Shown piece after piece: positions 1 through 64,000 of a DNA stretch of 64,000 bases. Source of the stretch: Candidatus Moraniibacteriota bacterium. GTDB lineage: Bacteria; Patescibacteriota; Minisyncoccia; Moranbacterales; GCA-2747515. The notes beneath the pieces were generated by a model. The model worked only from the letters and a program-made list of their open reading frames with translations. It ran no database searches and had not been told where the DNA came from. Positions within the stretch are counted from its first letter, which is position 1, and each line of letters opens with the position of its first letter. The DNA lies in NCBI GenBank assembly GCA_002747515.1, contig PDPP01000016.1, forward strand, positions 50,369 to 114,368. Direction: 5' to 3'. The translations under genes were made by a program, and so were the position numbers.

Positions 1-702
1 GGCATTGAGGGAATTATATCTTTTGCTCTTTTAGGAGAAAAAATTGGCATAGCCATTATTGTTGCCTTGCTCGTAGTTTCTGTTTTTTCTGGATATAATG
101 TTGGGAAAAAAATTATCTACACATTTCTACCTTTGGCAATTTCTGCATCTTCTCTAAGTTTATTATATTTTATTGATGACCTTGGAGAGCGACAGATTTT
201 CGGTGGTTTTGTTTCGATATTATTTTACATGGTTCTTTTAGGAATCAAACGTATTTGTAAAAACTCATTTGATATGACAGCACGTAGTTTTTTTTCTGCA
301 ACTTTGATTGCCACAGTATTTCTGTTTTATGCAGCGATTTATGGTTTTTATATTAACTTTGATATTTCGTTATGGATTTTTATTTTGGTACATTTTATTT
401 TTGTGACAATGGTCACTTTTGTGTCTTTGCGCGCATATTCAAGTGATACACAGCGTGTTTTGCTTTATAGTGTTATAATTGGATTTGCGATGATTCAGCT
501 TGTGTGGATGGCAAATTTTTGGCCTTTCGGATACTTGACAATGGCGACAATTAGTTTAATGTTTTATTATGTTCTTTGGGATCTTGTACAAATGGTTTTT
601 CTTGATACATTGTCAAAAAAACGAATTATTATTACAATTATATATTGCGTAGTGCTTTCACTTACGGTGTTGCTTACGACGCAGTGGTTACTCGTTGGAT
701 AA
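1..702 (+). CDS. polytopic membrane protein, 5'-truncated by window edge
   Basis: Frame 1 is open from nt 1 (GIEGIISFALLGEK...) into track ORF 67..702; about 6 hydrophobic helices; no recognisable family. Confidence 0.45.
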   Translation, partial: GIEGIISFALLGEKIGIAIIVALLVVSVFSGYNVGKKIIYTFLPLAISASSLSLLYFIDDLGERQIFGGFVSILFYMVLLGIKRICKNSFDMTARSFFSATLIATVFLFYAAIYGFYINFDISLWIFILVHFIFVTMVTFVSLRAYSSDTQRVLLYSVIIGFAMIQLVWMANFWPFGYLTMATISLMFYYVLWDLVQMVFLDTLSKKRIIITIIYCVVLSLTVLLTTQWLLVG

Positions 703-711
703 AATGAACTT

Positions 712-1872
712 ATGAAAAATATTTTGAAGTATATTGGAGTTGGCATAATTATTTTTATTATTGGTGGTTTAGGTGGTCTTTTGATGGATTACATGATTTT
801 TTCCAAAGTGATTACACATCCCGTATGGTCTGAATATCCATTGATTAAGGCATTGGACAATCGTGTTAAAGTGATTAAAAATACAGAAAAAATTGTTGTG
901 GAAAACAACGAGTCTATAGCAGATATTGCCAATCGTGCGTCAACAACTGTGACCTATGTTGAGGTGGTGCGTGCTAATGGAGAGAGAGTTTCTGGAAATG
1001 GTATTGTGATTAGCAGTGATGGTGTGGTTGCAACGACGATAGGTGACATTGATGAAACAGATGCTGTGCATATTAAACTTTCTGATAATAGTATTTATAC
1101 AGTGTCATCTTTTTTTAATGATTCCTACACTGGTATTACATTTCTTAAGATTAATGCAACTGACCTTGCCACGATTTCATTTGCAAATTCAGATGAAGCA
1201 AGAAGCGGAAAACAATTGATTGGGATTATGCAGTCACGTATGAAAAATGGGGCATATTTTGCTTCAGGAGGTTTAATTGGAAATGCGTACAATAAGAGTA
1301 TTATGTCACCAATATCTGATCATCTTCAAGGTACGCTTAAAATTGATTTATCTGAGAGTGTATTTGAGATGAGTGTTGGAGCACCTGTAGTAGATTATCA
1401 TGGAAATATGATTGGTCTTATTGCAAAAAAGAATGTGACGGATATGATTAGTGGTGTTGTAGTTGATACAGAATATTATGCGATTGCGGCAAATGACGTA
1501 TATAAGGCGTTTGAGGATTATTTGCACAATGAGAATGATGAAAAAGCACAACAACACCTTTTGCTGGGTGTGGATTATGAGATGATTAGTAGTATGGATG
1601 TGTATATTGATCAGTTGACAGTGGATAGTGGTGCAAAAATTATTGGACCAAAAGCAGATGCGACATATCAACAAAAAACACTGTTTAATAATACACTAGC
1701 TGCACGGAGCGGATTGCTTGGAGGTGATATTGTTGTCATGGTAGATACAAGCGTAGTGGATGTGAAACATAATCTTTCACGATTAATGCATGATGCTCGT
1801 GGAAAAAATGTGACACTAAAGGTTATGCGAAATGGGGAATTAGTCTCTATTGATATACGTTTATCCAAATAA
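712..1872 (+). CDS. HtrA/DegP-like trypsin-fold protein with C-terminal PDZ domain and N-terminal TM anchor, possibly non-catalytic
   Basis: GNGIVISSDGVVATT block resembles the S1C protease core and the C-terminal segment is PDZ-like; by eye the catalytic His and Asp are not found where DegP has them. Confidence 0.5.
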   Translation: MKNILKYIGVGIIIFIIGGLGGLLMDYMIFSKVITHPVWSEYPLIKALDNRVKVIKNTEKIVVENNESIADIANRASTTVTYVEVVRANGERVSGNGIVISSDGVVATTIGDIDETDAVHIKLSDNSIYTVSSFFNDSYTGITFLKINATDLATISFANSDEARSGKQLIGIMQSRMKNGAYFASGGLIGNAYNKSIMSPISDHLQGTLKIDLSESVFEMSVGAPVVDYHGNMIGLIAKKNVTDMISGVVVDTEYYAIAANDVYKAFEDYLHNENDEKAQQHLLLGVDYEMISSMDVYIDQLTVDSGAKIIGPKADATYQQKTLFNNTLAARSGLLGGDIVVMVDTSVVDVKHNLSRLMHDARGKNVTLKVMRNGELVSIDIRLSK

Positions 1873-1882
1873 ATTTCCTTTG

Positions 1883-1911
1883 TTGACATAATTTGTGGGA
1901 TGTAGTACACT
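1883..1911 (+). promoter_or_regulatory. sigma70-like promoter for rplU (TTGACA-17-TACACT)
   Basis: ttgaca at 1883-1888, 17-nt spacer, tacact at 1906-1911, about 65 nt upstream of the rplU ATG. Confidence 0.55.
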
Positions 1912-1977
1912 TTAGTGACGTTACAGTAGTGAAACTACTGCAAATTTTGATATAATTTTTTTAGTTTTTTTAGAAAG

Positions 1978-2286
1978 ATGCTTGCAATAATTAAAACTGG
2001 CGGAAAACAATATAAGGTGTCAGAGGGTGACAAAATCACGATTGAAAAGATCTCGGGTGAAGCAGGAGATAAGATTATTTTTGATGAAGTGCTTTTGATG
2101 GGGGATGATAAAAAAGTGGCGGTTGGTACACCAAGTCTTGAAAAATCTATTGTAGAAGGGAAGATTCTTGCACAAAATCGTCATGATAAAGTGTGGGGCA
2201 TCAAGCATAAGGCAAAGAAACGATATAAGGTGAAATATGGTCATCGACAATCCTATACAGAAGTAGAAATCACAAAGATTAAATAA
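1978..2286 (+). CDS. rplU: 50S ribosomal protein L21
   Basis: MLAIIKTGGKQYKVSEGDKI matches the L21 N-terminal signature; 102 aa. Confidence 0.9.
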   Translation: MLAIIKTGGKQYKVSEGDKITIEKISGEAGDKIIFDEVLLMGDDKKVAVGTPSLEKSIVEGKILAQNRHDKVWGIKHKAKKRYKVKYGHRQSYTEVEITKIK

Positions 2287-2292
2287 AACTTT

Positions 2293-2318
2293 AAAACCGC
2301 TTTCACGAGCGGTTTTTT
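2293..2318 (+). terminator. intrinsic terminator after rplU
   Basis: aaaaccgc tttcacga gcggtttttt: GC stem plus T-run, 7 nt after the stop. Confidence 0.7.
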
Positions 2319-2582
2319 GATTGCATAGAGAAATAAATTTTGATAGTATATAGAAGCTAAATAAAAGATGTTTTGTGAAAAATGAAAAAAATTGTATTGC
2401 AAAACTTGTATTATTTTTATCAAAAGTCATCGGGCGTGTCTCGTGAAATTTTTTTAGTTATTTTTTAAATGTATTTTACATTTTTGAATATAGAGAGATG
2501 CATGGAGTTCTCAAATACGTTTAGAATGATATATAACACTACGATATGTTTATAAAATGATTACTTATTAAAATTTAGATAT

Positions 2583-3905
2583 ATGTTAGATATTAAATAT
2601 ATTCGTGGAAATGCGGATAAAGTACAAAAGGCAGCGGAAAATAAAAATATTGAAATTGATGTGAAAAAATTTCTCATTCTTGATCAAGAGCGTGTTGGTT
2701 TGATAAAAGAAATAGAGGCTTTACAGGAGAAAAAAAATAAAATTAATACACAAATTAAAGAAGCATGTAATGATCAAGAGCGAAAAAAAATTATTGCAAA
2801 AGGAAAAGAGATAAAGGAAAAAATTGATGTTGTGAAATTACAGGTAAAAGATATCGAAGAAAGATACAACACTTTGATTAAAAAAATACCAAATATCCCA
2901 ACAGAAGATACACCAATTGGAAAAACGGAAGATGAAAATGTTGTTGTTTATGAATGGGGTAAAAAACCAGAATTGAAATTTGATGCAAAAAATCATTGGG
3001 AATTAGCACAAAATAATGATTGGATTGATAAAGAGCGTGCTGCAAAAGTGACAGGGGCGCGTTTTGCTTATCTTAAAGGAGACTTGGTGATATTGCAATT
3101 AGCACTTATGCAATACGTAATGGACACATTAACTGATGAAGAAAAAATTGCAGAAATTGTAAATCATTTTGATGTCGGTGATATTGAAACAAAACCATTT
3201 ACGCCAGTATTTCCACCATTTATGATTCGTACAGAGATGTTTGATGCAATGGACCGACTTGAACCACGAGATGATCGTTATAAGATCGAGGGTGAGGATT
3301 TGTGGTTACAAGGTTCTGCAGAACATGTTCTTGGCGCATTGCATTGTAATGAAATTCTTAATGAAGAAGATTTGCCTTTTCGATACATTGGGTATGCAAC
3401 AAGTTTTCGTAGGGAAGCTGGCACATATGGTAAAGATATGGAAGGAATTATTCGTATGCATCAGTTTGATAAATTGGAAATGGAAATAATTGCAACACCA
3501 GAACAAGGACTTAATGAGCATTTTTTGACAATTGCTGTACAGGAATATTTATTGAGAAATCTAAAATTGCCATATAGAAAATTATTGAAATGTACAGCAG
3601 ATATTGGTAAACCAAATGTACGTGGAGTTGATATGGATGTTTGGCTTCCAGGTCAAAAAGCGTATCGTGAGACACATACAGCTGATTATATGACTGATTA
3701 TCAATCTCGACGATTAAAAACGCGTGTGCGTTTGGCGGATGGCACATTGGCATATGTTCATACAATTGATGCAACTGCGTTTGCATGTGGTCGTGCATTG
3801 GTTGCAATTTTGGAAAACTTCCAACAAACAGACGGAAGTGTTGTAGTGCCAGAAGCGTTGCGACCATATATGTCTGGTGGAAAAGATAAAATTACAAAAA
3901 AGTAA
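2583..3905 (+). CDS. serS: seryl-tRNA synthetase
   Basis: MLDIKYIRGN start, N-terminal coiled-coil arm, class II core; 440 aa. Confidence 0.93.
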   Translation: MLDIKYIRGNADKVQKAAENKNIEIDVKKFLILDQERVGLIKEIEALQEKKNKINTQIKEACNDQERKKIIAKGKEIKEKIDVVKLQVKDIEERYNTLIKKIPNIPTEDTPIGKTEDENVVVYEWGKKPELKFDAKNHWELAQNNDWIDKERAAKVTGARFAYLKGDLVILQLALMQYVMDTLTDEEKIAEIVNHFDVGDIETKPFTPVFPPFMIRTEMFDAMDRLEPRDDRYKIEGEDLWLQGSAEHVLGALHCNEILNEEDLPFRYIGYATSFRREAGTYGKDMEGIIRMHQFDKLEMEIIATPEQGLNEHFLTIAVQEYLLRNLKLPYRKLLKCTADIGKPNVRGVDMDVWLPGQKAYRETHTADYMTDYQSRRLKTRVRLADGTLAYVHTIDATAFACGRALVAILENFQQTDGSVVVPEALRPYMSGGKDKITKK

Positions 3906-3987
3906 TCATAATTAAATAATAATATGGAATTTTTTATTCATAGAAAATGTGATATAATATTTTATATAAATAAATAAATATAAAAGC

Positions 3988-4245
3988 ATGTTGAATAAAA
4001 AAATGGACGTAAATTTTGCATTTGCAATCTTATTGCTTGTTGCAGCAATTGTAGGTGTGTATTTCTTTTTGAATATGGCAAATGAAGAAGTTGGAGATAT
4101 TTACGAAGAAGATAACTATAACATGATTGTTGAACGAAGTGATAAAAAAAGTGTATTTGATGAAGTGAAGAAAGAAGATGCTGTAGAGGACAATGTGTTG
4201 GAAAAAAACACAAAAGAAATGATGAAAAAAACAGTTATTGAATAA
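3988..4245 (+). CDS. small membrane-anchored acidic protein, hypothetical
   Basis: One N-terminal TM helix (FAFAILLLVAAIVGVYFFL) then an acidic tail; followed by a terminator. Confidence 0.35.
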   Translation: MLNKKMDVNFAFAILLLVAAIVGVYFFLNMANEEVGDIYEEDNYNMIVERSDKKSVFDEVKKEDAVEDNVLEKNTKEMMKKTVIE

Positions 4246-4271
4246 ATAAAAATTGATAAATTTGTATAGTT

Positions 4272-4311
4272 TTAAAATAGGTGCTCTGCTCTAGGAAGGA
4301 GAGCGTCTTTT
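4272..4311 (+). terminator. intrinsic terminator
   Basis: gctct aggaagg agagc hairpin followed by gtctttttgttttt. Confidence 0.55.
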
Positions 4312-4380
4312 TGTTTTTAAAAATAAAATATGTGAAAGTAATAATTATTTAAATTAACATTTTTCTTTTTCTGCTTTTTT

Positions 4381-4530
4381 CCGTACACGTGTATGTGCTC
4401 TACGAGCACAGTAGTACGTTCTACCACCATTACTCTGATTTCTTTACTGATAGAACTTTCAGTTCTACAAAGATCAGAAGCAATCATGGATTACTTCTAT
4501 TCCAAAGAAAGCTTGGAGGTTGAATTTAAG
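4381..4530. other. highly structured intergenic element of about 150 nt, candidate ncRNA, strand undetermined
   Basis: Several nested perfect hairpins (cgtac..[gtgctc tac gagcac]..gtacg; tctgat..[gaact ttc agttc]..atcaga; tccaa agaaagc ttgga); no ORF; lies between a terminator and a consensus promoter. Confidence 0.3.
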
Positions 4531-4539
4531 TAACAGTTA

Positions 4540-4568
4540 TTGACAGTATCTTGTTTTTGCTGTATATT
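4540..4568 (+). promoter_or_regulatory. consensus sigma70-like promoter (TTGACA-17-TATATT)
   Basis: ttgaca at 4540-4545, 17-nt spacer, tatatt at 4563-4568; drives the small two-gene unit downstream. Confidence 0.65.
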
Positions 4569-4622
4569 GAATTTTTAGATTTTTTGGCGTGTTTTTTAAA
4601 AATAAAATAAAAGAGGAGATAA

Positions 4623-4787
4623 ATGAAAAAAGTAAATGAAATCTTACAAAACAGTGTCTTTTTGCGGTTAGCGTGGTTGCGTGATCGTGAACAATTAAGC
4701 ATGGAAACGTTAGAAGAAATGGCGGTAGAAAAATCTTCTTTTCTTAGCCAATGGGCACAAAAAGAAATCGAAAGAAGGAGGAAGTAA
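4623..4787 (+). CDS. 54-aa XRE/Cro-like helix-turn-helix protein (not in ORF track, under 60 aa)
   Basis: AGGAG RBS 6 nt upstream; MKKVNEILQNSVFLRLAWLRDREQLSMETLEEMAVEKSSFLSQWAQKE fits an HTH_XRE pattern; its stop is 2 nt before the next ATG. Confidence 0.45.
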   Translation: MKKVNEILQNSVFLRLAWLRDREQLSMETLEEMAVEKSSFLSQWAQKEIERRRK

Positions 4788-4789
4788 AA

Positions 4790-5122
4790 ATGTCACTACA
4801 GTATTCAAAGTGTTTTCTTGTGCGTATGCGCTATAGTGCTACAAAGAGAGATGAACTGCTTTGTGCAGATCAATTTTTCAATCAGTATATCACAGCAGAT
4901 GGTTTTCATGATGTGTGGCATATTGCACGTCGCATATTGGCAGATAAAATTGCAAAAAAATTTCATGTGCCAATTAGCGCTGTTCATATTAAGCAACTAA
5001 GCGATATGCGTGTATGGAAGCATTCTGAGCATAAGTGCATAGAAAGTCAAAAACGCGCACTAAAAAATCAGAAAAAAGTAAATGGTCCAAAACAAATGCG
5101 TTTGCCATTTACAGGTGTTTGA
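4790..5122 (+). CDS. 110-aa hypothetical protein, partner of the small HTH gene
   Basis: AGGAGG RBS 8 nt upstream of ATG 4790 (track ORF 4751 is an upstream extension); no recognisable family. Confidence 0.5.
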   Translation: MSLQYSKCFLVRMRYSATKRDELLCADQFFNQYITADGFHDVWHIARRILADKIAKKFHVPISAVHIKQLSDMRVWKHSEHKCIESQKRALKNQKKVNGPKQMRLPFTGV

Positions 5123-5205
5123 AAAACAGCAAGTGAAATCACTTGCTGTTTTAAATAGTGTTTCAAAAGTGCAGGTTTGTACTTTTTTTGGTATACTATT
5201 TTTAT

Positions 5206-7287
5206 ATGAAGGTAAAACAAAAATTAACACAACTATTCAATCCGCAGTCAATTGCTGTTATTGGTGCTAGCAGTACTAAAGGCAAGGTAGGAAATATGAT
5301 TGCAAAAAATATTTTGGCACATAACTATTCTGGAAATGTGTATTTTGTTAATCCTAAGAGGAGTCGAATCTTTGGGAGGAAATGTTATAAATCGCTTTCA
5401 GATGTTGAAAACAATGTTGATTGTGCCATTGTTGTTGTGCCGGCGAAATATGTGGTGAATGTGGTGCGTGATAGTGTGAGCAAGTGCAAGAATTTTATAG
5501 TGATTTCTGCGGGATTTGGGGAAAGTGGTTCTGAGGGACATAATAGAGAAATTGAATTAAATTTATTAGCAAAAGAATTGGATATACAGATTCTTGGTCC
5601 AAATTGTTTGGGGTTTTTAGCACCATCTTTGGGGTTGAATGCATCATTTGCGGAAGGATTACCAGTGGAAGGGCATACAGCGTTTATTTCGCAGTCTGGT
5701 GCACTTGCAGTAGCAATGATGGATAAGGCGCGTGCTGATCATATGGGCTTTTCACTCGTAGTATCAATTGGCAATAAGATGCAAATTGGTGCGGCAGATA
5801 TTATTGATTACTTAATAGAGGACAAAAAAACAAAAGTAATTGCACTTTATCTCGAAGGTGTGATTCGGGGAAGGTATTTACTCAAGGTGTTGGCACGGGC
5901 ATATAAGGCAGGAAAGAAAGTTGTTGTGCTCAAATCTGGACATTCTGAAGATGCACAACGTGCCATAGCACTTCATACGGGGTCACTTGCTGGAAGCGAT
6001 GAGATTTTTTCTGCAGCTATCGAAAAAGTAGGTGCAATTCGTGCACAAACTATGGATGAATTGTTTGCTCTTATGCTTTTTGGTGCGTATTGTGATGTTA
6101 AGACATTTGGTTCTCGTGTAAGTGTAGTGACAAATGCAGGGGGTCCGGGTGTGTTAGCAGCAGATATTGTGGCGGATCTGTCATCACTTGAAATGAATGT
6201 TTTTGCATCAGAAACAAAGAAAAAGTTGCAGAAAAAATTACCGGTAGCAGCATCTGTGCACAATCCTGTAGATTTACTTGGAGATGCAAATATTGATCGG
6301 TATAGAGAAGGGTTAAAAATTGTTTTAGCAGATGAAAAAACGGATGTTGTGCTTGTGTTATTGACACCACAAGATCAAACACCGGTTGATTTAGTTGCTG
6401 AACTACTTGTGGAAGTGCAAAAAAAGTCAAAAAAGATGATTTTAACATCGTTTATTGGTGGTGTCCGTGTTGCGAATTCTGTACAATATATGCGCGAAAA
6501 TGGCGTTTTACATTTTGATACACCGCAAAGAGCACTTAGTGCATTGGCGAGTTTTGTGAAAGAAAAAAAAGTCTTTATGCTGACAGAGAAGTCTGTTAAT
6601 AGAGAGCGTCGCATAAAGACAAGACAGATTATTGATCGTGGATTTGAACACGGTGGACTGTATTTTGCAGATGTGGCAGAGATAGCAAAAATTTATAGTG
6701 TGCCAATTGTAAAGTTTGTGGATGTGACGAACGGGTTAGATGCGCAAACACATATAAAATATCCATGTGTAGCAAAGATTGATAATCCAAAAATCGCACA
6801 TAAAACAGATCGTGGTGGTGTGATTGCATCAATTAAAACACTTATCGAGCTTGATCAGGCGCGGAAGACCTTGCTTCGCAAGTTTCCAGAGAAAAATTCA
6901 CGTGTAATTGTACAAAAAATGCTACCAATTGAGACAGAACTTATTATTGGAATGAAGAAAGATCCTGTTTTTGATACGGTGATTGTGGCGGGTTTGGGCG
7001 GTGTTTATGTGGAGGTATTTCATGCAGTGGATCATTATGTTACACCATTATCCATCACAGAGATTAAAAAAATACTTACAACAGGAGCACTTGCATTTTT
7101 ATTTGATGGTACACGTGGAGAAAAAAGTTATGATAGTGATATGATTGCTCATGTAATTCAAACACTTGCGTTGATTGGTCGAGAAAATCCTGAGATTATT
7201 GCAATAGATATCAATCCGTTACTTGTTTATAATAATGATGCAGTGGATACTGCAGTGGATTTTAAGATTATAATTAAAAATACATAA
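5206..7287 (+). CDS. ADP-forming acetyl-CoA synthetase / NDP-forming acyl-CoA synthetase, fused alpha-beta
   Basis: CoA-binding Rossmann (SIAVIGASSTKGKVGNMIAKN), succinyl-CoA-synthetase-like flavodoxin domain and C-terminal ATP-grasp; start chosen at MKVKQKLTQLF (ATG 5206). Confidence 0.85.
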   Translation: MKVKQKLTQLFNPQSIAVIGASSTKGKVGNMIAKNILAHNYSGNVYFVNPKRSRIFGRKCYKSLSDVENNVDCAIVVVPAKYVVNVVRDSVSKCKNFIVISAGFGESGSEGHNREIELNLLAKELDIQILGPNCLGFLAPSLGLNASFAEGLPVEGHTAFISQSGALAVAMMDKARADHMGFSLVVSIGNKMQIGAADIIDYLIEDKKTKVIALYLEGVIRGRYLLKVLARAYKAGKKVVVLKSGHSEDAQRAIALHTGSLAGSDEIFSAAIEKVGAIRAQTMDELFALMLFGAYCDVKTFGSRVSVVTNAGGPGVLAADIVADLSSLEMNVFASETKKKLQKKLPVAASVHNPVDLLGDANIDRYREGLKIVLADEKTDVVLVLLTPQDQTPVDLVAELLVEVQKKSKKMILTSFIGGVRVANSVQYMRENGVLHFDTPQRALSALASFVKEKKVFMLTEKSVNRERRIKTRQIIDRGFEHGGLYFADVAEIAKIYSVPIVKFVDVTNGLDAQTHIKYPCVAKIDNPKIAHKTDRGGVIASIKTLIELDQARKTLLRKFPEKNSRVIVQKMLPIETELIIGMKKDPVFDTVIVAGLGGVYVEVFHAVDHYVTPLSITEIKKILTTGALAFLFDGTRGEKSYDSDMIAHVIQTLALIGRENPEIIAIDINPLLVYNNDAVDTAVDFKIIIKNT

Positions 7288-7291
7288 AAAT

Positions 7292-8542
7292 ATGTCCTTA
7301 CAAGATAAAAAATTACAACTCCTTGGGCAAGATGATACTAATGAATTTTCTGATGTTGGTGATATTTTTTCACAATACGGTGGTGGCGGTGACGAAGAAG
7401 ATCACGTGTTGTTAGGAGACGTGAAAAATGATGATGTGGCATCATTGCGACCACAAAACGATAGTTCTGTACAAAGTGATGTGCAAAAGAAGGATCCGAT
7501 TGAGGAGGTGGTGAATAATCTCAATAATGGTGTTGAAGTGGAAGTACCGGATACTGTTTCTGTGAATTTGTCATCTGTAAAAGACAAAAAAGAGGGAAGA
7601 GAACAAAAGATTTTAGATTCTGACAATACTATATCTACAAAAGAACAATTTGTAGAATCTGTTGCAGCCAGCGCTACAAAAGAGAAAAAATGGGAAGAGG
7701 TTGGCGCAAAATCTGAAAAAAAATTGGCCACAAAGACAAATATATCTGCGCCAGCAGAAAAGGAAAAGCAATGGGAAAAAGAGTTTAAACAAAATGGTGA
7801 ATTTGCTGATGCGCCAGTTGTGGAGGAGAAAAAAATATCAGCAGAACATCAAGATATCACAAAAAATTCACAAGCTACACGAGCGCCGGTTGAAGTAAAT
7901 CATAGTACAGTGATAAGTGCATCACAATCACAAGGGCAACAAGCAAAAAAGAGTCATGGTTCAAAAAAAGACAAACATATTAATCCAAATAAAAAGACTA
8001 TTATGATTGTTGATGATGATATTGATACATTGGACATGTATTCAGATGTTTTTGTAAATGCTGATTACAATGTGATTCGCGCTACTGATGGTTTGGATGC
8101 ACTTAATATTATTTCAGATTACATACCGGACTTGATTTTTACTGGAATTGTTATGCCACGTATGGATGGATTTGCGATGATGGAAACACTGAAAAAAAAT
8201 GAGCGTACAGCTGATATTCCTGTTGTAATCAATTCTCATTTAGGACGTAATTATGATAAGAAAAAAGCAGAAGATCTTGGTGCAAGAGATTTTATTGTAC
8301 GGGGTTTTACACCACCACGTGAGGTTTTGAAGCGTATTAGTGCATTGTTTATGTGTAGTGAATATGTTTTTCGATTTGATTACAATGATTCTGATGCACA
8401 AAAATTAGCTAAAGATCTTGGAGTAGAAAATTTTTTTGTGTGCCCACCCGGACAGGAAATGGTTTTGAAACTGAGCATTGTTGATTCTACAGATTTAACA
8501 TTTTCTGCACGGTTTAGTTGTGTGGATGAAAAGAAAAAATAA
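7292..8542 (+). CDS. atypical response-regulator receiver (REC) domain protein with about 230-aa disordered N-terminal region
   Basis: IMIVDDDIDTLDMY...DLIFTGIVMPRMDG...IPVVINSH is a CheY-like fold, but the phospho-acceptor position reads G (FTGIVMP) and the conserved Lys reads Arg; the N-terminus is low-complexity K/E/S/Q-rich. Confidence 0.7.
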   Translation: MSLQDKKLQLLGQDDTNEFSDVGDIFSQYGGGGDEEDHVLLGDVKNDDVASLRPQNDSSVQSDVQKKDPIEEVVNNLNNGVEVEVPDTVSVNLSSVKDKKEGREQKILDSDNTISTKEQFVESVAASATKEKKWEEVGAKSEKKLATKTNISAPAEKEKQWEKEFKQNGEFADAPVVEEKKISAEHQDITKNSQATRAPVEVNHSTVISASQSQGQQAKKSHGSKKDKHINPNKKTIMIVDDDIDTLDMYSDVFVNADYNVIRATDGLDALNIISDYIPDLIFTGIVMPRMDGFAMMETLKKNERTADIPVVINSHLGRNYDKKKAEDLGARDFIVRGFTPPREVLKRISALFMCSEYVFRFDYNDSDAQKLAKDLGVENFFVCPPGQEMVLKLSIVDSTDLTFSARFSCVDEKKK

Positions 8543-8690
8543 AGTTTGTGTGTTTGCAAATTTCTTTTTTTATGTAATTTATTATTTATTGATATGCATT
8601 TTTTCTATTATTTGCATGTGTTTTTATTTTTTTGCTATATTTTAACAATTGAAGTAGATTGAAAATTAAACTGTGTTACAATAATTTTTT

Positions 8691-10382
8691 ATGAATTGGC
8701 ATATAAAAGAAAAAATAGATAAAAAGATTAACGGAAAAGAACTTTATCAAGTGATTGAGCAGATTTTTTTGCAACGAGGTATTAAAACTGCTGAGGACGT
8801 TGATAAATTTCTTTCGCCTGATTATGAAAAAGATCTTCACGATCCTTTTCTTTTTAATGATATGGAAAAAGTAGTGCAACGTGTGTATGAGGCAGTGAGT
8901 ATTGGTGAAAGAGTTGGCATATTTGGTGATCATGATGCAGATGGTGTAAGTAGTGCAACAGTTCTCGCAGAGGGCTTAGAAGCGCTTGGATTGGATGTAG
9001 AGGTGTATATTCCAGATAAAATTACAGAAGGACACGGAATCAATGCAACAGCAATTGATTTATTTAAAAAAGAAAAAGTATCATTGCTTTTTAGTGTGGA
9101 TTGTGGGACATCAAATGTGAATGAGGTAGCATATGCGGTTTCTTGTGGCATGGATGTCATCATTACAGATCATCATCATGCACCAGAAGTTTTGCCAAAT
9201 GCGTATGCAATTATTAATCCACAAGTTATTGGAGAGAAATATCCATTTAAAGAACTTTCAGGAACAGCAGTAGCGTTTAAGGTTGTGCAAGCACTTCATA
9301 GTATTTTTTTGCCAGAAGAGATGGATAAACTTAAGTGGATGTTGGATGTGGTTTGTGTGGGGACTGTTGCTGATTGCATGCCACTTGTGGGAGAAAATCG
9401 TGTTTTTGTAAAGTACGGACTTATTGTACTTTCTAAAACACGTCGGAAAGGATATCAAGAACTCATTAAGACTGGTAATCTTGCAATCACAGAACAAAAA
9501 GTACCATCAGTACATATGGTGGCATTTCAAATCGCACCACGAATCAATGCAGCAGGACGGATGACTCATGCAAAGCATGCATATGCACTTATGCGAGAAC
9601 AGAAATATGAAAATGCAAGGAAGCTTTCACAAGACATTGAACAACAAAATATTCAAAGGCGTCAGCTTGTGGATAAAATTACACATGAGGCAGAAAAAAT
9701 TGTAGAGGAAGAACAGAGGGATCGTTCATTTATCGTTATTGCATCAGAAGAATATCCGGTAGGAATCGTGGGAATTGTCGCTGGTCGTATTGCAGAAAAG
9801 TATCAAAAACCGACAGGTGTTTTTTCAAAAATTGGCGATGAAGGACGAGGATCTTTTCGTAGTGTTGATGGGGTGCATATTGTTGATGTGCTTACAGCAT
9901 GCTCTATGCATTTAAATAAATATGGCGGTCACGAAAAAGCAGCAGGTGCAACAATTGATAATAAAAAGTTAGATGATTTTGCTCAAGCAGCTGATGCATA
10001 TGTTAAAGAATTGTCTATAGATCTTTCTGCTGAACCAGTACTTTGGGCAGATGGTGAGATTGAGCTTTCAGAAGTAAATCATGAACTTTTATATTTTTTA
10101 CAAAAATGTGAACCATTTGGGGAAGGAAACGAAGAACCTGTTTTTTGTATTCGTGACGTGATAGTGGATTCAGTACGTATGGTAGGTAATGGTGACGAGC
10201 ATATAAAACTGCGTGTATCCAGTAGAGATGAACAATATGCAGTTGATGGAATTGGATTTGGTTTAGGTAAAAAATGTTCAGAAATTGTAGTAGGCGATGT
10301 AATTACAGTGTATGCACATATTCAGGAAAATGAATGGATGGGTAATGTGAGTGTGCAGCTGAACATAATTGATATTGTATAA
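8691..10382 (+). CDS. recJ: single-stranded-DNA-specific exonuclease RecJ
   Basis: DHH motifs (GDHDADGVSS, ITDHHH) and DHHA1; 563 aa. Confidence 0.9.
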   Translation: MNWHIKEKIDKKINGKELYQVIEQIFLQRGIKTAEDVDKFLSPDYEKDLHDPFLFNDMEKVVQRVYEAVSIGERVGIFGDHDADGVSSATVLAEGLEALGLDVEVYIPDKITEGHGINATAIDLFKKEKVSLLFSVDCGTSNVNEVAYAVSCGMDVIITDHHHAPEVLPNAYAIINPQVIGEKYPFKELSGTAVAFKVVQALHSIFLPEEMDKLKWMLDVVCVGTVADCMPLVGENRVFVKYGLIVLSKTRRKGYQELIKTGNLAITEQKVPSVHMVAFQIAPRINAAGRMTHAKHAYALMREQKYENARKLSQDIEQQNIQRRQLVDKITHEAEKIVEEEQRDRSFIVIASEEYPVGIVGIVAGRIAEKYQKPTGVFSKIGDEGRGSFRSVDGVHIVDVLTACSMHLNKYGGHEKAAGATIDNKKLDDFAQAADAYVKELSIDLSAEPVLWADGEIELSEVNHELLYFLQKCEPFGEGNEEPVFCIRDVIVDSVRMVGNGDEHIKLRVSSRDEQYAVDGIGFGLGKKCSEIVVGDVITVYAHIQENEWMGNVSVQLNIIDIV

Positions 10383-10495
10383 AGCTCTTTCACAGATATA
10401 GTATTTCTTGTATCAGTTTGGTATCAAATCTTTTGCTTGTCAGTGAGAAAAAAAGAGGTTAAAATAAAATACATTGTGACGTAAACTTTAAATAT

Positions 10496-10924
10496 ATGGA
10501 AAAAATTGTGATTTATACAGATGGCGGATCGCGAGGCAATCCTGGACCTGCTGCGGTTGGCGTGTGGATTGAAACGTTAGAAAAAAAATATGCTAAGACA
10601 ATTGGCATAGCGACAAATAATGATGCAGAATATCAAGCGCTTATTTTTGCACTCAAAAAAAGTAAGGCGTTACTTGGCAAGCAAAAAGCAAAAAAAATGA
10701 AAGTGGAGTGCAATCTTGATAGTGAATTAATTGTCAAACAACTCAATCACGAATACAAGATTACAAAGGAAAATACACAAAAATACTTTATCGAAACATG
10801 GAATCTTATGCTTGATTTTGACGCGGTATCTTTTCGTCATGTGCTACGTGAGCAAAATAAAATTGCTGATGGACTAGTCAATGAAGCATTGGATGCTGAA
10901 TTTGGTCAAGGTGGTCTCTTGTAG
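10496..10924 (+). CDS. rnhA: ribonuclease HI
   Basis: IYTDGGSRGNPGPAAVGV and the DEDD residue pattern; 142 aa. Confidence 0.88.
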   Translation: MEKIVIYTDGGSRGNPGPAAVGVWIETLEKKYAKTIGIATNNDAEYQALIFALKKSKALLGKQKAKKMKVECNLDSELIVKQLNHEYKITKENTQKYFIETWNLMLDFDAVSFRHVLREQNKIADGLVNEALDAEFGQGGLL

Positions 10925-11008
10925 ACGAAATGCATAAAATGTGATAGCTTTATACTAAGTTCTTTTTTAGTTTAAGTAAAAGATTTTTATAAGTTAGAGA
11001 AATAATCT

Positions 11009-11242
11009 ATGGAAAAAAAGAAAGCACTTTCTCGTGGAAACTTTATATTTTTGTTTGTTGTAGCATTTTTGTGTGGTGCAATTGGCAAGAAGGCAATGGG
11101 TGATCATGTACGTATGGGTTATGATGATCCTACGACAGTAATTATGCATGGAGAGTTTTATGATATTGATGTTTTAGAACAGAAACTAATTCAAAAAGGT
11201 TTACCTGAAGAGCCTATTCAGGAAAAAGATTCACAAGAATAA
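11009..11242 (+). CDS. small membrane protein, hypothetical
   Basis: 77 aa, one TM helix, no family. Confidence 0.3.
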   Translation: MEKKKALSRGNFIFLFVVAFLCGAIGKKAMGDHVRMGYDDPTTVIMHGEFYDIDVLEQKLIQKGLPEEPIQEKDSQE

Positions 11243-11261
11243 TTTTATAGAAATGTAAATT

Positions 11262-12401
11262 ATGTCAAAGTTAAAAAAACAAGCAGCAGAAAAGTTAGAG
11301 CAAGAAAAAAAGCAATTGGATGAGGTAAAATTAGAGGAGGATGTGTTTGAGATTAAAGAAAATTGCAGTGAAGAAAAGAAGAAACATAAGACACTTATAG
11401 CAATTATCATTCTTTTTGCAGGTGTCGCATGCGGTTCGTTTTTTGTGGATGTTGCACAATTGTTCACGCAAAAGGGTTTTTCTGCAAAGGCCCTCAAAGA
11501 TGCACAGGTCATTGAGTATGATGGAAATACATGGGTGCGTTATGATGATCCAAAGATTGTCGTTGATGTATTTGATGCGGATGATTGTGAAGAATGTGTT
11601 ACTGATGAGGTTCTTGTGCGACTTCGATCTCTTATTCCAACACTTGAAGCACATCGGATTAATGTGCATACAAAAGAGGGTAGAGCGTATGCTATGGAAA
11701 ATGATATAAAACATATTCCTTCATTTGTATTTGAAAATAGTGTGCTCGAATCAGATTTTTATCAACAAGCAGCAATCCTTTTTAAAGATAATAAAAATGG
11801 AAGGCAATATTTTGAAGCGTCAAGTGTCGGTGTGCCAATCGGTGAATATCTTGAAACACCAACGACAGAAGGAGGGTTTGCTTTGGACACAAATGATAAT
11901 GTGGAAAATACTGTTATACTCTATGATAATCCTGTTGCAAAAGAGAGTGCTACAGTGTATCCAATTTTAGAAAAGATTCGTGCAGAACAAAAAGAGAAAA
12001 TGCATACAGTTGTAAAGATTGTGCCTGATAGAGAAATTAAGAATTCTATGCAATCGGCGTATGCTTTGTATTGTGCACATGCACAGGGCAAGTACAACGA
12101 ATATGCAAAGCTGTTTTATGCTAATCATGCAAATGTCATGAAAAGTGACACTATTGTAGATCTTTTATCTAGATATGTGATAAAAGCTCAGATGAATCAA
12201 GAGGATTTTAATGCTTGTATGGCAAATTCTGATACGCGTGAAGCAATTGAAAAAAATATATTTGAAGCGTCAAGATATGGGATTGTATCTGCACCAACAT
12301 TTTTTATCAATGGTGAACCACATATTGGTGTAATCTCCTACCAAGGACTCAAAGAAAAAATTAGTGAGGAAGTTGTAAAAGAAGAAATGAAAAAGAAATA
12401 A
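11262..12401 (+). CDS. membrane-anchored DsbA-like thioredoxin-fold protein (tandem)
   Basis: N-terminal TM, CEEC (CxxC) motif, C-terminal DsbA-like block YGIVSAPTFFINGEPHIG. Confidence 0.6.
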   Translation: MSKLKKQAAEKLEQEKKQLDEVKLEEDVFEIKENCSEEKKKHKTLIAIIILFAGVACGSFFVDVAQLFTQKGFSAKALKDAQVIEYDGNTWVRYDDPKIVVDVFDADDCEECVTDEVLVRLRSLIPTLEAHRINVHTKEGRAYAMENDIKHIPSFVFENSVLESDFYQQAAILFKDNKNGRQYFEASSVGVPIGEYLETPTTEGGFALDTNDNVENTVILYDNPVAKESATVYPILEKIRAEQKEKMHTVVKIVPDREIKNSMQSAYALYCAHAQGKYNEYAKLFYANHANVMKSDTIVDLLSRYVIKAQMNQEDFNACMANSDTREAIEKNIFEASRYGIVSAPTFFINGEPHIGVISYQGLKEKISEEVVKEEMKKK

Positions 12402-12418
12402 TTTTATTTTAATGAAAA

Positions 12419-12452
12419 GCTCGTGTTTTTTTAGTAAATCATGAGCTTTTTT
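12419..12452 (+). terminator. intrinsic terminator after the DsbA-like gene
   Basis: gctcgtg ... catgagc hairpin followed by tttttt. Confidence 0.5.
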
Positions 12453-12488
12453 ATTTACTTTTTCTGTAAAGTAATGTATAATTATTTT

Positions 12489-12738
12489 CACGAGGCCTTT
12501 GAAGCTGTTGACACAGTGGAGGCGGAGGAAGAAATTTATCTTTTGATAAAGAGTAGAACCTCACGGGAGTGCCCGTTATAGCATAAAAAGAGTGGGTGGT
12601 TCAAAGAATATGAATCATTAATTACGGTGGTACCGCGGTTGTAAAAATCGTCCGTTGAGAACAAAGTATTTGTTCTTGTCGGACGATTTTTATTGTCTTC
12701 CGTTCATTATTATCTTGTTAGCAATTAATAATATACTT
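12489..12738 (+). promoter_or_regulatory. T-box riboswitch leader of aspS
   Basis: Canonical T-box sequence aattacggtggtaccgcgg at 12620-12638, followed by an 11-bp terminator hairpin (aaaatcgtccg ... cggacgatttt, 12644-12694) whose 5' arm abuts the T-box; a -10-like tgtataat lies at 12475-12482; GAC-A at 12509-12512 is a candidate Asp specifier. Confidence 0.8.
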
Positions 12739-14514
12739 ATGTTACGAACACATACGTGTGGAGAATTATCACAAAAAAATATTGGAGAAAAAGTTACATT
12801 GTCAGGATGGGTACATCGTCGTCGTGATCATGGTGGTGTAATTTTTATTGATCTCAGGGATCGTTATGGTGTGACACAGATTAAATTTGATCCAGATACT
12901 GATGCATGTGTGCACGTCGATGCAGATGCTTTGAGAAGTGAATGGGTAATTCAAGTTAAAGGTGAAGTAATCGGACGACCAAAAGACATGATCAATGAAA
13001 AGATTTCTACTGGAGAGATTGAAATTGTAGTTAATCAGCTTATTGTTCTCAATAAATCAAAGACGCCTCCATTTGAGATCGGTGATGAAAAAGTTGCAGA
13101 GGCAGGTGAGCATATTCGTCTTAAATATCGTTATGTTGATCTTCGACGCAAAAAGATTCAAGAGCTTCTTCAGCAAAAAGATGAATTTATAAAAGATATG
13201 CGTGCATTTTTTCATGCACGAAATTTTCAAGAGGTGCAAACGCCATTGCTTGCAAACTCTTCACCAGAAGGAGCGCGTGATTGGCTTGTTCCATCTCGAT
13301 TGTATAATGGTAAGTTTTATGCATTGCCTCAAGCACCACAGCAGTTTAAACAACTTTTGATGGTTGGTGGTATTGATCGATATTTTCAAATTGCACCGTG
13401 TTTTCGTGATGAAGATCCGCGTATGGATCGACATTTTGGAGAGTTTTATCAATTAGATTTTGAGATGAGTTTTGTTGAGCAGGAGGATATTTTTGCCCTT
13501 ATGCAAGAATTGTGGATTGATTTAACAGAAAAACACAGTGATAAAGAGATTGTAAATAAAGAATTTCCACAGATTACGTGGAAAGATGCAATGAACAAAT
13601 ATGGGACAGATAAACCAGATCTTCGATTCGATCTTAAAATTAAAAATATATCTGAGATTGTTACTGAATGTGAATTTGGCGTATTTACAAATGCTATAGA
13701 AAATGGTGGCGTTGTACATGCGCTCAAAGTCGATGATGGATCACAATTTTCTCGCAAAGATATTGATGATCTCACAAACCTTGCTGGAACAAAAGGTGCA
13801 AAGGGTCTCGCGTACATTATTGTAAAAGATGACGGAGAACTTCAATCGCCAATTGTAAAATTTCTTGGCGAAGATGTTTCTAGTAAAATTATTTCTACAG
13901 TGAATGCGCGACCTGGTGATATTGTATTTTTTGGTGCAGATCAATGGCGTATAGTATGTGAATCTCTGGGTGTTGTGCGTGATAAATGTGGTGAGATGCT
14001 TGGTTTTAAGGACGATGCAAAGGCAGCATGGGTATGGATTATTGATTTTCCCATGTATGATTATTCTGAAATTGAGGAGGGGAAAATTGATTTTTCTCAT
14101 AATCCATTTTCTATGCCACAGGGTGGCATGAAATCACTGAAGGAAGATAATCCTCTCGAAATTGTTGCTTATCAATTCGATCTTATATTAAATGGATTTG
14201 AGATTTCTAGTGGCGCAATTCGCAATCATGATCCAGAGATTATGTACAAAGCATTTGAGATTGCTGGATATACAAAAAAACAAGTAAAAGAGCGATTTGG
14301 ACACATGATTAATGCATTTGAATATGGTGCGCCACCACATGGAGGGAGTGCTCCTGGTATTGATCGCGCATTTATGGTTCTTAAAAATTGTAATTCTATT
14401 CGAGATATTTATGCATTTCCCAAAGATGGTCAAGGACGTGATGTGATGATGGATTCACCGTCATTTGTTGATCAAGCACAGCTTGATGAATTGGGATTGA
14501 AGATTATTGACTAG
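12739..14514 (+). CDS. aspS: aspartyl-tRNA synthetase
   Basis: MLRTHTCGEL...GWVHRRRDHGGVIFIDLRD anticodon-binding OB fold plus class II core; true start at ATG 12739 (track ORF 12655 extends into the leader). Confidence 0.93.
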   Translation: MLRTHTCGELSQKNIGEKVTLSGWVHRRRDHGGVIFIDLRDRYGVTQIKFDPDTDACVHVDADALRSEWVIQVKGEVIGRPKDMINEKISTGEIEIVVNQLIVLNKSKTPPFEIGDEKVAEAGEHIRLKYRYVDLRRKKIQELLQQKDEFIKDMRAFFHARNFQEVQTPLLANSSPEGARDWLVPSRLYNGKFYALPQAPQQFKQLLMVGGIDRYFQIAPCFRDEDPRMDRHFGEFYQLDFEMSFVEQEDIFALMQELWIDLTEKHSDKEIVNKEFPQITWKDAMNKYGTDKPDLRFDLKIKNISEIVTECEFGVFTNAIENGGVVHALKVDDGSQFSRKDIDDLTNLAGTKGAKGLAYIIVKDDGELQSPIVKFLGEDVSSKIISTVNARPGDIVFFGADQWRIVCESLGVVRDKCGEMLGFKDDAKAAWVWIIDFPMYDYSEIEEGKIDFSHNPFSMPQGGMKSLKEDNPLEIVAYQFDLILNGFEISSGAIRNHDPEIMYKAFEIAGYTKKQVKERFGHMINAFEYGAPPHGGSAPGIDRAFMVLKNCNSIRDIYAFPKDGQGRDVMMDSPSFVDQAQLDELGLKIID

Positions 14515-14629
14515 TCTTAGTTTTTAGCTTGCAAAATCCAAAAAAACCTGATATACTCATATTGTTGATATCCGCATATCAGGTGTGTTGATGTCTATTT
14601 ATTAGTTTTATTTCGTGAATTTTAGTATT

Positions 14630-14827
14630 ATGGCAGTACCAAAACAACGACAGAATTCATCACGACGTGATCGCCGACGTTCACATAACATCGGAAAGAT
14701 TAAAACAGAAATTACACAAAAATGTAGTTCTTGTGGTGAACAAAAGCTTCCACATCGCGTGTGTGATGCATGTGGCACGTATCGTGGCGTACAATACAAA
14801 GAGATTGTGAAAAAAGTTAGTGCATAG
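14630..14827 (+). CDS. rpmF: 50S ribosomal protein L32
   Basis: MAVPKQRQNSSRRDRRRSH with a CxxC...CxxC zinc ribbon. Confidence 0.85.
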   Translation: MAVPKQRQNSSRRDRRRSHNIGKIKTEITQKCSSCGEQKLPHRVCDACGTYRGVQYKEIVKKVSA

Positions 14828-14891
14828 CTTTGTATGAGAGAAATCAATCAATTTATCAATAAAAAATAAAGTTTTTTCAATAGGAATTATT

Positions 14892-15383
14892 ATGGCAAAT
14901 CGACATCTCCAACGTTCAATAGCAATGCAAAGTCTCTTTGAGTGGGATTTTCGAGGACAAGATGCAGATAGTGTTGAGATGATTGTGACACATAACTGCG
15001 CTGAATTTGCTCCTGGTGGAGATAATTTTGCATTTGTGAGCAATTTGGTGCGAGGTGCTGTTGAAAAAATGGATGATATCGATCCGCTTATAGCAAAATG
15101 TGCACCAGAATGGCCTCTTGATCAAATTGCAACAGTCGATCGAAATATTTTGCGACTTGGCACGTATGAGTTACTTTTTGGTAATTATGAAGAGACTCCA
15201 CCAAAAGTTGCAATTAATGAGGCAATTGAATTAGCAAAGACATACGGTGGCGATAGTAGCGCACGTTTCGTTAATGGTGTGTTGGGAACGATTTATCGAG
15301 AAATGGGAGAGCCTATGAAAGACGATGATGCACAAAAAGCAAAGGAACGTCGAGAAAAAGGGGGAAAGAAAAAAGATAACTAA
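14892..15383 (+). CDS. nusB: transcription antitermination factor NusB
   Basis: [14 protein letters not shown] ... [27 protein letters not shown]. Confidence 0.85.
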
Positions 15384-15463
15384 GTAATTTTTTTAGAAGT
15401 ATGTTCAATGTTACTCACGTCAATTATTTGATTTGAGCACATTGGGTATTCTTTTTTGGATAT

Positions 15464-16153
15464 ATGATGAATACAAAACGTTTTGCAAATATTTGTGGCA
15501 TTTCACTAAAAAATGCTGATTTTTTTATTGAGGCAATGACACATCGTTCTTACTTAAATGAAAACAAAAAACATGCTTTTCCGCACAATGAACGGCTTGA
15601 GTTTTTGGGTGATGCAGTTTTGGAACTCATTGTAACAGAATACTTATATCATGAATTTGATAATCCCGAAGGAGAGATGACCGCGTGGCGTGCAGCACTT
15701 GTTAATGGAGAGATGCTTGCTCGTGTGGCGCGTGAGATTGGTATTGAGGAATTTCTCATGATGAGTAAGGGTGAGGCAAAGGATATAGGAAAAGCGCGAA
15801 ATTATTTATTGGCAAATGCGATGGAAGCAATCATCGGAGCATTGTATCTTGATGGAGGATATGAAAACGCTAAGGCATTTATTTATAAATGGATTATTGC
15901 GCATATGGAAGAAATTTTAGAGAAAAAGCTTTATCTCGATCCAAAAAGTTATTTTCAGGAAAAAGCACAGGAACAACAAAATATTACACCACACTATAAA
16001 TTGATATCTGAATCAGGTCCAGATCATGATCGTGTTTTTATTGTTGGTGTGTTTCTCGGAGAAGAAGAAGTTGCACAAGGTACTGGAAAAAGTAAGCAAG
16101 ATGCACAACGTGACGCTGCTAGAAAAGGGTTGGAAAAAAAACAATGGTTATAA
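15464..16153 (+). CDS. rnc: ribonuclease III
   Basis: ERLEFLGDAVLELIVTEYLY signature plus C-terminal dsRBD. Confidence 0.9.
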   Translation: MMNTKRFANICGISLKNADFFIEAMTHRSYLNENKKHAFPHNERLEFLGDAVLELIVTEYLYHEFDNPEGEMTAWRAALVNGEMLARVAREIGIEEFLMMSKGEAKDIGKARNYLLANAMEAIIGALYLDGGYENAKAFIYKWIIAHMEEILEKKLYLDPKSYFQEKAQEQQNITPHYKLISESGPDHDRVFIVGVFLGEEEVAQGTGKSKQDAQRDAARKGLEKKQWL

Positions 16154-16251
16154 AATTGACGCACAATAAGAAATTCTATAAAATATATTATTAGTTACTT
16201 TAAACAAAGTAATAAAGGAGTATTTTAGTTGTTTAAAAAATTATAAGTGAG

Positions 16252-17187
16252 GTGAAAATGCAAAGTTATCGGACTCTTCTTAAAACACATTTCCCAGAAT
16301 TAAAACTAATTAATCGGGGCAAAGTAAGGGATTTGTATGGCATTCCTAATCATCCGGATAAATTACTTTTTGTAGCTACAGATCGCATTTCTGCGTATGA
16401 TGTGATTATGAGTGAAGGCATCCCAGGAAAAGGACGTGTACTTACTGCAATGTCATTATTTTGGTTTGATTTTTTTTCGGATATCTCAAATCATCTAATT
16501 ACAGCTGATGTTTCTGCGTATCCAGAGGAGTGTCAGAAGTATGTAGACACACTTAATGGTCGGAGCATGTTGGTAAAAAAAGCACATGTTTTGCCGTTTG
16601 AGTGTATTGTACGAGGTCGTTGGACAGGATCTTATTGGAATGCATACAAAAAGGCAAGTATCCAAAAAACAGAATCACCGCTTGTATCTTTTAAAGAAAT
16701 CTGCGGCTTTAGATTTTCCACAGACATCAAAGAAAATGATTTGATTGAACCACCACTTTTTACACCGAGTACTAAAGCAGAATATGGTCAACACGATGAA
16801 AATATCTCTATTGATTATATGAAGACAATTATCGGTGAAGAACGTGTAAAAAAAGTAAGTCAGATGGCTACGTCACTTTTTGAACGTGCGGCAAAATATG
16901 CTTTGACAAAAGGAATTGTCATCGCAGATACAAAATTTGAATTGGGGGAAATTGAAGGAGAAATTGTTTTGATTGATGAAGTTTTAACACCAGATTCTTC
17001 GCGATTTTGGCCAAAAGAACATGTAAAACGTGGTGTGACACCACCAAGTTTTGATAAACAATTTTTGCGTGATTATTTGATATCTATTAACGCAAAAGGA
17101 CAAAATCCACCACCTGAATTGCCAAGAGAGGTAATTGAAAAAACTGCGCAAAAATATGAAGAAGCACATATGTTGTTGACAAGATAA
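16252..17187 (+). CDS. purC: phosphoribosylaminoimidazole-succinocarboxamide synthase (SAICAR synthetase), long form
   Basis: GKVRDLYGIPNHPDKLLFVATDRISAYDV; 311 aa. Confidence 0.85.
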   Translation: MKMQSYRTLLKTHFPELKLINRGKVRDLYGIPNHPDKLLFVATDRISAYDVIMSEGIPGKGRVLTAMSLFWFDFFSDISNHLITADVSAYPEECQKYVDTLNGRSMLVKKAHVLPFECIVRGRWTGSYWNAYKKASIQKTESPLVSFKEICGFRFSTDIKENDLIEPPLFTPSTKAEYGQHDENISIDYMKTIIGEERVKKVSQMATSLFERAAKYALTKGIVIADTKFELGEIEGEIVLIDEVLTPDSSRFWPKEHVKRGVTPPSFDKQFLRDYLISINAKGQNPPPELPREVIEKTAQKYEEAHMLLTR

Positions 17188-17237
17188 TTACTTACATGAC
17201 TTATCCAAAATATATTTTGGATAAGTCTTTTTTCTTA

Positions 17238-18083
17238 TTATTCAATAACTTGTTCAACAATAGGATAGTTATATTTTTTCCATGCTGCAAATCCACCTTT
17301 GATTGTTTTTGCATTGATATATCCAAGATCATAAAGCAGAACGCCCGCTTGAAAACTTGCACTCTCATCAGTGCCATAAATATAAATTTCTTTTGTGCGA
17401 TGCAGTTCTTTGTAGCGAGACTCAATTTCTAAAAAGGGAATGTTTATTGCTGTTGGTATATGCCCTTTTGTATAATTACCATTTCGACGCACATCAATGA
17501 CCATAATTTTTTCTGCACGTATAGGTTTTCGTAATGCACCATCAAGATCACGTGGTTCGACAAATTGTACTTTGCCAGATGTTACAAATGTTGGTGTACT
17601 ATTGAGTGATAAAAGAGCACGACCTTCTTTCTGCCATTGATTAATACCGCCAGTAAGATTGTATACTGTTTTTGTTTTGGAAATATCTCTATAGTGGTTC
17701 ACAATAAGGTCTTCATTGCCAGTTGTTGTGACAAATATAATTGTTCTTGCAGCATCTGCAATATTTATGTGTTCTAATGGAACACTTCCGCGAATATGTC
17801 CAGATTCATGATGTACAGTAGAGCGTGCATCAATAATTGTAATCTCTTCATCTGAATTCATTTTTTTGCTTAATTCAACTGTAGATATTTCAGGAATGAT
17901 TTTTTCAGGCGCAATTTCTTTTTCAGGTTCTTTTTGGACTTTTTCTTCCGTAATCATGCTTTCTTCAAGTAGTGTTTTCTCTTTTTTTTCTTGCGAAGAA
18001 AAATATTGCATAAGTGTCCATGTTGTTATGCCGATGATTCCAAGAATTGTTATTATAATGATATTTTTATCTGTTTTTTTCAT
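17238..18083 (-). CDS. membrane-anchored tandem rhodanese-like protein, catalytic Cys apparently absent
   Basis: Two rhodanese folds (GGINQWQKEG and IKGGFAAWKKYNYP) and an N-terminal TM; neither active-site loop contains Cys. Confidence 0.65.
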   Translation of the reverse strand: MKKTDKNIIIITILGIIGITTWTLMQYFSSQEKKEKTLLEESMITEEKVQKEPEKEIAPEKIIPEISTVELSKKMNSDEEITIIDARSTVHHESGHIRGSVPLEHINIADAARTIIFVTTTGNEDLIVNHYRDISKTKTVYNLTGGINQWQKEGRALLSLNSTPTFVTSGKVQFVEPRDLDGALRKPIRAEKIMVIDVRRNGNYTKGHIPTAINIPFLEIESRYKELHRTKEIYIYGTDESASFQAGVLLYDLGYINAKTIKGGFAAWKKYNYPIVEQVIE

Positions 18084-18088
18084 ATTTC

Positions 18089-19315
18089 TTATCGCAAAAC
18101 ACTTCCTTCAAATGTCTTATGTCCATTAATAAAATCATAAATTGGCATGACCACTTTACATTCTGGCTGTAGAGCTTCGATAATTAATGCACCATCAAAT
18201 GTCTTGATACAAAGCTGGTCACGTCCTATGAAGACAGTGCCCGGTTGCAATTCTTTTTCTTCTTCAGTTAATAATGTGGCGTTGTACGGAAAGACAGATC
18301 GTAGCTTGATTCGCATCATTTGATTCTCTTTTTCTTCCCAGTAACTAAAAATGCCTGGCCATGGATATAATGCACGGTAACGATTATAGATCTCTTGCGT
18401 TGTCTCAGTCCATTGAATATGTCCATCTTCACGATCAATGAGCTGGCAGAGCGTTGCTTGCGAGTGATTCTGTGGCTTTGGGGTGACTTCACCTGTGAAG
18501 TATTTTGGACTTAGCTCTTCGATGAGTTTTGCTGCGATTTGTGAAAGACGGTGCAATAATTCATCATATTTTTCATGTTCTTGGATCTCTGTTTCTTCTT
18601 GTGCTAAGATATCGCCTGTATCAAGCCCTTCGTCCATCTGCATAATTGTGACTCCAGTTTTTTTGAATCCAAGAAGGAGTGCATTTTGCACAGGTGATGC
18701 GCCACGTAATTTTGGTAAAAGGGAAGTGTGTATATTGATTGCGCCGTATTGTGGGAGATTTAATAAGGATTTTGGAAGTAATTTTCCATACGAAGCTACT
18801 ACAATTATATGTGGTTTCATTTTTTTTATTTTTGTAATAGCATCTTCATCAATTTTTGGCGGTTGGAAAAGTTGTATTTCGTTTTCTTTTGCAAAATCCC
18901 TTACAGGATTAGGAGCAAGTGTACGATGAATTGTAGATTTTTTCCGTCCAATCTTTTTGTCTGGTTGTGTCACGATGCCCACGATATTTGCATGAGGCCT
19001 CTTATATGCACCTTTCAATACCTCAGAGGCAAAATTACCTGTGCCCATGAATACAACATTGATGTCAGAAATTTTTTTCTCAGGAGTAGGTTGGTCTTTT
19101 TCTCTTTTCTCTTTTCTTCCTTTTATGCGTTTTGTTGATTTTTCGCTATTATTTAAGGATTTCTCTTTTTTTGTAAGAGCACTTTCTTTTGTTTTTGGTT
19201 CTTTTTCTGGTACGACATTTTTGTGTATGGCAATATGTGTTTCTTTAGTTTTCTCTTGTTCTACATTAATGTGTTTTGGTTGATTCTTTTTGATGTCTTG
19301 AATTTTTTTTCTCAT
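18089..19315 (-). CDS. fmt: methionyl-tRNA formyltransferase with about 85-aa Lys/Glu-rich N-terminal extension
   Basis: VVFMGTGNFASEVL formyltransferase core plus C-terminal domain; its ATG overlaps the def stop (ATGA), supporting the upstream start. Confidence 0.88.
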   Translation of the reverse strand: MRKKIQDIKKNQPKHINVEQEKTKETHIAIHKNVVPEKEPKTKESALTKKEKSLNNSEKSTKRIKGRKEKREKDQPTPEKKISDINVVFMGTGNFASEVLKGAYKRPHANIVGIVTQPDKKIGRKKSTIHRTLAPNPVRDFAKENEIQLFQPPKIDEDAITKIKKMKPHIIVVASYGKLLPKSLLNLPQYGAINIHTSLLPKLRGASPVQNALLLGFKKTGVTIMQMDEGLDTGDILAQEETEIQEHEKYDELLHRLSQIAAKLIEELSPKYFTGEVTPKPQNHSQATLCQLIDREDGHIQWTETTQEIYNRYRALYPWPGIFSYWEEKENQMMRIKLRSVFPYNATLLTEEEKELQPGTVFIGRDQLCIKTFDGALIIEALQPECKVVMPIYDFINGHKTFEGSVLR

Positions 19316-19797
19316 AAAATATGTTGAGGAATGTTAAACTTTTGACGAAGATTTTTTTGTCGATTGTATCGTTCAGTCATGAGTATACCATCAAGATGAT
19401 CGATTTCATGCTGACAGACAACTGACAAAAAATCACTTACTTTTAATTTTGTATGCTTTCCATTTTCATCAATGTATTGAATGGTCACTTTTTGGTGACG
19501 AAGTATATCTAATTCTTTTCCAGGAACACTGAGGCATCCTTCTTTGAATATGATCATCTCTTCAGATCGCTTTGTGATCACAGGATTGATTAATACAAGT
19601 CTCTGACCTTCAGCATTTATCACGGCAATTTGTTTAGAGATGCCAATCTGTGGTGCAGCAAGACCGATTCCGCTTTCTTGTTTCATGGTATCAAACATGT
19701 GTGTTATGATATTCTGTGTTTCTGTACTTGTTGGATCAGCGACTTTTTCTGTTGCTTGTTCTAAGACTTCTGCGCCAATTGTTACAATATCTGACAT
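19312..19797 (-). CDS. def: peptide deformylase
   Basis: GIGLAAPQIG, EGCLSVPG and QHEIDHLDG motifs. Confidence 0.92.
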   Translation of the reverse strand: MSDIVTIGAEVLEQATEKVADPTSTETQNIITHMFDTMKQESGIGLAAPQIGISKQIAVINAEGQRLVLINPVITKRSEEMIIFKEGCLSVPGKELDILRHQKVTIQYIDENGKHTKLKVSDFLSVVCQHEIDHLDGILMTERYNRQKNLRQKFNIPQHIL

Positions 19798-19911
19798 AAT
19801 TTTTATGAGTCACACTTTTTTATAATATTTATTCTTATTATGCGCTAAATATAGCTTCTCGTCAAAGATTTTGCTATACTTATTGGTGTATTTAAGTATT
19901 TATATTTTACT

Positions 19912-20340
19912 ATGCGAAATATCGGAAAAATGCGAAGAAGTAAGAAAGTGCGATTCAGTATAATCATTATATTATTGGTTATTGCAGGAATAGTGTTTGT
20001 CTTGTGGGAGAAAGCACGTGTTGGAGCGTTAATTGCAATTTTTGCGCTTTTAGCTGCATTTGGATTAGAAGCAATGGAAACTGATTGGGATATTGGGAAG
20101 GCGATCGAGACAGGTTCCATGTCAAAAGCAAAGATTCAACGTGATGAAAGTGGAAACTTAATCATTGGTGCGATGTGTGATGATCCGGATTTTGATTATA
20201 ATTGTGATGATTTTACATGGCAGGAGGAGGCGCAAGATGTAATGGAGACTTGTAATAAAAAAGGCGTCGATACACATCGACTTGATGGAGACGGGAACGG
20301 CGTAGCATGCCAAAGTCTGCCGAGTAAAAAGAATAAATAA
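19912..20340 (+). CDS. membrane-anchored Excalibur (calcium-binding) domain protein
   Basis: N-terminal TM helices; C-terminal [11 protein letters not shown] matches the Excalibur DxDxDGxxC motif. Confidence 0.6.
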
Positions 20341-20354
20341 TATTTAGTAAATTT

Positions 20355-21590
20355 ATGAATAAGAAGGATGTGAAAGTAAAGACAGATTCATACAAGGGTG
20401 TACGCGATTTTTATCCAAAGGAGTGGCGATTTCAGAAATGGCTTTTTTGGCAAATGGCAGAGGTGTGTGAGCGGTTTGGGTATGAGAATTATGCTGCTTC
20501 TCCTTTGGAATATACAGAATTATTTGAGGCAAAATCAGGAAAGGAAATTATAGAAAATGAAACATATAATCTCGTAGATCGTGGTAATCGCAATGTAACA
20601 TTGCGTCCTGAGATGACGCCTACAATTGCACGTATGATTGCAGCAAAAGGTGTAGAGATCCCACGACCAATTCGTTGGTATTCGATTCCAAATCTTTTTC
20701 GTTATGAGCGACCGCAAAAAGGGCGACTTAGAGAACACTATCAGTTAAATGTGGATATTTTTGGCATTGTTGGAATTGAGGCGGAGATTGAAGTGATTGA
20801 AGTGGGTGTAGAAATTATGAAGAATCTTGGTGCAGAGGAGAATGATTTTGAGATTCGTGTTAATAATCGCAAGATTATGAATGCGCTTTTTACACGATTT
20901 ACTACAGATGAAGATGCAGTGTACGAACTATCAAAACTTATTGATAAGAAAAAAAAGATTTCAACAGATAATTTCACGACTGCAGTTGAAAAGATTTTAG
21001 GTGAAAAAGCTTCAGAGTTTATCTCTGTGATTGAGAAGTTTAGTTTGGAAAACTGTATAACATTTGCCAATGCGGAAGATATCGAAAAAACAAAAAAATT
21101 ATTAAATACACTTCGAGCAAAAGGTATGAAAAATGTGATTTTTGATTTAACATTAATGCGAGGATTTGATTATTATACAGAAATTGTTTTTGAGTTTTTT
21201 GATACAGATCCAAAAAATAATCGTTCAATGTTTGGCGGTGGTCGTTATGATGATCTTCTTGATATTTTTGGCAAAGAAAAAGTGCCAGCTGTCGGATTTG
21301 GAATGGGAGATGTCACAGCGAAAAATTTTGTTGAATCACGAAATCCTAAAATGCTTGAGCAAGTATCAAAAACTGATGTTTTTATTGCTGTTGAGTCAGA
21401 AGGTCTTATCGAAAATGCAGATGGTATTGCAAAAAAAATGAGAGAAGATGGGAAAAATGTTGAAGTTGATTATAGTTTTAGAAAAATTGATCGTCAGATA
21501 CATTCTGCTGAAAGGAAAGGAATAAAAAAGGTGATTGTTGTCGAACAGCGTGGTGTGCGAGAAGTGGATTTGGTTGCACTGAATAATTGA
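20355..21590 (+). CDS. hisS: histidyl-tRNA synthetase
   Basis: YKGVRDFYPKEW, RWYSIPNLFRYERPQKGRLREHYQLNVDIFG and the anticodon-binding domain. Confidence 0.9.
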   Translation: MNKKDVKVKTDSYKGVRDFYPKEWRFQKWLFWQMAEVCERFGYENYAASPLEYTELFEAKSGKEIIENETYNLVDRGNRNVTLRPEMTPTIARMIAAKGVEIPRPIRWYSIPNLFRYERPQKGRLREHYQLNVDIFGIVGIEAEIEVIEVGVEIMKNLGAEENDFEIRVNNRKIMNALFTRFTTDEDAVYELSKLIDKKKKISTDNFTTAVEKILGEKASEFISVIEKFSLENCITFANAEDIEKTKKLLNTLRAKGMKNVIFDLTLMRGFDYYTEIVFEFFDTDPKNNRSMFGGGRYDDLLDIFGKEKVPAVGFGMGDVTAKNFVESRNPKMLEQVSKTDVFIAVESEGLIENADGIAKKMREDGKNVEVDYSFRKIDRQIHSAERKGIKKVIVVEQRGVREVDLVALNN

Positions 21591-21802
21591 TAATTGTTGA
21601 AGTTGTAATTTGGTGTAATGAATTTTACAAAGGAGAATATGTGAAGATTGTTTGTTCTTGTATTGCATTTTTATGATTTTTTCTTTGTATTATGCGAAAT
21701 GTGTCATAAGAAACTTTTGATGAGCTTGGTGAATTTATTTTACAAATTAGTGATACGGCATTTAAAGAAAAAACATATCACGTTATAAGAAATCAGCGCT
21801 AA

Positions 21803-21838
21803 TAAAATCTCCACATGTAATTATGTGGAGATTTTATT
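21803..21838. terminator. palindromic intrinsic terminator between convergent hisS and recR
   Basis: atctccacat gtaatt atgtggagat 10-bp stem followed by tttatt. Confidence 0.6.
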
Positions 21839-21968
21839 CATAAGAAAAAATCCTTAATGTTGGAAGTGTGAAAATTGATTAATATAACTAGTAATCATAA
21901 AGTAAAAAGAAGATTTATTTTTATAATATTTTATTTAATGATTGATTAGACAGAATTTAGATTGTTTT

Positions 21969-22553
21969 TTAAGAAATGCTTTCACGATTAGTAATTGCAC
22001 TACGAATGGTTATGTCGTCAGCGTATTCAATATCTGATCCTGTGGCAAGTCCTCGGGCAAGTCGTGTGATCTTTATATCAAATTTTTTTAGTTCTCGAGT
22101 TAGGTGCATTGCAGTCATATCGCCTTCTGTAGTGAAATTTGTTGCGATGAGTATCTCTTGAAATTTTTCAGTTTCTACTCTTTGTATAAGCTGTGCAATT
22201 GTGAGATTATCTGTATCACGTTTTTTAATAGTGCCTCCAAGTACATGATAAATACCATTAAAACTGTGAGAACGTTCGATTGGTATGATATCAAGAGGTT
22301 CTTCGACGATGCAGATGTTTGTATTATTACGATTTTCATCAGAACAAATTGTGCAGAGTTCATTTTGTGCGATGTTGAAACATCTTTTGCACGAAGAAAT
22401 GTTTTTTATGTTTTCGAGATCTTGGATAAACTCATTAATCTTTTCTTTATCTTGTTTAAACAAAAATAACACAAGGCGTTCTGCCATCTTTGGTCCGATG
22501 CCAGGAAGAAAGGCAAATTGATTGATGAGTTTTTGAAATGATTTTGGATACAT
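21969..22553 (-). CDS. recR: recombination protein RecR
   Basis: HhH (FLPGIGPKMAERL), C4 zinc finger (CKRCFN...CTICSD) and Toprim. Confidence 0.9.
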   Translation of the reverse strand: MYPKSFQKLINQFAFLPGIGPKMAERLVLFLFKQDKEKINEFIQDLENIKNISSCKRCFNIAQNELCTICSDENRNNTNICIVEEPLDIIPIERSHSFNGIYHVLGGTIKKRDTDNLTIAQLIQRVETEKFQEILIATNFTTEGDMTAMHLTRELKKFDIKITRLARGLATGSDIEYADDITIRSAITNRESIS

Positions 22554-22643
22554 TGTTTAGAATATAGAATGTGGAATTACGATTTGATTGTTTAAAATTC
22601 TTTTTTTGTTGGTAAATAGTAAAAAGAAATTGAGTGTGTATTT

Positions 22644-24062
22644 TCAATGATTATTGTCTTGTGTTTCTTGGTTGATGATTTGGTCAACGTGATGTTTTTC
22701 AAGATTTTTGTATGATGCAGCTTCTTCGTGAAAATACAGTTGTTTTGTACCAACTGGTCCATTACGATGTTTTGCAACAATGATTTCAGCAATACCTTTG
22801 TTTTCTGTGTCTGGGTTGACGCGATCTTCACGGTAAATAAACATGACTACATCGGCATCTTGCTCGATAGAACCAGATTCGCGGAGGTCAGAAAGTTTTG
22901 GTCGTTGATCTGGACGTGATTCAACTGCACGAGATAACTGAGAAAGTGCAATGATTGGGATGTTGAGTTCTTTTGCAAGTGTCTTAAGTCCACGAGAAAT
23001 TTCGGAAATCTCTTGCACGCGATTTTCGCTACTGCGACCTTCCATTAATTGGAGATAATCAATAATAATGAGTCCAAGATCATGCTCTGCTTGAAGTCTT
23101 CGTGCCATAGTGCGCATTTCCATGATATTTGCACTTGATGTATCGTCGATAAAAATCGGCGCTTCAGAAAGTATGCCCATCGTTTCGTTAATGTGTGCAA
23201 AATCAGAATCTTTGAGGTTTCCTGTACGTAATCGCCAGAGATCTAAGTTTGATTCGGCGGCAATCATACGGTCTACGAGTTGATCTGCGGACATCTCAAG
23301 AGAGAAAATGCCAACAGGTATTTTAGTTTTCGTGCCTACTTGACGTGCAATATCAAGTGCAAGTGAAGTTTTTCCGACAGAAGGGCGTGCAGCAAGGATG
23401 ATAAGGTCAGATTTTTGCAATCCAGATAAAAGATCATCAAGGTCCGTAAAGCCTGTTGGCACACCACGCATTTCACCACGGTTTTTGTGAAGTTCATCAA
23501 GTCGATCAAATGCTTCACCAAGAATTGTTTTAATAGATGTAAATTCTTGTTTGAGTGATTTTTGTGAAATAGAGAATAACTTCTGTTCTGCATCATCGAG
23601 TACTTTTTCAATATCTTCTGCTTCATTGTATCCCATTTCATTAATTTCTGCCGCTGCGGAAATTAATCGTCGGAGTACAGATTTTTTTTGAATAATTTTT
23701 GCATAATAAACGATGTTTGATGCACTTGTTACACTGCTGACAAGTGTGGCGAGATATGCAGGACCACCAATTTCATCAATTTTTTTATTTTCTTCAAGTT
23801 TGTTGGAGATGCTTAAAACATCAATTGGATCATTGTTTTCATAGAGTCCAAGCATTGCTTCGTAAATTGTGTTGTGAGCATCTTTATAAAAATCACCAAT
23901 ATTGACAAGGTCTGCAATTTTGGTAATCGCGTCCTTATCTACCATGAGTGCACCTAAAACAGTTTTTTCAGCATCAAGTGAATGTGGTGGCATGCGGAGA
24001 TTTGTGTTTTCAGTCATATGTTTTTTGTGATTTTTATATAAAGGTGTTCTCAAGTATAGCAT
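22644..24062 (-). CDS. dnaB: replicative DNA helicase DnaB
   Basis: PPHSLDAEKTVLGALM N-terminal domain and RecA-like core with GKTSLAL Walker A. Confidence 0.93.
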   Translation of the reverse strand: MLYLRTPLYKNHKKHMTENTNLRMPPHSLDAEKTVLGALMVDKDAITKIADLVNIGDFYKDAHNTIYEAMLGLYENNDPIDVLSISNKLEENKKIDEIGGPAYLATLVSSVTSASNIVYYAKIIQKKSVLRRLISAAAEINEMGYNEAEDIEKVLDDAEQKLFSISQKSLKQEFTSIKTILGEAFDRLDELHKNRGEMRGVPTGFTDLDDLLSGLQKSDLIILAARPSVGKTSLALDIARQVGTKTKIPVGIFSLEMSADQLVDRMIAAESNLDLWRLRTGNLKDSDFAHINETMGILSEAPIFIDDTSSANIMEMRTMARRLQAEHDLGLIIIDYLQLMEGRSSENRVQEISEISRGLKTLAKELNIPIIALSQLSRAVESRPDQRPKLSDLRESGSIEQDADVVMFIYREDRVNPDTENKGIAEIIVAKHRNGPVGTKQLYFHEEAASYKNLEKHHVDQIINQETQDNNH

Positions 24063-24142
24063 TGCTATAATTTTTTGCCCAGTATATAACTCGTGGATAT
24101 GATGTGGAAGAGTTTGGTTACGACTGATAGTGTGGCATGTAA

Positions 24143-24367
24143 TAAAAAAGACCCTGAACAGAAAAGGTCTTATAAATGAGCAAAATGAGCAAGGACTCTG
24201 TTCAGGGTTATTGTGTCACAGTTGTTGTGACATTTTTGAATTGTTGCTTAAGTGTGAATGTCGGCGTATACCCTCCTTCATTAGAATTACTCTAATGAGT
24301 TAAAATTAACCAAATGAAGAACTTTGCAACAACATAAACATTATAGCAGATGATGGTTTTTTATCAA
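24143..24367 (-). ncRNA. candidate small RNA or attenuator leader upstream of dnaB: promoter + ~190-nt structured transcript + intrinsic terminator
   Basis: On the minus strand, TTGATA (24362-24367) - 16 nt - TATAAT (24340-24345); downstream a 10-bp hairpin ccctgaacag ... ctgttcaggg (24151-24206) followed by ucuuuuuu; no credible ORF. Confidence 0.35.
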
Positions 24368-24421
24368 AATTTATCATTTTTATTCGATTAAAGAGTGTGA
24401 AGAAAATGTTTTTTGCAAGAT

Positions 24422-24451
24422 TTGAAGTATTTTGTTGTCAAGAAGTATAAT
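24422..24451 (+). promoter_or_regulatory. sigma70-like promoter (TTGAAG-18-TATAAT) upstream of proS
   Basis: ttgaag at 24422-24427, tataat at 24446-24451; about 218-nt leader to proS. Confidence 0.5.
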
Positions 24452-24668
24452 GCTATATGAAAAAACATATAGTAGTTAAGATTAGATAGTGTTTTTTAGC
24501 AGTGTCACTTGGTTTTATGTGTATTTTATAGTATGATGCGTGTGTTGATAGTTGAAGCTGTTTCATGAAAGTGTATATTGTACAACTTTTTAAAAGTATT
24601 CTGAAGCCCTGCGGGGTATAGGTTTTTCTTTTTTTCAAAAAACGTATAATAACTTATTTTTTAGAACA

Positions 24669-25901
24669 ATGAAACAATCACAACTTTTTACAAAAACGCA
24701 AAAATTTGCACCAAAAGATGAAACAAGTAAAAATGCACAATTGCTAATACGTGCAGGTTTTGTACACAAAGAAATGGCTGGTGTATATAGTTTTTTACCA
24801 TTAGGGTGGCGTGTGATGAATAAAATTATGCACATTATTCGTGAGGAAATGAATGCAATTGACGCACAAGAAATGTTTATGTCCTCTATTCAATCACAAG
24901 AGAATTGGGAAAAAACTGGTCGGTGGAGTGACGAGGTAGTGGATGTGTGGTTTAAAACAAAATTAAAAAATGGAACTGATGTTGGTTTGGCTTTTACACA
25001 TGAAGAAGCAATTACAAATATCATGAAAAACTATATTGCTTCTTATAAAGATTTGCCATTTAGTGCATATCATTTTCAGACAAAATTTCGTAATGAAGTG
25101 CGTGCAAAAAGTGGTGTGATGCGCAGTAGAGAATTTATCATGAAAGATTTGTATTCGTTTATGCGCACACAAGAAGAACATGATGTATTTTATGAAAAAG
25201 CAAAGCAGGCATATATTAATGTATTTGATCGATTAGGAATTGGTGAACAAACATTTGTAACATTTGCGTCAGGTGGAACGTTTAGTAAATATTCTCATGA
25301 GTTTCAAACAGTGTGTGATGCGGGAGAAGATATTATTTATATTAGTGATGAAAAGGGAATTGCGATAAATGAAGAGGTGTATAACGATGAAGTGCTTGCA
25401 GATCTCGGACTGAAAAAAGAAGAATTACGAAAAGAAAAGACTGCAGAGGTTGGAAATATTTTTTCACTTGGCACGAAGTTTTCTGATGGATTTGATTTGG
25501 TATATCGAGATAGTGATGAGAAAAATCATAAAGTGATTATGGGTTCTTATGGCATTGGTCCAGCAAGGTGTATGGGTGTTTTAGTGGAACTTCTTTCTGC
25601 AGAAGAAAAAATGATTTGGCCAAAGGCAGTGTCTCCATTTGATGTGCATCTTATAAGCTTAAATCAAAACGAAAAAGCAAATGAAGTTTATGAAAGATTG
25701 GTACAGGCTGGGGTAGATGTGCTTTATGATGATCGTGATATGCGCTCAGGAGAAAAATTGACTGACGCAGATCTTATAGGATGCAATAAGCGTATTGTTC
25801 TTGGGAAAAATTCACTTGTTAATGGTGTTGTTGAGTTTAGCAGGGGAGGTACGGATATCAAAGAAGTAAAATTTGATGAAATTCCTACATTATTTATGTA
25901 A
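24669..25901 (+). CDS. proS: prolyl-tRNA synthetase, short form lacking the INS editing domain
   Basis: LLIRAGFVHKEMAGVYSFLPLGWRVMNKIMHIIREEM with class II motifs; 410 aa. Confidence 0.85.
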   Translation: MKQSQLFTKTQKFAPKDETSKNAQLLIRAGFVHKEMAGVYSFLPLGWRVMNKIMHIIREEMNAIDAQEMFMSSIQSQENWEKTGRWSDEVVDVWFKTKLKNGTDVGLAFTHEEAITNIMKNYIASYKDLPFSAYHFQTKFRNEVRAKSGVMRSREFIMKDLYSFMRTQEEHDVFYEKAKQAYINVFDRLGIGEQTFVTFASGGTFSKYSHEFQTVCDAGEDIIYISDEKGIAINEEVYNDEVLADLGLKKEELRKEKTAEVGNIFSLGTKFSDGFDLVYRDSDEKNHKVIMGSYGIGPARCMGVLVELLSAEEKMIWPKAVSPFDVHLISLNQNEKANEVYERLVQAGVDVLYDDRDMRSGEKLTDADLIGCNKRIVLGKNSLVNGVVEFSRGGTDIKEVKFDEIPTLFM

Positions 25902-26032
25902 ATGTTAATAACTTGATGGAGGAAAAAGTTTTTTTAAAAAGGTTTTTGTATTATTTTTATTTTGCATGTTTTGAAAATATTTTCCAAAAAAGGTGATAAT
26001 ATTTATGGCATATGTGGTCAATATGCTGACAT

Positions 26033-26063
26033 AAAAAACCGAGAAATTAAGATCTCGGTTTTT
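26033..26063. terminator. bidirectional intrinsic terminator between proS and the yegP-like gene
   Basis: aaaaaa ccgaga ... tctcgg ttttt: A-run on one side, T-run on the other. Confidence 0.6.
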
Positions 26064-26086
26064 GTTATGTTTTTTTGTAGATATTC

Positions 26087-26419
26087 CTATTTTTCTACAT
26101 CAAAAACTTCTGCATCTGGTGCATTTTTTCCTACAGATTTTATGCCATTTTCCATGCTTGTTTTTGATTCGTACATTTCACTTGATCCAATAATTTCTTT
26201 GTTGCGAGCAACAAGGTTAAAAAAGTGCTTTCCATTTTTTGACTCTTTTCGATCAAATTGTGCATCTTTTATGGCATTTGTTTTTACAGAACGAATACCT
26301 GCTTTTGCAGATGCTTTTGTCTGATAACCTTGACTTGCTAAGATTACTTGACCATTTCCAGCTTTAAGGCGAAAATAAAATGTTTGATTATTTCCTTCGT
26401 ATACTTCAAATTTTCCCAT
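26087..26419 (-). CDS. YegP/DUF1508 (UPF0339) family protein, two repeats
   Basis: Tandem ~50-aa repeats (FYFRLKAGNGQVILASQGY, HFFNLVARNKEIIGSSEMY). Confidence 0.6.
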   Translation of the reverse strand: MGKFEVYEGNNQTFYFRLKAGNGQVILASQGYQTKASAKAGIRSVKTNAIKDAQFDRKESKNGKHFFNLVARNKEIIGSSEMYESKTSMENGIKSVGKNAPDAEVFDVEK

Positions 26420-26495
26420 ATTTTTACGTATTTTTAATTATTATGCGAATACTTTTATAATATACTGCTTTTGCAAAAAATGTACAAATCTATAA

Positions 26496-28448
26496 TTATA
26501 TGATGTGCACAGGATCAATATCAATACTCCATTTCGTATCGAGTGTCTTTAGATGAAAATCGAGTTCCTGTGGTAAAGTAGTATTTTCAATTTTGATAAT
26601 AATTTGCTTACGAAATTTTGTGCGTACTTTGTCAACGAGGGGAAAATGAGGTTCGGAAATAACAACATTTGATTTTGTGGATAATATTTTTTTTAAATCC
26701 TCGTACTCTTTTTCTGTAGATTCCTCAACGCTTTTTTTTGTAGTGTCTTTATGCATGAGTTTTATGAGTGTAGTGTATGGAGGATATTTTAATGTTTTTC
26801 GTAATGCACTCTCTTCTTTATGAAATCCATTAAAGTCATATTTTTGCGCATACTGTAATACAGGGTTTTCTGGTTCAAAGGTTTGCACGATTAATTTGCC
26901 ATGTGATGTGCGTAGTGCCATTTGGATTACAAATGAAAATGCACGTTCATTTGTCGTGTAATCCGGAAGACTGAGTAAGTGATCTGCGTCAATGATTGCT
27001 GTGAGTCCGATAGAATTAGTTTGCCAATCTTTTGTAATCATTTGTGTGCCGATAATCACATCAATATTACCTGCTAAAAAATCATCGTAAATCTTTTTTT
27101 GCGCGTGAGTTGCTCCCATAGTGGATGTGTCTACTACAGCAATTCTCGCGTGCAAGATTTGTTTCTTAAGTTCTTTTTGAATTCGTTCTGTACCAATGCC
27201 TACATGTTCCATAGGAGCGTTGCATTTTTGACATTTTTTTGATGATGAAAATTTTGCATTACAATGAATGCAAATATGTTTTTCTTTATTTTTTGCTATA
27301 AGTGCACGTGTACATTGTGGGCAGGTGGCTACGCTACGACATTTTGAACAGATGGAAAAAGCACTCATCCCCTGACGATTAACAAAAAGTAGAGCTTGCT
27401 TGTTGTTTTTAATACAATTTCGTATATGTGCCACAAGCGTACGTGAAAGAGGTGATTTATTTTTATCCCAGCGTTCTTTTTTCATGTCAACAATTTCAAT
27501 TGGGGGTTTTTGATGATTTATGTAATCAATATATTTTCTGTCATGATTTATATTTCTGTATGTAAAATCAATAGTTCGTGGCGTAACTGATGTAAGAATA
27601 TGTACACACTGATGAAGTGAAGCGAGTTCTTCTGATACTCTGCGTACATCATAAAGTGGTGCATGTTCCCACTGTTTGTGAGATATGTCATGTGCATCAT
27701 CGACAATCACAGCGCCAAGATTGGTAAATGGTGCAAATAATGCACTGCGTGTACCAATAATTATTTTGATATTTCCAGATCTGATGTCACACCATTTTTT
27801 ATAGAACATGCCTTTTGACAGTTTGCTATGCAAAATAGCTACTTCTTCAGCAGGAAAAAATTGGTGAATAAATGTAGTAAAATATGGTGTTTGAATAATC
27901 TCTGGAAGGAGATAAAGTGTTTGAGTGGAGTTTTCTGCATTTCTTTTTGCAAGAGAAAAAAGTGTGGATACTTTCTCTGATTGGCGTGTTGCGTGAAAAA
28001 AGAATTTTTTATCATCTGTATATAAAAATTTTTCAATAAAGCTTTCTTGCGTATTTGTTGTAATGATTTTTTTAAGTGATGTTTTTTGAGAAACAGGTTG
28101 TTCACGTCGTGTGCCAATTTTTTGTGGTGTAAAGTGTTTGAGGACGACGCCAAGAGGGCAATAATATTTTTTTGAAATAAAAAATGCAAGTTGCAATTGT
28201 TCTTTTGTGAGAAATTTTTCTTCGATGACCATTTTAATTTTTTTGATTTCAAAAGTGCTTTCACGTGGAAAATCTTTTGTATTTTTTGTGACGATGCCTT
28301 GGACATTTCTTTTGCCAATAGGAATTTCAACATGTGTGCCAGGTGCGAGTGGGCGAGAAAATGTATAAAAAAATGATTGATCACGCAGTAAAGTGATGCG
28401 TGTCAGCGGTGCAACTGATATGAGAAATTGTGTGCTTGTTTTTTGCAT
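26496..28448 (-). CDS. priA: primosomal protein N' (PriA) with degenerate Walker A/B motifs
   Basis: Twin C4 zinc-binding insertion (CSKCRSVATCPQC...CIHCNAKF...CQKCN) and LLPEI/VIVDDAHD helicase motifs; at the P-loop position the sequence reads HATRQSEKVS instead of GxxGSGKT. Confidence 0.85.
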   Translation of the reverse strand: MQKTSTQFLISVAPLTRITLLRDQSFFYTFSRPLAPGTHVEIPIGKRNVQGIVTKNTKDFPRESTFEIKKIKMVIEEKFLTKEQLQLAFFISKKYYCPLGVVLKHFTPQKIGTRREQPVSQKTSLKKIITTNTQESFIEKFLYTDDKKFFFHATRQSEKVSTLFSLAKRNAENSTQTLYLLPEIIQTPYFTTFIHQFFPAEEVAILHSKLSKGMFYKKWCDIRSGNIKIIIGTRSALFAPFTNLGAVIVDDAHDISHKQWEHAPLYDVRRVSEELASLHQCVHILTSVTPRTIDFTYRNINHDRKYIDYINHQKPPIEIVDMKKERWDKNKSPLSRTLVAHIRNCIKNNKQALLFVNRQGMSAFSICSKCRSVATCPQCTRALIAKNKEKHICIHCNAKFSSSKKCQKCNAPMEHVGIGTERIQKELKKQILHARIAVVDTSTMGATHAQKKIYDDFLAGNIDVIIGTQMITKDWQTNSIGLTAIIDADHLLSLPDYTTNERAFSFVIQMALRTSHGKLIVQTFEPENPVLQYAQKYDFNGFHKEESALRKTLKYPPYTTLIKLMHKDTTKKSVEESTEKEYEDLKKILSTKSNVVISEPHFPLVDKVRTKFRKQIIIKIENTTLPQELDFHLKTLDTKWSIDIDPVHII

Positions 28449-28596
28449 GTTTTGTATTGTAGCACATAAAAAAACTACTAAGAAAATTATTTCTTTAATG
28501 GTTTTTTATAAAAAAGGAGTAAATGTATGTAAGAATATAATTTAATTAATTTGTCAATTGTTTTTTTGCAAAAAATAGCGTAAAATAAGGAATAAT

Positions 28597-29184
28597 TTGA
28601 TTAGTGATAGATGTATTTATTTTATGCAGAGAAAGATTTTCATCGGCATTGATGTGGATGTGCATTTGAAAAAAGCGATTACACGATCAGTAAAGCAATG
28701 GAAGGATTTGCCAATCAAATGGCATAAAGAAGATAGTTTACATATCTCATTACTTTCACTTGGTTGGGTGAGGGAGGATGATGTTTTAGATGTGATTGCA
28801 GTGCTTGCTAGTTTTTGTATGGAACACGCCACTCCTTTTAGTGTAGACTTTGAAAAGATTGAGGCTGTTGCAAAAGATCCGAAAGAGCATGACATCACAA
28901 AAGCACAAATTGTTCGTCTCATTGGGAAAGAGAGTGATCAATTGTACAAATTATATGTTGACTTAGCAGAAATTTTGCATGTGCCAATTGAAAAGAAAAA
29001 AGCATTTAAACCACATATTGAAATTGGACGTATGCGTGCAAAAAAATGGCAAAATATATCTTCATACCCCGAAAAAGTGATTTCATTTCTATTAAATATG
29101 GATGTAAGTACCATTACGCTTTTTGAGTTTGCGCATATTGATGGGAAAAGGGAAGTGATGCCAATTGAGGTGTTTGAGCTGTAG
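28597..29184 (+). CDS. RNA 2',3'-cyclic phosphodiesterase / 2'-5' RNA ligase family (ThpR/LigT, 2H phosphoesterase)
   Basis: Two H-x-T/S-x motifs (LHISLLSLG and KPHIEIGRMR) in a ~190-aa protein. Confidence 0.6.
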   Translation: MISDRCIYFMQRKIFIGIDVDVHLKKAITRSVKQWKDLPIKWHKEDSLHISLLSLGWVREDDVLDVIAVLASFCMEHATPFSVDFEKIEAVAKDPKEHDITKAQIVRLIGKESDQLYKLYVDLAEILHVPIEKKKAFKPHIEIGRMRAKKWQNISSYPEKVISFLLNMDVSTITLFEFAHIDGKREVMPIEVFEL

Positions 29185-29196
29185 TAAGTTTATCAT

Positions 29197-29922
29197 TTGT
29201 CATTGAGTATGTCACAAAAAAATGATGTGTACGTTTTTGGTGTCAGTGTGAATAATGTCTCTTATGATATAATTTTAGAAACAATCACTCAATTTTTGAA
29301 AAGTTCTACATATCATCATATCGTCACACTTAATCCAGAAATTTTATTAAAAGCGTACAAATCTTTTCAGTACAAAAAAATATTAAATGACGCTGCTCTT
29401 GGTGTTGTAGATGGTATCGGATTGTATATTGCATTGTGGCGACGCGGTAAAAAACTGCACACACGTATTACAGGTGTAGATCTTATGCATGAAGTTTTGA
29501 AAAGAGTTGATGATTGCTCCGGAAAAGTATTTTTAGCAGCACATATAGATGGATTGAGTTCATGGACAGAAACAAAAAACAGTCTTGAGGTACGTTATCC
29601 CCATATTATATTTTCTGGAAATGATATTGATCCACGTGACGTAAATTATAATCATATTTCTGTTGATGTTATTTTATGCAATTTTGGTGCACCTGAACAG
29701 GAAATTTTTTTGAGCAAAATGCAAAATACAAATGCAAAAATTGGTATTGGTGTAGGTGGTGCATTTGATTTTGTTACAGGTGTTGTACCTCGAGCGCCAC
29801 GATGGATGCGTACATGGGGTCTAGAATGGCTTTATAGATTATATAAACAACCACGACGCTTTAAGAGAATTTATAATGCAGTTATTGTATTTCCACTGAA
29901 AGCATTGTGGAATAATAAATGA
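29197..29922 (+). CDS. WecB/TagA/CpsF family glycosyltransferase
   Basis: VVDGIGL ... GVGGAFDFVTGVVPRAPRWMRTWGLEWLYRLYKQPRR is the family signature. Confidence 0.75.
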   Translation: MSLSMSQKNDVYVFGVSVNNVSYDIILETITQFLKSSTYHHIVTLNPEILLKAYKSFQYKKILNDAALGVVDGIGLYIALWRRGKKLHTRITGVDLMHEVLKRVDDCSGKVFLAAHIDGLSSWTETKNSLEVRYPHIIFSGNDIDPRDVNYNHISVDVILCNFGAPEQEIFLSKMQNTNAKIGIGVGGAFDFVTGVVPRAPRWMRTWGLEWLYRLYKQPRRFKRIYNAVIVFPLKALWNNK

Positions 29923-31439
29923 TAAATAATATAAAGATTATGGCAGAAGAAAAAAAAGATGTTCGTGTACGTTTTGCACCATCGCCAACAGGAGAATTGC
30001 ATATTGGTGGTTTGCGTACAGCACTTACAAATTATCTTTTTGCAAAGAAAAATAATGGCACATTTATTTTGCGAAGTGAAGATACTGATCAGGGACGTTT
30101 TGTAGATGGTGCAGCAAAAAGACAAATTATAGATATGGTGTGGTCTGGCATCACTATTGATGAAGGTGTTGTAATTGATGATAATGGTGATTTAACAGAA
30201 ATTGGTGAATATGGACCATATATACAATCAAAACGTCTTGATATTTATAAAAAATATGTAGAACAACTTCTTGATGAAAAAAAAGCATATCATTGTTTTT
30301 GCACACCGGAGCGCTTACAAGAAATGCGACAAAACCAACAAGCAAATAAAAAAGCGCCAAAATATGATCGCCATTGCTTACATTTCTCAGAAGATGAGGT
30401 GCAAAAACGAATTGAAAGAGGAGAAAAATATGTTGTACGATTTAAGATTCCAGAAGGGAAGACGGCCTTTGATGATTTGGTATACGGGCACATTGTAGTG
30501 GAAAATGATACGCTTGATGATCAAGTAATTATGAAGTCAGATGGATTTCCGACATATCATCTCGCAGTTGTGATAGATGATTATTTGATGAAGATTTCGC
30601 ATGTTTTTAGAGGTGCTGAGTGGATTGCAAGTACACCAAAACACATTTTGCTTTATCAGGCGCTAGGATGGGCAGAAGAAACACCAATCTTTTGTCATAT
30701 GGCAAATATCCTTGATAAAAGCAAAAAGAAACTGTCAAAACGCGACGGTAGTGTGTCAGTAGCAGATTTTCGTAAAGAAGGATATTCTAAGCAAGCCATT
30801 ATCAATTTCATTGCACTTTTGGGCTGGAATCCAAAAACAGAACAAGAGATTTTTAACATGGATGAACTGATCGCACAATTTGATACAGAGAAAATGAACA
30901 AAGCAGGTGGCGTTTTTGATCGTGACCGACTTGCATGGATATCAAAAGAACATATGAAAAAAATGTCTGTTGATGAAATTTATGAAAATGCATTGCCATT
31001 TTTACAAGAAAAAGAATTCTATAAAAATGCATCTGAAGAACAAAAATCAGAAGAGTATATTAAAAAACTTATTACAGTAGAACACGATCGTTTAGAAAAA
31101 TTCACTGACATTGGTGAAGAAAATCAATTTTTCTTTGCACAAGAAATTGTATGTGACAAAGAACTTGTACGCTGGAAAGAAAACAGTGATGCAAAAACAC
31201 AGGAAGCACTGGAAAATGCAAAAGAAGTGTTGTCACACATTGATGAAAATGATTGGACACGTGAGATGCTCGAGAAAAAACTCATGGAAGCAGCAGGTGA
31301 AAAACGCGGAGATTTCCTCTGGCCACTACGCGTTGCACTCACAGGAGAAAAACGCTCACCAAGCCCATTTGACTGCGCATGGGTGCTCGGGAAAGATGAA
31401 ACACTACAACGCATAAAAAACACGTTGCATATAATATAA
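29919..31439 (+). CDS. gltX: glutamyl-tRNA synthetase
   Basis: RFAPSPTGELHIGGLRTAL (HIGH) and KLSKRDGS (KMSKS); 506 aa. Confidence 0.92.
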   Translation: MINNIKIMAEEKKDVRVRFAPSPTGELHIGGLRTALTNYLFAKKNNGTFILRSEDTDQGRFVDGAAKRQIIDMVWSGITIDEGVVIDDNGDLTEIGEYGPYIQSKRLDIYKKYVEQLLDEKKAYHCFCTPERLQEMRQNQQANKKAPKYDRHCLHFSEDEVQKRIERGEKYVVRFKIPEGKTAFDDLVYGHIVVENDTLDDQVIMKSDGFPTYHLAVVIDDYLMKISHVFRGAEWIASTPKHILLYQALGWAEETPIFCHMANILDKSKKKLSKRDGSVSVADFRKEGYSKQAIINFIALLGWNPKTEQEIFNMDELIAQFDTEKMNKAGGVFDRDRLAWISKEHMKKMSVDEIYENALPFLQEKEFYKNASEEQKSEEYIKKLITVEHDRLEKFTDIGEENQFFFAQEIVCDKELVRWKENSDAKTQEALENAKEVLSHIDENDWTREMLEKKLMEAAGEKRGDFLWPLRVALTGEKRSPSPFDCAWVLGKDETLQRIKNTLHII

Positions 31440-31662
31440 GACAACATATGTATATACCATCTTTTGAAAAACTAGTATCACAAAACGAGGTATATCAAAA
31501 AAACTTTGATCAATTTGCAAATGAAAGTGACGTTTTTAATGTATTTGCACAATTATATTTTTAAACCTACTTTTTATTGCACAGCTAATTTGCAAAACAT
31601 ATGGTAAAAATGCTTTTGTGAAAGATATCATATCAGGTTTGGTTCGACGCCTCTAAATACAT

Positions 31663-31693
31663 ACACTACGTAGTATAGTAGTGTGTGGTTTTT
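31663..31693 (+). terminator. orphan intrinsic terminator-like hairpin
   Basis: acactac gtagtata gtagtgt followed by gtgg ttttt; ~230 nt downstream of gltX with no ORF in between. Confidence 0.35.
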
Positions 31694-31990
31694 ATTTGGA
31701 AGTATTTGATTTTGTCACAATGTGTTATGGATATCGTTGGATATTTTGACGTGTGAGTTTTAGACTGTGTGAGGGTGTGCAGAATGTACGATTTCTCTTG
31801 GATATAATGTGCTTATGAATAAAAAGATTTCTTCTTATTTATAAAAAATCTGAAGCACAGAGATTGTGGTAGATGTCATCAATAATATCTTTGTGGTAAA
31901 GCAAAACCGCTCTTGTAATTGCCTATGGAGAGATCTCTGGGTTATCAATATTATGATGTTTTCAGCACGCTCCATGTGAAAAAATGCGTA

Positions 31991-32344
31991 TTAGTTCACT
32001 TTTCGAAATGCGACGCTATATGTTGGCTCATAAAGATTATCATATTCATCACGTACTTCTACAGTTTCACCATCCATCATTGTTGAAAGAGAAATGTCTG
32101 ACATCATTTCTTGGAGAGATTTTATTTCACCTTTGAGTTCTTCAAGTTTTTCCCAACGCATGCCCATATCACGTTGTGCACTAAGCTCATGTTGTTTTTT
32201 AATTTCTCGAAGATCATGTAATTTTTCTATAATTTCTTGATATTTTACATCTTGTACTAAGACGTCTTTATATTCTTTGCGAATTTCTTTCATTTCCTTT
32301 TTTGCCTCTTGCATTTCATTAAAAACTTCTTGCACATCTTTCAT
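31991..32344 (-). CDS. coiled-coil hypothetical protein
   Basis: 117 aa, K/E-rich heptad-like N-terminal region, short beta-rich C-terminus; no family. Confidence 0.4.
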   Translation of the reverse strand: MKDVQEVFNEMQEAKKEMKEIRKEYKDVLVQDVKYQEIIEKLHDLREIKKQHELSAQRDMGMRWEKLEELKGEIKSLQEMMSDISLSTMMDGETVEVRDEYDNLYEPTYSVAFRKVN

Positions 32345-32517
32345 ATATTTTTTAATTAGTATTTATATATACAAAAAATATTATAGCACATAACTGTAGG
32401 GGAGTGGATACTTTAATAAAAAAAAGAGTAATAATATTTTTTTAGAAATTACCGCAAAGTATATATATCATTGTATACAGGACTTTTTATTTTGTAAAAA
32501 TAATTGTAATAATTTTT

Positions 32518-32531
32518 TTATGTCGCACAAT
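32518..32531 (+). repeat. half-site copy (ttatgtcgcacaat) of the dif-like arm
   Basis: Exact 14-mer shared with the copy at 32793 and with both arms of the 33078-33105 palindrome. Confidence 0.6.
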
Positions 32532-32792
32532 ATAAGTAGTATATTTTTCAATTTAATAAGGGGAATATGTGTATAATATAAAATGTAAAAAATATTTGTA
32601 ATATATAGTATTTGTTAAAAACAAAAAAAATTTAAAATAAATTTATGATGAAAATTTTTTATGATGCAAGTCAAAAAATAATAAATTTTTATAAAAAACG
32701 CAATATATTGATATATAAATATACAAATAATAAAATAAGCACAATAAGTTGTAATTTTTCGCATACTATAAGGTATAAATATATTACTTATT

Positions 32793-32806
32793 TTATGTCG
32801 CACAAT
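32793..32806 (+). repeat. half-site copy (ttatgtcgcacaat) of the dif-like arm
   Basis: Same 14-mer, 275 bp from the first copy and 283 bp from the palindrome. Confidence 0.6.
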
Positions 32807-33077
32807 GTATCATCTCTTTTTTAAAGAATGATGGAAAGTTATAACACATATTATCAATCATATAACCTTAACACAAACGGTAAGATCCTAAAATAAGTTT
32901 AGGATGAAAAAAAATGTCTTTGGTTTTATATTATAAAATAGTATTAATTGATTATCATAATGAAAAATGATTATTGATTATACGATAAAAAACAAAGCTA
33001 GGTATCTATACTATATGTAGTAATAAAAACTTAATAAAACACTGTAATATACAAGGTATAGTTGTATATTATATGTT

Positions 33078-33105
33078 ATGTCGCATAATATACATTGTGC
33101 GACAT
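33078..33105. repeat. dif-like Xer recombination site (11-bp arm / 6-bp centre / 11-bp arm palindrome)
   Basis: atgtcgcataa-tataca-ttgtgcgacat. The reverse complement gives ATGTCGCACAA-TGTATA-TTATGCGACAT against E. coli dif GGTGCGCATAA-TGTATA-TTATGTTAAAT: identical central TGTATA and ~20/28 identities overall. It sits in a 1.1-kb AT-rich gene desert at the gene-orientation switch. Confidence 0.55.
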
Positions 33106-33450
33106 ATTATATAAAAATATAATATTTCCCATTTTTCTCTCATTATTACATATATAAAAAATACTTTCGTCTGTACATTTATATAAAAAAGGTGCTCTAC
33201 TACGAAGAAGCTTACATTGTGTCTACACGGTATAATTATGCATTTTATCAACATTGTAGATATACACGCATATATTCAAAAAATTTTTTCTTTTTTTCAT
33301 AAATTTTTCTTTTTCATTTTTATATTGAATAGTAATTTATTTTTTTCAGTATAAAATAGGTGATTAACTCAAAAATTGTTCTCACTTCCCTTTTAGAAAT
33401 TTATACTAAAAAAGACCACTATGCATTATAGCGATCTTTATTCTGAAAAA

Positions 33451-33882
33451 TTATTTTTCAGGTATTTTTTTGCAAAAAAATGTTGTGTTAACTTTAGCGA
33501 ATCCATATTTTTTGTACAGTCCTTGTGCAGCTGCACGGGATTCATGACTTGTTAATTCAACTTGATTTGTTCGAGGATGTCTCATAGCCGCTTCTAGAAG
33601 TTCTTTCATCAATTTATCTCCATAACCATTACCACGTTCATCCTCGTGTACGACAATGTCATTTAATACTGTAATCCAACCGCGTGATTGTGCATAGTAT
33701 TTTGAAAGAGATCCATAAGCAATGATCTTTCCGCTTTTTTCCCCGACAAGACAAAGAATGGGCAACTTTCTCAATTCTTCGACAGTTTTTAATAAACATG
33801 CGTTTGGAGAAAGCTGCTTTAATAACTCATTAATTTCGTCACAAAAATCATCGTCATTGAGTAATCTAATCTTCACTTTCAA
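33451..33882 (-). CDS. GNAT family N-acetyltransferase
   Basis: VHEDERGNGYGDKLMKEL acetyl-CoA binding motif. Confidence 0.75.
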   Translation of the reverse strand: MKVKIRLLNDDDFCDEINELLKQLSPNACLLKTVEELRKLPILCLVGEKSGKIIAYGSLSKYYAQSRGWITVLNDIVVHEDERGNGYGDKLMKELLEAAMRHPRTNQVELTSHESRAAAQGLYKKYGFAKVNTTFFCKKIPEK

Positions 33883-33951
33883 TCCTCCTTTTTGTTAAAT
33901 AATATTTTACAGTAGGATCATATTCTAACATAATGTCAGTACACATGCAAT

Positions 33952-33980
33952 AAAAATCATCTTTTTAAAAGATGATTTTT
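33952..33980. terminator. palindromic terminator after pyrH
   Basis: aaaaatcatctttt aaaagatgattttt. Confidence 0.5.
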
Positions 33981-34015
33981 ACACACTGCCCTACTTTGTA
34001 AATAAACAGGGAAGT

Positions 34016-34726
34016 TTAGTTACTTTTGATAAGAGTACCTTCAAATTTTTCATCATTAAGATACGCTTTGAGGTTTTCTAAATTAGTGCCTTTTAAAGTG
34101 ACTACCTCAATGTCTTCTTTTTCAGCAAATTTAGCAGCAACTGGATCAAATGGCACATTCATACCAGGTGTCCATTTATCTGCATGTGTCATTTCACGAT
34201 ATTCCGCCCATGACAACTCTTCAATTTTTTTTGCATCAGGAAATTCTTGTGGATCTTTATCATAAATATAGTCAATGTTTGACAGATTTACAACTTTTTT
34301 AATGCCAAGGTAACGTGTTAATAATGCAGTATCATAATCAGTGGAAAAACCAGGTTTCCAACCAGCAGCAATCATGATTGGTTGTGTGCACTGATGAAAG
34401 TCTTCTAAATCATGAGGGTTTGTATTGATGCGTGGATGTGCATGATCGCGAAAAATTGTACGAATAAGATGCGCATTCATACGTGTTGCATGAATACCAA
34501 GCCAGTCTTTATCTTCATCATTTACTTCTTCGCAAATTGTACCAGCAGCTTCCGCATAACGTCGTGCTGTCTTACCGCCACCAGTAATAAAAACAAAACG
34601 TTGTTCTTTTGCTTTGATTTGTTCAAGAATTAGAGTACGAAATTCTTTTAGAAAATCAACGTTAATATCATTTGGCACAATGAGAGAACCGCCAAGATTT
34701 ACAATAAATGTTTTTTTTGCATCCAT
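34016..34726 (-). CDS. pyrH: UMP kinase, archaeal-type (amino-acid kinase family)
   Basis: FIVNLGGSLIVPNDINVDFLKEF...VFITGGGKTARRY closely follows the archaeal PyrH pattern (IGGSVL..P....D..FI ... VVGGGKLAR.Y); about 235 aa, shorter than bacterial PyrH. Confidence 0.65.
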   Translation of the reverse strand: MDAKKTFIVNLGGSLIVPNDINVDFLKEFRTLILEQIKAKEQRFVFITGGGKTARRYAEAAGTICEEVNDEDKDWLGIHATRMNAHLIRTIFRDHAHPRINTNPHDLEDFHQCTQPIMIAAGWKPGFSTDYDTALLTRYLGIKKVVNLSNIDYIYDKDPQEFPDAKKIEELSWAEYREMTHADKWTPGMNVPFDPVAAKFAEKEDIEVVTLKGTNLENLKAYLNDEKFEGTLIKSN

Positions 34727-34761
34727 AATTAATTATATATAATTACATATTACTTATAGAA

Positions 34762-35139
34762 TTATTTACATGATGTTGATTTTTGATAACCTTTTTGTAT
34801 TGCATCATTATCTGATATGAAACAGCGAAGGTTTTCTTTTGCAATTTTTTTGGCATATGTACATGATGGCGGATAATATTTTTTGCCTTTTATACTGCCA
34901 ACATATTTACAATTCTTTTTTGTTGTAGCCTCCTCCCCTTCCTCTTCAGTAGTGCAGGGAAGCATGAGTGGTTCTGTTTGTGGATACATTACAGTAATTG
35001 GATCAATTGATAGTCCCCTTCCCTGTAACACCCCAAAAACAAAGCATAGTCCACCAACTACAATCAGCCCTCCTCCATACACCACGTGTTTTTCGTGTAG
35101 TGTAATCCATGAGATTACACGAGAAAACATTCTTTTCAT
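34762..35139 (-). CDS. membrane-anchored protein with Ada-type Zn-binding (PF02805-like) domain
   Basis: GSIKGKKYYPPSCTYAKKIAKENLRCFISDNDAIQKGYQKSTSC fits KYH-P-C-...-N-.-F-S-.-EA-.-GY-.-C. Confidence 0.5.
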   Translation of the reverse strand: MKRMFSRVISWITLHEKHVVYGGGLIVVGGLCFVFGVLQGRGLSIDPITVMYPQTEPLMLPCTTEEEGEEATTKKNCKYVGSIKGKKYYPPSCTYAKKIAKENLRCFISDNDAIQKGYQKSTSCK

Positions 35140-35143
35140 ATCA

Positions 35144-35172
35144 TTGACAACATCTGACTTATTAGCTATACT
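35144..35172 (+). promoter_or_regulatory. sigma70-like promoter for rpmA (TTGACA-17-TATACT)
   Basis: ttgaca at 35144-35149, tatact at 35167-35172. Confidence 0.55.
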
Positions 35173-35227
35173 AGCACAGTATATAAATTTGTAAAAGATT
35201 TATCATTTTTACTAGTAATATCTAATT

Positions 35228-35506
35228 ATGGCACATAGAAAAGCCGGCGGTTCTACAAGACTTGGCCGTGATTCGATATCAAAACGTCTTGGAGTGAAAA
35301 TCTATGGTTCACAAAAAGTAAATGCAGGGAATATTATCGTCCGTCAACGTGGTACAAAAATTCACCCAGCGACAAATGTAGATCGTGGAGAAGATGATAC
35401 ACTCTATGCAAAAAAATCTGGCATTGTACGATTTTTTGACAAAAAAGTATACAATTTTACAGGGAAATTGACAAAACGCAAATATGTAGAAGTTGTAACT
35501 GAATAG
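35228..35506 (+). CDS. rpmA: 50S ribosomal protein L27
   Basis: [16 protein letters not shown]...[15 protein letters not shown]. Confidence 0.92.
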
Positions 35507-35530
35507 TTTTTTACATAGAAAACATTTTTA

Positions 35531-35559
35531 AAAACACCTTTTATAAAGGGTGTTTTTTA
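35531..35559 (+). terminator. intrinsic terminator after rpmA
   Basis: acaccttt tata aaagggtgt followed by tttttt. Confidence 0.65.
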
Positions 35560-35747
35560 TCGTGTAAAAAGGATAAAAATAATAATTTTATAAATTAAGA
35601 TTATCTACAAATTGAATGTAACTTTCCCGAATCCTTAATTTGTTTTTAAAAGTTACAGATAAATCTTATGCTCGTATTTATATAATAAAATAGCACAACT
35701 CTTTTTTGAGTTGTGCTATATGACATATTGGAATATATTATCAATAT

Positions 35748-36341
35748 TTAAACAAAATGCTCAAAAAATTGACAATCTTCCAAAAAGGCATGATTGGAAA
35801 ATCTTTTGATATTTTTTATTGCAAGATTCATTTGAGTATTTGTATTGATGCACGCATCCGTAGCAAATACCCCTGCTTGTGATTTCATAACATTAACAGT
35901 TTTATCAAGCACATCGTTGCATATATTAATTTGTTTGATGATTTCTTTTTCTGGACATATAGTAATAAAATAGTTCATCAAATTCTCATAATCTTTTTGC
36001 CATACTCCTTCTTCATCGATCAAAAGATTCTCTGGAAACCCTTCTATAATTTGTGCCAGATTGTCACAAATCTTATCGGGAATTTGTTTTCCAATTCTCA
36101 TTATAATGATTTCCAATATCATTGCCGACAATGTAATTTGCAAAGAATGATTTATTTTCTTTAAATCTTCTTGCATTTTTTTAAGTTGCTTATGATTCTT
36201 ATGTGATAACATAATCAAACGAACTGCAAGAAACGCCCAAGAAATAATAAACAAGAAAAACATACTTCCATCCATTAGATTCCCTCCCATGAAATATGTA
36301 AAATTCACATTGTTAAAAAACGATAGCATTATTATGTTCAT
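35748..36341 (-). CDS. single-pass membrane protein, hypothetical
   Basis: N-terminal TM then ~150-aa cytoplasmic domain; no family. Confidence 0.35.
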   Translation of the reverse strand: MNIIMLSFFNNVNFTYFMGGNLMDGSMFFLFIISWAFLAVRLIMLSHKNHKQLKKMQEDLKKINHSLQITLSAMILEIIIMRIGKQIPDKICDNLAQIIEGFPENLLIDEEGVWQKDYENLMNYFITICPEKEIIKQINICNDVLDKTVNVMKSQAGVFATDACINTNTQMNLAIKNIKRFSNHAFLEDCQFFEHFV

Positions 36342-36447
36342 ATTTTATGAACAGTTAAGTATATCGAAAAAATAATGCAATGTCAATTGATGTACTGTCA
36401 ATTGAATATACAATTACCATCGAGGCATAATATGTCAAAATCTCACA

Positions 36448-37734
36448 TTACTTTATTTCCTTCTCCGCTTTTTTTGAAAGTTTTTGAAATTCTTTATCTT
36501 TTTTGAGAATTTCCGGATCAACTTTTAGTGCCATGTCGTTAATACCGAGTAGTCGTATACCACTGAGTGATCGTACACGTGAAAGTGCGACATAGCCCAT
36601 ACCATATTCAAAACACTTCCTGAGATCGATTTCTGCGGCGTCTAGTGTCATGCCTTGACTTTTGTGAATTGTAATTGCCCATGCAAGCCGTAAAGGTAAT
36701 TGCATGATTTCTGCCAGTGTTTCATTTTCTTCTGTGAGTTCCCATTTCTCTGGATACACACTCACCTCTTCCCCATCAATAGTTTCTACAATAGGAAATC
36801 CGTCATCTGTAAAATCAACTACTGTACCAATTGTACCGTTAACATAGCCTTCATCAAAATTATTACGTATAAACATTACAAGTGCACCTTCTTTGAGTAT
36901 AAGTTTTTCTGGTGCAAGACAACTTTTTTTGAGTGCTTGGACGATACGTTCTTGCCCATCGTCAAGCATGTCATAGACATATGATTTACCAGGGATTTTG
37001 GCTAGTTTGCGTTCGTTAATTTTATCTACATCAATATTGTGTGTAAATAGTCGTGTCACATCGTCAGAAGAATCAAAATCTGTGCCCGTCTCTTGTAATT
37101 TTTCTACAGTACCTTCATTAACAGTGTTATTGCGAATATCGCCGAGTATCTGAATAATCTGATTGTCACAATGACGAAATTGCTCTGAGAGGTAGCATAT
37201 TTTTACATCCATTTCTTTCCAGATTTGTGCATCAAACACAAATCGTCTTTTGATGTCGGAGTCTTTAGTGATAATTGGTGGTAATTGAAAAAAATCACCA
37301 GAAAAGACAACTTGCATACCACCAAATGGTTCCCAACTTGCTCGTGCTAAGCGTGTAATTTTATTTATGAGATCTAATTGATGTGCATGAATCATCGAAA
37401 TTTCATCAATAATAAGAACACGAGTATTTTTTAAGCGTTCTTTGATAAGATGATTTTTGAGAATGTCTTTTATGTCTCTTTCACTAAGACTGTTATGGAT
37501 ACCAACACCTGACCATGAATGAATCGTGCGACCAGAAAGGTGTGTGGCAGCAATACCTGTTGCAGCTGTTACGGCATAACGCACATTTTCTTTTTTGAGA
37601 TGTGTGATGTATTGATTGAGGAGATATGTTTTTCCGCTTCCTGCTGGCCCTGTGAGGAAGACATTATATCCATCTTTGAGAATTTTAAATGCGATGTCTT
37701 GTTTCATCTTTATGTTTTTATGTGTACCTCTCAA
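36448..37734 (-). CDS. PIF1/RecD-like (AAA_30) ATP-dependent DNA helicase
   Basis: Walker A LTGPAGSGKTYLL, ATGIAA, IDEISM and C-terminal TIHKSQGMTLD ... YVALSRVRSLSGIRLL. Confidence 0.8.
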   Translation of the reverse strand: MRGTHKNIKMKQDIAFKILKDGYNVFLTGPAGSGKTYLLNQYITHLKKENVRYAVTAATGIAATHLSGRTIHSWSGVGIHNSLSERDIKDILKNHLIKERLKNTRVLIIDEISMIHAHQLDLINKITRLARASWEPFGGMQVVFSGDFFQLPPIITKDSDIKRRFVFDAQIWKEMDVKICYLSEQFRHCDNQIIQILGDIRNNTVNEGTVEKLQETGTDFDSSDDVTRLFTHNIDVDKINERKLAKIPGKSYVYDMLDDGQERIVQALKKSCLAPEKLILKEGALVMFIRNNFDEGYVNGTIGTVVDFTDDGFPIVETIDGEEVSVYPEKWELTEENETLAEIMQLPLRLAWAITIHKSQGMTLDAAEIDLRKCFEYGMGYVALSRVRSLSGIRLLGINDMALKVDPEILKKDKEFQKLSKKAEKEIK

Positions 37735-37833
37735 GTATATACGTTTTAATAAAAAATGAAAAACAAAAACAGAGGCGTATTATACAAAAAAACTTGCAAA
37801 AATATACAAGTCTTTTTGATAGTTTTTTTATGA

Positions 37834-39468
37834 TTATTTTTTTGCCGCTTTGATAAACTCCATAAAAAGTGGATGTGGTGTTAGTGGTGCTGATTGAAAT
37901 TCTGGATGGAATTGTGTTGCAAGGAAAAAAGGATGTACGTTTTGCGGTAATTCCATAATCTCCATGAGTGTTTTGTTTGGAGATTTTCCAGAAAAAACAA
38001 TTCCTGCATCCTCCAGTTTTTCGATGTATTCTGGATTTACCTCATAACGATGTCTATGTCGTTCAGATATCTCTGCTTTTTTATATGCTTTATGCGCAAT
38101 TGTATTTGGCATAATGTGCGCTGGATAGCTACCAAGTCGCATTGATCCACCAAAATCTCCTTTTTTTAGTTTTTCTTTTTGTTCTGGTAAGATATCAATC
38201 ACAAGATCAGGAGCATTCTCATCAATTTCGGCAGTTTGTGCATCTGTGATACCAGCAACATGTCTTGCATATTCGATTACAGCGATTTGCATACCATAAC
38301 AAAGTCCAAAATATGGAATTTTATTTTTCCGACAAAACTGTGCAACATTAATTTTTCCTTCAATTCCACGTGAGCCAAATCCACCAGGAACAACGATTCC
38401 ATCAAATTCTTTGAGTGTTGCAAGTTTCTTTGAGTCTTTTTCATATGCAGTGCTATCCAACCATGAAAGTTCAGGATTACAGCCGTTATGGTAAGAAGCA
38501 TGCTTGAGTGCTTCTATGACGCTTATATACGCATCTGAAAGGACAAAATCACCTGTTTCAAAGTATTTACCGACTATGCCAATTTTAACCGTTTTTTTTG
38601 CTGTTTCAATTTTTTCAGTAAATTTAACCCAATTTTCCATATTGGTTTTGCGTGCTCGCAGATCGAGTTTTTTGAGAATAATTGTTGAGAGATTATCATT
38701 CTCGAAGTTCACAGGTACGTGATAAATGCTTTCAACATCTGGCGCTGAAATCACACTCTTTTTATGCACACTACAGCTCATTGCAATTTTTTCTTTACGT
38801 TTATCATCAATTGGAACTTCAGAACGTGCTACAATAATATCTGCTTGAATACCTGCACCATTCAATGTGCGTGATGCATATTGTGTTGGTTTCGTTTTCA
38901 TTTCGCCGACTTTACTTGGCAGCGGCACATAGCTCACAAGCACAAAAAGCACATCGCCTGGATTTTTCTCTTTAAGCATGCGAGCTGCTTCAAGAAATAA
39001 AATATTTTGATATTCGCCAATCGTACCGCCAATTTCTGTAATCACGATTTCTGCATTTTCATTTTTTCCTGCTTTTTCAATACGAGAAATAATTTCAAGT
39101 GGGATGTGTGGTACAACTTCAACGCATTTGCCTTTGTAGCCACCTCTACGTTCTTTTTCAATTACTGATTGATAGACACTTCCAGTTGTCATATAATTAC
39201 CTGATGTCAAAGTGGTACCCAAAAATCGTTCATAGTTTCCCATATCCTGATCTGTTTCATAGCCATCATTTAAGACAAATACTTCACCATGCTCTGTCGG
39301 ATTCATTGTGCCTGCATCTACATTGATATATGGATCAACTTTGAGTGCTGTAACAGAATATCCACGTGATTGAATAATTTTTGCAATAGCAGATGTTGTA
39401 ATGCCTTTTCCTACACCACTCATTACACCTCCTACAACAAATATATACTTTTTTTTCTTTTTTTTCAT
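37834..39468 (-). CDS. pyrG: CTP synthase
   Basis: KYIFVVGGVMSGVGKGITTSAI and glutaminase domain GLCYGMQ. Confidence 0.95.
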   Translation of the reverse strand: MKKKKKKYIFVVGGVMSGVGKGITTSAIAKIIQSRGYSVTALKVDPYINVDAGTMNPTEHGEVFVLNDGYETDQDMGNYERFLGTTLTSGNYMTTGSVYQSVIEKERRGGYKGKCVEVVPHIPLEIISRIEKAGKNENAEIVITEIGGTIGEYQNILFLEAARMLKEKNPGDVLFVLVSYVPLPSKVGEMKTKPTQYASRTLNGAGIQADIIVARSEVPIDDKRKEKIAMSCSVHKKSVISAPDVESIYHVPVNFENDNLSTIILKKLDLRARKTNMENWVKFTEKIETAKKTVKIGIVGKYFETGDFVLSDAYISVIEALKHASYHNGCNPELSWLDSTAYEKDSKKLATLKEFDGIVVPGGFGSRGIEGKINVAQFCRKNKIPYFGLCYGMQIAVIEYARHVAGITDAQTAEIDENAPDLVIDILPEQKEKLKKGDFGGSMRLGSYPAHIMPNTIAHKAYKKAEISERHRHRYEVNPEYIEKLEDAGIVFSGKSPNKTLMEIMELPQNVHPFFLATQFHPEFQSAPLTPHPLFMEFIKAAKK

Positions 39469-39571
39469 ATATAAATTCTTATGTTAATTACATCTGTTTA
39501 TAAAGATAAAGAGCTGCTCCCCTCATTAGAAGAGAAGCAACTCCCCGCCATTTGTTTGTTAGACGTGAAAA

Positions 39572-40033
39572 TTACTTATTTACAATTGTTACTATCACAC
39601 CAACTTTTATATTAGCACTATATTCAACAAGAACTTCTCGTGTTGTCAATTCTTTGAAGGGTGTGTCCAATTTAATCATCTTTTCTTTGACAACGATGCC
39701 ATGTTGTTTCTTAATTGCTTCAGCAATTTCTTTTTTTGTTACTGAACCAAAAAGTTTGCCATCTTTTGCTCGTGCTACAATTGTTACTTTTTTCTTTTCA
39801 AGTTTTTGTGCTTCTTTTTTCAATTTTTCTTGTAATTCGGCTTCTTTTTGTTTTTGTTTTTCTTGTTCACGCTCTGTTTGTGCAAGAACGTGCTTTGTCA
39901 CTGGCTTTGCAATGTTTTGAGGAATTAAACTATTAAATGCAAAACCATCTGCGACATTAACGATATCACCTTTTTTCCCTAATTTTTTATGATCTTGTAA
40001 TAGTATCACTTTCATACGATAGATATTATACAT
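39572..40033 (-). CDS. rplI: 50S ribosomal protein L9
   Basis: MKVILLQDHKKLGKKGDIVNVADGFAFNSLIPQN. Confidence 0.85.
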   Translation of the reverse strand: MYNIYRMKVILLQDHKKLGKKGDIVNVADGFAFNSLIPQNIAKPVTKHVLAQTEREQEKQKQKEAELQEKLKKEAQKLEKKKVTIVARAKDGKLFGSVTKKEIAEAIKKQHGIVVKEKMIKLDTPFKELTTREVLVEYSANIKVGVIVTIVNK

Positions 40034-40700
40034 TAGTTAAATTTTCGGCGCAAGATTCATCGTGAAATACATATACCATAGTGAAGTATGCTGTCAAAGC
40101 TTTAAAAAAGTCAATATCATTTTCAGCTTTTTTGCTAAATGGTACAGCAATACATGCACGTAAATCATGCTCTTCTACTTCAGAATACACAAACAAAATA
40201 TTTTGTTCACGATATGATCGTGTATTCGTATTTCGACAAAACAATGTGTCAGGAAGATGTCCAAATTTACTTCCACTACCAAATTTCTTGCATGCTTTTC
40301 CCTTACTTGATTTGATGAAACGAAATGAAAAATTATCTGTATACGGAAGCATCTCCATTGCTCTGATTACACCATCTTTGTGACCATCACGATTCATATG
40401 TGAAAGATCGGAAAAAATCTCATACATAATATCTGTCCGTCTGTTTGCTTGACCGATATATGAATATGATTCGGATAATTCTTTTTGTGCACGTGCAAAG
40501 GACTGTTGTAATTTTACACGATCACGAATATTTTCAAATACCTGATAATCCTTAAGTCTATAAATCATAAAACTGACCACACCTGCACACAATAAAATAA
40601 TAGCCTCTAATTCATCTTCAGAAAATATCCACAATACACCATTTATTATAAATGGTGTGGATACAATGACGATAAAAATTATCAAATAGAGAAAAAACAT
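40026..40700 (-). CDS. membrane-anchored hypothetical protein upstream of rplI
   Basis: Two N-terminal TM helices; overlaps rplI by 8 nt; no family. Confidence 0.4.
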   Translation of the reverse strand: MFFLYLIIFIVIVSTPFIINGVLWIFSEDELEAIILLCAGVVSFMIYRLKDYQVFENIRDRVKLQQSFARAQKELSESYSYIGQANRRTDIMYEIFSDLSHMNRDGHKDGVIRAMEMLPYTDNFSFRFIKSSKGKACKKFGSGSKFGHLPDTLFCRNTNTRSYREQNILFVYSEVEEHDLRACIAVPFSKKAENDIDFFKALTAYFTMVYVFHDESCAENLTNV

Positions 40701-40709
40701 GTGAAAAAT

Positions 40710-41573
40710 TTATTGTATTTGTGAAATATATTTTTTGAGTTTTTCTCGAATTTCCGGATGCTTAAGTCCCATTTGAATTGTTGCTTGAATAAATCCAAAC
40801 TTATCTCCGCAGTCATATCGTTTTCCATCTACTTCATGACCATAAATCAGTTTCTTATTTTCTAATACACGTACAAACGCATTTGCTAAACGAATTTCAC
40901 CTTCATCATTTCGTGATGCTTCAAGTTGTTCAAATACTTCTGGTGTGATGATGTATTTTCCTACAGCAACAAGATTTGATGGTGCTTCTTCGGTCTTAGG
41001 TTTCTCTATAAATCTTTTGATTTTATGCGTACGTTCATCTACCGCAATAGAATCAACAACACCAAATCGATGAACATCCTCCTTTGGCACCTGACATAAG
41101 GCAATTACTGGATCAGAATATTTTTCATACACATCTAATAGTTGTTTGAGTGCCGGCACCTCACCATCAATGAGGTCATCGCCAAATAATACAGCAACTG
41201 ATTCATCGGGATGGATAAGATGCTTTGCACAGAGAATTGCATGTCCATCTCCAAGTGGTTCTGGTTGGCGCACATAAGAGAACTGTGCCATTTTTGCGAT
41301 GTTCTTTACTTCATCAAGCAAGTCTTGTTTATGTTTCTCCACAAGCGTTCGCTCAAGTTCAAAAGATTTGTCAAAATGATCTTCGATTGCACGCTTACCA
41401 CGACCTGTGACAAATATGATTTCTTCAATACCAGAATCTATCGCTTCTTCGACAAGATATTGGATCACTGGCTTGTCCACCACTGGAAGCATTTCTTTTG
41501 GTTGTGCTTTGGTCGCTGGCAAAAAACGTGTACCAAATCCCGCTACGGGAATAACTGCTTTTTTAATCTTCAT
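40710..41573 (-). CDS. galU: UTP--glucose-1-phosphate uridylyltransferase
   Basis: KAVIPVAGFGTRFLPATKAQPKEMLPVVDKPVIQY. Confidence 0.87.
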   Translation of the reverse strand: MKIKKAVIPVAGFGTRFLPATKAQPKEMLPVVDKPVIQYLVEEAIDSGIEEIIFVTGRGKRAIEDHFDKSFELERTLVEKHKQDLLDEVKNIAKMAQFSYVRQPEPLGDGHAILCAKHLIHPDESVAVLFGDDLIDGEVPALKQLLDVYEKYSDPVIALCQVPKEDVHRFGVVDSIAVDERTHKIKRFIEKPKTEEAPSNLVAVGKYIITPEVFEQLEASRNDEGEIRLANAFVRVLENKKLIYGHEVDGKRYDCGDKFGFIQATIQMGLKHPEIREKLKKYISQIQ

Positions 41574-41675
41574 AAATCTCTTCTTTCAATTTAACTATTG
41601 CTTATTATAACATTGTGTACTAGTGTATACAAAAAAAGGTGATTTTGTAAAGCACAAAAACACCTTTTGAAAAAC

Positions 41676-42518
41676 TTAATTTTTGAGTGCCCTTTTTGAC
41701 AACGATTTATATCGTGCATATCCAGATTCAATTGCTTCTTTAATAATTGGATCAAATGCCTCATATAAATGTAAATCACGTGCCATATTACATGCATCTA
41801 GATAAGAATCTTCCGTACCCGCATCAATCCAATCACCTGAAATTTCACTAAATTGTAATGCACCTTTTTGAAGGTAAAAATTATGCAAATCAACAATCTC
41901 AAGTTCTTTGCGAGCTGACGGTTTTAAATTATGTGCAACATTTACAGCACGATTATCATAAATATACGCACCAGTGATTGCAAAATTACTCTTCGGCTTT
42001 TCTGGTTTCTCCACAATATTTGTGACAACCCCACCTTCAGCAACTGTTGCTACACCGAATCGCTGTGGATCTGGCACCTGCTTTGCAAAGATATGTCCTC
42101 CGCCTGTAAAATTTTTGATTGCATTTGCAATTGTGTCTGTATCAACAAAGATATTATCCCCAAGAATTAGCGTTACATTATCATCAGCAATAAAGGATTC
42201 AGCAATAATGAAGGCATCAGGAATTCCACGTGGAATTTCTTGGACACCCATAGAGAATCGAATACCAAAATCACGAAACATTGGTTCCAACATTGAAATA
42301 AAACTTCCTGCAAAAGTCGGTGTAGTAATAATATAAATATCCTTAATATTTGCTTTTATAAGAATATTTAATGGATAAAAAATCATTGGAACTTTATATA
42401 TTGGCAACATTTGTTTTGATGTTCTTGCTGTGTTTGGGTACATTCGTGTAGCATTGCCACCTGCCAAAATTACTCCCTTCATTTTTTCTTCCTCCTTTTT
42501 ATTTTTTTTGTCGTTCAT
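41676..42518 (-). CDS. rmlA: glucose-1-phosphate thymidylyltransferase-like sugar nucleotidyltransferase (RmlA family)
   Basis: KGVILAGGNATRMYPNTARTSKQMLPIYKVPMIFYPL; the start may instead be the internal MKGVIL (ATG 42482). Confidence 0.8.
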   Translation of the reverse strand: MNDKKNKKEEEKMKGVILAGGNATRMYPNTARTSKQMLPIYKVPMIFYPLNILIKANIKDIYIITTPTFAGSFISMLEPMFRDFGIRFSMGVQEIPRGIPDAFIIAESFIADDNVTLILGDNIFVDTDTIANAIKNFTGGGHIFAKQVPDPQRFGVATVAEGGVVTNIVEKPEKPKSNFAITGAYIYDNRAVNVAHNLKPSARKELEIVDLHNFYLQKGALQFSEISGDWIDAGTEDSYLDACNMARDLHLYEAFDPIIKEAIESGYARYKSLSKRALKN

Positions 42519-42566
42519 ATAAAATTAAAGAACCTATAATTAGATTAAAATATTCTGTCAGAAAAA

Positions 42567-43802
42567 TCAAGAATACAATGGAAATTTTTTACACATTTGC
42601 ACAATTTCTTTGTGCATACGGCGTAATTCTTTTTTGTTTTTAATATTATCACATGCATCATTTATCCATTTTGCTACTATAATCATTTCTTTTTCTTTCA
42701 TACCACGTGTTGTCATTGCTGCCACACCAAGTCGAATGCCACTTGGATCAAAAGGGCTTCGAGGATCATCTGGAATCATATTTTTATTAAGCGTAATGCC
42801 AATTTCATCTAAAACTGTTTCAACTTGTTTTCCTGTAAGATTTTTACTGCTTACTGTATCAATAAGCATCATGTGATTTTCTGTTTTACCAAAACAAATG
42901 ATAAAACCATATTTTTTTAATTCTTTTTCCATTACTTTTGCATTCGCAAGAATTTGTTTTGCGTATTTTTGAAATGACGGTTTCAAAGCTTCACCAAGTG
43001 CAACGGCTTTTGCTGCAGTATTATTCATATGTGGACCACCTTGAAATCCTGGAAATGTTGCTTTGTCAATAGCTTTAGCATATTTTTTCTTGCACAGTAT
43101 CATACCACCTCGTGGTCCACGTAATGTCTTATGTGTTGTCGTGGTTACGATATCACATATGCGTACAGGATTTGATAAAACTTTACCTGCAACGAGACCA
43201 GCAATATGTGCCATGTCCATCATGAGAATTGCATTTACTTCATTTGCAATCTTACGGAATTTTGCATACGAGAGATTACGTGAATACGACGAAAAACCAG
43301 CGAGAATTATTTTGGGCTTATGTTTTTTAGCAAGTTTCAATAATTTATCATAATCAATTTTACCATCTTTTTCTGTCTTATATCGCACAAAATTATACAT
43401 CTTTGCCGATAATGTTACGGGATGACCATGTGTAAGATGTCCCCCATGACCAAGATCCATACCTAAAACAGTATCACCAGGCTCAAGTAAAGCACTATAC
43501 ACAATCATATTTGCTGGTGCACCAGAATGTGGTTGTATATTTACGTGTTGTGCACTAAATAATTTTTTTGCTCGTTCTATTGCAAGATTTTCTATTTTAT
43601 CAGTAAATTCTTGACCACCATAATATCGCATTCCTGGATATCCTTCTGAATATTTATTTGTCATTACACTACCAAGTGCTTCAAGCACTGCTTCTGATAC
43701 ATAATTTTCTGATGCAATTAATTCTAATCCCTCCTTTTGTCTTTTTAACTCTCCTTGTATAATGCTATATACTGCTGTATCATTTTTTTTAAGATGTTTC
43801 AT
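42567..43802 (-). CDS. glyA: serine hydroxymethyltransferase
   Basis: LELIASENYVSEAVLEALGSVMTNKYSEGYPG and the PLP lysine region; start chosen at MKHLKK. Confidence 0.9.
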   Translation of the reverse strand: MKHLKKNDTAVYSIIQGELKRQKEGLELIASENYVSEAVLEALGSVMTNKYSEGYPGMRYYGGQEFTDKIENLAIERAKKLFSAQHVNIQPHSGAPANMIVYSALLEPGDTVLGMDLGHGGHLTHGHPVTLSAKMYNFVRYKTEKDGKIDYDKLLKLAKKHKPKIILAGFSSYSRNLSYAKFRKIANEVNAILMMDMAHIAGLVAGKVLSNPVRICDIVTTTTHKTLRGPRGGMILCKKKYAKAIDKATFPGFQGGPHMNNTAAKAVALGEALKPSFQKYAKQILANAKVMEKELKKYGFIICFGKTENHMMLIDTVSSKNLTGKQVETVLDEIGITLNKNMIPDDPRSPFDPSGIRLGVAAMTTRGMKEKEMIIVAKWINDACDNIKNKKELRRMHKEIVQMCKKFPLYS

Positions 43803-43950
43803 ATATACTTGAATAACAACTAAAATCATCACATAAAAAGAGTACCATAAAATGCGATATAGCCCAAATTATTGGTTTACAAAAAAACACTATTATGTTA
43901 TGATACACGGTTAACAAAAAAGTTCATTAACAATATGGAGGATATCAAAA

Positions 43951-44376
43951 ATGGATATGTTTACATTTAAATTACAATTTTTAGAATTGTTAAAATGTAT
44001 TGCACAAATCACTTCAAAAGAAGAGTTTTATACAGTATATGATTCTAGTCCAAGAGAAATAGCACAATTTCTCAAAGATATCGACAACAGAGATAATGAT
44101 CACCATCTGCCGATACAATGGATACAAATTGTGTTTGCAAAAAAACCAAATGATTTCATGCTCCATGCTTTCATATATCATTTGAAAAAAATCTATGGAG
44201 ACCTGCCTAAATTACACAATTCTTCTTTTGTAGAAGATGAAGAAGATGTTGATTTATTGGTGGAAGATGTACAGCCTACATCTCCACAAAACATTGTGCG
44301 TTCACAAAAAAAGAAAAAGAGGAAAAGAAAGACGCCAAAAAAACGATCTGCTGCAAATATGACACTGCATATATAA
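43951..44376 (+). CDS. hypothetical protein with poly-Lys/Arg C-terminus
   Basis: 141 aa, no family; followed by a strong terminator. Confidence 0.35.
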   Translation: MDMFTFKLQFLELLKCIAQITSKEEFYTVYDSSPREIAQFLKDIDNRDNDHHLPIQWIQIVFAKKPNDFMLHAFIYHLKKIYGDLPKLHNSSFVEDEEDVDLLVEDVQPTSPQNIVRSQKKKKRKRKTPKKRSAANMTLHI

Positions 44377-44435
44377 CGAACAGAGATTTGTTATGACGGT
44401 TGTGCGATTTCCATCTACAATTTGTGTAAAAACAC

Positions 44436-44472
44436 AAAAGACCATATGTACGACGTACATATGGTCTTTTTA
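44436..44472. terminator. bidirectional intrinsic terminator (14-bp perfect stem)
   Basis: aagaccatatgtac gac gtacatatggtctt followed by ttttt; sits between a '+' gene and pheT ('-'). Confidence 0.8.
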
Positions 44473-44481
44473 ATTACATTA

Positions 44482-46836
44482 TTATTTTTTTATTTGTATA
44501 TTTTCTTGTTCAAGTTTTTTGATAATTTTTGTCATTTTTTGATCTACTTCTTCCGTTGTAAGTGTACGATCTTGTGTACCAAATACAATATGAAATGCCA
44601 TAGACCGTTCTTCATTTTCAGAATTTTCATAGAGATCAAACAAATCAACATCATGTGTTAAATTGCCACCCGCATCATAAATTAAACGTTCTACATCAGC
44701 TACACGTGTTTGTCTCTCTACAATCAAAGAAATATCGCGTGCAACAAATGGATATCGTGACAATGGTTCAAAGAAATTTTCTGATTGTACGTTTTGAAGT
44801 AATTGTGTAATATCTATTTCACATATTGCTGCTCGATTTTTTTTCAATCCAAAATATTTGTTTGCTTTTTTATCCACTTCTCCAATCCAACCTAAAACCG
44901 AACCATCTTCTGTTTTGATTAAAGCTCTGCGTGATGGATGAAGATTTGGTATATTATTTTCATTAGCGTCAAATACATCATCAAAATAATAGACTCCTAT
45001 ATTTATATGTGCAAAAAGTGTTTCCAATACACCTTTCAATTCATAAAATTGTGATGCATCATCTCCTTTGTGCACAGCTGTTGCGCCAAACATAAGTCGT
45101 TCATCTGGTAATGAAGAATCTGTTGGGTCATAAATACGTCCAATTTCACATATTTGTACACAATCAAAATAACTCAAATTCTTTTTTGCAAAATGCAGTA
45201 GCGTCGGCACAAGACTACGACGCATAATTGCTTGTTCAGGATTCATTGGATTGATCAGAGAAATATGTTTTTCATCATCGAGTCCCATTGCTCGTGCATC
45301 ATCTACAGCATAAAACGAATATCCGCGAACCTCATTAAATCCATTATGTACAAAGACATCTTTAAGTATTCGTTCAAAAAATCTTTTTTCATTGCGAACA
45401 GGTGTTTGCACTTTTTCTTTCAGAGATTTTTTTTCAATTTTATCATAGCCATAAATACGTCCAATTTCTTCTATAAGATCTTCTGCTGTGCGTAAATCCA
45501 ATCGCATTGTTGGCGGTGTAACAATCACACAGTCTTCATTATCAACTAGCTCAGCACCAAGACTTGTAAGAATGTGTAAAATATCATCACGTGCAATTTC
45601 AACACCAAGTAACTTTGTCACCTTATCTAAAGAAAGTTCAATTGACCATTTTTTTTGTGGTCGTGGATATTTGTCAGTATATGCTGTCACTGTACCACCG
45701 CAAATTTCTTCAAATAACTCTTTAGCTCTCACTGCTCCTGCAAGTGCAACATTTGCATCAAGGTTACGTTCAAAACGATATGCTGCATTAGTATGTAAAT
45801 TATATTTTCTTTGTGTAAATCGTACACTTGTTGCATTAAAAGAAGCACTTTCAAGAATAATATTTTTTGTATCATCTGAAATACTGCTATCTTTGCCACC
45901 CATTACACCTGCTAACGCTACTGTTCGATCATTTTCTGTGATAACGATATCTTCATCATCCAAAGAAACTTTTGTATCATCAAGTAAAATTAACTTTTCA
46001 TCATTATGTGCTTGTCGCACACCAATATTATGTACTTTATCTGCATCAAATGCATGTAATGGTTGGCCTGTTTCGAGCATGACATAATTTGTGATATCTA
46101 CAACTGTATTAATTGATTGAATATCAGATGCAGCTAGACGCACTTTGAGCCATCCTGGAGATTCCATAACTTGCACATCTTCAATCTTCATGCCAATATA
46201 TCGATTACACCTTTCTGTATCAATTGTAATGTCGATATTATCATCAATTTTTGGCATTGACACATCAGTAGGTATTAATTCACGATTTTCAAGTGTCCGA
46301 ATTTCATTTGCCATACCAATATATGATAAAGCATCATGTCCGCGATTTGGTAAAATATCAATTTCCAAAATACTATCATTCAATCCAGCATATTCTACAA
46401 ATTTTTCACCAATAGGTGCATTATCTTCCAGCACCATAATTCCCTCATGATCAGTTCCGATACCTAGTTCATCCTCTGCACAAATCATTCCGTTAGACTC
46501 TACGCCACGGATTTTGCTTTTTTTAATTTTGAATTCTCCTGGCAGTACAGATCCTGCAAGAGCAACGACAACCTTCTGCCCCACCTCAAGATTTGGTGCA
46601 CCACAAACAATTTGCAATTTTTCTTCACCTATATCGACAGTTGCTACATGTAATTTATCTGCACCTGGATGTTTTTCTTTTGCAAGTATTTCTCCAATCA
46701 CAACTTTTTTTAATCCTTTTGAGAGGTCTTCTACACCTTCTACTTCAAAACTATGCGTCAGAAGCATCTCTGCTATTTCATCCACATTTTTCTCCGTCTC
46801 ACTCAATTCTTTGAGCCATTTGTAACTATATTTCAT
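44482..46836 (-). CDS. pheT: phenylalanyl-tRNA synthetase beta subunit
   Basis: MKYSYKWLKEL...tRNA-binding OB, B3/B4 and B5 domains; 784 aa. Confidence 0.92.
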   Translation of the reverse strand: MKYSYKWLKELSETEKNVDEIAEMLLTHSFEVEGVEDLSKGLKKVVIGEILAKEKHPGADKLHVATVDIGEEKLQIVCGAPNLEVGQKVVVALAGSVLPGEFKIKKSKIRGVESNGMICAEDELGIGTDHEGIMVLEDNAPIGEKFVEYAGLNDSILEIDILPNRGHDALSYIGMANEIRTLENRELIPTDVSMPKIDDNIDITIDTERCNRYIGMKIEDVQVMESPGWLKVRLAASDIQSINTVVDITNYVMLETGQPLHAFDADKVHNIGVRQAHNDEKLILLDDTKVSLDDEDIVITENDRTVALAGVMGGKDSSISDDTKNIILESASFNATSVRFTQRKYNLHTNAAYRFERNLDANVALAGAVRAKELFEEICGGTVTAYTDKYPRPQKKWSIELSLDKVTKLLGVEIARDDILHILTSLGAELVDNEDCVIVTPPTMRLDLRTAEDLIEEIGRIYGYDKIEKKSLKEKVQTPVRNEKRFFERILKDVFVHNGFNEVRGYSFYAVDDARAMGLDDEKHISLINPMNPEQAIMRRSLVPTLLHFAKKNLSYFDCVQICEIGRIYDPTDSSLPDERLMFGATAVHKGDDASQFYELKGVLETLFAHINIGVYYFDDVFDANENNIPNLHPSRRALIKTEDGSVLGWIGEVDKKANKYFGLKKNRAAICEIDITQLLQNVQSENFFEPLSRYPFVARDISLIVERQTRVADVERLIYDAGGNLTHDVDLFDLYENSENEERSMAFHIVFGTQDRTLTTEEVDQKMTKIIKKLEQENIQIKK

Positions 46837-46932
46837 ATATTATTGGTTTGTAATTAAAAAAATAAAAAAATATCTATATAAAATTTTTCGCAAAATATCT
46901 GATACATTTCATTTTACTTTTTATTTTTTCAC

Positions 46933-47754
46933 TTATACCGTGTAATTTGCTAATTGATGTATCTCCACAAGCCAGGCAATCAGAAAAAATAATATCGTCA
47001 GAAGCGGAATTAACTTACTATTATAAATCCTTGCTAAAGAAAAAAGTGGGATGAGAAGAGGGTGTGTTTCTGTATAATCACGATACATATATTCTCGTAA
47101 TTTTGGAATGAGAAAACAAAAAAATACAAAAGCACTTATAAATGCTAAAACATACCAACAAACTACAGACAAAGGTTGCAACATAAAAAAACCACTAACC
47201 AATAAAGGCAAAAAGAGAAATAAAACACGGAATTGATGATGCCATAAATAATGCCATAAAATAATGCGGTTTTCTTTTTGTAGAAGAGACCGAAAAACCA
47301 TATAGAAAAATATAATGTATATAGTTAAAAAAACAGAATATAATATTATTTTCATTATACTAAAAGCATCATCTAAACCTAGAGTAAATTGAATTACGAA
47401 TCCATTAACAGCATCAATAAGAAATATCAATAAAAAGCAAATTGATATAACACCACGAATAATATTAGGAATTTTAGCATCTCTTCTTCCAACAATAGGT
47501 AATATCACTATAAAAAGAGGAAATATTATCATGAAACTAAATAAACCTCCAAAACTCATCCACCAACCATTGTATGCAAAAAAATTCAGATAAAAAGTAG
47601 CCCAAAAAGAAATAAACACGGTCAACCCCACTAAAAAAATATTCAAAAAAGTTTTTAAAGGATGCTTTTCTTGATTAATTTGAATAATATCTTGATATTT
47701 AAGATATTGATCTTCTTTTTCATTTATTACGTTTTCTTTTTGCGCATTATTCAC
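46933..47754 (-). CDS. polytopic membrane protein inserted between pheS and pheT
   Basis: About 8 predicted TM helices, W/F-rich; no family. Confidence 0.45.
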   Translation of the reverse strand: MNNAQKENVINEKEDQYLKYQDIIQINQEKHPLKTFLNIFLVGLTVFISFWATFYLNFFAYNGWWMSFGGLFSFMIIFPLFIVILPIVGRRDAKIPNIIRGVISICFLLIFLIDAVNGFVIQFTLGLDDAFSIMKIILYSVFLTIYIIFFYMVFRSLLQKENRIILWHYLWHHQFRVLFLFLPLLVSGFFMLQPLSVVCWYVLAFISAFVFFCFLIPKLREYMYRDYTETHPLLIPLFSLARIYNSKLIPLLTILFFLIAWLVEIHQLANYTV

Positions 47755-47807
47755 ATTATATAGTTTATATTGTTATAAATATTTCATGCTACTATTTTTT
47801 GTATATT

Positions 47808-48842
47808 CTAAAATTGTTGTGTAAATCGCACGTCTCCACTGTGAAATAATCGAATATCATTAATTTTATATTTCATCATTGCAAGGCGCTCCAAGCCAAA
47901 TCCCCATGCAAACCCTTGATATTTTCCTTTCTCATGCCCAGCCGCTGCAAAGACGTTTTGATGCACCATGCCACATCCACCTACCTCAAGCCATCCTGTT
48001 TGTGAACATGTACTGCATCCCTTTCCTTCACAATTTGTACATGAAATATCAAATTCAAATCCTGGCTCTACAAATGGAAAATAACTCGGTCTCAATCGTA
48101 CATTAATTTTTTGTCCAAAAAATTTCTCAAAAAATTTTTCTGCGATATAGAGAAAATTTGCTACACTCACATCTTTACCAGCAACAAGTGCTTCAAATTG
48201 ATGAAAAGTATGTTCATGTGACGCATCTGTTGCTTCATTACGAAATGTGCGTCCTGGTACAATAATACGAAGTGGCGGAGTGTGTGTTTCCATGTAACGC
48301 ACTTGCACAGATGATGTTTGCGTTCTTAGTACAGTACCAGTTCCTTTTTCACGCCCTTCTTCGCGAGAAATCCAAAATGTATCTTGCATATCACGACCTG
48401 GATGATCATCCGGCATATTTATTGCATCAAAATTGTAGAATTCTGTTTCTATTTCTGGTCCGTCAACAATTTCAAATCCCATTGTTGTGAAAATATCTTC
48501 AATATCTCTTTGCACAATACTCAATGGATGCAAATGTCCTTGAACTCTTCGTACACCTGGCGCAGTAACATCAATCCATTCTGCGTTTCTATCAATAGAT
48601 AATTCTAATTCATTTTTTTTCTCTTCAATTGCATTTTGAATATCTTTTTTTGCCTGGTTTGCTAGTGGACCAATTTCTTTTTTCTCTTCAGTTGAAAGGT
48701 TTTTGAGTCCCTTAAGAATTGCGTTGAATGCACTCTTTTTGCCCAAATACGCTACACGTATCTTTTCAACTGTTTCAATAGTTTCAGCTGTAACAATCTT
48801 TTTCAATGCATCACCTTTAATTGCAGATATTTTTTCCTTCAT
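47808..48842 (-). CDS. pheS: phenylalanyl-tRNA synthetase alpha subunit
   Basis: HPLSIVQRDIEDIFTTMGFEIVDGPEIE ... FRNEATDASHEHTFHQFE class II motifs. Confidence 0.92.
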   Translation of the reverse strand: MKEKISAIKGDALKKIVTAETIETVEKIRVAYLGKKSAFNAILKGLKNLSTEEKKEIGPLANQAKKDIQNAIEEKKNELELSIDRNAEWIDVTAPGVRRVQGHLHPLSIVQRDIEDIFTTMGFEIVDGPEIETEFYNFDAINMPDDHPGRDMQDTFWISREEGREKGTGTVLRTQTSSVQVRYMETHTPPLRIIVPGRTFRNEATDASHEHTFHQFEALVAGKDVSVANFLYIAEKFFEKFFGQKINVRLRPSYFPFVEPGFEFDISCTNCEGKGCSTCSQTGWLEVGGCGMVHQNVFAAAGHEKGKYQGFAWGFGLERLAMMKYKINDIRLFHSGDVRFTQQF

Positions 48843-48988
48843 AAAATTGTGTATAAATAAATTTTCCTCTGTATAATAGCATTAACAAAAGGAAAAATAA
48901 AGGTTGCTCAAAATTGTATTATACTATAAGCTGTAAACACATTCGTTTCATTAAATTTTTTAGATTATAGAAAAAAGGAGAGTATCTT

Positions 48989-49309
48989 ATGATACACCCA
49001 ATTTTGACAGGATTTTTTAGTGGTATATGTTTCATGTTTTCATGTATTTGGATGTACAGAAAATACCTCAATCTGCAAAAAAACTTTTCTGTATTTTCTG
49101 CAGTAATTATTGTATTAGTAGGTTTTGCAGGAATCATGCTTTGTACCATGTTCTTTCTATCCCCTGCTTTCGATCGAAGATTTCTCAATACATTTGTTAT
49201 AGGAATTTTTGTAGGACTTGTCTATTTCTGCTGTTATGCACTTTTCACAGTTGCTTCTTGGGGAGATAAATACATATCACACAATAATTCAAATTCACAA
49301 AAATCATAA
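48989..49309 (+). CDS. small membrane protein, hypothetical
   Basis: 106 aa, 3 TM helices. Confidence 0.3.
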   Translation: MIHPILTGFFSGICFMFSCIWMYRKYLNLQKNFSVFSAVIIVLVGFAGIMLCTMFFLSPAFDRRFLNTFVIGIFVGLVYFCCYALFTVASWGDKYISHNNSNSQKS

Positions 49310-49462
49310 TCTGTAAAAAGATACGAAAAATACAATATATGCTCTACAAAATTATGTGGAGCATATTATTTTTTGTGTATTGCATTCAGAAAAAAATCAT
49401 GTTACAATTCATTCTTCAGTTTTAGACAGGTTCTTAGAAAATAATCAAAAAAGGAGGAATAT

Positions 49463-49630
49463 ATGAAAAAAAACAATTTTTCACGAAAAGATCTTTTTCC
49501 AAAACTGTGGGCAGAATATCCAAAAAAATTCTATCGCCTTTTCAAAAAAAATGGAACTCTCACAAAAGAAGGTCAAATACTCAACGAGGACATAAAAAAA
49601 CGTCGTCGCAAACGTATCGCAAGAAAATAA
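49463..49630 (+). CDS. 55-aa basic small protein (not in ORF track)
   Basis: AGGAGG RBS 7 nt upstream; MKKNNFSRKDLFPKLWAEYPKKFYRL...KKRRRKRIARK; followed by a terminator. Confidence 0.3.
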   Translation: MKKNNFSRKDLFPKLWAEYPKKFYRLFKKNGTLTKEGQILNEDIKKRRRKRIARK

Positions 49631-49640
49631 TAAAATATAA

Positions 49641-49678
49641 AAAGACTTGTCCACAAAGTGTGCAAGTCTTTTTTCTTT
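49641..49678. terminator. bidirectional intrinsic terminator
   Basis: agacttg tccacaaagtgtg caagtct followed by tttttt. Confidence 0.65.
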
Positions 49679-49691
49679 TAAAATGTGTTTT

Positions 49692-50912
49692 TTATTTTGT
49701 AATTTTCACGAAAAATTTCTTTCCAACTCTCATAACTTTATTTATATCAGTTTTAGAGACTGTGTATTGTATATCAACAACTTTTTTTCCATCAATTGAT
49801 ACACCACCTTGTTCAATCTTTCTGCGTGCATCACTTTTACTTGTTGCGCCACCAGATTTTACAAGATAATTCAAGATATTTCCATCACTTTCAATAGTAC
49901 ATTCATCTACGTTTTCTGGAATTTCTCTTTTTGAAAACGTATCAACAAAATGCTTTTCTGCTGTCACTGCACTTTCTTTACCATGATAAATTCGTACGAT
50001 TTCATGTGCTAGTGCTACTTTTGCATCACGTGGATTTTCTAGTGTCATAAACTTATCAATCTCTTCCAAAGATAATCGTGTACATCCAAGAAAAAGAGGT
50101 CTGATCATTCCATCAGGTTGTGACATGATTGCACCAAAAAGATCATTTGCAGAAAGGTCGAGAAATACACCTGTACCATTTGATTTTGACATGAGCATAT
50201 TTGTTTTTTCATCTGCGATTAATTTTGTCGCAATGACAAACTTATCTTTCCCTTTTAGTTTTTGTAAAAGTGTTCGTCCAGCTAATGCATTAAAAATTTG
50301 ATCTGTGCCACAAAGCTCTACATCGACATCCATTGCGACACTATCATATCCCTGCATTAGTGGATACATAAATTCATGTACATAAATCGGTTTTCCCTGC
50401 TTCATACGTTTTTCAAACATGTCACGCTCGAGCATTTGTTGCACTGTAAAATTACTTGACAATTCTAACACCTCTTCAAAATTCAACTTGCTTAGCCATG
50501 CAGAATTGTATTTAATAAGAAAAGGATTTTCTGTATCATTAAAGTCAGCAATATTTTTTACCTGCTCTTTCCAGTCTTTGAAATTTTTCTCTATTTCTTC
50601 ACGTGTTTGTTTTGTGCGTGTTGCTGATTTGTCCGACGGATCCCCAATAATTCCTGTGAAGTCTCCAATGAGAAAAATTACCTCATGACCTAGCTTGCGA
50701 AAATCCTCTAGTACCATGAGATTTTGTGCATGACCTAAATGCAATGCTTTTGCCGTAGGGTCCATCCCAATATAAAACCGCATTTTTTCACCAGAAAGCA
50801 GCCTTTTACGAAACGCCTCTTTTGTCGGTAAAAATTCAGTCAATACTCCACGATCAAGTATTGCATCAATCATTTTAATCTTTTCATCCGAAATCTTCTG
50901 TTTGATTTTCAT
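49692..50912 (-). CDS. tyrS: tyrosyl-tRNA synthetase
   Basis: HLGH (HIGH) and KMSKS-like MLMSKS motifs, C-terminal S4 domain. Confidence 0.9.
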   Translation of the reverse strand: MKIKQKISDEKIKMIDAILDRGVLTEFLPTKEAFRKRLLSGEKMRFYIGMDPTAKALHLGHAQNLMVLEDFRKLGHEVIFLIGDFTGIIGDPSDKSATRTKQTREEIEKNFKDWKEQVKNIADFNDTENPFLIKYNSAWLSKLNFEEVLELSSNFTVQQMLERDMFEKRMKQGKPIYVHEFMYPLMQGYDSVAMDVDVELCGTDQIFNALAGRTLLQKLKGKDKFVIATKLIADEKTNMLMSKSNGTGVFLDLSANDLFGAIMSQPDGMIRPLFLGCTRLSLEEIDKFMTLENPRDAKVALAHEIVRIYHGKESAVTAEKHFVDTFSKREIPENVDECTIESDGNILNYLVKSGGATSKSDARRKIEQGGVSIDGKKVVDIQYTVSKTDINKVMRVGKKFFVKITK

Positions 50913-51042
50913 GTATTTATTCTTAAAAATGCACTAAAAATGTATACCTATACTAACAATTTACAGATATATTCACAAGTATTGACATTTTGTTATATTT
51001 GTGATATAATCGTATTTCAGTAGTTAAATATGATATTTTATT

Positions 51043-51546
51043 ATGACATCTACAGAAAATCTCACAAAACATATTGAAGCACTTGAAGAAAAGCGTCTTT
51101 CTGTATTTTTTCACATGCAAGAAATTGCATCAGAGCTTAATGGACGTCTTTATAACTACAATATGTATGTAGGTATTAGTGCTATTATCGTGCTACTTAG
51201 CACGCTACTTTTCAAAGATGTTGATATATTTATTGTGTTGTGGAGCAAAATTTTTGCAATTATTTCTATGATTATTGCTTTTGTACAACATCTTCATGTT
51301 CTTGATCGCAATTCTACAAAAATGTATGAGAATATTCGTACAATTTACAAATCGTATGATGATGAATATGTTGTACTACGCAAATTTAATAGTGGAGAGA
51401 TTAATGAAGAATTGATTAGACAATATTATATTGACAAATCAAAAGAACTTGATCGCTATTCATATAATATTACAACACCAGATTGGTTTACATGGATCGC
51501 ATTATCACTTTTGATTGCATCGATTATTTTACTTACACTTGCATAA
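51043..51546 (+). CDS. membrane protein, hypothetical
   Basis: 167 aa, 3-4 TM helices. Confidence 0.4.
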   Translation: MTSTENLTKHIEALEEKRLSVFFHMQEIASELNGRLYNYNMYVGISAIIVLLSTLLFKDVDIFIVLWSKIFAIISMIIAFVQHLHVLDRNSTKMYENIRTIYKSYDDEYVVLRKFNSGEINEELIRQYYIDKSKELDRYSYNITTPDWFTWIALSLLIASIILLTLA

Positions 51547-51550
51547 ATTA

Positions 51551-51580
51551 AAAACCATCTACCATAGTAGATGGTTTTTA
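51551..51580 (+). terminator. intrinsic terminator
   Basis: aaccatctac cata gtagatggtt followed by ttt. Confidence 0.65.
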
Positions 51581-51793
51581 AAAGCTATAATTTCCACCAT
51601 TTCTCTCTAGAGAAATTTAAAAAAATGTTCTATATATTCTTTTTCATTCAATGTAGTTTCAGCAAAAAATCCTAAAATTCACTCTAGCTTTTTTCTTTGC
51701 TATACTTTAGCAAAATAATCATATCATAAAAAATTTTTTCGTTTCAATCCCTTTTATACTCATTATTGATATATAAATAATACACCTAAAAAT

Positions 51794-51866
51794 GCATCAC
51801 ATATGATGCCGCCCCCCAAATAAGACGGGAATCATTATTCACCCTTGATTCCCATCTTGTTTGGGA
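51794..51866. other. nested-hairpin structured element in a convergent intergenic region
   Basis: gcatca cata tgatgc palindrome, then cccaaa taagac [gggaatca ttattcaccct tgattccc] atcttg tttggg. Confidence 0.3.
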
Positions 51867-51996
51867 ACGTCAAGGCATATATTAGTGATGTATTTCTGTG
51901 CTTGAGATTATATCATAATTCCATATCTTTTTCTAACCAAAAAATAAAGGTAAAAAAAAATATCTAACCATCAGCAATTACTATTTTTTGACAATT

Positions 51997-52374
51997 TTAT
52001 TTAATTCCTAATCGTTTTTTTGCAATCTTGTATTGTTTCGAATTCAATTGACCCGCTTCACGCATCTCTTCAAGTTGTTTTGCCATCTCTTCTTTACTCT
52101 CTCCATTATTCTCTGCATTCATTTTGCCAAATGCCTCCGCAAAAACTTGTTTACGTTTTTCTGGTGACATTTTCTTCACCTGTTTAAGCATCATTTTTTG
52201 CATACGTCCCATCTTTGGCATACCAGGAAGGGAACCATCAAGCATTTGATCAATCATCTCATCAGTGATTTCTGGTATTTGCCCACCTAGCATTTCTTCT
52301 GCTTGTTTTTGTGCCACTGCTGGATCAACCTTTTTTTTCTTATCCTTCTTTTTAAACATGTCTGTAAAAGCCAT
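51997..52374 (-). CDS. small Met/Lys-rich protein downstream of secDF
   Basis: 125 aa, rich in M, K, E, Q (GMPKMGRMQKMMLKQVKKM); no confident family. Confidence 0.4.
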   Translation of the reverse strand: MAFTDMFKKKDKKKKVDPAVAQKQAEEMLGGQIPEITDEMIDQMLDGSLPGMPKMGRMQKMMLKQVKKMSPEKRKQVFAEAFGKMNAENNGESKEEMAKQLEEMREAGQLNSKQYKIAKKRLGIK

Positions 52375-52453
52375 TTTTTTAACTTTAGTAATTAGAATAT
52401 AAAGTATAGATGTTATACAATTTCATGTTAACACATTTCTTTCAAATGATGTG

Positions 52454-53371
52454 TTAATTTTTGTTGTGATTTTTTTTGAGATTGTATGTTGACACAATCA
52501 ATGCTGTCGCAACAAAAATTGACGAATACGTTCCAAAAATCACACCAACAAGCAAAGCAAGAGAAAAATTAAACAACGATTCACCACCAAACAAAATAAT
52601 TGGCACCAACACAACAACAACTGTAAAGGATGTATTAAACGAACGTGCAAGTGATTCATTGAGTGATTTATTCACAAGAATTTCAAAATCCTTAATTGCA
52701 CGTGTTCTGAGAACATTTTCTCGAATACGATCATACACAACAATTGTATCATTCACGCTATATCCTAAAATCGTCAGAAGAGCTGCTACAAATGGCACCC
52801 CAACCTCAACACTCCAAAATTGCCCCAAGACAGCAAAAATACCAAGTGCAATAACGATATCATGTGCAAGTGCCGTAACAGCACCAGCACCGTAATACCA
52901 TGATGATACTGGCACTGAAACCTTTCGAAATGCCCACGCTATATAAAGCATAATTGCAATCACCGCAAAAATCACAGCCTTTGTCGCATTTTTCTTTAAT
53001 TGTTCTGAAATAACTGCTCCTGTAAAATCAACTTTAAGCTGTTTTGCTTCAGAATCTATTGCAGTTACAGCTGCAAGTACTTTTTGATTGAATTGTTCAT
53101 TGGAGTCCTTATATTTGATAATAATACGCTTTTGCCCATCTTTTTCACTGCCCTGTACGATAAAACTATCATTACATCGACCCTCAAGTTTTTCACAAAT
53201 TACATCACGATGCATATCAACAGTCCCACTTATAGAAAACTCAACTGTTGTTCCACCCGTGAAATCACTATTTGGCTTTATCCCCCACATTGCAAGTGCA
53301 CATACGCTCAAGGTGACTAGCGCTGCTGAAAATATATATGTATATTTCCTTTTATCAATAATTTGTAACAT
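52454..53371 (-). CDS. secF: protein translocase subunit SecF
   Basis: FSAALVTLSVCALAMWGIKPNSDFTGGT and the 6-TM SecD/F core. Confidence 0.9.
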   Translation of the reverse strand: MLQIIDKRKYTYIFSAALVTLSVCALAMWGIKPNSDFTGGTTVEFSISGTVDMHRDVICEKLEGRCNDSFIVQGSEKDGQKRIIIKYKDSNEQFNQKVLAAVTAIDSEAKQLKVDFTGAVISEQLKKNATKAVIFAVIAIMLYIAWAFRKVSVPVSSWYYGAGAVTALAHDIVIALGIFAVLGQFWSVEVGVPFVAALLTILGYSVNDTIVVYDRIRENVLRTRAIKDFEILVNKSLNESLARSFNTSFTVVVVLVPIILFGGESLFNFSLALLVGVIFGTYSSIFVATALIVSTYNLKKNHNKN

Positions 53372-53375
53372 AATC

Positions 53376-55082
53376 CTAGAGTTTTTTCTTATTATGCATT
53401 ACGAGCCAGAGACGTTCTTCTAGCCATTCACCACAAATATATTTCATAATGATCTTAACCAATATAATTGCCGTAAACATAGATACAAGGACACCAATAA
53501 TAAGTGTAAGCGCAAATCCATAGACAAATCCTGTTCCCATAGACATCAAAATAACGGATGTAATAATTGTAGACAGATTACCATCACGAATTGATGGCCA
53601 AGCACGATTAAATCCTTCATCTACAGCACGTTTCATGCCTTTTCCAAGACGCAATTCTTCTTTAATGCGTTCAAAGATTAAAACATTTGCATCTACCGCC
53701 ATACCAATTGACAAAATTAATCCTGCAATACCAGCCAATGTCAAAGTAATTGCCATTGGTGTTAGATTAGAAAGTTTAAAAATTGTCACAAGTGATGCTG
53801 CATAAATACCAAGTGCAATTGATGCAATAACACCAAAAAATCTATAATAAAGAATCATGTAAAGCATAACGAGAGCCAATCCAAAAACACCAGCTTTAAG
53901 GCCTTTTTGCAATGCTTCTGCACCAAGTGTTGCTTCAACACTTTGCTGAGACACAAGTTCAATTGGTACAGGCAACGCTCCTTCATTAAGGCTTTGTGCG
54001 AGGTCTTTTGCTTCTTTTGTTGTGAAATCTCCTGAGATTACAGCACGTCCATTTACAATTTCTGCCTGCACTGTCGGTGCACTCTTAAGTTCGTTATCAA
54101 GATAAATCGCAACTCTCTTACCGAGATTTTCTTTTGTAATTTGAGCAAAAAGCTCTTTTCCCTTACTGTCAAATTGTAATCCAACTTGTGGATCAGATAC
54201 ACCGCCACCCATACCGCCACCAGAAAACTCCAGATTTGCTTGTTCGAGAAATTCTCCAGTGAGCTCCGTTGCTTTGTATGGCTCAACGGGAATTGAAATC
54301 TTTGTAAATGGAATGACTTGTGATTTAACTTCCAAATCTTCACCCTTACCACGAGATGCAAGTTTCTTGAGAATAAACCAACCATCCTCTGTTGTTACAA
54401 GCTCTTGATACACGTCTCCATCATGCATATTTTCTGAAAAAAGTACATCGGAAAACTCCACTGGATAGACATCTTTTTTAGAAAAATCAATCACATTTTC
54501 AATGCCTTGCATATCAGCATCTCGACTATTTTCAGCTGCTAGCACCTCAAATTCTTCGCCATTTTTGATACGATTAAGTGTTTCTATTGCCTTTTTTTGC
54601 GCATCTGCGTGAATCTGAGTGAGAAACTCGCTCATTTCTTCATTAAGTTGTTTTTGTTCTTTTTCCATTTCCTCTTGTGTTTTTTCTACACGAAACTCCA
54701 GAAACGGTGTTTTTTGAATAACATTCTTTACATCCTCCATACTCTCAGCACCTGGAAACTCTACGATAAGAAATGTTTCTCCTGCACGTTGCGCAAGCTG
54801 TACAATTGGCTCACCAACACCATATGCATTAACTCTTCGCTCTACAACTGCTTGTACAGCGTCTTTTGCATCTCCTTCTTTACCTTCTGGCACTTTAGAG
54901 AGATCGAGTTTGTACTCGAGATGCAGACCTCCCTGGAGATCAAGTCCGAGATTGATGGCAAGTTTGTTAGCATATTTTTGCACATTTTCCGGCAAAAATG
55001 GCAAAGCTGGCATTGAAATCAATGCAACAACTACCGTAAAAACTACAACATACCAAAATTTCCTTCTACTTTTTTTATACAT
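53376..55082 (-). CDS. secD: protein translocase subunit SecD
   Basis: GLDLQGGLHLEY periplasmic domain and C-terminal 6-TM core. Confidence 0.9.
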   Translation of the reverse strand: MYKKSRRKFWYVVVFTVVVALISMPALPFLPENVQKYANKLAINLGLDLQGGLHLEYKLDLSKVPEGKEGDAKDAVQAVVERRVNAYGVGEPIVQLAQRAGETFLIVEFPGAESMEDVKNVIQKTPFLEFRVEKTQEEMEKEQKQLNEEMSEFLTQIHADAQKKAIETLNRIKNGEEFEVLAAENSRDADMQGIENVIDFSKKDVYPVEFSDVLFSENMHDGDVYQELVTTEDGWFILKKLASRGKGEDLEVKSQVIPFTKISIPVEPYKATELTGEFLEQANLEFSGGGMGGGVSDPQVGLQFDSKGKELFAQITKENLGKRVAIYLDNELKSAPTVQAEIVNGRAVISGDFTTKEAKDLAQSLNEGALPVPIELVSQQSVEATLGAEALQKGLKAGVFGLALVMLYMILYYRFFGVIASIALGIYAASLVTIFKLSNLTPMAITLTLAGIAGLILSIGMAVDANVLIFERIKEELRLGKGMKRAVDEGFNRAWPSIRDGNLSTIITSVILMSMGTGFVYGFALTLIIGVLVSMFTAIILVKIIMKYICGEWLEERLWLVMHNKKKL

Positions 55083-55190
55083 ACAAAAAATAAACCTGCT
55101 ACTGAGATTACCAAATCATTGTACTACTAGCACTCATAAAATGCAAGAAAAAACATAAAAATATATCACTTATTTTTTATATATCTGTTG

Positions 55191-55472
55191 TCAAAAATGA
55201 TTTTTCTTGCTCTCTTTTTTAGAAAAGTTTTTTCGTTTAAAACCGTCTTCCACCTTGCTCTTAAAAAGTAATATAAAAGCAGAAAAAAAGCAGAATAATT
55301 CAAAGAAAAAATGAAACCATTGCGCTATTGTAATATATCCAGAAAAAAATCCATTTGCATACGCTGCCCATAAAATAAGCATGCAAAACAATACTATGAC
55401 TATCCACCCCTCAACTGTCACTGGCTGAAATCCATATCTGAAACATTTTGATTTAAACCAATATTTTTTCAT
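55191..55472 (-). CDS. small membrane protein, hypothetical
   Basis: 93 aa, 2 TM helices; start overlaps the NUDIX gene stop. Confidence 0.35.
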   Translation of the reverse strand: MKKYWFKSKCFRYGFQPVTVEGWIVIVLFCMLILWAAYANGFFSGYITIAQWFHFFFELFCFFSAFILLFKSKVEDGFKRKNFSKKESKKNHF

Positions 55473-55984
55473 ATATTTTCGCTCTTTAATTTCTTCTCTA
55501 ATTGTGCTTGTGCTTGTGTAAGCACTCTTTTTGCATTATTATACGTTAATTTTTCCAAAGCCTCGTCAAATTGCATCCAAATAGCTGCTTGATGCTCGTG
55601 AGAAAGTACAACGCTCTTTTCAACAGACTGCGCCAAATAAAAGATTGCCGTTTTACGCACAAAAATACATGCGTTATCTGCCTTACGTTCTTCACGTTCT
55701 TTGCCATATGCTATGTATGAGAAAGTAATCAGTGTGCGAAATCCATCGATGATTTCCAATTTCTTAATTCCAGTTTCCTCCCAAATTTCGCGTCGCATGG
55801 TTTCTATTTCCATCTCTTCGTCTTCCATTTTTCCACGTGGAAATTCCCAGTGTCCATTACGATACTTAAGTAAAAGATACTCTATCCTATCATCCTGCAC
55901 ACGATAAACAACTGCTCCTACAGAACGCTCAAAAGCAACGCAATATGGCGCCAAAAAACCAAAAATTTGTTTTCGTTTTATCAT
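55469..55984 (-). CDS. NUDIX hydrolase
   Basis: Nudix box GHWEFPRGKMEDEEMEIETMRREIWEETGI. Confidence 0.8.
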   Translation of the reverse strand: MIKRKQIFGFLAPYCVAFERSVGAVVYRVQDDRIEYLLLKYRNGHWEFPRGKMEDEEMEIETMRREIWEETGIKKLEIIDGFRTLITFSYIAYGKEREERKADNACIFVRKTAIFYLAQSVEKSVVLSHEHQAAIWMQFDEALEKLTYNNAKRVLTQAQAQLEKKLKSENI

Positions 55985-56130
55985 ATAGACATCATATCAT
56001 ACAATTATGGCAAAATAAAAAAGCTATTCATTTTATTTGTAATAAATTTTTTAAAAATTTTATTCTATAATAGTCTACACAAAAAACACAGATTTTATAT
56101 AATCCGTGTTTTTATAATTTGTATATTTTT

Positions 56131-58779
56131 TTATTTTCCACAACATTTTTTATACTTTTTTCCACTACCGCACGGACAATCATCATTGCGTCCGACAGTC
56201 TTTGTACTCTTTATAGGCTTTTCAACCTTTGGTATATTTTGCATCATCTCTTTTTTTTCTTTTTCAGCTGCAGCAGCAAATTGCTGTGGATTACTCTCTC
56301 CTCCTGATAGTATCATATTTGCCGTCATGCGACTTACAGCACTATCTTCTTGGCGTACTATTGAAGCACGAAAAATTGTATGTAAAACCGTATGACGAAT
56401 ATTTGCAATAAGTTGTGAAAACATATCAAATGCTTCTTTTTTGTACTCGATAAGTGGATCCTGTTGACCATAGCCTCTTAGTCCAATACCCTGTCGCAAA
56501 TGATCAATTGCATCAAGATGATTCATCCAATGTTGATCAATTGTACGAAAAAGAATTGATTTTTCGATTGCACGCATTGCTTCTTCGCCATTTTCTTTCT
56601 CCTTTGCCGCATACGCAATCTTTGCCTCTGCATAAACATGTTCAATAGCAATTGCTACTGTCTCGCGATCATCTTTACTTTCATCTTGTATAATTTCGTT
56701 TAATTTTTTCTCTGCTTTTTCACTAAACGGAAACATACCTCGTACATCCTTTACAATATTTTTCACTTCCCAATTATGACGATCTCCAATGACATGTGCA
56801 CTAACAATTTCCTCAGTATCCTCATGCAATAATTCAAAGATATCACTTTTTACATCATCTTTTTCCAATGCTTCACGCCTTCTTTCATAAATCACTTCGC
56901 GCTGTTTATTGACCACATTATCATAATCAAGAACATGTTTACGAATATCAAAATTAAAACCTTCAATTTTTGATTGCGCTCCCTCAATTTGTTTTGAAAT
57001 CATTTTATTCTCAATTGGTTGATCTTCTGGAAGTCCTAATCGTTCCATAATACCCTTGAGTCGATCACCACCAAATCGTCGCATAAGTTCATCATCCAAA
57101 GAAATATAAAATTGTGTTGTACCAGCATCTCCTTGACGACCAGAACGACCGCGCAACTGATTATCAATACGTCGTGCTTCATGACGCTCTGTGCCAATGA
57201 TGTACAAACCACCAAGATCTTCCACACCATCACCAAGTTTAATATCTGTTCCACGTCCAGCCATATTAGTTGCGATTGTTACAGCACCTTTTTGACCTGC
57301 ATCTGCAATGATTTGTGCTTCTTTTTCATGAAATTTTGCATTGAGTACGCTATGTGATACTTTTGCTTTTTCAAGTGCACGTGAAAGTGCCTCAGATTTT
57401 TCAATTGCAACTGTACCCACGAGTACAGGCTGTCCTTTTGCGTTGAGTTCTTTAATCTTTGCGACAATCGCATTGAACTTTCCACGTTCATTTTTATACA
57501 CAACATCAGCAAGATCCTTTCTTTGCATATCTCGATTTGTCGGAATCTCAACCACTTCTAGTTCATACACTTTTTGAAACTCTTCTGCACTAGTATTTGC
57601 TGTACCAGTCATGCCAGAGAGTTTATCATACATACGAAAATAATTTTGAAATGTAACTGTCGCAAGCGTGCGTGATTCTCGCTGTACCGGTACTTTTTCT
57701 TTTGCTTCAATCGCTTGATGCAATCCATCACTATACCGTCGACCTTCCTGTGCACGACCGGTAAACTCATCCACAATAATCACTTCTCCATCACGAACCA
57801 AATAATCCTTATCTCGCTCAAAAAGTACTTGTGCCTTCAAAGATTGCTCAAGATGATGTACATATTGAATTTTTCCTTCTTCATAAATATTTCCAATATT
57901 AAGTCTATCCTCAATTTTTTCAATACCTTTATCTGTAATTGCCACAGAACGTAACTTCTCATCAACTGTAAAATCTTCACCACGTTTCAAAGATGGTACA
58001 ATATTAGAAAATTGCTCATAGAGTTTTGTAGATTCTGTATCAGGTGCTGAGATAATTAATGGCGTACGTGCCTCATCAATAAGAATTGAATCCACCTCAT
58101 CAACAATTGCATAATGATGTTCACGCTGTGACAATGCCTCTTTTGACTGTGCCATATTATCACGCAGATAATCAAAACCAAATTCATTATTTGTGCCATA
58201 TGTGATATCTGCTGCATATGCTTCTTTTTTCTCTACTTTATTGAGATTTTCCATCTCAATATCCACAGCGTTTTTATCAACGGTTTGTGCTTTATAAAGA
58301 AAACCGCCCTCATGTGTGATACACGCTGTTTTCAATCCAAGTGTTTCATAAACAATACCCATCCAATTACAGTCACGTTTTGCCAAATAATCATTTACTG
58401 TGACAACGTGTACACCCTTGCCTTCAAGCGCATTTAAATAAATCGGCAAAGTTGATGTAAGTGTCTTACCTTCACCAGTTTTCATTTCTGCAATCTTTCC
58501 CTGATGTAACACAATCCCACCCATAATCTGCACATCATAATGCCGCTCTCCAATCGCACGACGTGCTGCCTCACGAACCAACGCAAAAGCCTCTGACATG
58601 ATATCATCCAGTGACTCGCCATCTTTTAAACGCTTTTTAAATTCTGCGGTTTTTTCCTTGATACCTTCATCTGATAACGCTTTCATTTTCTCCTCATTTT
58701 CATTGACCTGATCCACAATTGGCTGTAACTTACTAATCTGTCGTTCATTTGATCCAAACAATTTTTGCAATAATGACAT
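56131..58779 (-). CDS. secA: preprotein translocase ATPase SecA
   Basis: MSLLQKLFGSNERQI, DEAD motor motifs and C-terminal zinc finger CPCGSGKKYKKCCG. Confidence 0.95.
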   Translation of the reverse strand: MSLLQKLFGSNERQISKLQPIVDQVNENEEKMKALSDEGIKEKTAEFKKRLKDGESLDDIMSEAFALVREAARRAIGERHYDVQIMGGIVLHQGKIAEMKTGEGKTLTSTLPIYLNALEGKGVHVVTVNDYLAKRDCNWMGIVYETLGLKTACITHEGGFLYKAQTVDKNAVDIEMENLNKVEKKEAYAADITYGTNNEFGFDYLRDNMAQSKEALSQREHHYAIVDEVDSILIDEARTPLIISAPDTESTKLYEQFSNIVPSLKRGEDFTVDEKLRSVAITDKGIEKIEDRLNIGNIYEEGKIQYVHHLEQSLKAQVLFERDKDYLVRDGEVIIVDEFTGRAQEGRRYSDGLHQAIEAKEKVPVQRESRTLATVTFQNYFRMYDKLSGMTGTANTSAEEFQKVYELEVVEIPTNRDMQRKDLADVVYKNERGKFNAIVAKIKELNAKGQPVLVGTVAIEKSEALSRALEKAKVSHSVLNAKFHEKEAQIIADAGQKGAVTIATNMAGRGTDIKLGDGVEDLGGLYIIGTERHEARRIDNQLRGRSGRQGDAGTTQFYISLDDELMRRFGGDRLKGIMERLGLPEDQPIENKMISKQIEGAQSKIEGFNFDIRKHVLDYDNVVNKQREVIYERRREALEKDDVKSDIFELLHEDTEEIVSAHVIGDRHNWEVKNIVKDVRGMFPFSEKAEKKLNEIIQDESKDDRETVAIAIEHVYAEAKIAYAAKEKENGEEAMRAIEKSILFRTIDQHWMNHLDAIDHLRQGIGLRGYGQQDPLIEYKKEAFDMFSQLIANIRHTVLHTIFRASIVRQEDSAVSRMTANMILSGGESNPQQFAAAAEKEKKEMMQNIPKVEKPIKSTKTVGRNDDCPCGSGKKYKKCCGK

Positions 58780-59068
58780 ATATTTTTATAAATAAAACCA
58801 AACCTGCATTTTTGGCAGTTTCTCTACAAAGTCTACCAGAGAAAAAACATAGCGTCAAAAGAGCTTTCACTATGATTTGCACAAAAGAAAAAAGCAGGTC
58901 TACTGCATAGCAATACCTGCTCTAATAATGTTATGAAATTAAAATACTCGTCCTTCGTTATCTTTGCTGTCATTGGTGACATTTTTTTCAGCTCCCACAC
59001 CATTTTGGATAGCGACATTTTCTTTTTCTTTCAGATATTACTCCGAAAAACGAAGATATGTAGAAATT

Positions 59069-60139
59069 CTACTTCTTCACTGCATAAAATGAACCTCTAA
59101 TCTTTAAATAGTCATTAAGAAAAACAAATTGGACATTACCCGTAATTGTATCACTACCGCTTTTATTTTTTTCTGCATGTGCATTAATCATATATTCTTT
59201 TCTTTTTTTTGCATCACTAAATTCTGCTATTATTAAACCATTATCCTTTATATCACTATAAAAGATTGGAAATTCTATTGTTTTGTCAAAAAAGTCTGGT
59301 ATAAAGCTATATGCAAATGGAAATTTTATTGTATCCGCTTTTGCAAGTGGCTTAATTATTCCATTTGGAATTCTACTTTTTTTCTTTTCTCCACTTTCCT
59401 CTTCCATCTCTTTCTCTTCAGTGATTTCTTCATTACGATCTTCCTCTTTTTTTTCAGTAAATTCTTCAACGTGATTTTGTGCAACATTTTCATTTGCATT
59501 GATTACGAAGTCAAAATCATATGTTTTTCCTTTGAGCGCATGAAAAATCGCAGGATTATGATTTGGCGAACCTGCTATTTCTTTAAACACAACAACTTTT
59601 GAGATTTTAATAGTTCCACTCCACTCTCCACTCAATTCTTCAAGTGTTGGATAAACTCCAATATTAAATCTCTGAGCAAGATATTTCTCATATCGTTCTT
59701 GCGCATCATCTCCAAAAAAGTATTTTCGCACGCCTGTTTCAATATCTATCATTGGCACTTCATCATCAGTTAGTGTGCCACTGCTTTCTATGATACTTGT
59801 GCGTTCTATTTTTTGCATCATTTCTTCAACAAAATTTCCGACAAGTGCAACTTTTTCTTCATATGATTTTTTTTTCAACATTTCTGGTGCTGATAGATCA
59901 TCAAAAATGCCTTTTTCATCAAATACAAAAAGTAACTTTTTAAGATCTTGATCTGTTACGCCCTTTTTTTCACGATTTTGTATAAATGTATCAAAAATTA
60001 ACTCCTTTTCTACTTTGGACATTTCCATCTTTTCCTCGTGATACTCTCTTTCACTGTTTTGATTCCATGGAAATTTACATCCAGAAAAAAAGAATAAGAT
60101 ACAAAATATAATACTCAAAAATTTTATATATTCTTTCAT
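59069..60139 (-). CDS. lipoprotein, hypothetical
   Basis: Signal peptide with lipobox FFFSGC, acidic middle region; no family. Confidence 0.5.
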   Translation of the reverse strand: MKEYIKFLSIIFCILFFFSGCKFPWNQNSEREYHEEKMEMSKVEKELIFDTFIQNREKKGVTDQDLKKLLFVFDEKGIFDDLSAPEMLKKKSYEEKVALVGNFVEEMMQKIERTSIIESSGTLTDDEVPMIDIETGVRKYFFGDDAQERYEKYLAQRFNIGVYPTLEELSGEWSGTIKISKVVVFKEIAGSPNHNPAIFHALKGKTYDFDFVINANENVAQNHVEEFTEKKEEDRNEEITEEKEMEEESGEKKKSRIPNGIIKPLAKADTIKFPFAYSFIPDFFDKTIEFPIFYSDIKDNGLIIAEFSDAKKRKEYMINAHAEKNKSGSDTITGNVQFVFLNDYLKIRGSFYAVKK

Positions 60140-60171
60140 GTTTTTTGAAAATAATTACTCTACCAAATATA

Positions 60172-61320
60172 TCACATTTTTTTACGCTCCCCCAAAAACA
60201 TCTCTGCTTTTGTTGTTGCATCTACAATTGCAGTTTCAATATTTTCCAATGTAGGATTATTGATAATATCATGATTGTCCATCACATATTTTATACCATT
60301 TTGGATATCGAGATATGTACACCGTCCTGCAAGAAATTCTAATACAAGATAATCATTTGCTGCATTCATCGCTGCCGGCAGCGTTCCTTGCTTTCTCATC
60401 GCATCAAATGCATATCCTAAACATGGAAATTGCTCCAAATCAGGTTCTTTAAATGTATAACTGCGATCAAAATTGTGACGCTTCACCGACTCACCCCATC
60501 TTTCTGGATAACTCAATGCATATTGAATAGGTAAGCGCATATCTGGCTCAGAAATTTGTGCCAAAATAGAATTATCTGAATACTCCACCATAGAATGAAT
60601 GATGCTTTCTGGATGAATTACAACACGTATATTCTCTGGATCTACATCATACAGCCACATTGCTTCTATTACCTCAAATCCTTTATTCATAAGAGTTGCA
60701 CTATCAATTGTAATTTTTGCACCCATATTCCACGTTTTATGTCCTAATGCATCTTCAATAGATACATCTTTTAATTGTTCTTTTGTATAATTCCTTAGAG
60801 CACCTCCAGAACACGTAATGACGAGAGAGCGCACATCTTCCATACGCTCACCATTGAGACATTGAAAAAGTGCACTGTGTTCTGAATCAATTGGCATAAT
60901 GTGTACACCATATTTTTTTGCTTGAGACATGACAATTTCTCCTGCAGCAACAAGAGTTTCTTTGTTTGCTAATGCGATATCTTTCCCTTTTTCAATTGCT
61001 TTAAGCGTTGCACGAATAATCGTCAATCCCACAGTCGAAGAAATAAATGTGTCATACCCATCCATTGCAGCGATTTCCTCAAGCATTTTTGGACCAGTGA
61101 TAATCTTTTTCCCTGTACGTTTTTCCAAGTCACGCGCACTTTTTTCATCTGCAACTCCGATAATAGCTGGTTGAAATTCTGCAATTTGTTCTTCCAAAAG
61201 AGCAATATTTTTATTTCCTGTTAATGCAAATACTTTTAATTTTTTGGGGTATTTTCTCACAATATCAAGTGTCTGCGTTCCTACAGATCCTGTGCTCCCC
61301 ATAAGTGCAATATTTTTCAT
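60172..61320 (-). CDS. dxr: 1-deoxy-D-xylulose-5-phosphate reductoisomerase
   Basis: MKNIALMGSTGSVGTQTLDIV NADPH Rossmann and conserved core. Confidence 0.9.
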   Translation of the reverse strand: MKNIALMGSTGSVGTQTLDIVRKYPKKLKVFALTGNKNIALLEEQIAEFQPAIIGVADEKSARDLEKRTGKKIITGPKMLEEIAAMDGYDTFISSTVGLTIIRATLKAIEKGKDIALANKETLVAAGEIVMSQAKKYGVHIMPIDSEHSALFQCLNGERMEDVRSLVITCSGGALRNYTKEQLKDVSIEDALGHKTWNMGAKITIDSATLMNKGFEVIEAMWLYDVDPENIRVVIHPESIIHSMVEYSDNSILAQISEPDMRLPIQYALSYPERWGESVKRHNFDRSYTFKEPDLEQFPCLGYAFDAMRKQGTLPAAMNAANDYLVLEFLAGRCTYLDIQNGIKYVMDNHDIINNPTLENIETAIVDATTKAEMFLGERKKM

Positions 61321-61395
61321 ATGGCAAAATAATTAATTAGATTACTCTTTATTTTCAAAAAAACTCTCTATAACATATAGAAAGTTTTCTAAAAA

Positions 61396-62130
61396 TTAAC
61401 GCAAATAATGTTTTAATGTATAAATCCAATCTTCCTCATTTTCTCCATTTGCTGCATTAGCTTCTTTTTGTCCTAACAGCCATTCTAACCAACTCCGATC
61501 TGTGCGCGCTACATCTGCCACCATTTCACCTTTATGTTTTCCAAACGGAATACGCTTAAGAAGCAGTGGTTTACTTGTGATTTCAATCATTTTTGTAATT
61601 ACTTCATCATGTTGCATATTTGTAGCCATTTTGTCATACATCCGCTCAAAAAGTGCTTGTAATATTTTTACATCTCCCAATGCATCGTGTGCATGTGCAT
61701 CATCAATATTAATACCCAAATAATATCGCAAATACTGCAATCGATACGCTGGAATTTCACTTTTTGTATCTAACACTTGTGCAACTTTGTATGTATCAAT
61801 CGCTTTTTGTACTTTCAGTCCTTCTTTTTCAATCATGCTAATGTCATATGGTGCATTATGTGCTACAAACACTGTATTATCATTATTTAAAATATCCTTA
61901 AGTTTTTTATAGAAATCTGATTTTTTGAAAATTGGCTTCCCTTTTATATGCTTGTTCGTAATATGTGTTACTTCCATTGCCTCAATGCTCATATCACGTC
62001 CAGGATCAAAGAGTGACTCGTATTCTTTACCATTAAAAGCATATGCTACTTGTACTAATCGATCATCTTCTTCGAGGCCTGTTGCTTCCACATCGAGAAA
62101 AAGTAGATTTTTTAATTTTTCATTTTGCAT
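61396..62130 (-). CDS. DnaQ-like DEDDh 3'-5' exonuclease with C-terminal extension
   Basis: Exo I LFLDVEATGL, Exo II FVAHNAPYDISM, Exo III AHDALGDV. Confidence 0.75.
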   Translation of the reverse strand: MQNEKLKNLLFLDVEATGLEEDDRLVQVAYAFNGKEYESLFDPGRDMSIEAMEVTHITNKHIKGKPIFKKSDFYKKLKDILNNDNTVFVAHNAPYDISMIEKEGLKVQKAIDTYKVAQVLDTKSEIPAYRLQYLRYYLGINIDDAHAHDALGDVKILQALFERMYDKMATNMQHDEVITKMIEITSKPLLLKRIPFGKHKGEMVADVARTDRSWLEWLLGQKEANAANGENEEDWIYTLKHYLR

Positions 62131-62245
62131 AAGTACGTTATTATTATCTTAGATGAATTTCATAATCGTAACTGTATATGTGTATATAATAGCGCAATAA
62201 TAAAAACCGTCCAAAATATCACACAAGAACGGTTTTTGAAAAAAA

Positions 62246-62518
62246 CTATTTTTCTTCTCCCATACCATCAAGTATATCAGAAGTCGTATCTGCAACAGAA
62301 TCAATACCATCCCCTGCGACATCCTTTGCTTTATTGGCAATATTATCAACTGCTTCACCACCAAACTCAGCTTCATCAGCAATTGCATCAATTCTTTCTT
62401 CTGTCATATCTGTTGCTTTATCTGCAACACCATCTACAGCATCAGCAGCTTTGTCTGTGAGATTATCGAGATCAATCATAAATTTATATAAATCACTAAT
62501 TACATTTCTATTATACAC
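62246..62518 (-). CDS. Asp/Ala-rich repeat protein, hypothetical
   Basis: 90 aa with repeated A-D-x-V-D-G-V-A-D-K-A units. Confidence 0.35.
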   Translation of the reverse strand: MYNRNVISDLYKFMIDLDNLTDKAADAVDGVADKATDMTEERIDAIADEAEFGGEAVDNIANKAKDVAGDGIDSVADTTSDILDGMGEEK

Positions 62519-62612
62519 AAAAAAATAAATTATGCAGTATATATAAAACGATCGCCGAAATTACTTCGACGACCGAAATTATGATAGAGATGGAGATTAT
62601 GAAATGCTAAAA

Positions 62613-63926
62613 TCACAAATTTTCTTTGATACTGTGAAGTTTAGCTATCAAATCATCCAAATCAACATTTGACGTGGCAATTTTTTCATCAATCTCTTGA
62701 AGTTCCTTGCAAATGTCCTTAAGCCGTGCTTCAAGTGCATCTTTTTCTAATAAAAGAGCATTCTTTATCTCCTGAAGATTGCTGTCTTGTTCTTGCTTTT
62801 TTTCTACAAAATCAGCTAAGGACCGCAATTCTGCGACTACATCATTCTCCTCAGAAAAAAGCATTTCATTGTAAGTATCGCTACCTTCGTTTTCTAACTT
62901 ATCAATTATTCTCCGAGCTCTTTCAGTTAAGGCATAATATTGATGCGTTTCACAACCAGAACCTCTAAGATACTTAATAAGACCGAGATTCCCCGCCCAC
63001 ATTCGAGCCATACCAGAAAAAAACCAGCGATGAGGATTTGTAAGGCCAAGTTCTTGCGTCACAATCCGAGTAAATTCAGACTTGTGAAACGATTGATTAA
63101 CGCCAAACTTCTCTTTTATAGCCAAGAGAATCAGATCTCTTCCCGTTTCCTCAACATCACTAGGCAAAAGATGATTGACATCTTGACTTGATCCTTCTTT
63201 CAAAGTAGCAGAATCCTCTTGATTGGATTCTGCATCACCAGTCTCTTGAGAAACTGGAACAATTAAATTAATTACTGCTTCAGCAATGCTTTTCACCCTC
63301 TCATCGCTAATGTTATACTGCAGATGCTCTTTTTTTGCATTTTCAAGTGCCCGCTCAATCGCATTTAATAGATATTGCGATTTTTTAGCATCAGTCGGCG
63401 TGAAGAAATACTCATAACAGGTTTCATTACCAGCGTGTTGCATGACAAATTTGAAGCTACCATTGTGAATTCCTTTACATGTGATGCCTTTTTTTGCAGC
63501 AGACCCTTTAACTTTTTTACCTTGTGTGAGAATAATCTCACCTTCGGTAAGTCGTGAGACTTCCGTAAAGTTAAACACCTCAAGAAAAAAATCTCGGATG
63601 TCTTTTTCCATTGCCGGTTTCTCAAGGCTTTTAAACCTTACAGAAACTTCACGAAAACATCGGTTTTTATTTGATATTGCTATATGCATTGGGTCGTAAA
63701 CCTGCACACCACCCTTAACTAAATGGGCTAGTATAACTTTTTGCTTTATGAGACTATTTATGAGATTTATCGGGTGTTCATTTGCGCCATAATACAGGTG
63801 TAGCGCAGCATTCAGCCCTGAATCCACCACATGTATCCCATTTATAGGATTGCGGCCAAAACTAAGCTCATGAATTGCAGATAAAACAAAATCTGCTACT
63901 GGCATTTTTTCTGTGTTTTCTCGCAT
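62613..63926 (-). CDS. hypothetical 437-aa protein with locally elevated GC and C-terminal coiled coil
   Basis: No recognisable family; possible winged-helix-like segment (LILLAIKEKFGVNQSF...YYALTERARRIID); GC visibly higher (~40%) than the surrounding ~32%. Confidence 0.5.
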   Translation of the reverse strand: MRENTEKMPVADFVLSAIHELSFGRNPINGIHVVDSGLNAALHLYYGANEHPINLINSLIKQKVILAHLVKGGVQVYDPMHIAISNKNRCFREVSVRFKSLEKPAMEKDIRDFFLEVFNFTEVSRLTEGEIILTQGKKVKGSAAKKGITCKGIHNGSFKFVMQHAGNETCYEYFFTPTDAKKSQYLLNAIERALENAKKEHLQYNISDERVKSIAEAVINLIVPVSQETGDAESNQEDSATLKEGSSQDVNHLLPSDVEETGRDLILLAIKEKFGVNQSFHKSEFTRIVTQELGLTNPHRWFFSGMARMWAGNLGLIKYLRGSGCETHQYYALTERARRIIDKLENEGSDTYNEMLFSEENDVVAELRSLADFVEKKQEQDSNLQEIKNALLLEKDALEARLKDICKELQEIDEKIATSNVDLDDLIAKLHSIKENL

Positions 63927-64000
63927 AGCTCCTGCCTCGTTTGTTGTATTTGTTTGTTAAGTGACCTCAGAATCCACTATGGAATCTGACAATTTTTTAT

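What the first reader, a model, noticed from the sequence alone, without database searches (positions are those of the whole stretch)
12489..12738. T-box riboswitch leader controlling aspS
The canonical T-box sequence AATTAcGGTGGTACCGCGG (12620-12638) is immediately followed by an 11-bp intrinsic terminator (12644-12694) whose 5' arm can alternatively pair with the T-box, forming an antiterminator. A promoter-like -10 lies at 12475-12482. GAC-A at 12509-12512 is a candidate Asp specifier. T-boxes are characteristic of Firmicutes and a few other phyla, so its presence is informative about lineage or gene origin. serS and proS in this window have no comparable leader.
Basis: partly seen in the sequence, partly recalled or inferred. 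Interest (0 to 1): 0.5.

Follow-up and report, generated by a model that had tools for sequence, protein, structure and literature searches.

The report
Short-stem T-box riboswitch before aspS
The leader of the aspartyl-tRNA synthetase gene is a real tRNA-sensing T-box riboswitch from a candidate-phyla-radiation (Patescibacteria) bacterium, but an unusual one: it stops transcription with a terminator, yet it has only a tiny first stem, with the Asp codon in its end loop and no tRNA-elbow docking platform.

Summary
Window 12490-12658 (+) matches the Rfam T-box model at E 9e-12 for the whole window. It scores 64.8 bits, below the curated cut-off of 93, because 75 model positions of Stem I are replaced by 5 nt.

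Stem I is only a K-turn, a 4-bp helix (G-U plus three Watson-Crick pairs; A12503.G12518 sits between it and the K-turn) and a 6-nt apical loop, UUGACA. The canonical distal platform is absent. These parts follow:
- Stem II with an S-turn
- the Stem IIA/B pseudoknot
- Stem III
- the T-box/antiterminator, with bulge UGGUACC
- an overlapping intrinsic terminator with a U run
- aspS, starting at 12739

The same design precedes aspS in about 20 related Patescibacteria loci. Covariation is strong: 20 of 29 pairs carry compensatory changes. Every relative has a terminator, and every one scores below Rfam's cut-off. The loop triplet is always GAC (Asp) or AAC (Asn).

The best explanation is attenuation of aspS transcription by uncharged tRNA-Asp. 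The decoding module resembles the translational ileS T-boxes of Actinobacteria. I rate it a new variant of a known kind, of moderate to high interest to T-box specialists.

The parts
12415..12452 (+). Intrinsic terminator of the upstream DsbA-like gene (hairpin GCUCGUG/CAUGAGC plus U run). It makes the aspS leader a separate transcription unit.
   Evidence: Read directly from the sequence. The upstream ORF ends at 12401 and has Thioredoxin_4/DSBA domains.
12454..12482 (+). Sigma-70-like promoter: -35 TTTACT (12454-12459), 17-nt spacer, -10 TATAAT (12477-12482). The inferred transcription start is near 12489-12490.
   Evidence: 10 of 12 consensus matches. The Rfam and R1 matches both begin at 12490. 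The start site is inferred, not measured.
12495..12523 (+). Ultrashort Stem I. It has a C-stem GCC/GGC (12495-97 with 12521-23), a K-turn (bulge UUU 12498-12500; tandem G12501.A12520 and A12502.G12519; A12503.G12518), a 4-bp helix (G-U plus three Watson-Crick pairs; 12504-07 with 12514-17), and the 6-nt apical loop UUGACA (12508-12513).
   Evidence: The Rfam alignment deletes 75 Stem I model positions. The same K-turn/helix/NN-RAC-A loop occurs in 15 leaders. Both helices covary.
12510..12513 (+). Specifier GAC (Asp), followed by the conserved purine A12513.
   Evidence: AC-A and the closing G-C pair are invariant, and only the first codon base varies (G or A, giving Asp or Asn) across relatives. 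The downstream gene is AspRS.
12525..12562 (+). Stem II. The lower helix is GAGG/CCUC, the S-turn (loop E) is AAGAAA opposite GAGUAGAA, and the upper helix is UUUAUC/GAUAAA with a UUUU loop.
   Evidence: All 8 Stem II pairs show compensatory changes. GGAAGAAA and AGUAGAAC are near-invariant.
12563..12584 (+). Stem IIA hairpin (CGGG AGUG CCCG), the F-box CCCGUUA (12572-12578), and the pseudoknot partner CAU (12582-12584) that pairs with loop GUG (12569-12571).
   Evidence: Stem IIA covaries. Loop and downstream triplets change together at the same positions in relatives: GUG/CAU, GUU/AAC, AUU/AAU, UUUUG/CAAAG, UCAUG/CAUGA. Each single case is too short to be significant on its own.
12595..12619 (+). 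Stem III (GGUGGUUCA/UGAAUCAUU), preceded by a purine-rich string AAAAAGAG.
   Evidence: minimum-free-energy and centroid folds. Its length varies among relatives and it is absent in L052 and L053.
12620..12655 (+). T-box sequence and antiterminator. Helix A1 is 12624-27 with 12652-55. The 7-nt bulge UGGUACC is at 12628-12634 (UGGU would pair with the tRNA 3' NCCA). Helix A2 is 12635-39 with 12647-51.
   Evidence: A1 and A2 covary in relatives.
12644..12691 (+). Intrinsic terminator. The outer arms are 12644/48-12654 with 12680-12686/90, the inner helix is 12657-65 with 12669-77, and the U run is 12687-12691. The 5' arm reuses the 3' strand of the antiterminator.
   Evidence: the terminator fold of 12618-12695 is -32.2 kcal/mol against -4.8 for the antiterminator. 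An equivalent terminator plus U run is present in all 20 related leaders.
12739..14514 (+). aspS, a bacterial-type aspartyl-tRNA synthetase of 591 aa with OB anticodon-binding, class II core and GAD domains. This is the regulated gene.
   Evidence: Pfam. The same ATG start is called in a public assembly. There is no Shine-Dalgarno sequence upstream.

Best explanation
This is a T-box riboswitch that senses tRNA-Asp and attenuates transcription of aspS.

Transcription starts near 12490. The nascent leader folds into a compact decoding module made of four parts:
- a K-turn
- a very short Stem I that presents GAC-A in a 6-nt apical loop
- a Stem II whose S-turn braces the codon-anticodon helix from the side
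- the Stem IIA/B pseudoknot

tRNA-Asp (anticodon GUC) pairs with GAC. If the tRNA is uncharged, its 3' NCCA end pairs with UGGU in the T-box bulge. That stabilises the weak antiterminator (about -5 kcal/mol), so RNA polymerase reads through into aspS. If the tRNA is charged, the antiterminator cannot be held. The much more stable terminator (12644-12691) forms and transcription stops before aspS.

Shown here: the T-box homology, every helix by covariation, the mutually exclusive terminator, and the specifier position.

Inferred from the known T-box mechanism, not tested here: tRNA binding, the role of Stem II in compensating for the missing elbow platform, and the actual regulation.
For: - **Rfam match.** Full-length RF00230 match at E 9.1e-12 over the whole window, and the only hit there.
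- **Family conservation.** A covariance model built from 13 such leaders scores the window at 133.8 bits. It finds the element upstream of aspS in about 21 of 160 Patescibacteria aspS loci.
- **Covariation.** On a structure-blind MAFFT alignment, 92.3% of cells are paired and 20 of 29 pairs show double changes. The covariation score is 0.641, against 0.228 for shuffles (0 of 500 reach it) and at most 0.201 for slid partners.
- **Specifier.** The loop is NN-RAC-A in every Stem II-containing member. Only the first codon base varies: GAC (Asp) or AAC (Asn), the two tRNAs that a non-discriminating AspRS can charge. Both codons end in C.
- **Terminator.** All 20 leaders carry a terminator plus U run that overlaps the antiterminator 3' strand. 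The energies are -32.2 against -4.8 kcal/mol.
- **No SD to sequester.** Neither aspS nor nearly any other gene in the window has a Shine-Dalgarno sequence.
- **Regulated gene.** The downstream gene is AspRS.
- **Precedent.** Short Stem I with an apical-loop specifier, made functional by the K-turn and Stem II, is described for ileS T-boxes (PMC7583486).
Against: - The score is below Rfam's gathering threshold (64.8 against 93).
- The tRNA-elbow platform is missing. The review literature says transcriptional T-boxes generally require it for fast co-transcriptional tRNA capture (PMC7583486).
- No tRNA-Asp gene is available from this genome, so neither the anticodon nor the discriminator base could be checked.
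- The bulge reads UGGU. The only related tRNA recovered, a tRNA-Asn in L107, has G73, which would give a G.U wobble rather than a Watson-Crick pair.
- There are no expression data.
Confidence: 0.85

Rival explanations
1. It is a canonical Firmicute-type T-box. It has a full-length Stem I with an internal specifier loop and a distal tRNA-elbow platform, as the reader implicitly assumed, and it indicates a Firmicute lineage or gene origin.
For: The T-box sequence, Stem II, the pseudoknot, Stem III, the antiterminator and the terminator are all canonical.
Against: - The Rfam alignment replaces 75 Stem I model positions with 5 nt, and the score falls below the gathering threshold.
- The promoter leaves only about 5 nt upstream of Stem I, so no extra stem can be hidden there.
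- The closest AspRS genes (58-78% identity) are from Patescibacteria. The same short leader occurs in Moraniibacteriota, Falkowbacteria, Doudnabacteria and Paceibacteria MAGs.
Confidence: 0.03
2. It is a translational T-box like the actinobacterial ileS class. The 3' hairpin would act as a sequestrator of the ribosome-binding site and not as a transcription terminator.
For: The decoding module (ultrashort Stem I with apical specifier, K-turn, Stem II, pseudoknot) is the architecture so far described for translational T-boxes (PMC7583486).
Against: - The hairpin is GC-rich at its base and is directly followed by 5-8 U in all 20 members.
- It ends 47 nt before the aspS start codon in the window, and 15-180 nt before it in relatives, so it cannot mask the start region.
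- There is no Shine-Dalgarno sequence before aspS or before almost any other gene in the window.
Confidence: 0.05
3. It is a decaying, non-functional remnant of a T-box. It lost the distal Stem I, and aspS is now expressed constitutively or simply attenuated.
For: The elbow platform, reported as essential for transcriptional T-boxes, is missing. The leader also scores below Rfam's threshold.
Against: - The same truncated design is kept in about 20 lineages whose AspRS proteins are only 51-78% identical.
- Compensatory changes occur in every helix, and the AC-A loop positions are invariant.
- A dead T-box with an intact -32 kcal/mol terminator would shut off an essential gene.
Confidence: 0.05
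4. The element responds to tRNA-Asn or to both tRNA-Asp and tRNA-Asn. The enzyme would be a non-discriminating AspRS feeding the GatCAB route to Asn-tRNA.
For: Most relatives carry AAC (Asn) at the same loop position upstream of the orthologous aspS. From memory, the AspRS has His in the RRRDHGG motif, like known non-discriminating enzymes; this was not tested here.
Against: The window's own specifier is GAC, which gives three Watson-Crick pairs only with the Asp anticodon GUC. A G.U pair at the first codon position with the Asn anticodon GUU is not normally accepted by T-boxes (strict Watson-Crick preference, PMC7778990).
Confidence: 0.07

Closest known systems
Canonical transcriptional T-box leaders of Firmicutes (Rfam RF00230; for example B. 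subtilis tyrS, and the hisS-aspS operon leader)
   Same: Both have a K-turn at the base of Stem I and a specifier followed by a purine. Both have a Stem II with an AGUA/GAA S-turn, a Stem IIA/B pseudoknot with F-box, and a Stem III. Both carry the 14-nt T-box sequence with a UGGNACC bulge and an antiterminator that competes with an intrinsic terminator. Both regulate an aminoacyl-tRNA synthetase gene matching the specifier.
   Different: Stem I here is about 29 nt instead of about 85-100 nt. It has no internal specifier loop, no AG bulge and no distal loop, so no interdigitated T-loop platform for the tRNA elbow. The specifier is in the terminal loop. The score is below Rfam's gathering threshold. 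The host is a Patescibacteria/CPR bacterium.
Translational ileS T-boxes of Actinobacteria with ultrashort or short Stem I (M. smegmatis, M. tuberculosis, N. farcinica; Sherwood et al. 2015; PDB 6UFG and 6UFM as cited in PMC7583486)
   Same: Both have an ultrashort Stem I with the specifier mounted in an apical loop and followed by a purine. Both lack the elbow platform. [quoted passage not shown]
   Different: The expression platform here is an intrinsic terminator with a U run, not a Shine-Dalgarno sequestrator. The gene is aspS (specifier GAC, or AAC in relatives), not ileS (AUC). The phylum is different, and the genome has essentially no Shine-Dalgarno sequences.
Asn-specific T-box upstream of aspS2-gatCAB in Clostridium acetobutylicum (Saad et al. 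2012, recalled from memory and not read here; one of three aspS copies in that species is T-box regulated, PMC2494555)
   Same: It shows that a T-box in front of an AspRS gene can carry an Asn rather than an Asp specifier, as in most relatives of this leader.
   Different: That element has a canonical long Stem I. The window's own specifier is Asp (GAC).

Membership tests
T-box leader (RF00230), broad family | Conserved T-box sequence AGGGUGGNACCGCG forming the 5' side of an antiterminator with a 7-nt bulge UGGNACC | tested here: met
   ACGGUGGUACCGCG is at 12624-12637 with the bulge at 12628-12634. The single G-to-C difference is compensated in helix A1. It is invariant or covarying in 13 relatives.
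T-box leader (RF00230), broad family | Mutually exclusive terminator (or sequestrator) that reuses the antiterminator 3' strand | tested here: met
   The terminator at 12644-12691 shares 12647-12655 with the antiterminator. The energies are -32.2 against -4.8 kcal/mol. The same arrangement holds in all 20 relatives.
T-box leader (RF00230), broad family | Stem I with a basal K-turn (GA motif) and a specifier triplet followed by a purine, matching the regulated gene | tested here: met
   The K-turn spans 12498-12503 with 12518-12520. GAC-A is at 12510-12513, and the gene is AspRS. The specifier is in an apical loop, not an internal loop.
T-box leader (RF00230), broad family | Score at or above Rfam's curated gathering threshold (93 bits) | tested here: not met
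   The window scores 64.8 bits. All 19 relatives score 35.6-73.7 bits. The E-values are nonetheless 1e-11 to 3e-4.
T-box leader (RF00230), broad family | Binding of the cognate uncharged tRNA through anticodon-specifier and NCCA-UGGN pairing | not testable with these tools
   No tRNA gene is present in the window or in the T-box-bearing loci. One related tRNA-Asn (L107) has G73 and an encoded CCA.
Canonical transcriptional (class I) T-box | Long Stem I with an internal specifier loop, AG bulge and distal loop forming the tRNA-elbow platform (IDTM) | tested here: not met
   75 Stem I model positions are replaced by 5 nt. The hairpin is closed by a 6-nt loop in all Stem II-containing members. 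The promoter leaves no room upstream.
Canonical transcriptional (class I) T-box | Stem II with S-turn, Stem IIA/B pseudoknot with F-box, and Stem III | tested here: met
Actinobacterial translational (class II) ileS T-box | Ultrashort Stem I with an apical-loop specifier, no IDTM, and dependence on the K-turn and Stem II | tested here: met
   The architecture is met. Functional dependence on Stem II was not tested. The family description comes from PMC7583486.
Actinobacterial translational (class II) ileS T-box | Anti-sequestrator/sequestrator controlling access to a Shine-Dalgarno sequence | tested here: not met
   The hairpin is followed by a U run and ends 47 nt before the start codon. There is no SD before aspS or before other genes.
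Actinobacterial translational (class II) ileS T-box | Located upstream of ileS with an Ile (AUC) specifier, in Actinobacteria | tested here: not met
   The gene is aspS and the specifier is GAC. The closest relatives are Patescibacteria.

The most novel reading that the evidence does not exclude
This leader and about 20 relatives may define an uncatalogued T-box class with these properties:
- It acts by transcription termination, yet it decodes tRNA with only a K-turn hairpin whose apical loop carries the specifier, plus Stem II. It has no tRNA-elbow platform.
- It is confined, so far, to aspS of Patescibacteria/CPR, a group with no literature record of T-boxes that I could find.
- It toggles between Asp (GAC) and Asn (AAC) specifiers.
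- It is systematically missed by Rfam's threshold.

If it functions as read, elbow docking is not a requirement for co-transcriptional T-box decisions. That contradicts the current generalisation that short Stem I goes with translational control.
Probability: 0.5. Interest if true: 0.72.

Novelty: new variant of a known kind. Interest (0 to 1): 0.62.

Why it matters
- **It tests a current generalisation.** The T-box field holds that transcriptional T-boxes need the long Stem I and its elbow-binding platform to capture tRNA fast enough. Short, apical-specifier Stem I's are thought to belong to translational T-boxes, which have no time limit (PMC7583486). This leader and its relatives pair the short decoding module with a clear intrinsic terminator, in organisms that barely use Shine-Dalgarno sequences. 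That gives a natural, compact test case of about 200 nt for whether elbow docking is dispensable in co-transcriptional sensing.
- **It extends the known range of T-boxes.** T-box regulation now reaches Patescibacteria/CPR.
- **It exposes an annotation gap.** The whole class lies under Rfam's cut-off, so standard annotation will miss it.
- **It links regulation to tRNA-charging pathways.** The Asp/Asn specifier switch upstream of one orthologous aspS ties the element to indirect Asn-tRNA synthesis in reduced genomes.

Tried and rejected
- **Default Rfam gathering scan of the window.** It returned no hits. It would have wrongly refuted the finding, and the permissive scan was needed.
- **tRNA searches.** ARAGORN was run on the window and on about 130 related loci to obtain tRNA-Asp and check its anticodon and discriminator base. 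No tRNA-Asp was found, only one tRNA-Asn in L107.
- **Literature searches.** Searches pairing T-box with Patescibacteria, Candidate Phyla Radiation, Parcubacteria or Saccharibacteria returned nothing. Four primary or comparative papers could not be read because they are not held: Sherwood 2015, Sherwood 2018, Battaglia 2019 and Vitreschak 2008. Their content is cited only through the review PMC7583486. Absence of prior description therefore rests on an incomplete library.
- **Pseudoknot significance per sequence.** Each 3-5 bp pairing is too short to beat shuffles. Only the positional covariation across relatives supports it.
- **Extended -10 promoter element.** Rejected. TG directly abuts TATAAT without the one-base spacer.
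- **The TTG at 12655 that opens the listed ORF as the aspS start.** Rejected. It lies inside the terminator. The ATG at 12739 gives the conserved MLRTHxCGEL N-terminus and is the start called in a public assembly.
- **Hidden distal Stem I or another elbow-binding element.** The Stem II tip is a plain UUUU-capped helix whose length varies among relatives, so it offers no conserved T-loop-like motif.

Full report

The sequence at 12620-12638 reads AATTACGGTGGTACCGCGG. It is followed by the arms AAAATCGTCCG (12644-12654) and CGGACGATTTT (12680-12690) and a T run ending at 12691. A sigma-70-like promoter, TTTACT-17 nt-TATAAT, lies at 12454-12482. A separate terminator for the upstream DsbA-like gene lies at 12415-12452. 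The leader is therefore its own transcription unit, starting near 12490.

The default Rfam scan at gathering thresholds found nothing in the whole window. A permissive scan gave a full-length match to RF00230 (T-box) at 12490-12658 on the + strand. It scores 64.8 bits against a gathering score of 93. E is 6e-14 on the region and 9.1e-12 on the whole 64-kb window, where it is the only match of any of the 4227 families at E <= 0.05. The element is far beyond chance, but it is sub-threshold for a specific reason. In the alignment, 75 model positions of Stem I are replaced by 5 nt.

**2. Anatomy in the window**

- **Stem I (12495-12523).** It consists of four elements:
  - a three-pair C-stem, GCC/GGC
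  - a K-turn, with the 3-nt bulge UUU, tandem sheared G12501.A12520 and A12502.G12519, then A12503.G12518
  - four pairs, one G-U plus three Watson-Crick (12504-07 with 12514-17)
  - a 6-nt terminal loop, UUGACA (12508-12513)
- **Specifier.** GAC is at 12510-12512 and the following purine is at 12513. There is no internal specifier loop, no AG bulge and no distal loop. The platform that docks the tRNA elbow in canonical T-boxes is therefore absent.
- **Stem II (12525-12562).** It carries the classical AGUA/GAA S-turn.
- **Stem IIA (12563-12576).** It includes the F-box CCCGUUA. Its loop GUG can pair with CAU at 12582-12584 to form the pseudoknot.
- **Stem III (12595-12619).**
- **Antiterminator.** Helix A1 is 12624-27 with 12652-55. 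The bulge UGGUACC is at 12628-34. Helix A2 is 12635-39 with 12647-51.
- **Terminator (12644-12691).** Its 5' arm reuses the 3' strand of the antiterminator.
- **Energetics.** The terminator fold of 12618-12695 is -32.2 kcal/mol against -4.8 kcal/mol for the antiterminator. This is the usual T-box situation, in which the antiterminator needs tRNA to persist.
- **aspS.** It starts at the ATG at 12739, giving MLRTHTCGEL. The same start is called in a public assembly. The protein is a bacterial-type AspRS with a GAD domain.

**3. Relatives**

The AspRS protein retrieved 160 related loci from genome and metagenome collections. The closest matches, at 58-78% identity, are almost all Patescibacteria/CPR MAGs. 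They include Moraniibacteriota, Falkowbacteria, Paceibacteria and Doudnabacteria, plus the cultured Minisyncoccus archaeiphilus. A few records carry automated labels that look unreliable. The window is low in G+C (about 34%).

Eighteen sequences, the window included, show a T-box motif 85-280 nt upstream of aspS. Fifteen of them share the window's design. It reads: C-stem, 3-nt bulge, UGA...GAG K-turn, a 4-6 bp helix, a 6-nt loop NN-RAC-A closed by an invariant G-C pair, then Stem II, the pseudoknot, usually Stem III, the T-box and a terminator.

A structure-blind MAFFT alignment of 13 leaders gave a consensus fold of 29 pairs, 20 of which carry compensatory double changes. The pair counts on that alignment were:

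| Measure | Observed | Control |
|---|---|---|
| Cells forming a standard pair | 92.3% | 71.5% in shuffles |
| Covariation score | 0.641 | 0.228 in shuffles (0 of 500 reach it); at most 0.201 with partners slid by 1-3 columns |

Every helix has pairs with changes on both sides: the Stem I C-stem, the Stem I hairpin, both parts of Stem II, Stem IIA, A1 and A2.

The pseudoknot is supported by position-matched covariation: GUG/CAU, GUU/AAC, AUU/AAU, UUUUG/CAAAG and UCAUG/CAUGA. Each single case is too short to be significant on its own.

A covariance model built from the alignment (R1) scored the window at 133.8 bits. It found the element only upstream of aspS, in about 21 of the 160 loci, and nowhere else in the window.

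All 19 relatives tested against Rfam score 35.6-73.7 bits, below the gathering score of 93. Threshold-based annotation therefore cannot see the whole class.

**4. Specifier**

Across the family, the loop positions AC-A and the closing pair are invariant. Only the first base of the triplet varies.

- **GAC (Asp):** the window, L001, L003, L052 and L053, and also the Falkowbacteria leaders.
- **AAC (Asn):** L002, L004, L020, L024, L029, L039, L040, L049/L126, L051, L064, L083 and L116.

Asp and Asn are exactly the two tRNA identities that a non-discriminating AspRS charges in organisms that make Asn-tRNA through GatCAB. Both codons end in C, as T-box specifiers typically do. This pattern is hard to explain unless RAC is the specifier. 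The window's leader should therefore respond to tRNA-Asp (GUC).

The bulge reads UGGU here, and UGGC in many relatives. The only related tRNA I could recover, a tRNA-Asn in L107, has G73 and an encoded CCA. G73 would pair with C, or wobble with U. The tRNA-Asp of this organism was not available, so this pairing remains untested.

**5. Transcriptional or translational?**

All 20 leaders end in a hairpin whose 5' arm contains the antiterminator 3' strand and which is followed directly by 5-8 U. A script found this in 19, and it is clear by eye in L064. The hairpin ends 47 nt before the start codon in the window, and 15-180 nt before it in relatives.

Neither aspS nor almost any other gene in the window has a Shine-Dalgarno sequence. 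Sequestering a ribosome-binding site is therefore not a plausible mechanism here. The element is best read as a transcription attenuator.

**6. Comparison with known systems**

The review PMC7583486 makes four relevant statements:
- Disabling that motif abolishes readthrough.
- Ultrashort Stem I's with the specifier "mounted in an apical loop" are features of the translational class, mostly ileS of Actinobacteria.
- In that class, the K-turn and Stem II become essential for tRNA binding.

[quoted passage not shown] An early survey lists T-boxes only in Firmicutes, Actinobacteria, Chloroflexi, Deinococcus-Thermus and a few Proteobacteria (PMC2494555). I found no paper linking T-boxes with Patescibacteria/CPR. 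The searchable library is incomplete, and several key papers could not be read.

The window's leader thus works like a T-box and belongs to the broad family. It combines the decoding module of the actinobacterial translational class with the expression platform of the Firmicute transcriptional class. It fails one defining feature of each class: the long Stem I with its platform, and the SD sequestrator.

**7. Mechanism proposed**

Uncharged tRNA-Asp pairs its anticodon with GAC in the apical loop. The K-turn directs Stem II so that its S-turn braces the codon-anticodon helix, as in the ileS structures. The 3' NCCA end of the tRNA pairs with UGGU and stabilises the antiterminator, so polymerase reads through into aspS. 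Charged tRNA cannot do this, and the terminator forms.

The following are shown here: homology, all helices, the alternative folds, the specifier position and the identity of the regulated gene. tRNA binding, the compensating role of Stem II and the regulation itself are inferred.

How tRNA capture is fast enough without elbow docking is unexplained. Slow transcription or pausing in these slow-growing organisms is speculation.

**8. Verdict**

The element is not canonical, and it does not point to Firmicutes. It is a new variant of a known kind, conserved in a phylum-level group where T-boxes appear not to have been described. It bears on an accepted structure-function generalisation in the field. 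Interest is 0.62.

Noticed in passing
L009:2627-2820, L010:2778-2945, L012:2767-2935 (Falkowbacteria aspS leaders): These are an even more reduced T-box form. A K-turn hairpin carries GUGACA in a larger apical loop and is followed directly by a linker, Stem III, the T-box (UGGC) and a terminator. There is no recognisable Stem II or IIA/B pseudoknot, so both the elbow platform and Stem II are missing. They score 35-46 bits with R1 and 36-39 bits with Rfam.
   Followed up: partly
window 1-64000 (gene starts listed): Almost no gene in the window has a Shine-Dalgarno sequence. The 25 nt before start codons are A/T-rich with no GGAGG-like motif, which suggests SD-independent translation initiation in this organism.
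   Followed up: partly
window 2583-3905, 12739-14514, 20355-21590, 24669-25901, 29919-31439, 44482-48842 (-), 49692-50912 (-): The window has an unusual density of aminoacyl-tRNA synthetase genes, eight in 64 kb: serS, aspS, hisS, a 410-aa class IIa enzyme (possibly proS), gltX, pheT, pheS and tyrS. Only aspS has a T-box.
   Followed up: partly
window about 31500-33500: GC skew is strong (about +0.25) and changes sign near 32 kb. Genes are on the + strand to the left and on the - strand to the right, so they converge. This is the pattern expected at a replication terminus.
   Followed up: no
L002:2629-2700: The closest AAC-specifier relative has an extra 28 nt or so between Stem I and Stem II (TCAGAACTATTGCAGTACTGGGCGAGGC). 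It repeats the ...GAGGC end of Stem I, so it is possibly a partial duplication of Stem I. Model R1 aligns this region ambiguously.
   Followed up: no
L064:2690-2800 and L024, L116 (Stem II or Stem III regions): There are large lineage-specific insertions: about 100 nt in the upper Stem II of the Doudnabacteria leader, and a longer Stem III in L116. L052 and L053 lack Stem III altogether.
   Followed up: no
L001, L006, L007, L014, L015 and other loci listed: Several MAG records whose AspRS is 65-78% identical to this Patescibacteria protein are labelled Micavibrio, Bdellovibrionales, Gammaproteobacteria or Nanoarchaeia. These labels are probably wrong (automated or mis-binned taxonomy).
   Followed up: no
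window 12739-12840 (AspRS residues 25-35, RRRDHGG): The AspRS has His at the position that, from memory, marks non-discriminating bacterial AspRS (His31 in Pseudomonas, against Leu in E. coli). That fits the Asn specifiers seen in relatives. It was not tested here.
   Followed up: no

What the first reader, a model, noticed from the sequence alone, without database searches (positions are those of the whole stretch)
24143..24367. Promoter-to-terminator ~190-nt non-coding transcription unit immediately upstream of dnaB (minus strand)
On the minus strand a near-consensus promoter (TTGATA-16-TATAAT, plus-strand coordinates 24340-24367) is followed by a sequence with several stems (ctcattaga..tctaatgag, gtcaca..tgtgac) and a duplicated ttgctcatt motif. 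It ends in a 10-bp GC-rich hairpin (24151-24206) plus a U-run, 80 nt before the dnaB start. It is either an independent sRNA (6S-like size) or a terminator/antiterminator leader regulating the replicative helicase. The only ORF is a 21-codon frame placed before rather than after the SD-like AGGAGG.
Basis: seen in the sequence. Interest (0 to 1): 0.5.

Follow-up and report, generated by a model that had tools for sequence, protein, structure and literature searches.

The report
Orphan small RNA unit upstream of dnaB
A strong promoter, a tightly folded ~190-nt stretch and a solid terminator really do sit upstream of the helicase gene of this uncultured Moranbacteria (CPR) bacterium, but they look like a stand-alone, species-specific small RNA gene in a fast-changing intergenic slot, not a helicase leader or any known RNA family.

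Summary
On the minus strand, TTGATA-16-TGcTATAAT (24367-24340) is one of the two best promoter matches in 64 kb. About 190 nt downstream lies a 12-bp hairpin plus U6 (24208-24144; -19.4 kcal/mol). The RNA folds far better than shuffles (z = -4.9).

- It is not a dnaB leader. dnaB has its own promoter (DnaA-box-like TTCCACA, then TGnTATACT, 24111-24053) downstream of the terminator. That promoter is conserved in 10 relatives, with or without an upstream unit. The terminator forms with probability ~1 and has no antiterminator.
- It is not 6S-like. No Rfam family matches; the best hit is a chance-level RyhB match (22.8 bits against a gathering score of 55).

The promoter and 5' domain have no homologue anywhere I could search. 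In the closest relative (DnaB 94% identical) both flanks of the intergenic region are ~78% conserved, but the middle, including the unit, is replaced. Only hairpin B and the big hairpin leave traces there.

The proS-dnaB spacer varies from 127 to 1162 bp in the genus and carries different promoter-to-terminator cassettes.

Best reading: an orphan, probably non-coding small transcript of unknown and possibly weak function. Ordinary in kind, modest interest.

The parts
24340..24367 (-). Promoter: -35 TTGATA (24367-24362), 16-nt spacer, extended -10 TGcTATAAT (24348-24340)
   Evidence: Scores 11/12 plus TG, one of only two such sites in the 64-kb window (shuffles give 0.3). Several of the other >=11/12 sites sit in front of genes, e.g. 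26524 before the DUF1508 gene and 50982 before the ORF at 51043.
24143..24333 (-). Predicted ~190-nt transcript. The TSS is inferred at G24333, 7 nt after the -10; the 3' end lies in the U-run 24149-24144.
   Evidence: MFE -50 kcal/mol, z = -4.9. No Rfam family matches. The TSS and 3' end are inferred, not measured.
24240..24333 (-). 5' domain (nt 1-94): 8-bp closing stem 24333-24326/24247-24240, inner stems, and apical hairpin A (24298-24291/24285-24278)
   Evidence: Pair probabilities are 0.7-1.0 for the closing stem and ~0.8 for hairpin A. The body alone gives z = -3.2. No homologue in any relative.
24271..24278 (-). SD-like AAGGAGGG in an internal loop, with no start codon 4-12 nt downstream
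   Evidence: The genome hardly uses SD: 3 of 46 long ORFs in the window and 1 of 31 in relatives.
24216..24281 (-). 21-codon ORF (MKEGIRRHSHLSNNSKMSQQL), judged unlikely to be translated
   Evidence: Its AUG is paired in hairpin A. It has no homologue among the small ORFs of relatives' intergenic regions.
24214..24232 (-). Hairpin B: UGUCACA-ACAAC-UGUGACA, followed by the spacer CAAUA
   Evidence: Pair probabilities 0.75-1.0. Nearly the same stem and spacer (AUGUCAC-GAU-GUGACACAAAU) occur in L162 at 2205-2222, directly after that locus's promoter.
24151..24208 (-). Terminator hairpin: 12 perfect pairs (ACCCUGAACAGA/UCUGUUCAGGGU) and a 34-nt loop
   Evidence: dG -19.4. The 3' arm plus T-run resembles those of L164, L001 and L009, whose 5' arms compensate. 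Against L162, 11 of 12 pairs are kept, 3 of them through changes on both sides.
24174..24192 (-). Perfect tandem 9-nt duplication in the terminator loop (UUGCUCAUU x2 on the RNA)
   Evidence: This motif and the terminator produce the weak RyhB-like match. Its complement AATGAGCAA occurs nowhere else in the window.
24144..24149 (-). U6 tract of the intrinsic terminator
24053..24111 (-). Boundary feature, not part of the unit: dnaB's own promoter block. It contains DnaA-box-like TCTTCCACA (24111-24103) and ATATCCACG (24100-24092), GGGCAAAAAA, and extended -10 TGcTATACT (24061-24053).
   Evidence: Conserved in 10 relatives, with TG.TATA.T invariant (A2). The core is 39/40 identical to L162. L165 has a perfect TTATCCACA at this position.
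24110..24506 (.). Variable middle of the proS-dnaB intergenic region. It holds the whole unit and cannot be aligned with the closest relative.
   Evidence: The flanks 24506-24697 and 24018-24110 are 77-79% identical to L162; the middle is not alignable. A local alignment of the two middles is not significant: 39 of 300 shuffles reach its score.

Best explanation
The unit is a stand-alone small RNA gene specific to this species.

**How it most likely works**
- RNA polymerase starts about 7 nt after a strong extended -10 promoter (24367-24340).
- It makes a ~190-nt RNA that folds into a 94-nt closed 5' domain, a 7-bp hairpin B and a 12-bp terminator hairpin.
- It stops at the U6 tract (24149-24144), 126 nt before the dnaB start.

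**What it is not**
- The RNA is most likely non-coding.
- It is not a dnaB leader. The terminator also acts as an insulator, keeping this transcription out of dnaB's own DnaA-box/TGnTATACT promoter immediately downstream.

**Age of the parts**
- The 3' module (hairpin B plus terminator hairpin) is the older part and leaves traces in relatives.
- The promoter and 5' domain are recent, in an intergenic slot that turns over quickly in this genus.

**Function.** If the RNA has a sequence-specific function, the likeliest mode is base-pairing through its exposed single strands. These are the 34-nt terminator loop with UUGCUCAUU x2 (complementary to AUGAGCAA-type start regions) and the AAGGAGGG internal loop. 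Constraint on it appears weak.

**Shown:** promoter, fold and terminator quality; dnaB's own promoter; absence of the unit from relatives.
**Inferred:** that it is transcribed, its 5' and 3' ends, that it is non-coding, and any function in trans.
For: - **Promoter:** 11/12 plus TG, one of two such sites in 64 kb against 0.3 expected. Sites of this strength mostly precede genes here.
- **Terminator:** dG -19.4 kcal/mol, like gene-end terminators in the window, with pair probabilities ~1.0.
- **Fold:** z = -4.9 for the whole RNA and -3.2 without the terminator.
- **Coding:** no start codon follows the SD-like motif, the 21-codon ORF's AUG is buried in a stem, and the genome is essentially SD-less.
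- **dnaB's own promoter** is conserved in 10 relatives regardless of what lies upstream.
- **Analogous units in relatives:** L162, L001, L009 and L170 carry promoter-to-terminator units of unrelated sequence in the same slot.
- **3' module in L162:** found at the syntenic place with 11 of 12 stem pairs kept, 3 through changes on both sides. It is the best non-self covariance-model hit in 0.5 Mb of sequence.
Against: - There is no expression data.
- The promoter and 5' domain have no homologue in about 170 related loci, including a relative with 94% identical DnaB whose flanking non-coding DNA is ~78% conserved. Purifying selection on most of the RNA is therefore not demonstrable.
- The perfect tandem duplication in the putative seed loop and an SD without a start codon look like drift or decay.
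- The covariance-model support for the 3' module is weak: E = 0.29 over the 0.5 Mb searched (both strands), and an unrelated terminator scores as high.
- No target stands out among 53 translation-initiation regions in the window.
- Both strands fold well.
Confidence: 0.55

Rival explanations
1. Decaying relic of an SD-led mini-ORF cassette. Relatives carry, in the same slot, transcription units with canonical SD+ATG mini-ORFs of 7-45 codons. The window's unit would be one whose start codon was lost. It may still be transcribed but has no sequence-specific function beyond its terminator.
For: - L001, L009 and L170 have GGAGG/AAGGAG motifs 4-10 nt before an ATG in the same slot, although these genomes otherwise lack SD (1 of 31 long ORFs).
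- The window has the same strong motif (AAGGAGGG) with no start codon after it.
- GCCGACATT after the window's motif loosely resembles GCCTATGATT in L001 and L170; this comes from reading the sequences, not from a test.
- The slot turns over rapidly and the loop carries a perfect tandem duplication.
Against: - No significant sequence similarity links the window's unit to any of those cassettes.
- The mini-ORFs are not conserved among themselves either.
- A relic would not be expected to keep a near-consensus promoter and a fold at z = -4.9.
Confidence: 0.2
2. Upstream promoter plus attenuator of dnaB. Transcription from 24367-24340 would be terminated or read through at 24151-24208 to tune helicase expression.
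For: The unit is on the same strand as dnaB and directly upstream of it. A structured RNA followed by a terminator is the classic leader layout.
Against: - No alternative pairing competes with the terminator. Its pair probabilities are 0.93-1.0, and its 5' arm stays unpaired in the truncated transcript.
- A conserved promoter lies between the terminator and dnaB.
- The unit is absent from relatives with 88-94% identical DnaB, some with only 127-338 bp upstream.
- No Rfam leader or riboswitch matches.
Confidence: 0.05
3. Antisense partner of a small plus-strand gene, like a type I toxin-antitoxin pair (Ibs/Sib type). The 39-codon plus-strand ORF 24176-24295 (MSKMSKDSVQGYCVTVVVTFLNCCLSVNVGVYPPSLELL) would be a membrane peptide, and the minus-strand RNA its fully complementary repressor.
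For: - The ORF lies wholly inside the unit and has a hydrophobic core (maximum Kyte-Doolittle 1.99 over 17 aa).
- The plus strand is also highly structured.
- A weak plus-strand promoter-like site lies at 24075-24103.
Against: - No homologue among 1.84 billion representative proteins, apart from one chance-level repeat hit, and none in relatives' intergenic regions.
- Equally hydrophobic chance ORFs are common in these AT-rich spacers.
- A plus-strand mRNA would have to read through the 12-bp hairpin and then a terminator-like hairpin with a T-run at 24213-24243, both inside the ORF.
- The candidate promoter scores only 9/12 and lies in the conserved dnaB promoter block.
Confidence: 0.05
4. 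Not a gene at all. A promoter-like sequence arose by chance in AT-rich DNA upstream of an old insulator terminator, and there is little or no stable RNA product.
For: - AT-rich genomes generate promoter-like hexamers: in 22000-27000, 24 sites reach 9/12 or better against 20.4 in shuffles.
- The terminator predates the unit; it is shared with L164, L001 and L009.
- The rest of the unit is not conserved.
Against: A site of this strength is expected only 0.3 times per 64 kb on both strands, or about 0.0015 for one strand of this 650-bp spacer. It also coincides with a body whose fold is at z = -3.2 without the terminator.
Confidence: 0.1

Closest known systems
Intergenic trans-acting sRNAs with their own promoter and an intrinsic terminator (for example RyhB of enterobacteria, or its functional analogue FsrA of Bacillus)
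   Same: It has its own sigma-70-type promoter and a length of 100-250 nt. It folds into several stem-loops and ends in a Rho-independent terminator. It lies in an intergenic region between divergently transcribed genes. The loop motif UUGCUCAUUUUGCU resembles the RyhB core, and cmscan aligns the region to RF00057.
   Different: The RyhB match is 22.8 bits against a gathering score of 55, with E = 0.13 in a 1-kb search, so it is at chance level. There is no evidence of Hfq, Fur or any target. The RNA is not conserved beyond one species, and its 34-nt 'seed' loop contains a fresh tandem duplication.
6S RNA (Rfam RF00013)
   Same: Similar size (~190 nt) and a highly structured fold.
   Different: No covariance-model match even at E<=10. 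The fold is not a rod closed by the 5' and 3' ends with a central bubble: the 5' end pairs with nt 87-94, and the 3' end is a terminator hairpin.
Transcription-attenuation leaders and riboswitches (promoter, structured leader, terminator, gene)
   Same: It has the same strand and order as the downstream gene. A closed 5' domain is followed by a terminator.
   Different: It has no antiterminator. A conserved independent promoter lies between the terminator and the gene. The unit is absent from close relatives that keep the gene and its promoter.
Promoter-to-terminator cassettes in the same proS/dnaB slot of sister species (L162, L001/L171, L009/L170)
   Same: They occupy the same position and strand and have the same layout: a promoter, 105-800 nt of structured RNA, then a GC hairpin plus T-run just before dnaB's DnaA-box promoter. 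Strong SD-like motifs occur in otherwise SD-less genomes. L162 shares hairpin B and the big hairpin.
   Different: The sequences are unrelated apart from the 3' module and terminator. Cassettes in L001, L009 and L170 contain SD+ATG mini-ORFs. L001 and L009 also carry an AAGGGAAAU...hairpin...GCCCU motif that the window lacks.

Membership tests
Stand-alone bacterial sRNA gene (generic class) | Own promoter on the same strand | tested here: met
   TTGATA-16-TGcTATAAT scores 11/12 plus TG. Two such sites occur in 64 kb against 0.3 in shuffles.
Stand-alone bacterial sRNA gene (generic class) | Intrinsic terminator at the 3' end | tested here: met
   12-bp stem, dG -19.4 kcal/mol, U6, pair probabilities ~1.0.
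Stand-alone bacterial sRNA gene (generic class) | No translated ORF | tested here: inconclusive
   Only a 21-codon ORF exists, and its AUG is paired. No start codon follows the SD-like motif. The small ORFs have no homologues. Translation cannot be excluded from sequence alone, especially in an SD-independent organism.
Stand-alone bacterial sRNA gene (generic class) | Discrete transcript observed | not testable with these tools
   No transcriptome data are available. The only other record of this strain is a metagenome contig (L161, SRR6011893).
Stand-alone bacterial sRNA gene (generic class) | Conservation or covariation in related genomes | tested here: not met
   The promoter and 5' domain are absent from all ~170 related loci. 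Only the 3' module has a weak syntenic match in L162 (20.2 bits).
6S RNA (RF00013) | Match to the Rfam covariance model | tested here: not met
   No hit at gathering over the window, nor at E<=10 over 23800-24800.
6S RNA (RF00013) | Rod-like fold closed by the 5' and 3' ends, with a central bubble | tested here: not met
   The MFE and ensemble give a 94-nt 5' domain plus two independent 3' hairpins.
RyhB (RF00057) | Score at or above the family gathering threshold | tested here: not met
   22.8 bits against 55; E = 0.13 in a 1-kb search.
Terminator/antiterminator leader of dnaB | A mutually exclusive antiterminator structure | tested here: not met
   Terminator pair probabilities are 0.93-1.0. 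Its 5' arm is unpaired in transcripts truncated before the 3' arm.
Terminator/antiterminator leader of dnaB | No independent promoter between the terminator and the regulated gene | tested here: not met
   A conserved TTTTCCACA...CAAAAAA...TGnTATACT block lies at 24111-24053 and is present in 10 relatives.
Terminator/antiterminator leader of dnaB | Co-occurrence with the gene in relatives | tested here: not met
   Relatives with 88-94% identical DnaB lack it; their intergenic regions are 127-562 bp.
Type I toxin-antitoxin (Ibs/Sib-like) | Small hydrophobic ORF antisense to the sRNA | tested here: inconclusive
   A 39-aa plus-strand ORF has a Kyte-Doolittle maximum of 1.99, but chance ORFs in neighbouring spacers score as high.
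Type I toxin-antitoxin (Ibs/Sib-like) | Toxin mRNA with its own promoter and an uninterrupted reading frame | tested here: not met
   The only plus-strand candidate promoter scores 9/12. The ORF contains the 12-bp hairpin and a terminator-like hairpin with a T-run at 24213-24243.
Type I toxin-antitoxin (Ibs/Sib-like) | Homologous peptide elsewhere | tested here: not met
   One chance-level hit among 1.84 billion representative proteins and none in relatives' spacers.

The most novel reading that the evidence does not exclude
In this Moranbacteria genus, the spacer in front of the replicative-helicase promoter may be a dedicated hot spot. Small transcription units would be exchanged or reinvented there quickly. 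Each has a promoter, a structured RNA and an insulator terminator. Most carry canonical Shine-Dalgarno motifs, with or without mini-ORFs, in genomes whose ordinary genes do not use SD at all. The window's RNA would be one allele of such a system. Possible roles include SD-bearing RNAs or mini-peptides that engage a special ribosome state, or that couple to DnaA-controlled dnaB expression. On this reading it would not be a random orphan sRNA.
Probability: 0.1. Interest if true: 0.6.

Novelty: new member of a known kind. Interest (0 to 1): 0.3.

Why it matters
Small RNAs of CPR/Patescibacteria are almost unstudied, and this window has no Rfam match at all. A well-delimited candidate with a near-consensus promoter and terminator is therefore a useful probe for metatranscriptomes.

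What the analysis mainly shows is more ordinary:
- The helicase gene has its own conserved promoter with DnaA-box-like elements.
- The upstream unit is a species-specific add-on in a rapidly changing spacer.

If the hot-spot reading were right, it would point to a class of SD-bearing small transcripts in SD-independent bacteria. That reading is not established here.

Tried and rejected
1. **Rfam.** A gathering scan of the whole window gave nothing. An E<=10 scan of 23800-24800 gave only a chance-level RyhB hit plus eukaryotic snoRNA/miRNA noise. An Rfam scan of the closest relatives L001, L002, L009 and L081 gave nothing.
2. **Sequence search of the unit.** blastn and nhmmer against 80, then 169, related loci found only L161, which is the same strain (100% over 3573 nt).
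3. **Collection scans.** One genome contigs and one metagenome-contig scan were both spent on DnaB to obtain syntenic loci. The unit itself could therefore not be searched in those collections.
4. **Phage and plasmid collections** (distant blastn) and viral contigs (two motif patterns) gave nothing meaningful.
5. **The L001/L009 motif in viral contigs** gave 17 hits, which I judged about what chance would give, without computing an expectation. I did not follow them up.
6. **Origin of replication?** Rejected. The GC skew switches from + to - at ~32-33 kb, which marks a terminus, and no TTATCCACA match with one mismatch or fewer lies in the spacer.
7. **Repeated or mobile element?** The variable segment has no second copy in the window; the best match is a 26-nt AT-rich stretch.
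8. **Small ORFs.** An all-against-all comparison across 11 spacers found no family that includes the window's ORFs. The 39-aa ORF has no real homologue among 1.84 billion proteins.
9. **Target search.** Duplex energies against 53 start regions in the window were no better than for shuffled sRNA. The method is crude and the genome incomplete.
10. **Covariance model of the 3' module.** The syntenic L162 hit ranks first among relatives, but an unrelated terminator scores as high, so homology is suggestive only.
11. **Local alignment of the two variable middles (window vs L162).** Collinear but not significant: 39 of 300 shuffles reach the score.
12. **Literature search** for sRNAs in Patescibacteria returned nothing relevant.
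13. **Fur check.** Pfam on ten small ORFs of the window found no Fur family member.

Full report
**What is there**

Reading the minus strand from 24367 gives a promoter, TTGATA, 16 nt, TGcTATAAT. Seven nt after the -10 the sequence GUUGUUGC begins. The 191 nt from 24333 to 24143 fold into three parts:
- **5' domain (nt 1-94).** It is closed by an 8-bp stem (24333-24326 / 24247-24240; pair probabilities 0.7-1.0). It has inner stems and an apical 8-bp hairpin A (24298-24291 / 24285-24278).
- **Hairpin B.** A 7-bp hairpin at 24232-24214.
- **Terminator.** A 12-bp perfect hairpin (24208-24197 / 24162-24151; pair probabilities 0.93-1.0) with a 34-nt loop, followed by C and U6 (24150-24144).

The loop holds a perfect tandem 9-nt duplication (24174-24192).

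The fold is far better than chance:
- MFE is -50 kcal/mol with z = -4.9.
- Without the terminator z is -3.2.
- The hairpin's -19.4 kcal/mol lies within the range of gene-end terminators in this window.

The promoter is also unusual. Only seven sites in the 64 kb, both strands, reach 11/12 (shuffles 3.7 +/- 1.4). Only two have the TG as well (shuffles 0.3), and this is one of them. Several of the other strong sites sit in front of genes. One example is the site at 26524, which precedes a DUF1508 gene.

The reverse strand folds nearly as well (z = -3.9). The strand assignment therefore rests on the promoter and the U-run.

**Organism and context**

DnaB relatives place the window in Candidatus Moraniibacteriota (CPR/Patescibacteria). 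The best species representatives are 82-86% identical.

The unit lies in a 651-bp spacer between dnaB (minus, 22644-24017) and a divergent proline-tRNA ligase gene (plus, 24669-25901).

The genome hardly uses Shine-Dalgarno sequences. Only 3 of 46 long ORFs in the window have even a weak one, and 1 of 31 in relatives.

The GC skew changes sign at ~32-33 kb. The window therefore spans a replication terminus, not an origin.

**Not a dnaB leader**

Between the U-run and the dnaB start lies a conserved block:
- DnaA-box-like TCTTCCACA (24111-24103) and ATATCCACG (24100-24092);
- GGGCAAAAAA;
- an extended -10, TGcTATACT (24061-24053).

Aligned with nine relatives, the pattern TTTTCCACA...CAAAAAA...TG.TATA.T is conserved whatever lies upstream (A2). 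L165 has a perfect TTATCCACA at this place.

The ORF-maximal ATG at 24062 overlaps this -10. The real start is therefore ATG 24017. The protein then begins MTENTNLRMPPHSLDAEK, and NCBIfam's replicative DNA helicase model matches from residue 1.

No upstream segment competes for the terminator's 5' arm. It stays unpaired in truncated transcripts, and the terminator dominates the ensemble.

Relatives with 88-89% identical DnaB have spacers of only 127-338 bp.

**Not a known RNA family**

Rfam finds nothing at gathering in the whole window. With permissive settings on 1 kb, the best hit is RyhB at 22.8 bits (gathering 55, E = 0.13). That hit is driven by the UUGCUCAUUUUGCU loop motif and the terminator. 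There is no 6S match, and the fold is not 6S-like. ARAGORN finds no tRNA or tmRNA.

**Comparative evidence**

The unit occurs only in L161, a Logan contig of the same strain (100% identity). A protein search found closer relatives than the contig scans had, and I fetched their loci.

In the nearest one (L162, DnaB 94%):
- The proS-proximal ~190 nt of the spacer are 79% identical to the window.
- The dnaB-proximal ~120 nt are 77% identical, with a 39/40 identical core.
- The middle, window 24110-24506, which contains the whole unit, cannot be aligned. A local alignment is collinear but not significant, since 39 of 300 shuffles reach its score.

Across the genus the spacer ranges from 127 to 1162 bp.

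Several species have their own promoter-to-terminator unit in this slot:
- **L162:** TTGATG-16-TATACT, then ~215 nt.
- **L001 and L171:** ~340 nt.
- **L009 and L170:** ~800 nt with two or three cassettes.

These cassettes are unrelated in sequence to the window's unit. The cassettes of L001, L009 and L170 carry strong SD+ATG mini-ORFs of 7-45 codons, in genomes that otherwise lack SD.

**What is shared: the 3' end**

The terminator's 3' arm and T-run (CTGTTCAGGGTCTTTTTT) have positional counterparts in three loci: L164 (ATTGTTCAGGGATTTTTT), L001 (TTGTTCGGGGTTTTT) and L009 (ATTCGGGGGCTTTTT). Their 5' arms compensate.

L162 has AUGUCAC-GAU-GUGACACAAAU directly after its promoter, followed by a hairpin CUCGAGCAGA/UCUGCUCGAG. 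Aligned to the window's module, 11 of 12 stem pairs are kept. Three are kept through changes on both sides (C-G to U-A, U-A to C-G, A-U to G-C), one through a single change, and one is broken.

A covariance model of the window's 98-nt 3' module ranks this syntenic L162 site first among non-self hits (20.2 bits). The E-value is 0.29 over the 0.5 Mb searched (both strands) and 0.022 over seven loci. An unrelated terminator scores 21.4 bits, so the support is suggestive, not proof.

I conclude that the hairpin-B-plus-terminator module is older. The promoter and the 94-nt 5' domain are a recent, lineage-specific addition.

**Coding potential**

- No ATG, GTG or TTG follows the AAGGAGGG motif at SD spacing.
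- The 21-codon ORF starts with an AUG buried in hairpin A.
- The plus-strand 39-codon ORF has a hydrophobic core, but chance ORFs in neighbouring spacers are as hydrophobic. It has no homologue among 1.84 billion representative proteins. It also spans two hairpins, one of them terminator-like on that strand.

**Mechanism and rivals**

I commit to a stand-alone, probably non-coding ~190-nt transcript (confidence 0.55). Its terminator also insulates dnaB's promoter from upstream transcription. If it acts in trans, the exposed terminator loop and the AAGGAGGG loop are the likely pairing surfaces. No target appears among the 53 start regions available.

Three things argue for weak constraint: the absence of the unit from relatives, the fresh duplication in the loop, and an SD motif with no start codon after it.

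The rivals are:
- a decayed mini-ORF cassette (0.2);
- chance promoter, with no stable RNA (0.1);
- a dnaB attenuator (0.05);
- a type I toxin-antitoxin-like antisense pair (0.05).

**Verdict**

In kind it is an orphan intergenic sRNA candidate, a new member of a known class. Interest is modest (0.3).

The more intriguing possibility is that this spacer is a hot spot for SD-bearing small transcription units in SD-independent bacteria. It is not excluded, but it is only weakly supported (probability ~0.1).

Noticed in passing
window 24053-24139 (minus strand); L162, L163, L164, L165, L168, L001, L009, L170, L171 upstream of dnaB: dnaB's promoter region is strongly conserved across the genus: TTTTCCACA, then ~8 nt, then (T)CCAC/ACAC, then CAAAAAA, then TGnTATACT. 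The first element is one mismatch from the DnaA box TTATCCACA, and L165 has the perfect box. The window has two such boxes, plus a weaker third copy (CATGCCACA, 24139-24131) in a ~29-nt insertion. This suggests that DnaA controls the helicase gene.
   Followed up: partly
window ~30000-36000; dif-like copies near 32520, 32796 and 33078-33110: The GC skew flips from + to - at ~32-33 kb, in a 29-30% GC stretch with convergent gene orientation, so this looks like the replication terminus. Three copies of TTATGTCGCA(C/T)AAT occur there. The last is a palindromic dif-like site, ATGTCGCATAATATACATTGTGCGACAT. This could be a Xer site with integrated elements between the copies.
   Followed up: no
whole window; loci L001, L009, L162-L171: Genes almost never have a Shine-Dalgarno sequence: 3 of 46 long ORFs in the window and 1 of 31 in relatives. 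Start codons are preceded by A/T-rich sequence instead. Yet the proS-dnaB spacers of L001, L009 and L170 contain six canonical SD+ATG mini-ORFs of 7-45 codons.
   Followed up: partly
L009 2411-2465 and 2704-2758; L001 2714-2763 (L171 has the 3' half): A repeated structured motif follows the mini-ORFs: (A/G)AGGGAAAU, a variable hairpin, then UAA(U/C)GCCCU(C/U). The AGGG/CCCU pairing covaries at its flanks ((G)AGGG/CCCU(C) versus (A)AGGG/CCCU(U)). There is no Rfam match. It was found only in these loci among the 169 held at that point.
   Followed up: partly
window ~24600-24612 (plus strand, ~60 nt upstream of proS); same place in L162, L163, L001, L009: A small CCC-loop-GGG hairpin (ACCCCGCAGGGC on the minus strand) keeps its stem while its loop varies (CGCA, CGAA, CACT, CTAC). 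On the plus strand a T-rich run follows it, just before proS's TATAAT. It may be a weak insulator terminator or a protein-binding site. The ~190 nt next to proS are 79% conserved with L162.
   Followed up: no
window 25962-26324 (+) versus 26087-26419 (-): The 120-codon plus-strand ORF has no family match and spans proS's terminator (26034-26063). The real gene here is on the minus strand: a 110-aa DUF1508 protein (E = 1.8e-42). It is served by the 11/12 promoter at 26524-26495, which lies inside the 3' end of priA.
   Followed up: yes
L162 2205-2459: The gene caller lists an 84-codon ORF that starts exactly at the predicted transcription start of L162's unit, so it would be leaderless. It runs through the conserved dnaB promoter block. 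The window reads that block in a different frame, so the block is not conserved as coding sequence. Whether the ORF is real is unknown.
   Followed up: partly

Follow-up and report, generated by a model that had tools for sequence, protein, structure and literature searches.

Why should a palindrome in a non-coding stretch of a compact bacterial genome be accompanied by isolated copies of one of its own arms, set apart from it by DNA that appears to encode nothing? The question arises from a locus in a 64,000-nucleotide stretch of Candidatus Moraniibacteriota DNA, which is the whole stretch that was analysed and is hereafter called the window. The original prediction had noticed a 14-mer, TTATGTCGCACAAT, that occurs twice by itself and again in both arms of a palindrome, and had offered three explanations for the dispersed copies: half-sites left behind by IMEX-type integrations at dif, binding sites for a terminus-organising protein, or iterons. 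Here we ask what the palindrome is, whether the isolated copies recur in related genomes, and which of the possible explanations of their presence best agrees with the way in which they are conserved.

The AT-rich island and its dif palindrome

The palindrome lies in an intergenic island with a GC content of 20-23%, as against about 34% for the 64-kb window, bounded on one side by the start of p117 (31991-32344, minus strand), a conserved coiled-coil gene with a product of 117 amino acids, and on the other by the stop codon of a gene for a GNAT acetyltransferase (33451-33882, minus strand). The coordinates of the features discussed here are collected in Table 1. A low-GC, non-coding equivalent of the island was found in every syntenic relative, and neither the ORF list, nor Pfam, nor comparison with the relatives revealed a conserved open reading frame in it, in agreement with the original description of the region as an AT-rich gene desert. 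An ORF of 59 amino acids (32645-32824) was considered as a small protein gene and rejected, having no Pfam hit and being interrupted by stops in all frames in the relatives; in the Logan contig L001 this ORF had been called a gene. A search of the whole window against Rfam gave nothing at gathering thresholds and, in E-value mode, a single match at chance level (E 0.51), while a structured RNA at the conserved block upstream of half-site B was discarded after RNAalifold gave -6.2 kcal/mol with one compensatory pair. There is no tRNA or tmRNA within the window that could have served as an integration target. The genes of the window are compactly spaced and include those for DnaB, PriA, an archaeal-type UMP kinase and a Pif1-type helicase, a content that indicates a CPR/Patescibacteria genome, as do p117 homologues that carry the label Moranbacteria.

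Table 1. Features of the dif island and its surroundings, in window coordinates.
Feature	Position	Strand	Basis or remark
AT-rich non-coding 'dif island'	32345..33450	.	ORF list, Pfam, GC
Promoter-like site for p117, TTTACA-17-TACAAT	32470..32498	-	consensus match only; 20 nt from half-site A
Half-site A (p117-proximal), ATGTCGCACAA	32520..32530	+	no partner arm
Conserved block directly upstream of half-site B	32701..32792	+	~74-76% identical to L243, L253
Half-site B (dif-proximal), ATGTCGCACAA	32795..32805	+	perfect inverted invariant arm, no partner arm
GTA-N5-TCTTTTTT tract 3' of half-site B	32807..32822	+	common to B-type sites of L243, L248, L252
dif core site, 28-bp 11-6-11 palindrome	33078..33105	+	sequence, GC skew, synteny
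Terminator-like hairpin with T-run, end of GNAT gene	33411..33439	-	

The palindrome consists of a variable arm, ATGTCGCATAA (33078-33088), a central TATACA (33089-33094) and an invariant arm, TTGTGCGACAT (33095-33105), and it agrees at 24 of its 28 positions, compared by hand, with the published consensus for dif sites of bacteria. From the left end as far as about 32 kb the GC skew stands at +0.2 to +0.3, past that point it is negative, the cumulative GC-skew maximum (32.5-33.5 kb) falls at the position of the palindrome, and gene orientation flips at the same place. The same 11-6-11 site is found downstream of gltX in L002 and L003, which are the closest GTDB relatives, and in L064 and L073. 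The pattern TGTCGCNNAATNNNNATTGTGCGAC matched, at the least, more than 120 metagenome contigs, and the arrangement gltX..dif..rpmA is preserved in several of them. Because the palindrome sits where skew and gene orientation change, and because many CPR contigs keep it at a place between gltX and rpmA, we identify it with high confidence as the chromosomal dif, at which the host Xer machinery is predicted to recombine. The change of skew from positive to negative marks a terminus and not an origin, for which reason the interpretation of the dispersed copies as iterons was abandoned.

Polar, KOPS-like G-rich hexamers also switch strand at dif, and 24 of 24 copies of GAGGTG point toward it. Such hexamers are confounded by gene orientation and by Shine-Dalgarno-like sequence, and their polarity in this window probably reflects the orientation of the genes; they were counted only as support for the terminus. 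There is no xer gene in the 64-kb window, nor does its ORF list contain smc or ftsK, so the presence of Xer, SMC and FtsK in this organism is an assumption of what follows. In more distant CPR loci, Xer-type genes adjoin gltX. Since these CPR genes score equally well as XerC, XerD or XerA, any mention of a 'XerD-type' recombinase is meant as an analogy only.

Extra half-sites in the window and in its relatives

The 14-mer occurs in exact form at 32518-32531 and 32793-32806, both times on the plus strand, and with one mismatch at 33076-33089 (plus) and 33094-33107 (minus), the latter two being the arms of dif. The start-to-start spacings of 275 and 283 bp that had been reported were confirmed by measurement. 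When two mismatches are allowed, the 64 kb contain seven matches where 0.99 are expected, a number never reached in shuffled sequence. No further copy with at most one mismatch is found elsewhere in the 64 kb, all half-site copies of the window lie less than 600 bp from dif, and about 100 kb of the relatives' flanks yielded a single one-mismatch match (in L248); within this DNA the 14-mer is not a common REP-like repeat, which had been named as the finding that would refute the original prediction. Each isolated copy contains ATGTCGCACAA, which is what the invariant arm of dif reads on the opposite strand, and the 11 nt at the position of its partner arm match at about 3 of 11. We describe the isolated copies as putative extra Xer half-sites specific to this locus, as had already been suggested in the original prediction, which had also been right in taking the palindrome for dif. 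At half-site B, the place of the absent partner arm is occupied by the GTA-N5-TCTTTTTT tract, and the conserved block on its other side holds a weak inverted repeat (GGTAT...ATACC) together with a TTGTG/CACAA-like motif.

Several features that had been attributed to the array did not hold. A ttgtaat-like motif was said to precede each copy, but TTGTAAT occurs 44 times in the window, stands 14 and 44 nt before the first two copies and has no exact occurrence before the third; the composite of this motif and the 14-mer is not conserved, its parts being separated by inconsistent distances. A phasing of about 280 bp was likewise contradicted by the relatives, in which the distances range from 277 to 805 bp. 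When the segments of about 280 bp were aligned to one another their interiors proved dissimilar, local alignment giving z ~1 against shuffles, and the same result led us to reject a tandem duplication of 280-bp units. The observation that the arrangement is not CRISPR-like was correct, as the repeat measures 14 nt and the spacers about 265 nt.

Starting from p117 homologues with identities of 56-91%, we reached syntenic contigs that come from independent samples. Nine of these (L244, L247, L248, L249, L252, L253, L256, L258 and L261) have the order AA-kinase..dif..p117..gltX, and L243 was added, although its contig ends before dif. One or two extra half-sites are present in all 10 syntenic relatives and in the partial L243, at distances of 277-805 bp from dif (277-746 bp for the extra nearest to the core). 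In all syntenic relatives the extras lie on the p117 side, which is the side of the variable arm, and in the same orientation as in the window, and no comparable half-site was found on the other side of dif. The DNA in which they lie is 8-14 GC points below the average of the respective locus. A perfect 12-mer, ATGTCGCACAAT, is shared by 12 of 15 extras across 11 assemblies, where for all of them together chance alone would give about 0.001. Site B has seemingly decayed or been lost in the lineage of L256 and L258.

Outside this family the picture is more varied. L003 has a compact dif without any extra, and L002 has one extra in the opposite orientation. Among 148 non-redundant contigs with the same dif type, the exact 11-mer occurs six times at no more than 1 kb from dif, where 0.11 would be expected, which amounts to an enrichment of about 50-fold in these unrelated loci, and four times farther than 1 kb from dif, against 0.36 expected. 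Across this broad clade all orientations occur and the side varies too. Because side and orientation vary in the broad set, and because L003 has no extra and that of L002 is reversed, the fixed one-sided array is best regarded as a trait of the window's own family. By these counts it is built on a wider tendency of invariant-arm half-sites to gather near dif.

Arm type, conservation and the origin of the extra half-sites

In the relatives the variable arm of dif, ATGTCG(C/T)ATAA, faces p117 and lies nearer to the extras than the invariant arm does. The two arms can be told apart at position 9, which is T in all ten variable arms of dif (yATAA) and C in all 15 extras (CACAA); position 7 is also T in many of the variable arms. 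Because of the C at position 9, the extras are inverted copies of the invariant arm and not of the arm next to them. In L261 the arms of dif itself have drifted to ACGTCG while the extra retains ATGTCG.

The intergenic DNA around these sites gives a measure of how they have been maintained. Among the relatives nothing outside dif and the half-sites can be aligned, save for a block of about 125 nt upstream of site B, for which blastn gave 76% identity over 125 nt; the flanks of site A could not be aligned between genomes. The upstream flank of site B is homologous in the window, L243, L253, L248 and L252 (shuffle z of 4 to 14.6), and the site-B copies of these five lineages are therefore orthologous. 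Within flanks that are about 74-76% identical, the 12-mer is perfect in four of the five lineages, L252 having one mismatch at position 1, so that site B is better conserved than its own flanks and also than the variable arm of dif. Were site B a neutral scar, it should have lost its sequence no more slowly than the DNA around it and more quickly than a functioning arm of dif; the reverse is seen. Arm type and conservation amid flanks of about 74% identity together argue for selection on the half-sites, and against their being simple attL scars of IMEX integrations.

Such an origin would make the extras attL-type junctions from serial Xer-mediated integrations at dif, with the spacers of 261-269 bp as the degraded elements, and it deserves attention even though we consider it unlikely. 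The geometry is that of serial integration at dif, three direct half-sites of which only the last has a good partner arm, and the number of extras varies between relatives (one or two). Mobile elements moreover do occur on this type of dif: in L152 an element of about 4.5 kb that encodes a rolling-circle Rep has dif at one end and, at the other, an invariant-arm half-site in direct repeat, and the full dif site is present on 41 IMG/VR contigs, several of which are confirmed tailed phages. As to the insertions bounded by half-sites that one would then look for in relatives, a 158-bp indel abuts dif in L258 as compared with L256, but its junction is not the one that a clean Xer crossover within the central region would leave. 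The order predicted for such integrations, L(chromosome)-R'(element) ... L'(element)-R(chromosome), would leave scars with the yATAA arm, whereas all 15 extras have CACAA. The orthology of site B in five lineages and its conservation above both flanks and variable arm are likewise not what a neutral scar would show; the spacers are non-coding and mutually unrelated, and the B-type site, ATGTCGCACAATGTA-N5-TCTTTTTT, has no match in IMG/VR. On these grounds the IMEX remnants of the original prediction are disfavoured, and the extras are more likely to be functional binding sites. An ancient IMEX origin followed by co-option of the half-sites would still be compatible with this evidence. In L010, a restriction-modification (R-M) island lies between exact repeats of TGAAATGTCGCACAAT; the dif-like palindrome of L010 itself is different, a chance match to a 12-mer in the 1.2 Mb of loci has a probability of about 0.14, and these repeats are suggestive only.

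Other explanations leave the extras with a different function, or with none. They could be self-accessory sites that give resolution its selectivity, the recombinase bound to them shaping the synapse so as to restrict recombination to dif sites that stand as direct repeats on a dimer, perhaps with a reduced dependence on FtsK. Known accessory regions are compact and have fixed spacing, TnpI/IRS measuring about 116 bp in all with its motifs within about 100 bp of the core. The 277-746 bp from the core to the nearest extra, variable and spanning DNA that is not conserved, are hard to square with a defined synapse, and we regard this explanation as improbable in spite of the resemblance of the overall plan, an inverted-repeat core with one or two direct recombinase-binding motifs on one side only, to that of TnpI/IRS (PMC2847244). 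It is more doubtful still that the half-sites are transcriptional operators, through which Xer or another regulator would control p117 or unannotated small transcripts. Half-site A does lie 20 nt upstream of the promoter-like site of p117, and a distance of 176-296 nt separates the first extra from the start codon of p117 in the window, L243, L248, L252, L256 and L258, as does one of 198 nt in L261. However, the extras are 531-973 nt from p117 in L244, L247, L249 and L253, another gene intervenes between them and p117 in L247, L249 and L253, and in L259/L260 the p117 gene is present without any half-site; the count of promoter-like matches in the island is not above chance, and neither an RNA family nor a conserved RNA structure was found there. 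Finally, neutral local duplication by slippage, or mere chance, would require no function at all. The AT-rich DNA is prone to repeats and the extras are very close to dif, yet 11 independent assemblies show perfect 12-mers that agree in side and orientation, amid surroundings that cannot be aligned and against a chance expectation of about 0.001, which makes this hardly credible.

A proposed architectural role, and comparison with known systems

We are left with the interpretation that the palindrome is the dif of a CPR (Moranbacteria-like) terminus and that the extras are partner-less copies of its invariant arm, selected as predicted Xer-binding sites with an architectural role, to which, as a whole, we give an even chance of being right. 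Binding of a recombinase to the extras is inferred from their sequence, and by analogy a non-recombinational role appears the most likely one for them. Of the explanations first offered for the array, sites for a terminus-organising protein come closest to this interpretation, with the refinement that the protein would most likely be the Xer recombinase itself. The variation in number (one or two) and in distance (277-805 bp) of the extras between relatives speaks against this interpretation, as do the apparent decay or loss of site B in the lineage of L256 and L258 and the lack of an extra in L003 and its opposite orientation in L002.

The mechanism that we propose is as follows. The isolated half-sites would be bound by the same Xer recombinase as the invariant arm, and would in this way signal the terminus and cause DNA translocases to halt or be unloaded ahead of dif. 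The translocase might be SMC, on which XerD acts in Bacillus subtilis from sites specific to it, or perhaps FtsK, although a role of the extras toward either remains speculative. The extras are found on one side only and are inverted with respect to the invariant arm; because of this, whichever replichore a motor comes from, the face of the bound protein that it encounters first would be the same, the mirror orientation presenting to the left-replichore motor at the extras the face that is seen from the right at the invariant arm of dif. The two arms differ by only 1-3 nt, and perhaps there is just one recombinase in this lineage. More tentatively, this would be a family of ultra-small CPR genomes in which control of the terminus is condensed into less than 1 kb, the one-sided array of half-sites, kept by selection within AT-rich DNA, loading recombinase monomers that stop or unload SMC or FtsK coming from the 'wrong' side. 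Unloading of SMC by XerD, for which Karaboja et al. (2021, Mol Cell 81:756) are the source, is reportedly independent of XerC, of dif and of catalysis, and they are said to have obtained evidence for it in S. aureus as well.

If the interpretation is correct, its consequences reach beyond this locus. A dif site would be defined for a large group of uncultured CPR bacteria, with the consensus RTGTCGCAwAA-N6-TTGTGCGACRY between gltX and rpmA, and that consensus, by marking the terminus, would help to close and orient their genomes. Half-sites for Xer that do not recombine would be a conserved element of terminus architecture far beyond the Firmicutes, and the principle of XerD as an unloader of SMC would be extended, together with a rule of orientation, to the Candidate Phyla Radiation. 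The occurrence of the same site on contigs of tailed phages and of elements with a rolling-circle Rep would suggest that mobile elements of the CPR exploit the Xer recombinase of their host, which bears on how minimal genomes acquire DNA. Were the extras scars and nothing else, there would be little to set this locus apart from other dif regions save flanks that are slightly out of the ordinary.

Among known systems, the setting of this dif recalls 'boundary 1' of Thermococcus kodakarensis, where dif lies in an unusually long (1.9 kb) and unusually AT-rich intergenic region of a compact genome that acts as an SMC boundary and stalls Smc-ScpAB; the authors propose that a disfavoured traversal of dif by SMC is general among prokaryotes (PMC11840125). 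That boundary depends on TrmBL2 and on AT content, and not on dif or XerA, and extra Xer half-sites are not reported for it (PMC11840125). The pdif modules of Acinetobacter plasmids also have several Xer-type sites bounding short DNA, but their sites are complete, alternate in orientation and delimit modules that carry genes, whereas here half-sites surround non-coding DNA. The IMEX arrays of Vibrio cholerae (CTXphi/TLCphi/RS1) and the difA/difB sites of the gonococcal genetic island share with our locus direct dif-like repeats that stand beside a functional dif and have degenerate partner arms. Here, unlike in those arrays, the units measure 261-269 bp, are non-coding and unrelated to one another, carry the wrong arm for attL, and at least at site B are orthologous and conserved across lineages, though the number of extras varies from one to two. 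An inverted core accompanied by direct motifs on one side is the plan also of TnpI/IRS in Tn4430, with its IR1-IR2 core and DR1-DR2 motifs (PMC2847244), and of DR1/DR2 in the integron site attI1, from which the present locus, in comparison with TnpI/IRS, differs in distances of 277-805 bp that vary and that span non-conserved DNA.

The closest likeness in function is to the XerD-specific sites of Bacillus subtilis, terminus sites for one Xer protein that have no partner and do not recombine, at which XerD unloads SMC from the terminus, as these are described in PMC10945525, PMC8669397 and PMC8357415. The extras described here likewise lack a partner; they copy the better conserved of the two dif arms, stand beside dif and are apparently under selection. 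The host here is a CPR bacterium, and the experiments that showed the unloading of SMC were made in B. subtilis. Recombination-independent Xer half-sites at a terminus are thus already known, and what is seen here resembles them in the form of a tight, oriented and one-sided array in CPR bacteria. Compared with the Bacillus XerD sites, as these are presented in the papers that cite them, the extras of our locus differ in being gathered within 600-800 bp of dif, on one side of it and in a fixed inverted orientation.

The dif island and its neighbours

In the family of the window the dif island is invariably neighboured by p117, a gene for a predicted coiled-coil protein that is conserved at 56-91% in 58 clusters and is also found apart from dif (L259/L260, two contigs carrying p117 homologues). 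No family could be assigned to it, the Pfam matches being solely sub-threshold coiled-coil ones. Because relatives hold different genes between gltX and p117, where the window has a second non-coding stretch, our comparison suggests that genes turn over beside the terminus: this position is occupied by an EnvC-like M23 peptidase gene in the closest GTDB relatives (L002 and L003), and, among the p117-homologue contigs, by a GNAT gene in L248 and by ORFs of 153-155 aa in L243 and L247.

Over window positions 1-64000, G-rich hexamers are oriented toward dif on both replichores (for example GAGGTG, 24/24, and TGGGTG, 17/17). This polarity is probably a by-product of gene orientation and Shine-Dalgarno-like sequence, within which a KOPS-like signal could be hidden. 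The UMP kinase encoded in the window is of the archaeal type, not the bacterial pyrH type.

Features of the window and of the compared loci
Feature	Location	Strand	Remarks
p117	window 31991-32344	(-)	117-aa predicted coiled-coil protein
Second non-coding stretch	window 31440-31990		about 550 bp, gltX to p117
Terminator-like hairpin	window 31660-31687		inside the gltX-p117 non-coding stretch
UMP kinase, archaeal type	window 34016-34726	(-)	TIGR02076, 190 bits, above cutoff
dif-like palindrome	L010 12358-12385		AGTTCGCATAA-TTATAC-TTAAGCGAATA, differs from that of the window
Xer-type recombinase gene	L010 12420-13361		adjoins the dif-like palindrome
Exact 16-bp direct repeats	L010 14290-14305 and 18844-18859		TGAAATGTCGCACAAT; enclose a 4.5-kb restriction-modification island
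Element of ~4.5 kb	L152 about 1050-5603		flanked by dif and by an invariant-arm half-site in direct repeat
dif-type palindrome	L204 7550-7577		IMG/VR contig
dif-type palindrome	L211 524-549		IMG/VR contig
dif-type palindrome	L234 149-174		IMG/VR contig
dif-type palindrome	L217 840-865		IMG/VR contig
dif-type palindrome	L216 5036-5061		IMG/VR contig

Xer genes near gltX

Downstream of gltX, at a distance of 0.1-0.6 kb, many Paceibacteria-type CPR genomes carry a gene for a Xer-type tyrosine recombinase (genome_contigs loci L014, L015, L021, L024, L025, L028, L030, L033-L037, L040, L043, L058 and L059; the distance in L014 is about 1.5 kb). In the family of the window, dif stays near gltX, yet a xer gene is absent within 64 kb. 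In the distant relative L010 (GluRS 43% identical), the restriction-modification island between the TGAAATGTCGCACAAT repeats may be Xer-related, or its repeats may be a coincidence.

An indel, an IMEX-like element and phage-like contigs associated with dif

The assemblies L256 and L258 are 99.3% identical, with identical p117 proteins, and differ by a 158-bp indel (about 4287-4444 in L258), one boundary of which coincides exactly with the outer border of the dif variable arm. Within the insert lies a degenerate version of the CCTCTATTTCTTTTTT tract found after the extra half-site of L258. The junction is not the one that a crossover in the central region would give.

The L152 element has the appearance of a small IMEX that has inserted at the dif type of the window. 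It codes for a rolling-circle replication initiator (phrog_3419) and for a second protein with a P-loop motif and a weak match to the head-morphogenesis family phrog_20922. Besides L152, the observation covers L182 and eight further loci with the TTGTCGCAAAATAGTTATTGTGCGACAT variant, and the element occurs in several samples.

In IMG/VR, 41 contigs carry the same 28-bp palindrome as the window, often close to a contig end. A PHROGs search of three of them identified TerL, TerS and a major head protein in L204, TerL in L211, and no more than a weak major-head/protease match in L234; L216 and L217 are phage-like by ORF layout only. The site is flanked by terS and terL in L204, and in L211 has terL on one side and, on the other, an ORF of 150 aa that PHROGs did not match. 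The retrieved stretches of the dif-bearing contigs yielded no tyrosine recombinase. We regard these contigs as candidate tailed phages of CPR hosts exploiting the host Xer, which such phages might use either for multimer resolution or, in an IMEX-like manner, for integration at dif.

Follow-up and report, generated by a model that had tools for sequence, protein, structure and literature searches.

A probable dif site in the replication-terminus region of a Moranbacterium and a related family of sites across the CPR

A 28-bp palindrome in a 64-kb stretch of DNA from Candidatus Moraniibacteriota bacterium (contig PDPP01000016.1; hereafter the window, meaning all 64,000 nucleotides analysed) is very likely the dif site of this Moranbacterium, at which chromosome dimers would be resolved, situated in the replication-terminus region. 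A preliminary description of the window had proposed this reading from the letters of the DNA, and it is now supported by the GC skew and convergent transcription of the window, by the corresponding loci of close relatives, by sites in more than 100 species genomes, most of them CPR, and by loci in which the motif adjoins an Xer-type recombinase gene. The features of the window on which the account rests are, from left to right:

29919-31439, plus strand: gltX, glutamyl-tRNA synthetase, the conserved left flank, directed toward the site; start probably at 29940
31660-31687, plus strand: terminator-like hairpin ending the left (+) transcription unit, from a consensus scan only
31991-32344, minus strand: coiled-coil protein of 117 aa, function unassigned; the sole gene separating gltX from the site, with transcription leading away from the latter
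32345-33450, no strand: AT-rich intergenic region (1106 bp, 20.3% GC) holding the core and both half-sites
32520-32531, plus strand: half-site 1, ATGTCGCACAAT, without a second arm, 176 bp upstream of the start codon of the 117-aa gene
32795-32810, plus strand: half-site 2, ATGTCGCACAATGTAT, without a second arm
33078-33105, no strand: core dif-like site, made up of left arm ATGTCGCATAA (33078-33088), centre TATACA (33089-33094) and right arm TTGTGCGACAT (33095-33105)
33411-33439, minus strand: terminator-like hairpin ending the right (-) GNAT unit, from a consensus scan only
33451-33882, minus strand: GNAT acetyltransferase, the first gene to the right of the site, directed toward it
34762-35139, minus strand: 125-aa protein with a weak Ada Zn-binding-like match, a conserved right flank of the CPR terminus neighbourhood
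39572-40033, minus strand: ribosomal protein L9, a conserved right flank; Pfam L9 domains were detected on the homologue from the relative L179

Anatomy of the core site

The 28-mer ATGTCGCATAATATACATTGTGCGACAT occupies positions 33078-33105 and reads ATGTCGCATAA-TATACA-TTGTGCGACAT, two arms of 11 nt each that are complementary at 10 of 11 positions around a centre of 6 nt. Allowing up to three mismatches, the 64-kb window contains no second match, and none of 100 shuffles yielded a match. The near-perfect 11-6-11 palindrome of the preliminary description is thus confirmed, as is the TGTATA centre that it had found in common with Escherichia coli dif: the reverse complement of the core has 20 of 28 bases the same as E. 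coli dif, the whole of TGTATA included (E. coli sequence from PMC3025954). The inner CA-AA/TT-TG dyad of the core matches dif, and five of the six pairs at positions 7-12/17-22 are complementary, the number that Kono et al. require as a minimum of a dif site (PMC3025954). The core therefore presents the complete dif layout of about 28 bp, with two inverted arms of about 11 bp, a centre within the range of 6-8 bp and an inner dyad.

Terminus signals in the window

The surrounding gap is much poorer in GC than the whole window (20.3% against 34.1%) and contains short, spurious ORFs only, which bears out its earlier description as an AT-rich stretch of about 1.1 kb without real genes; no tRNA and no Rfam family at gathering score is found within 32345-33450. 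Origin of the gap from a decayed gene was rejected after tblastn with the proteins of relatives, which found no pseudogene remnant, whether of an M23 peptidase or of another gene, over 31.4-33.5 kb. A known RNA was also rejected, the permissive Rfam matches being below threshold (STnc361, 25 bits against a gathering score of 80; RAGATH-7, 18 against 112).

The GC skew changes sign across this region, from +0.2 to +0.3 over 1-31 kb to -0.1 to -0.28 over 34-64 kb, as spot counts of G over C on the left and C over G on the right had indicated. The preliminary description had proposed looking for a maximum of cumulative GC skew near the site, and within the window cumulative G-C indeed reaches its maximum at 32,026, followed by a plateau to about 33,000, so that the core lies about 1 kb from the maximum and not on it. 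The same account had placed the site exactly where coding orientation flips. The strand bias itself stands, with 73% of coding on '+' to the left of the core and 93% on '-' to its right, but the exact coincidence does not: because transcription converges between gltX (+, ending at 31439) and the 117-aa gene (-), some 1.1-1.6 kb to the left of the core, the core is flanked by two '-' genes and lies about 1.1 kb to the right of the switch. The position is nonetheless terminus-like, with a skew maximum about 1 kb away and a flip of the coding strand, and it recurs in the relatives L178, L179 and L180.

Housekeeping genes of the window comprise serS, aspS, recJ, dnaB, priA, gltX, pyrG, pheT, secDF and secA; the gltX ORF encodes 506 aa, or 499 aa from the annotated start seven codons later. 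The window contains no xer gene, as had been stated before, the best match to a profile of the site-adjacent recombinases described below having E = 2.5 with filters off (hmmsearch --max), and no FtsK is found among those of its genes that were annotated. The named relatives of its GltX, at 60-72% identity, belong to Candidatus Moranbacteria/Moraniibacteriota, which places the organism in the CPR (Patescibacteria). An 8-kb Logan contig from SRR6011893 is identical to positions 27024-35196 of the window.

Conservation in close Moranbacteria relatives

The gltX neighbourhoods of three related species (L178, L179 and L180/L181) were compared, in which GltX is 72-79% identical; the long contigs of relatives include ERZ21831104 ctg97414l in ENA (1.546 Mb) and Ga0645781_00011 in JGI (1.179 Mb). 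All three relatives share the gene order priA(-), ligT-like, wecG, gltX(+), 117-aa gene(-), gap, amino-acid-kinase gene(-) and 125-aa gene(-), the 117-aa protein being 80-91% identical in L178, L179 and L180, and each carries one full site in the gap to the right of the 117-aa gene. The full site of L178, from an ENA contig obtained via gltX, is the identical 28-mer, that of L179 is GTGTCGCATAATATACATTGTGCGACAC and that of L180 is ATGTCGCATAAGATACATTGTGCGACAT; the exact 28-mer has no match in JGI metagenome contigs. The skew of the relatives passes from positive on the left to negative on the right, and its cumulative maximum coincides with the 3' end of the 117-aa gene, 1-2 kb to the left of the site, the same offset between maximum and site as in the window. 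A homologous site near the skew extremum of related genomes, another check named in the preliminary description, is thus present in L178, L179 and L180.

A site family across the CPR

One degenerate scan of 185,579 species genomes with the pattern TGTCGCANAANNNNNNTTNTGCGACA returned at least 119 loci, against about nine matches expected by chance in 596 Gb (calculated for uniform base frequencies); the pattern fixes 18 of 26 positions, and counts per genome are lower bounds. CPR-labelled loci make up 79 of the 119 matches listed, and the lineages represented among these 79 are Saccharibacteria, Paceibacterota, Moranii-, Nomura-, Magasanik-, Berkel-, Kaiser-, Doudna-, Beckwith-, Shapiro-, Yonath- and Harrisonbacteria, and Minisyncoccota; several of the listed loci that bear no CPR label also display a CPR-type gene neighbourhood. 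Each CPR assembly among the matches listed is represented by one site on one contig, and the sole assembly with repeat entries is that of Agaribacter flavus, with three apparently unrelated sites that have GC-rich centres. Closed CPR chromosomes bearing the motif are CP060229.1, OY282360.1, OZ244141.1 and OZ241963.1.

The constancy of the arms across this sample is by construction, because the scan pattern fixed them, and conservation is to be read from the positions that were left free. Among the matches listed, an A precedes the arms in 79 of 118 and a T follows them in 71 of 118, the centre tends to T-A-T-A-T/C-C/A, and the variable arm base (arm position 8) is C in one arm and A in the other in 72 of 118, which gives a family consensus of ATGTCGCACAA-TATATC-TTTTGCGACAT. 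Four loci of Marine Group II archaea also appear among the matches listed, with arms TTGTCGCATAA/TTATGCGACAA and a position at a skew drop.

The terminus-like position extends to the family as well. In the 75 listed loci that extend 1.5 kb or more to either side of the site, skew is higher to the left than to the right in 64 (85%; binomial p = 3e-10), as compared with 48% for control positions in the same loci. Clustering of the flanking ORFs places gltX, together with a coiled-coil M23 peptidase, to one side of the site, opposite the 125-aa protein and L9; all four are oriented toward the site among the matches listed (gltX 33/33, M23 39/39, 125-aa 23/23 and L9 23/23). The polarity of the site is fixed relative to these conserved flanking genes: the A/T-type arm is faced by gltX in 30 of 32 listed cases, by M23 in 34 of 37 and by murG in 20 of 22, and the C-type arm by L9 in 21 of 23, by the 125-aa gene in 21 of 23 and by an S41 peptidase gene in 19 of 20. 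Many CPR loci have the M23 peptidase gene between gltX and the site; the window retains gltX, the 125-aa gene and L9 in their family-typical positions and is without the M23 gene.

Association with Xer-like recombinases

A gene for a full-length XerC/D-like tyrosine recombinase lies 0.3-1 kb from the motif in 13 of the 119 listed loci. These genes are mostly directed away from the motif and fall on the A/T-arm side in eight of nine asymmetric cases, and every such locus among the matches listed has one adjacent xer gene only. The encoded proteins are 309-324 aa in length. Three representatives score 230-246 bits on the XerC model and 209-243 bits on the XerD model (equivalog cut-offs 335 and 330), 200.6, 202.4 and 223.5 bits on NCBIfam XerA (cut-off 220) and 119-156 bits on the XerS model (cut-off 267), and a sequence search of the PDB returned XerD (1a0p; E = 2.5e-40) ahead of XerA (E = 9e-31) and XerH (5jjv; E = 4.6e-12).

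In three of the loci (L035, L082 and L094), an isolated half-site, TTTTGCGACATTTT, follows a TATAAT-like box and precedes the ribosome-binding site of the recombinase gene; this is the layout of an auto-regulatory operator. This layout is the best indirect sign that the adjacent recombinase may read the half-site sequence.

Because the arms are near-identical and the adjacent gene is single, one XerC/D-like recombinase acting on both arms appears the most likely version of the system, with a probability slightly above even. The preliminary description had gone further in suggesting a single-recombinase system of the XerS/XerH/XerA type. Its single-recombinase part is plausible on the grounds just given, and some likeness to XerA is found, but the comparison with XerS and XerH was wrong in detail: the site-adjacent proteins are shorter than the roughly 355 aa of that clade and score low against XerS and XerH, and the atypical sites of these systems (31 bp with an 11-bp centre, or difH arms, adjoining a xer gene) are unlike the core, with its 6-bp centre and different arms.

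Isolated half-sites beside the core

Two isolated copies of the arm (ATGTCGCACAAT, both on the '+' strand, at 32520 and 32795) had been overlooked in the preliminary description. The second of them continues beyond the arm, its 16 nt being identical to the reverse complement of the right arm and centre of the core. When the window is ranked by half-site score, the top four positions (19.6-21.8 bits) are all located in 32518-33107, and the next best reaches 14.4.

The concentration of half-sites is general to the family. Extra copies of TGTCGCANAA occur at 0.151/kb within 1 kb of the core and at 0.012/kb beyond it in the chromosomal loci among the matches listed, a 12.6-fold enrichment (34 observed against about 2.7 expected). 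Of the listed loci with asymmetric arms, 16 have them on the A/T-arm side and three on the opposite side, and the copies are mostly oriented toward the core. In the four Moranbacteria, all of the half-sites lie between the 117-aa gene and the core in a single orientation, none with a second arm, and two orthologous types can be distinguished: a 'CAATAT' type (32520 in the window, 13943 in L178 and 13678 in L180) and a 'CAATGTA' type with conserved flanks (32795 in the window, 14363 in L178 and 13228 in L179). Unlike the half-sites, the surrounding intergenic DNA of the four Moranbacteria does not align. The distance from half-site to core ranges from 275 to 764 bp across relatives, which argues against a rigid accessory architecture.

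The half-sites on the gltX side are most likely to be additional monomer-binding sites with a regulatory or architectural role, a reading that is tentative and of somewhat less than even probability; of the two roles, a regulatory one fits better than a rigid architectural one. Half-sites as decaying scars of past integrations are unlikely, and fit poorly because the half-sites are orthologously conserved. Tandem duplication of the 275- and 283-bp units of the window was ruled out, global alignment being no better than that of shuffles (z = 0.2); the two units have in common only the half-site and a short upstream patch, and TRF reports short AT repeats only.

Occurrence on viral contigs

The motif also occurs on 57 low-GC IMG/VR contigs, classed as viral, where it is not accompanied by a skew drop; it is therefore not exclusive to chromosome termini. 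The motif is near a terminase large-subunit gene on L143, L152, L168 and the Peribacteria-binned L063, about 150 bp upstream of this gene on L063 and L168, and some viral sites have half-sites 50-100 bp away. Most of the motif-bearing viral contigs carry no recombinase gene in the parts of the contigs that were read, and no convincing attL/attR-like pairs around elements or prophages were found on them. Motif-bearing viral contigs that mostly carry no recombinase gene suggest that the phages may use the recombinase of the host, either for integration or for resolving their own multimers.

Proposed function and alternative explanations

As the dif site of the Moranbacterium, the core would be bound by an Xer-family tyrosine recombinase, presumably encoded outside the window, with one monomer on each 11-bp arm. 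After synapsis of two sister sites, strand exchange over the 6-bp centre would convert a chromosome dimer to monomers ahead of division. In the one-recombinase version, polarity would be set by the difference at arm position 8 (C/T against A), which is C against A in the family and C against T in the window, together with the asymmetric centre. Anatomy, position, conservation and the association with Xer-like genes in other CPR genomes are observed, whereas recombinase binding, catalysis and the role in dimer resolution at the core are inferred.

Several of the observations could also be read as marks of a mobile element, with the core as the attachment site, or the leftover of one, of an integrated element or phage and the half-sites as hybrid att scars. 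The motif is, after all, carried by the 57 viral contigs, in one phage group just upstream of the terminase gene, it adjoins a recombinase gene in the 13 listed loci, and extra half-sites accompany the core. This origin is nevertheless quite unlikely: the flanks are housekeeping genes in an order held in common with distant CPR lineages, site polarity is fixed relative to synteny, the site lies at the skew shift and is single in each CPR assembly among the matches listed, and half-sites orthologous across species are not expected of scars. The 275- and 283-bp segments from half-site to core are, moreover, mutually dissimilar, without a second arm and free of ORFs, in place of the cargo element that an IMEX would have bracketed by dif and a hybrid site.

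The remaining explanations dispense with recombination altogether. Binding of the motif by another terminus or regulatory protein, be it a fork trap, a MatP/matS-like organiser or a transcription factor at its operator, is improbable given the 11-6-11 layout, the TGTATA centre and the inner CA-AA/TT-TG dyad, all of which match dif, and given that, besides the housekeeping neighbours, the sole specific neighbour family that recurs among the matches listed is the Xer-like recombinase. Palindromic operators are common, several half-sites are clustered within 600 bp, and a half-site stands upstream of the 117-aa gene here and of a xer gene elsewhere, all of which would suit such a protein, but an organiser would call for a dispersed set of sites, and the loci have a single full site each. 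That the palindrome is merely a hairpin, acting as a bidirectional terminator between convergent genes or as the stem of a small RNA, is barely credible. An 11-bp stem with a loop of 6 nt could form, the palindrome is located between transcription units and the STnc361 match, far below its gathering score, could be cited for it; against this, no T-run follows the stem on either strand, the palindrome is absent from the list of the terminator scan and is not the GC-rich hairpin with a T-run of an intrinsic terminator, and the separate terminator-like hairpins at 31660-31687 and 33411-33439 already end both flanking units. Conservation across phylum-level lineages, furthermore, extends to the primary sequence and to the would-be loop, that is, the centre, and isolated half-sites are unable to form a hairpin.

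Beyond the identification of the core as a dif site, a broader and doubtful proposal is that the CPR as a whole, and perhaps the Marine Group II archaea, might share one ancient dif system, consisting of one XerC/D-like recombinase and a symmetric core with its polarity fixed to the terminus neighbourhood (gltX and the M23 peptidase on one side, the 125-aa protein and L9 on the other). The half-sites on the A/T side would then regulate the recombinase gene or shape the synapse, and terminase-encoding phages would carry the site to use the recombinase of the host for integration or multimer resolution.

Significance

The function of dif is itself ordinary. The 2011 survey of dif sites is said to predate the CPR genomes. 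That survey makes no mention of TM7 (PMC3025954), and full-text searches of one literature collection found no description of dif or Xer in Patescibacteria, CPR or Saccharibacteria, making this a site family for the CPR group without a published description found; the half-sites and the copies on phage contigs are unexpected. Once function is shown, the symmetric arms, fixed polarity, half-sites and phage copies could amount to a separate variant of dif.

If the reading is right, it provides a sequence-level marker of the replication terminus for the CPR/Patescibacteria, whose genomes are nearly all metagenome-assembled and whose cell cycle is almost unstudied. The common motif, A-TGTCGCA-N-AA-N6-TT-N-TGCGACA-T, could be used to orient assemblies and check their closure, to anchor estimates of replication rate and to find elements or phages that exploit the recombinase of the host, and it could offer a defined target for site-specific integration in organisms where genetics is just beginning. 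The symmetry of the arms, the conserved polarity and the half-sites also raise the question of how directionality and control are achieved by what is probably a single Xer recombinase.

Comparison with known systems

The core invites comparison with the XerC/XerD-dif system of E. coli, Bacillus subtilis and most bacteria, with which it shares its 28 bp, the 11-6-11 arrangement and, in E. coli, an identical TGTATA; the CPR recombinases, likewise, score best on the XerC and XerD models and on the XerD structure 1a0p. Dyad symmetry in canonical dif is confined to the inner 5-6 bp, and it is by the outer parts that XerC and XerD are told apart (PMC3025954; PMC5357621), whereas the arms of the core are nearly the same along their whole length (10/11). 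The CPR system further differs in the scores of its recombinases, which at about 244 bits fall well below the equivalog cut-offs of 335 and 330, in the lone xer gene adjacent to the site, where one is present, and in the isolated half-sites beside the core.

Near-identical arms and single-recombinase logic are features of archaeal XerA-dif, typified by the 28-bp, 11-6-11 site of Pyrococcus abyssi, ATTGGATATAA-TCGGCC-TTATATCTAAA, where the arms may be compared with the 10/11 found here (PMC4640148; PMC5357621). In both systems the recombinase gene is sometimes beside the site and sometimes far from it, one of the three representative CPR recombinases exceeds the NCBIfam XerA cut-off (223.5 against 220), and the four Marine Group II loci among the matches listed carry the same TGTCGCATAA arms. 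The host here is, however, bacterial, the arm sequence is unlike the Thermococcales site, and the CPR recombinases are closer to XerD than to XerA by the E values of the PDB search.

XerS-difSL of streptococci and lactococci and XerH-difH of Helicobacter and Campylobacter also operate with one recombinase, and small asymmetries of their sites govern the order of events and the polarity (PMC5357621). The CPR family resembles them in the recombinase gene beside the site in part of its members, that is, in those 13 of 119 listed loci. The difSL site is 31 bp with an 11-bp centre and the arms of difH differ (PMC5357621), and XerS and XerH, of about 355 aa, contrast with CPR proteins of 309-324 aa and with a window that has no adjacent xer gene.

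The dif-like sequences on phage contigs and the half-sites beside the chromosomal core recall the IMEX, such as CTX-phi, TLC-phi and the gonococcal genetic island (PMC5357621). Between the half-sites and the core of the window, however, no element is present, and a search for prophages enclosed by two sites found none. The phages that carry the motif here encode a terminase and are presumably tailed, unlike the known IMEX phages, which are of filamentous or satellite type.

Extra recombinase-binding elements have precedents in other systems. The internal resolution site of TnpI in Tn4430 combines core inverted repeats with two direct repeats, native FRT has a third 13-bp element, and cer and psi have accessory sequences; the spacing of these accessory elements is in the tens of bp, with fixed phasing. 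The CPR loci share with them a palindromic core that has additional copies of its half-site, preferentially to one side (16 against three listed loci), but the CPR half-sites are hundreds of bp away and at variable distances (275-764 bp). A role of the half-sites in the topology of the synapse is thus doubtful, because these distances are large and variable between relatives.

Conserved Neighbourhood of the Terminus

The gene neighbourhood around the 28-bp dif-like motif (window 29919-40033) is kept across phylum-level CPR lineages among the matches listed (L001-L119, the motif-bearing loci of the species-genome scan): gltX shares one flank with the gene for an EnvC-like coiled-coil M23 peptidase, the opposite flank holds the genes for L9 and a 125-aa protein, and both sets are transcribed toward the motif. 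The window's version of this neighbourhood lacks the M23 peptidase gene. The motif itself is polar, its A/T-type arm lying on the gltX side in 30 of the 32 gltX cases among the matches listed. The same CPR-type motif occurs in MAGs titled Bdellovibrionales, Pseudomonadales or Gammaproteobacteria (L013, L017, L039, L041, L078, L084 and L098), several of which combine low GC with CPR-type synteny or a CPR-type recombinase, and the GltX of L098 is 64% identical to that of the window; these titles look unreliable.

Features near the site in the window and related loci (L178-L180, gltX neighbourhoods of related Moranbacteria; L015, a scan locus)
117-aa coiled-coil protein gene: window 31991-32344 (-); L178 13244-13597; L179 12645-12998; L180 13057-13410; L015 3683-4033
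(A)AGGTATA-N-T-GTAT patch: window 33050-33077 and 32767-32794; L178 ~14760-14788
PIF1-family helicase gene: window 36448-37734 (-); L179 16380-17633; L180 17505-18758

The 117-aa gene adjoins the dif region in all five cases, and 176-346 bp separate its start from an upstream half-site (an isolated arm copy). The gene product, for which no family assignment was obtained, is 80-91% identical among these Moranbacteria, exceeding the conservation of GltX, and could be an accessory factor. The short patch, common to the window and L178, lies 12-25 bp upstream of both the core and the second half-site (window 32795), and a small inverted repeat, GTGGTA-N6-TACCAC, occupies the equivalent place upstream of this half-site in L178 and L179. 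The terminus site and the helicase gene are a few kb apart, and the gene is kept in the window's clade. In L178, the closest relative, two inserted transposase genes (DDE_Tnp_1 and rve; 15792-17714) separate the dif core from the amino-acid-kinase gene, and thus the terminus gap tolerates insertions.

Half-sites at Recombinase Genes

An Xer-like recombinase gene adjoins the motif in L035, L082 and L094, and likewise in L019, L039 and L119. The half-site TTTTGCGACATTTT follows a TATAAT-like box and precedes this gene's ribosome-binding site, and by this placement it looks like an auto-regulatory operator.

Regions with this half-site
L035 ~1920-1950
L082 ~1660-1700
L094 ~3035-3065

Separately, one flank of the core in a Paceibacterota chromosome (OZ241963.1; L092 3481-3900) carries seven additional half-sites within ~400 bp, a number far above that of every other locus among the matches listed.

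The Motif in Phages and Archaea

The chromosomal motif also appears on 57 IMG/VR contigs classed as viral (L120-L176). One phage group bears it close to the terminase large-subunit gene; in L063 and L168 the motif is ~150 bp upstream of this gene. No recombinase gene was found in the examined part of the group's contigs. Such motif-bearing phages possibly exploit the host Xer.

Phage group with the motif near terminase
L063 4164-5748
L168 5494-7107
L143 10297-12501
L152 6813-10329

Marine Group II (Poseidoniales) archaeal MAGs contain TTGTCGCATAA-N6-TTATGCGACAA at a GC-skew drop (L003 1701; L007 2253; L069 7605; L118 6517). The arms are identical to those of the CPR site, which suggests, at the level of sequence, that Xer specificity may be shared or have been transferred between these archaea and CPR.
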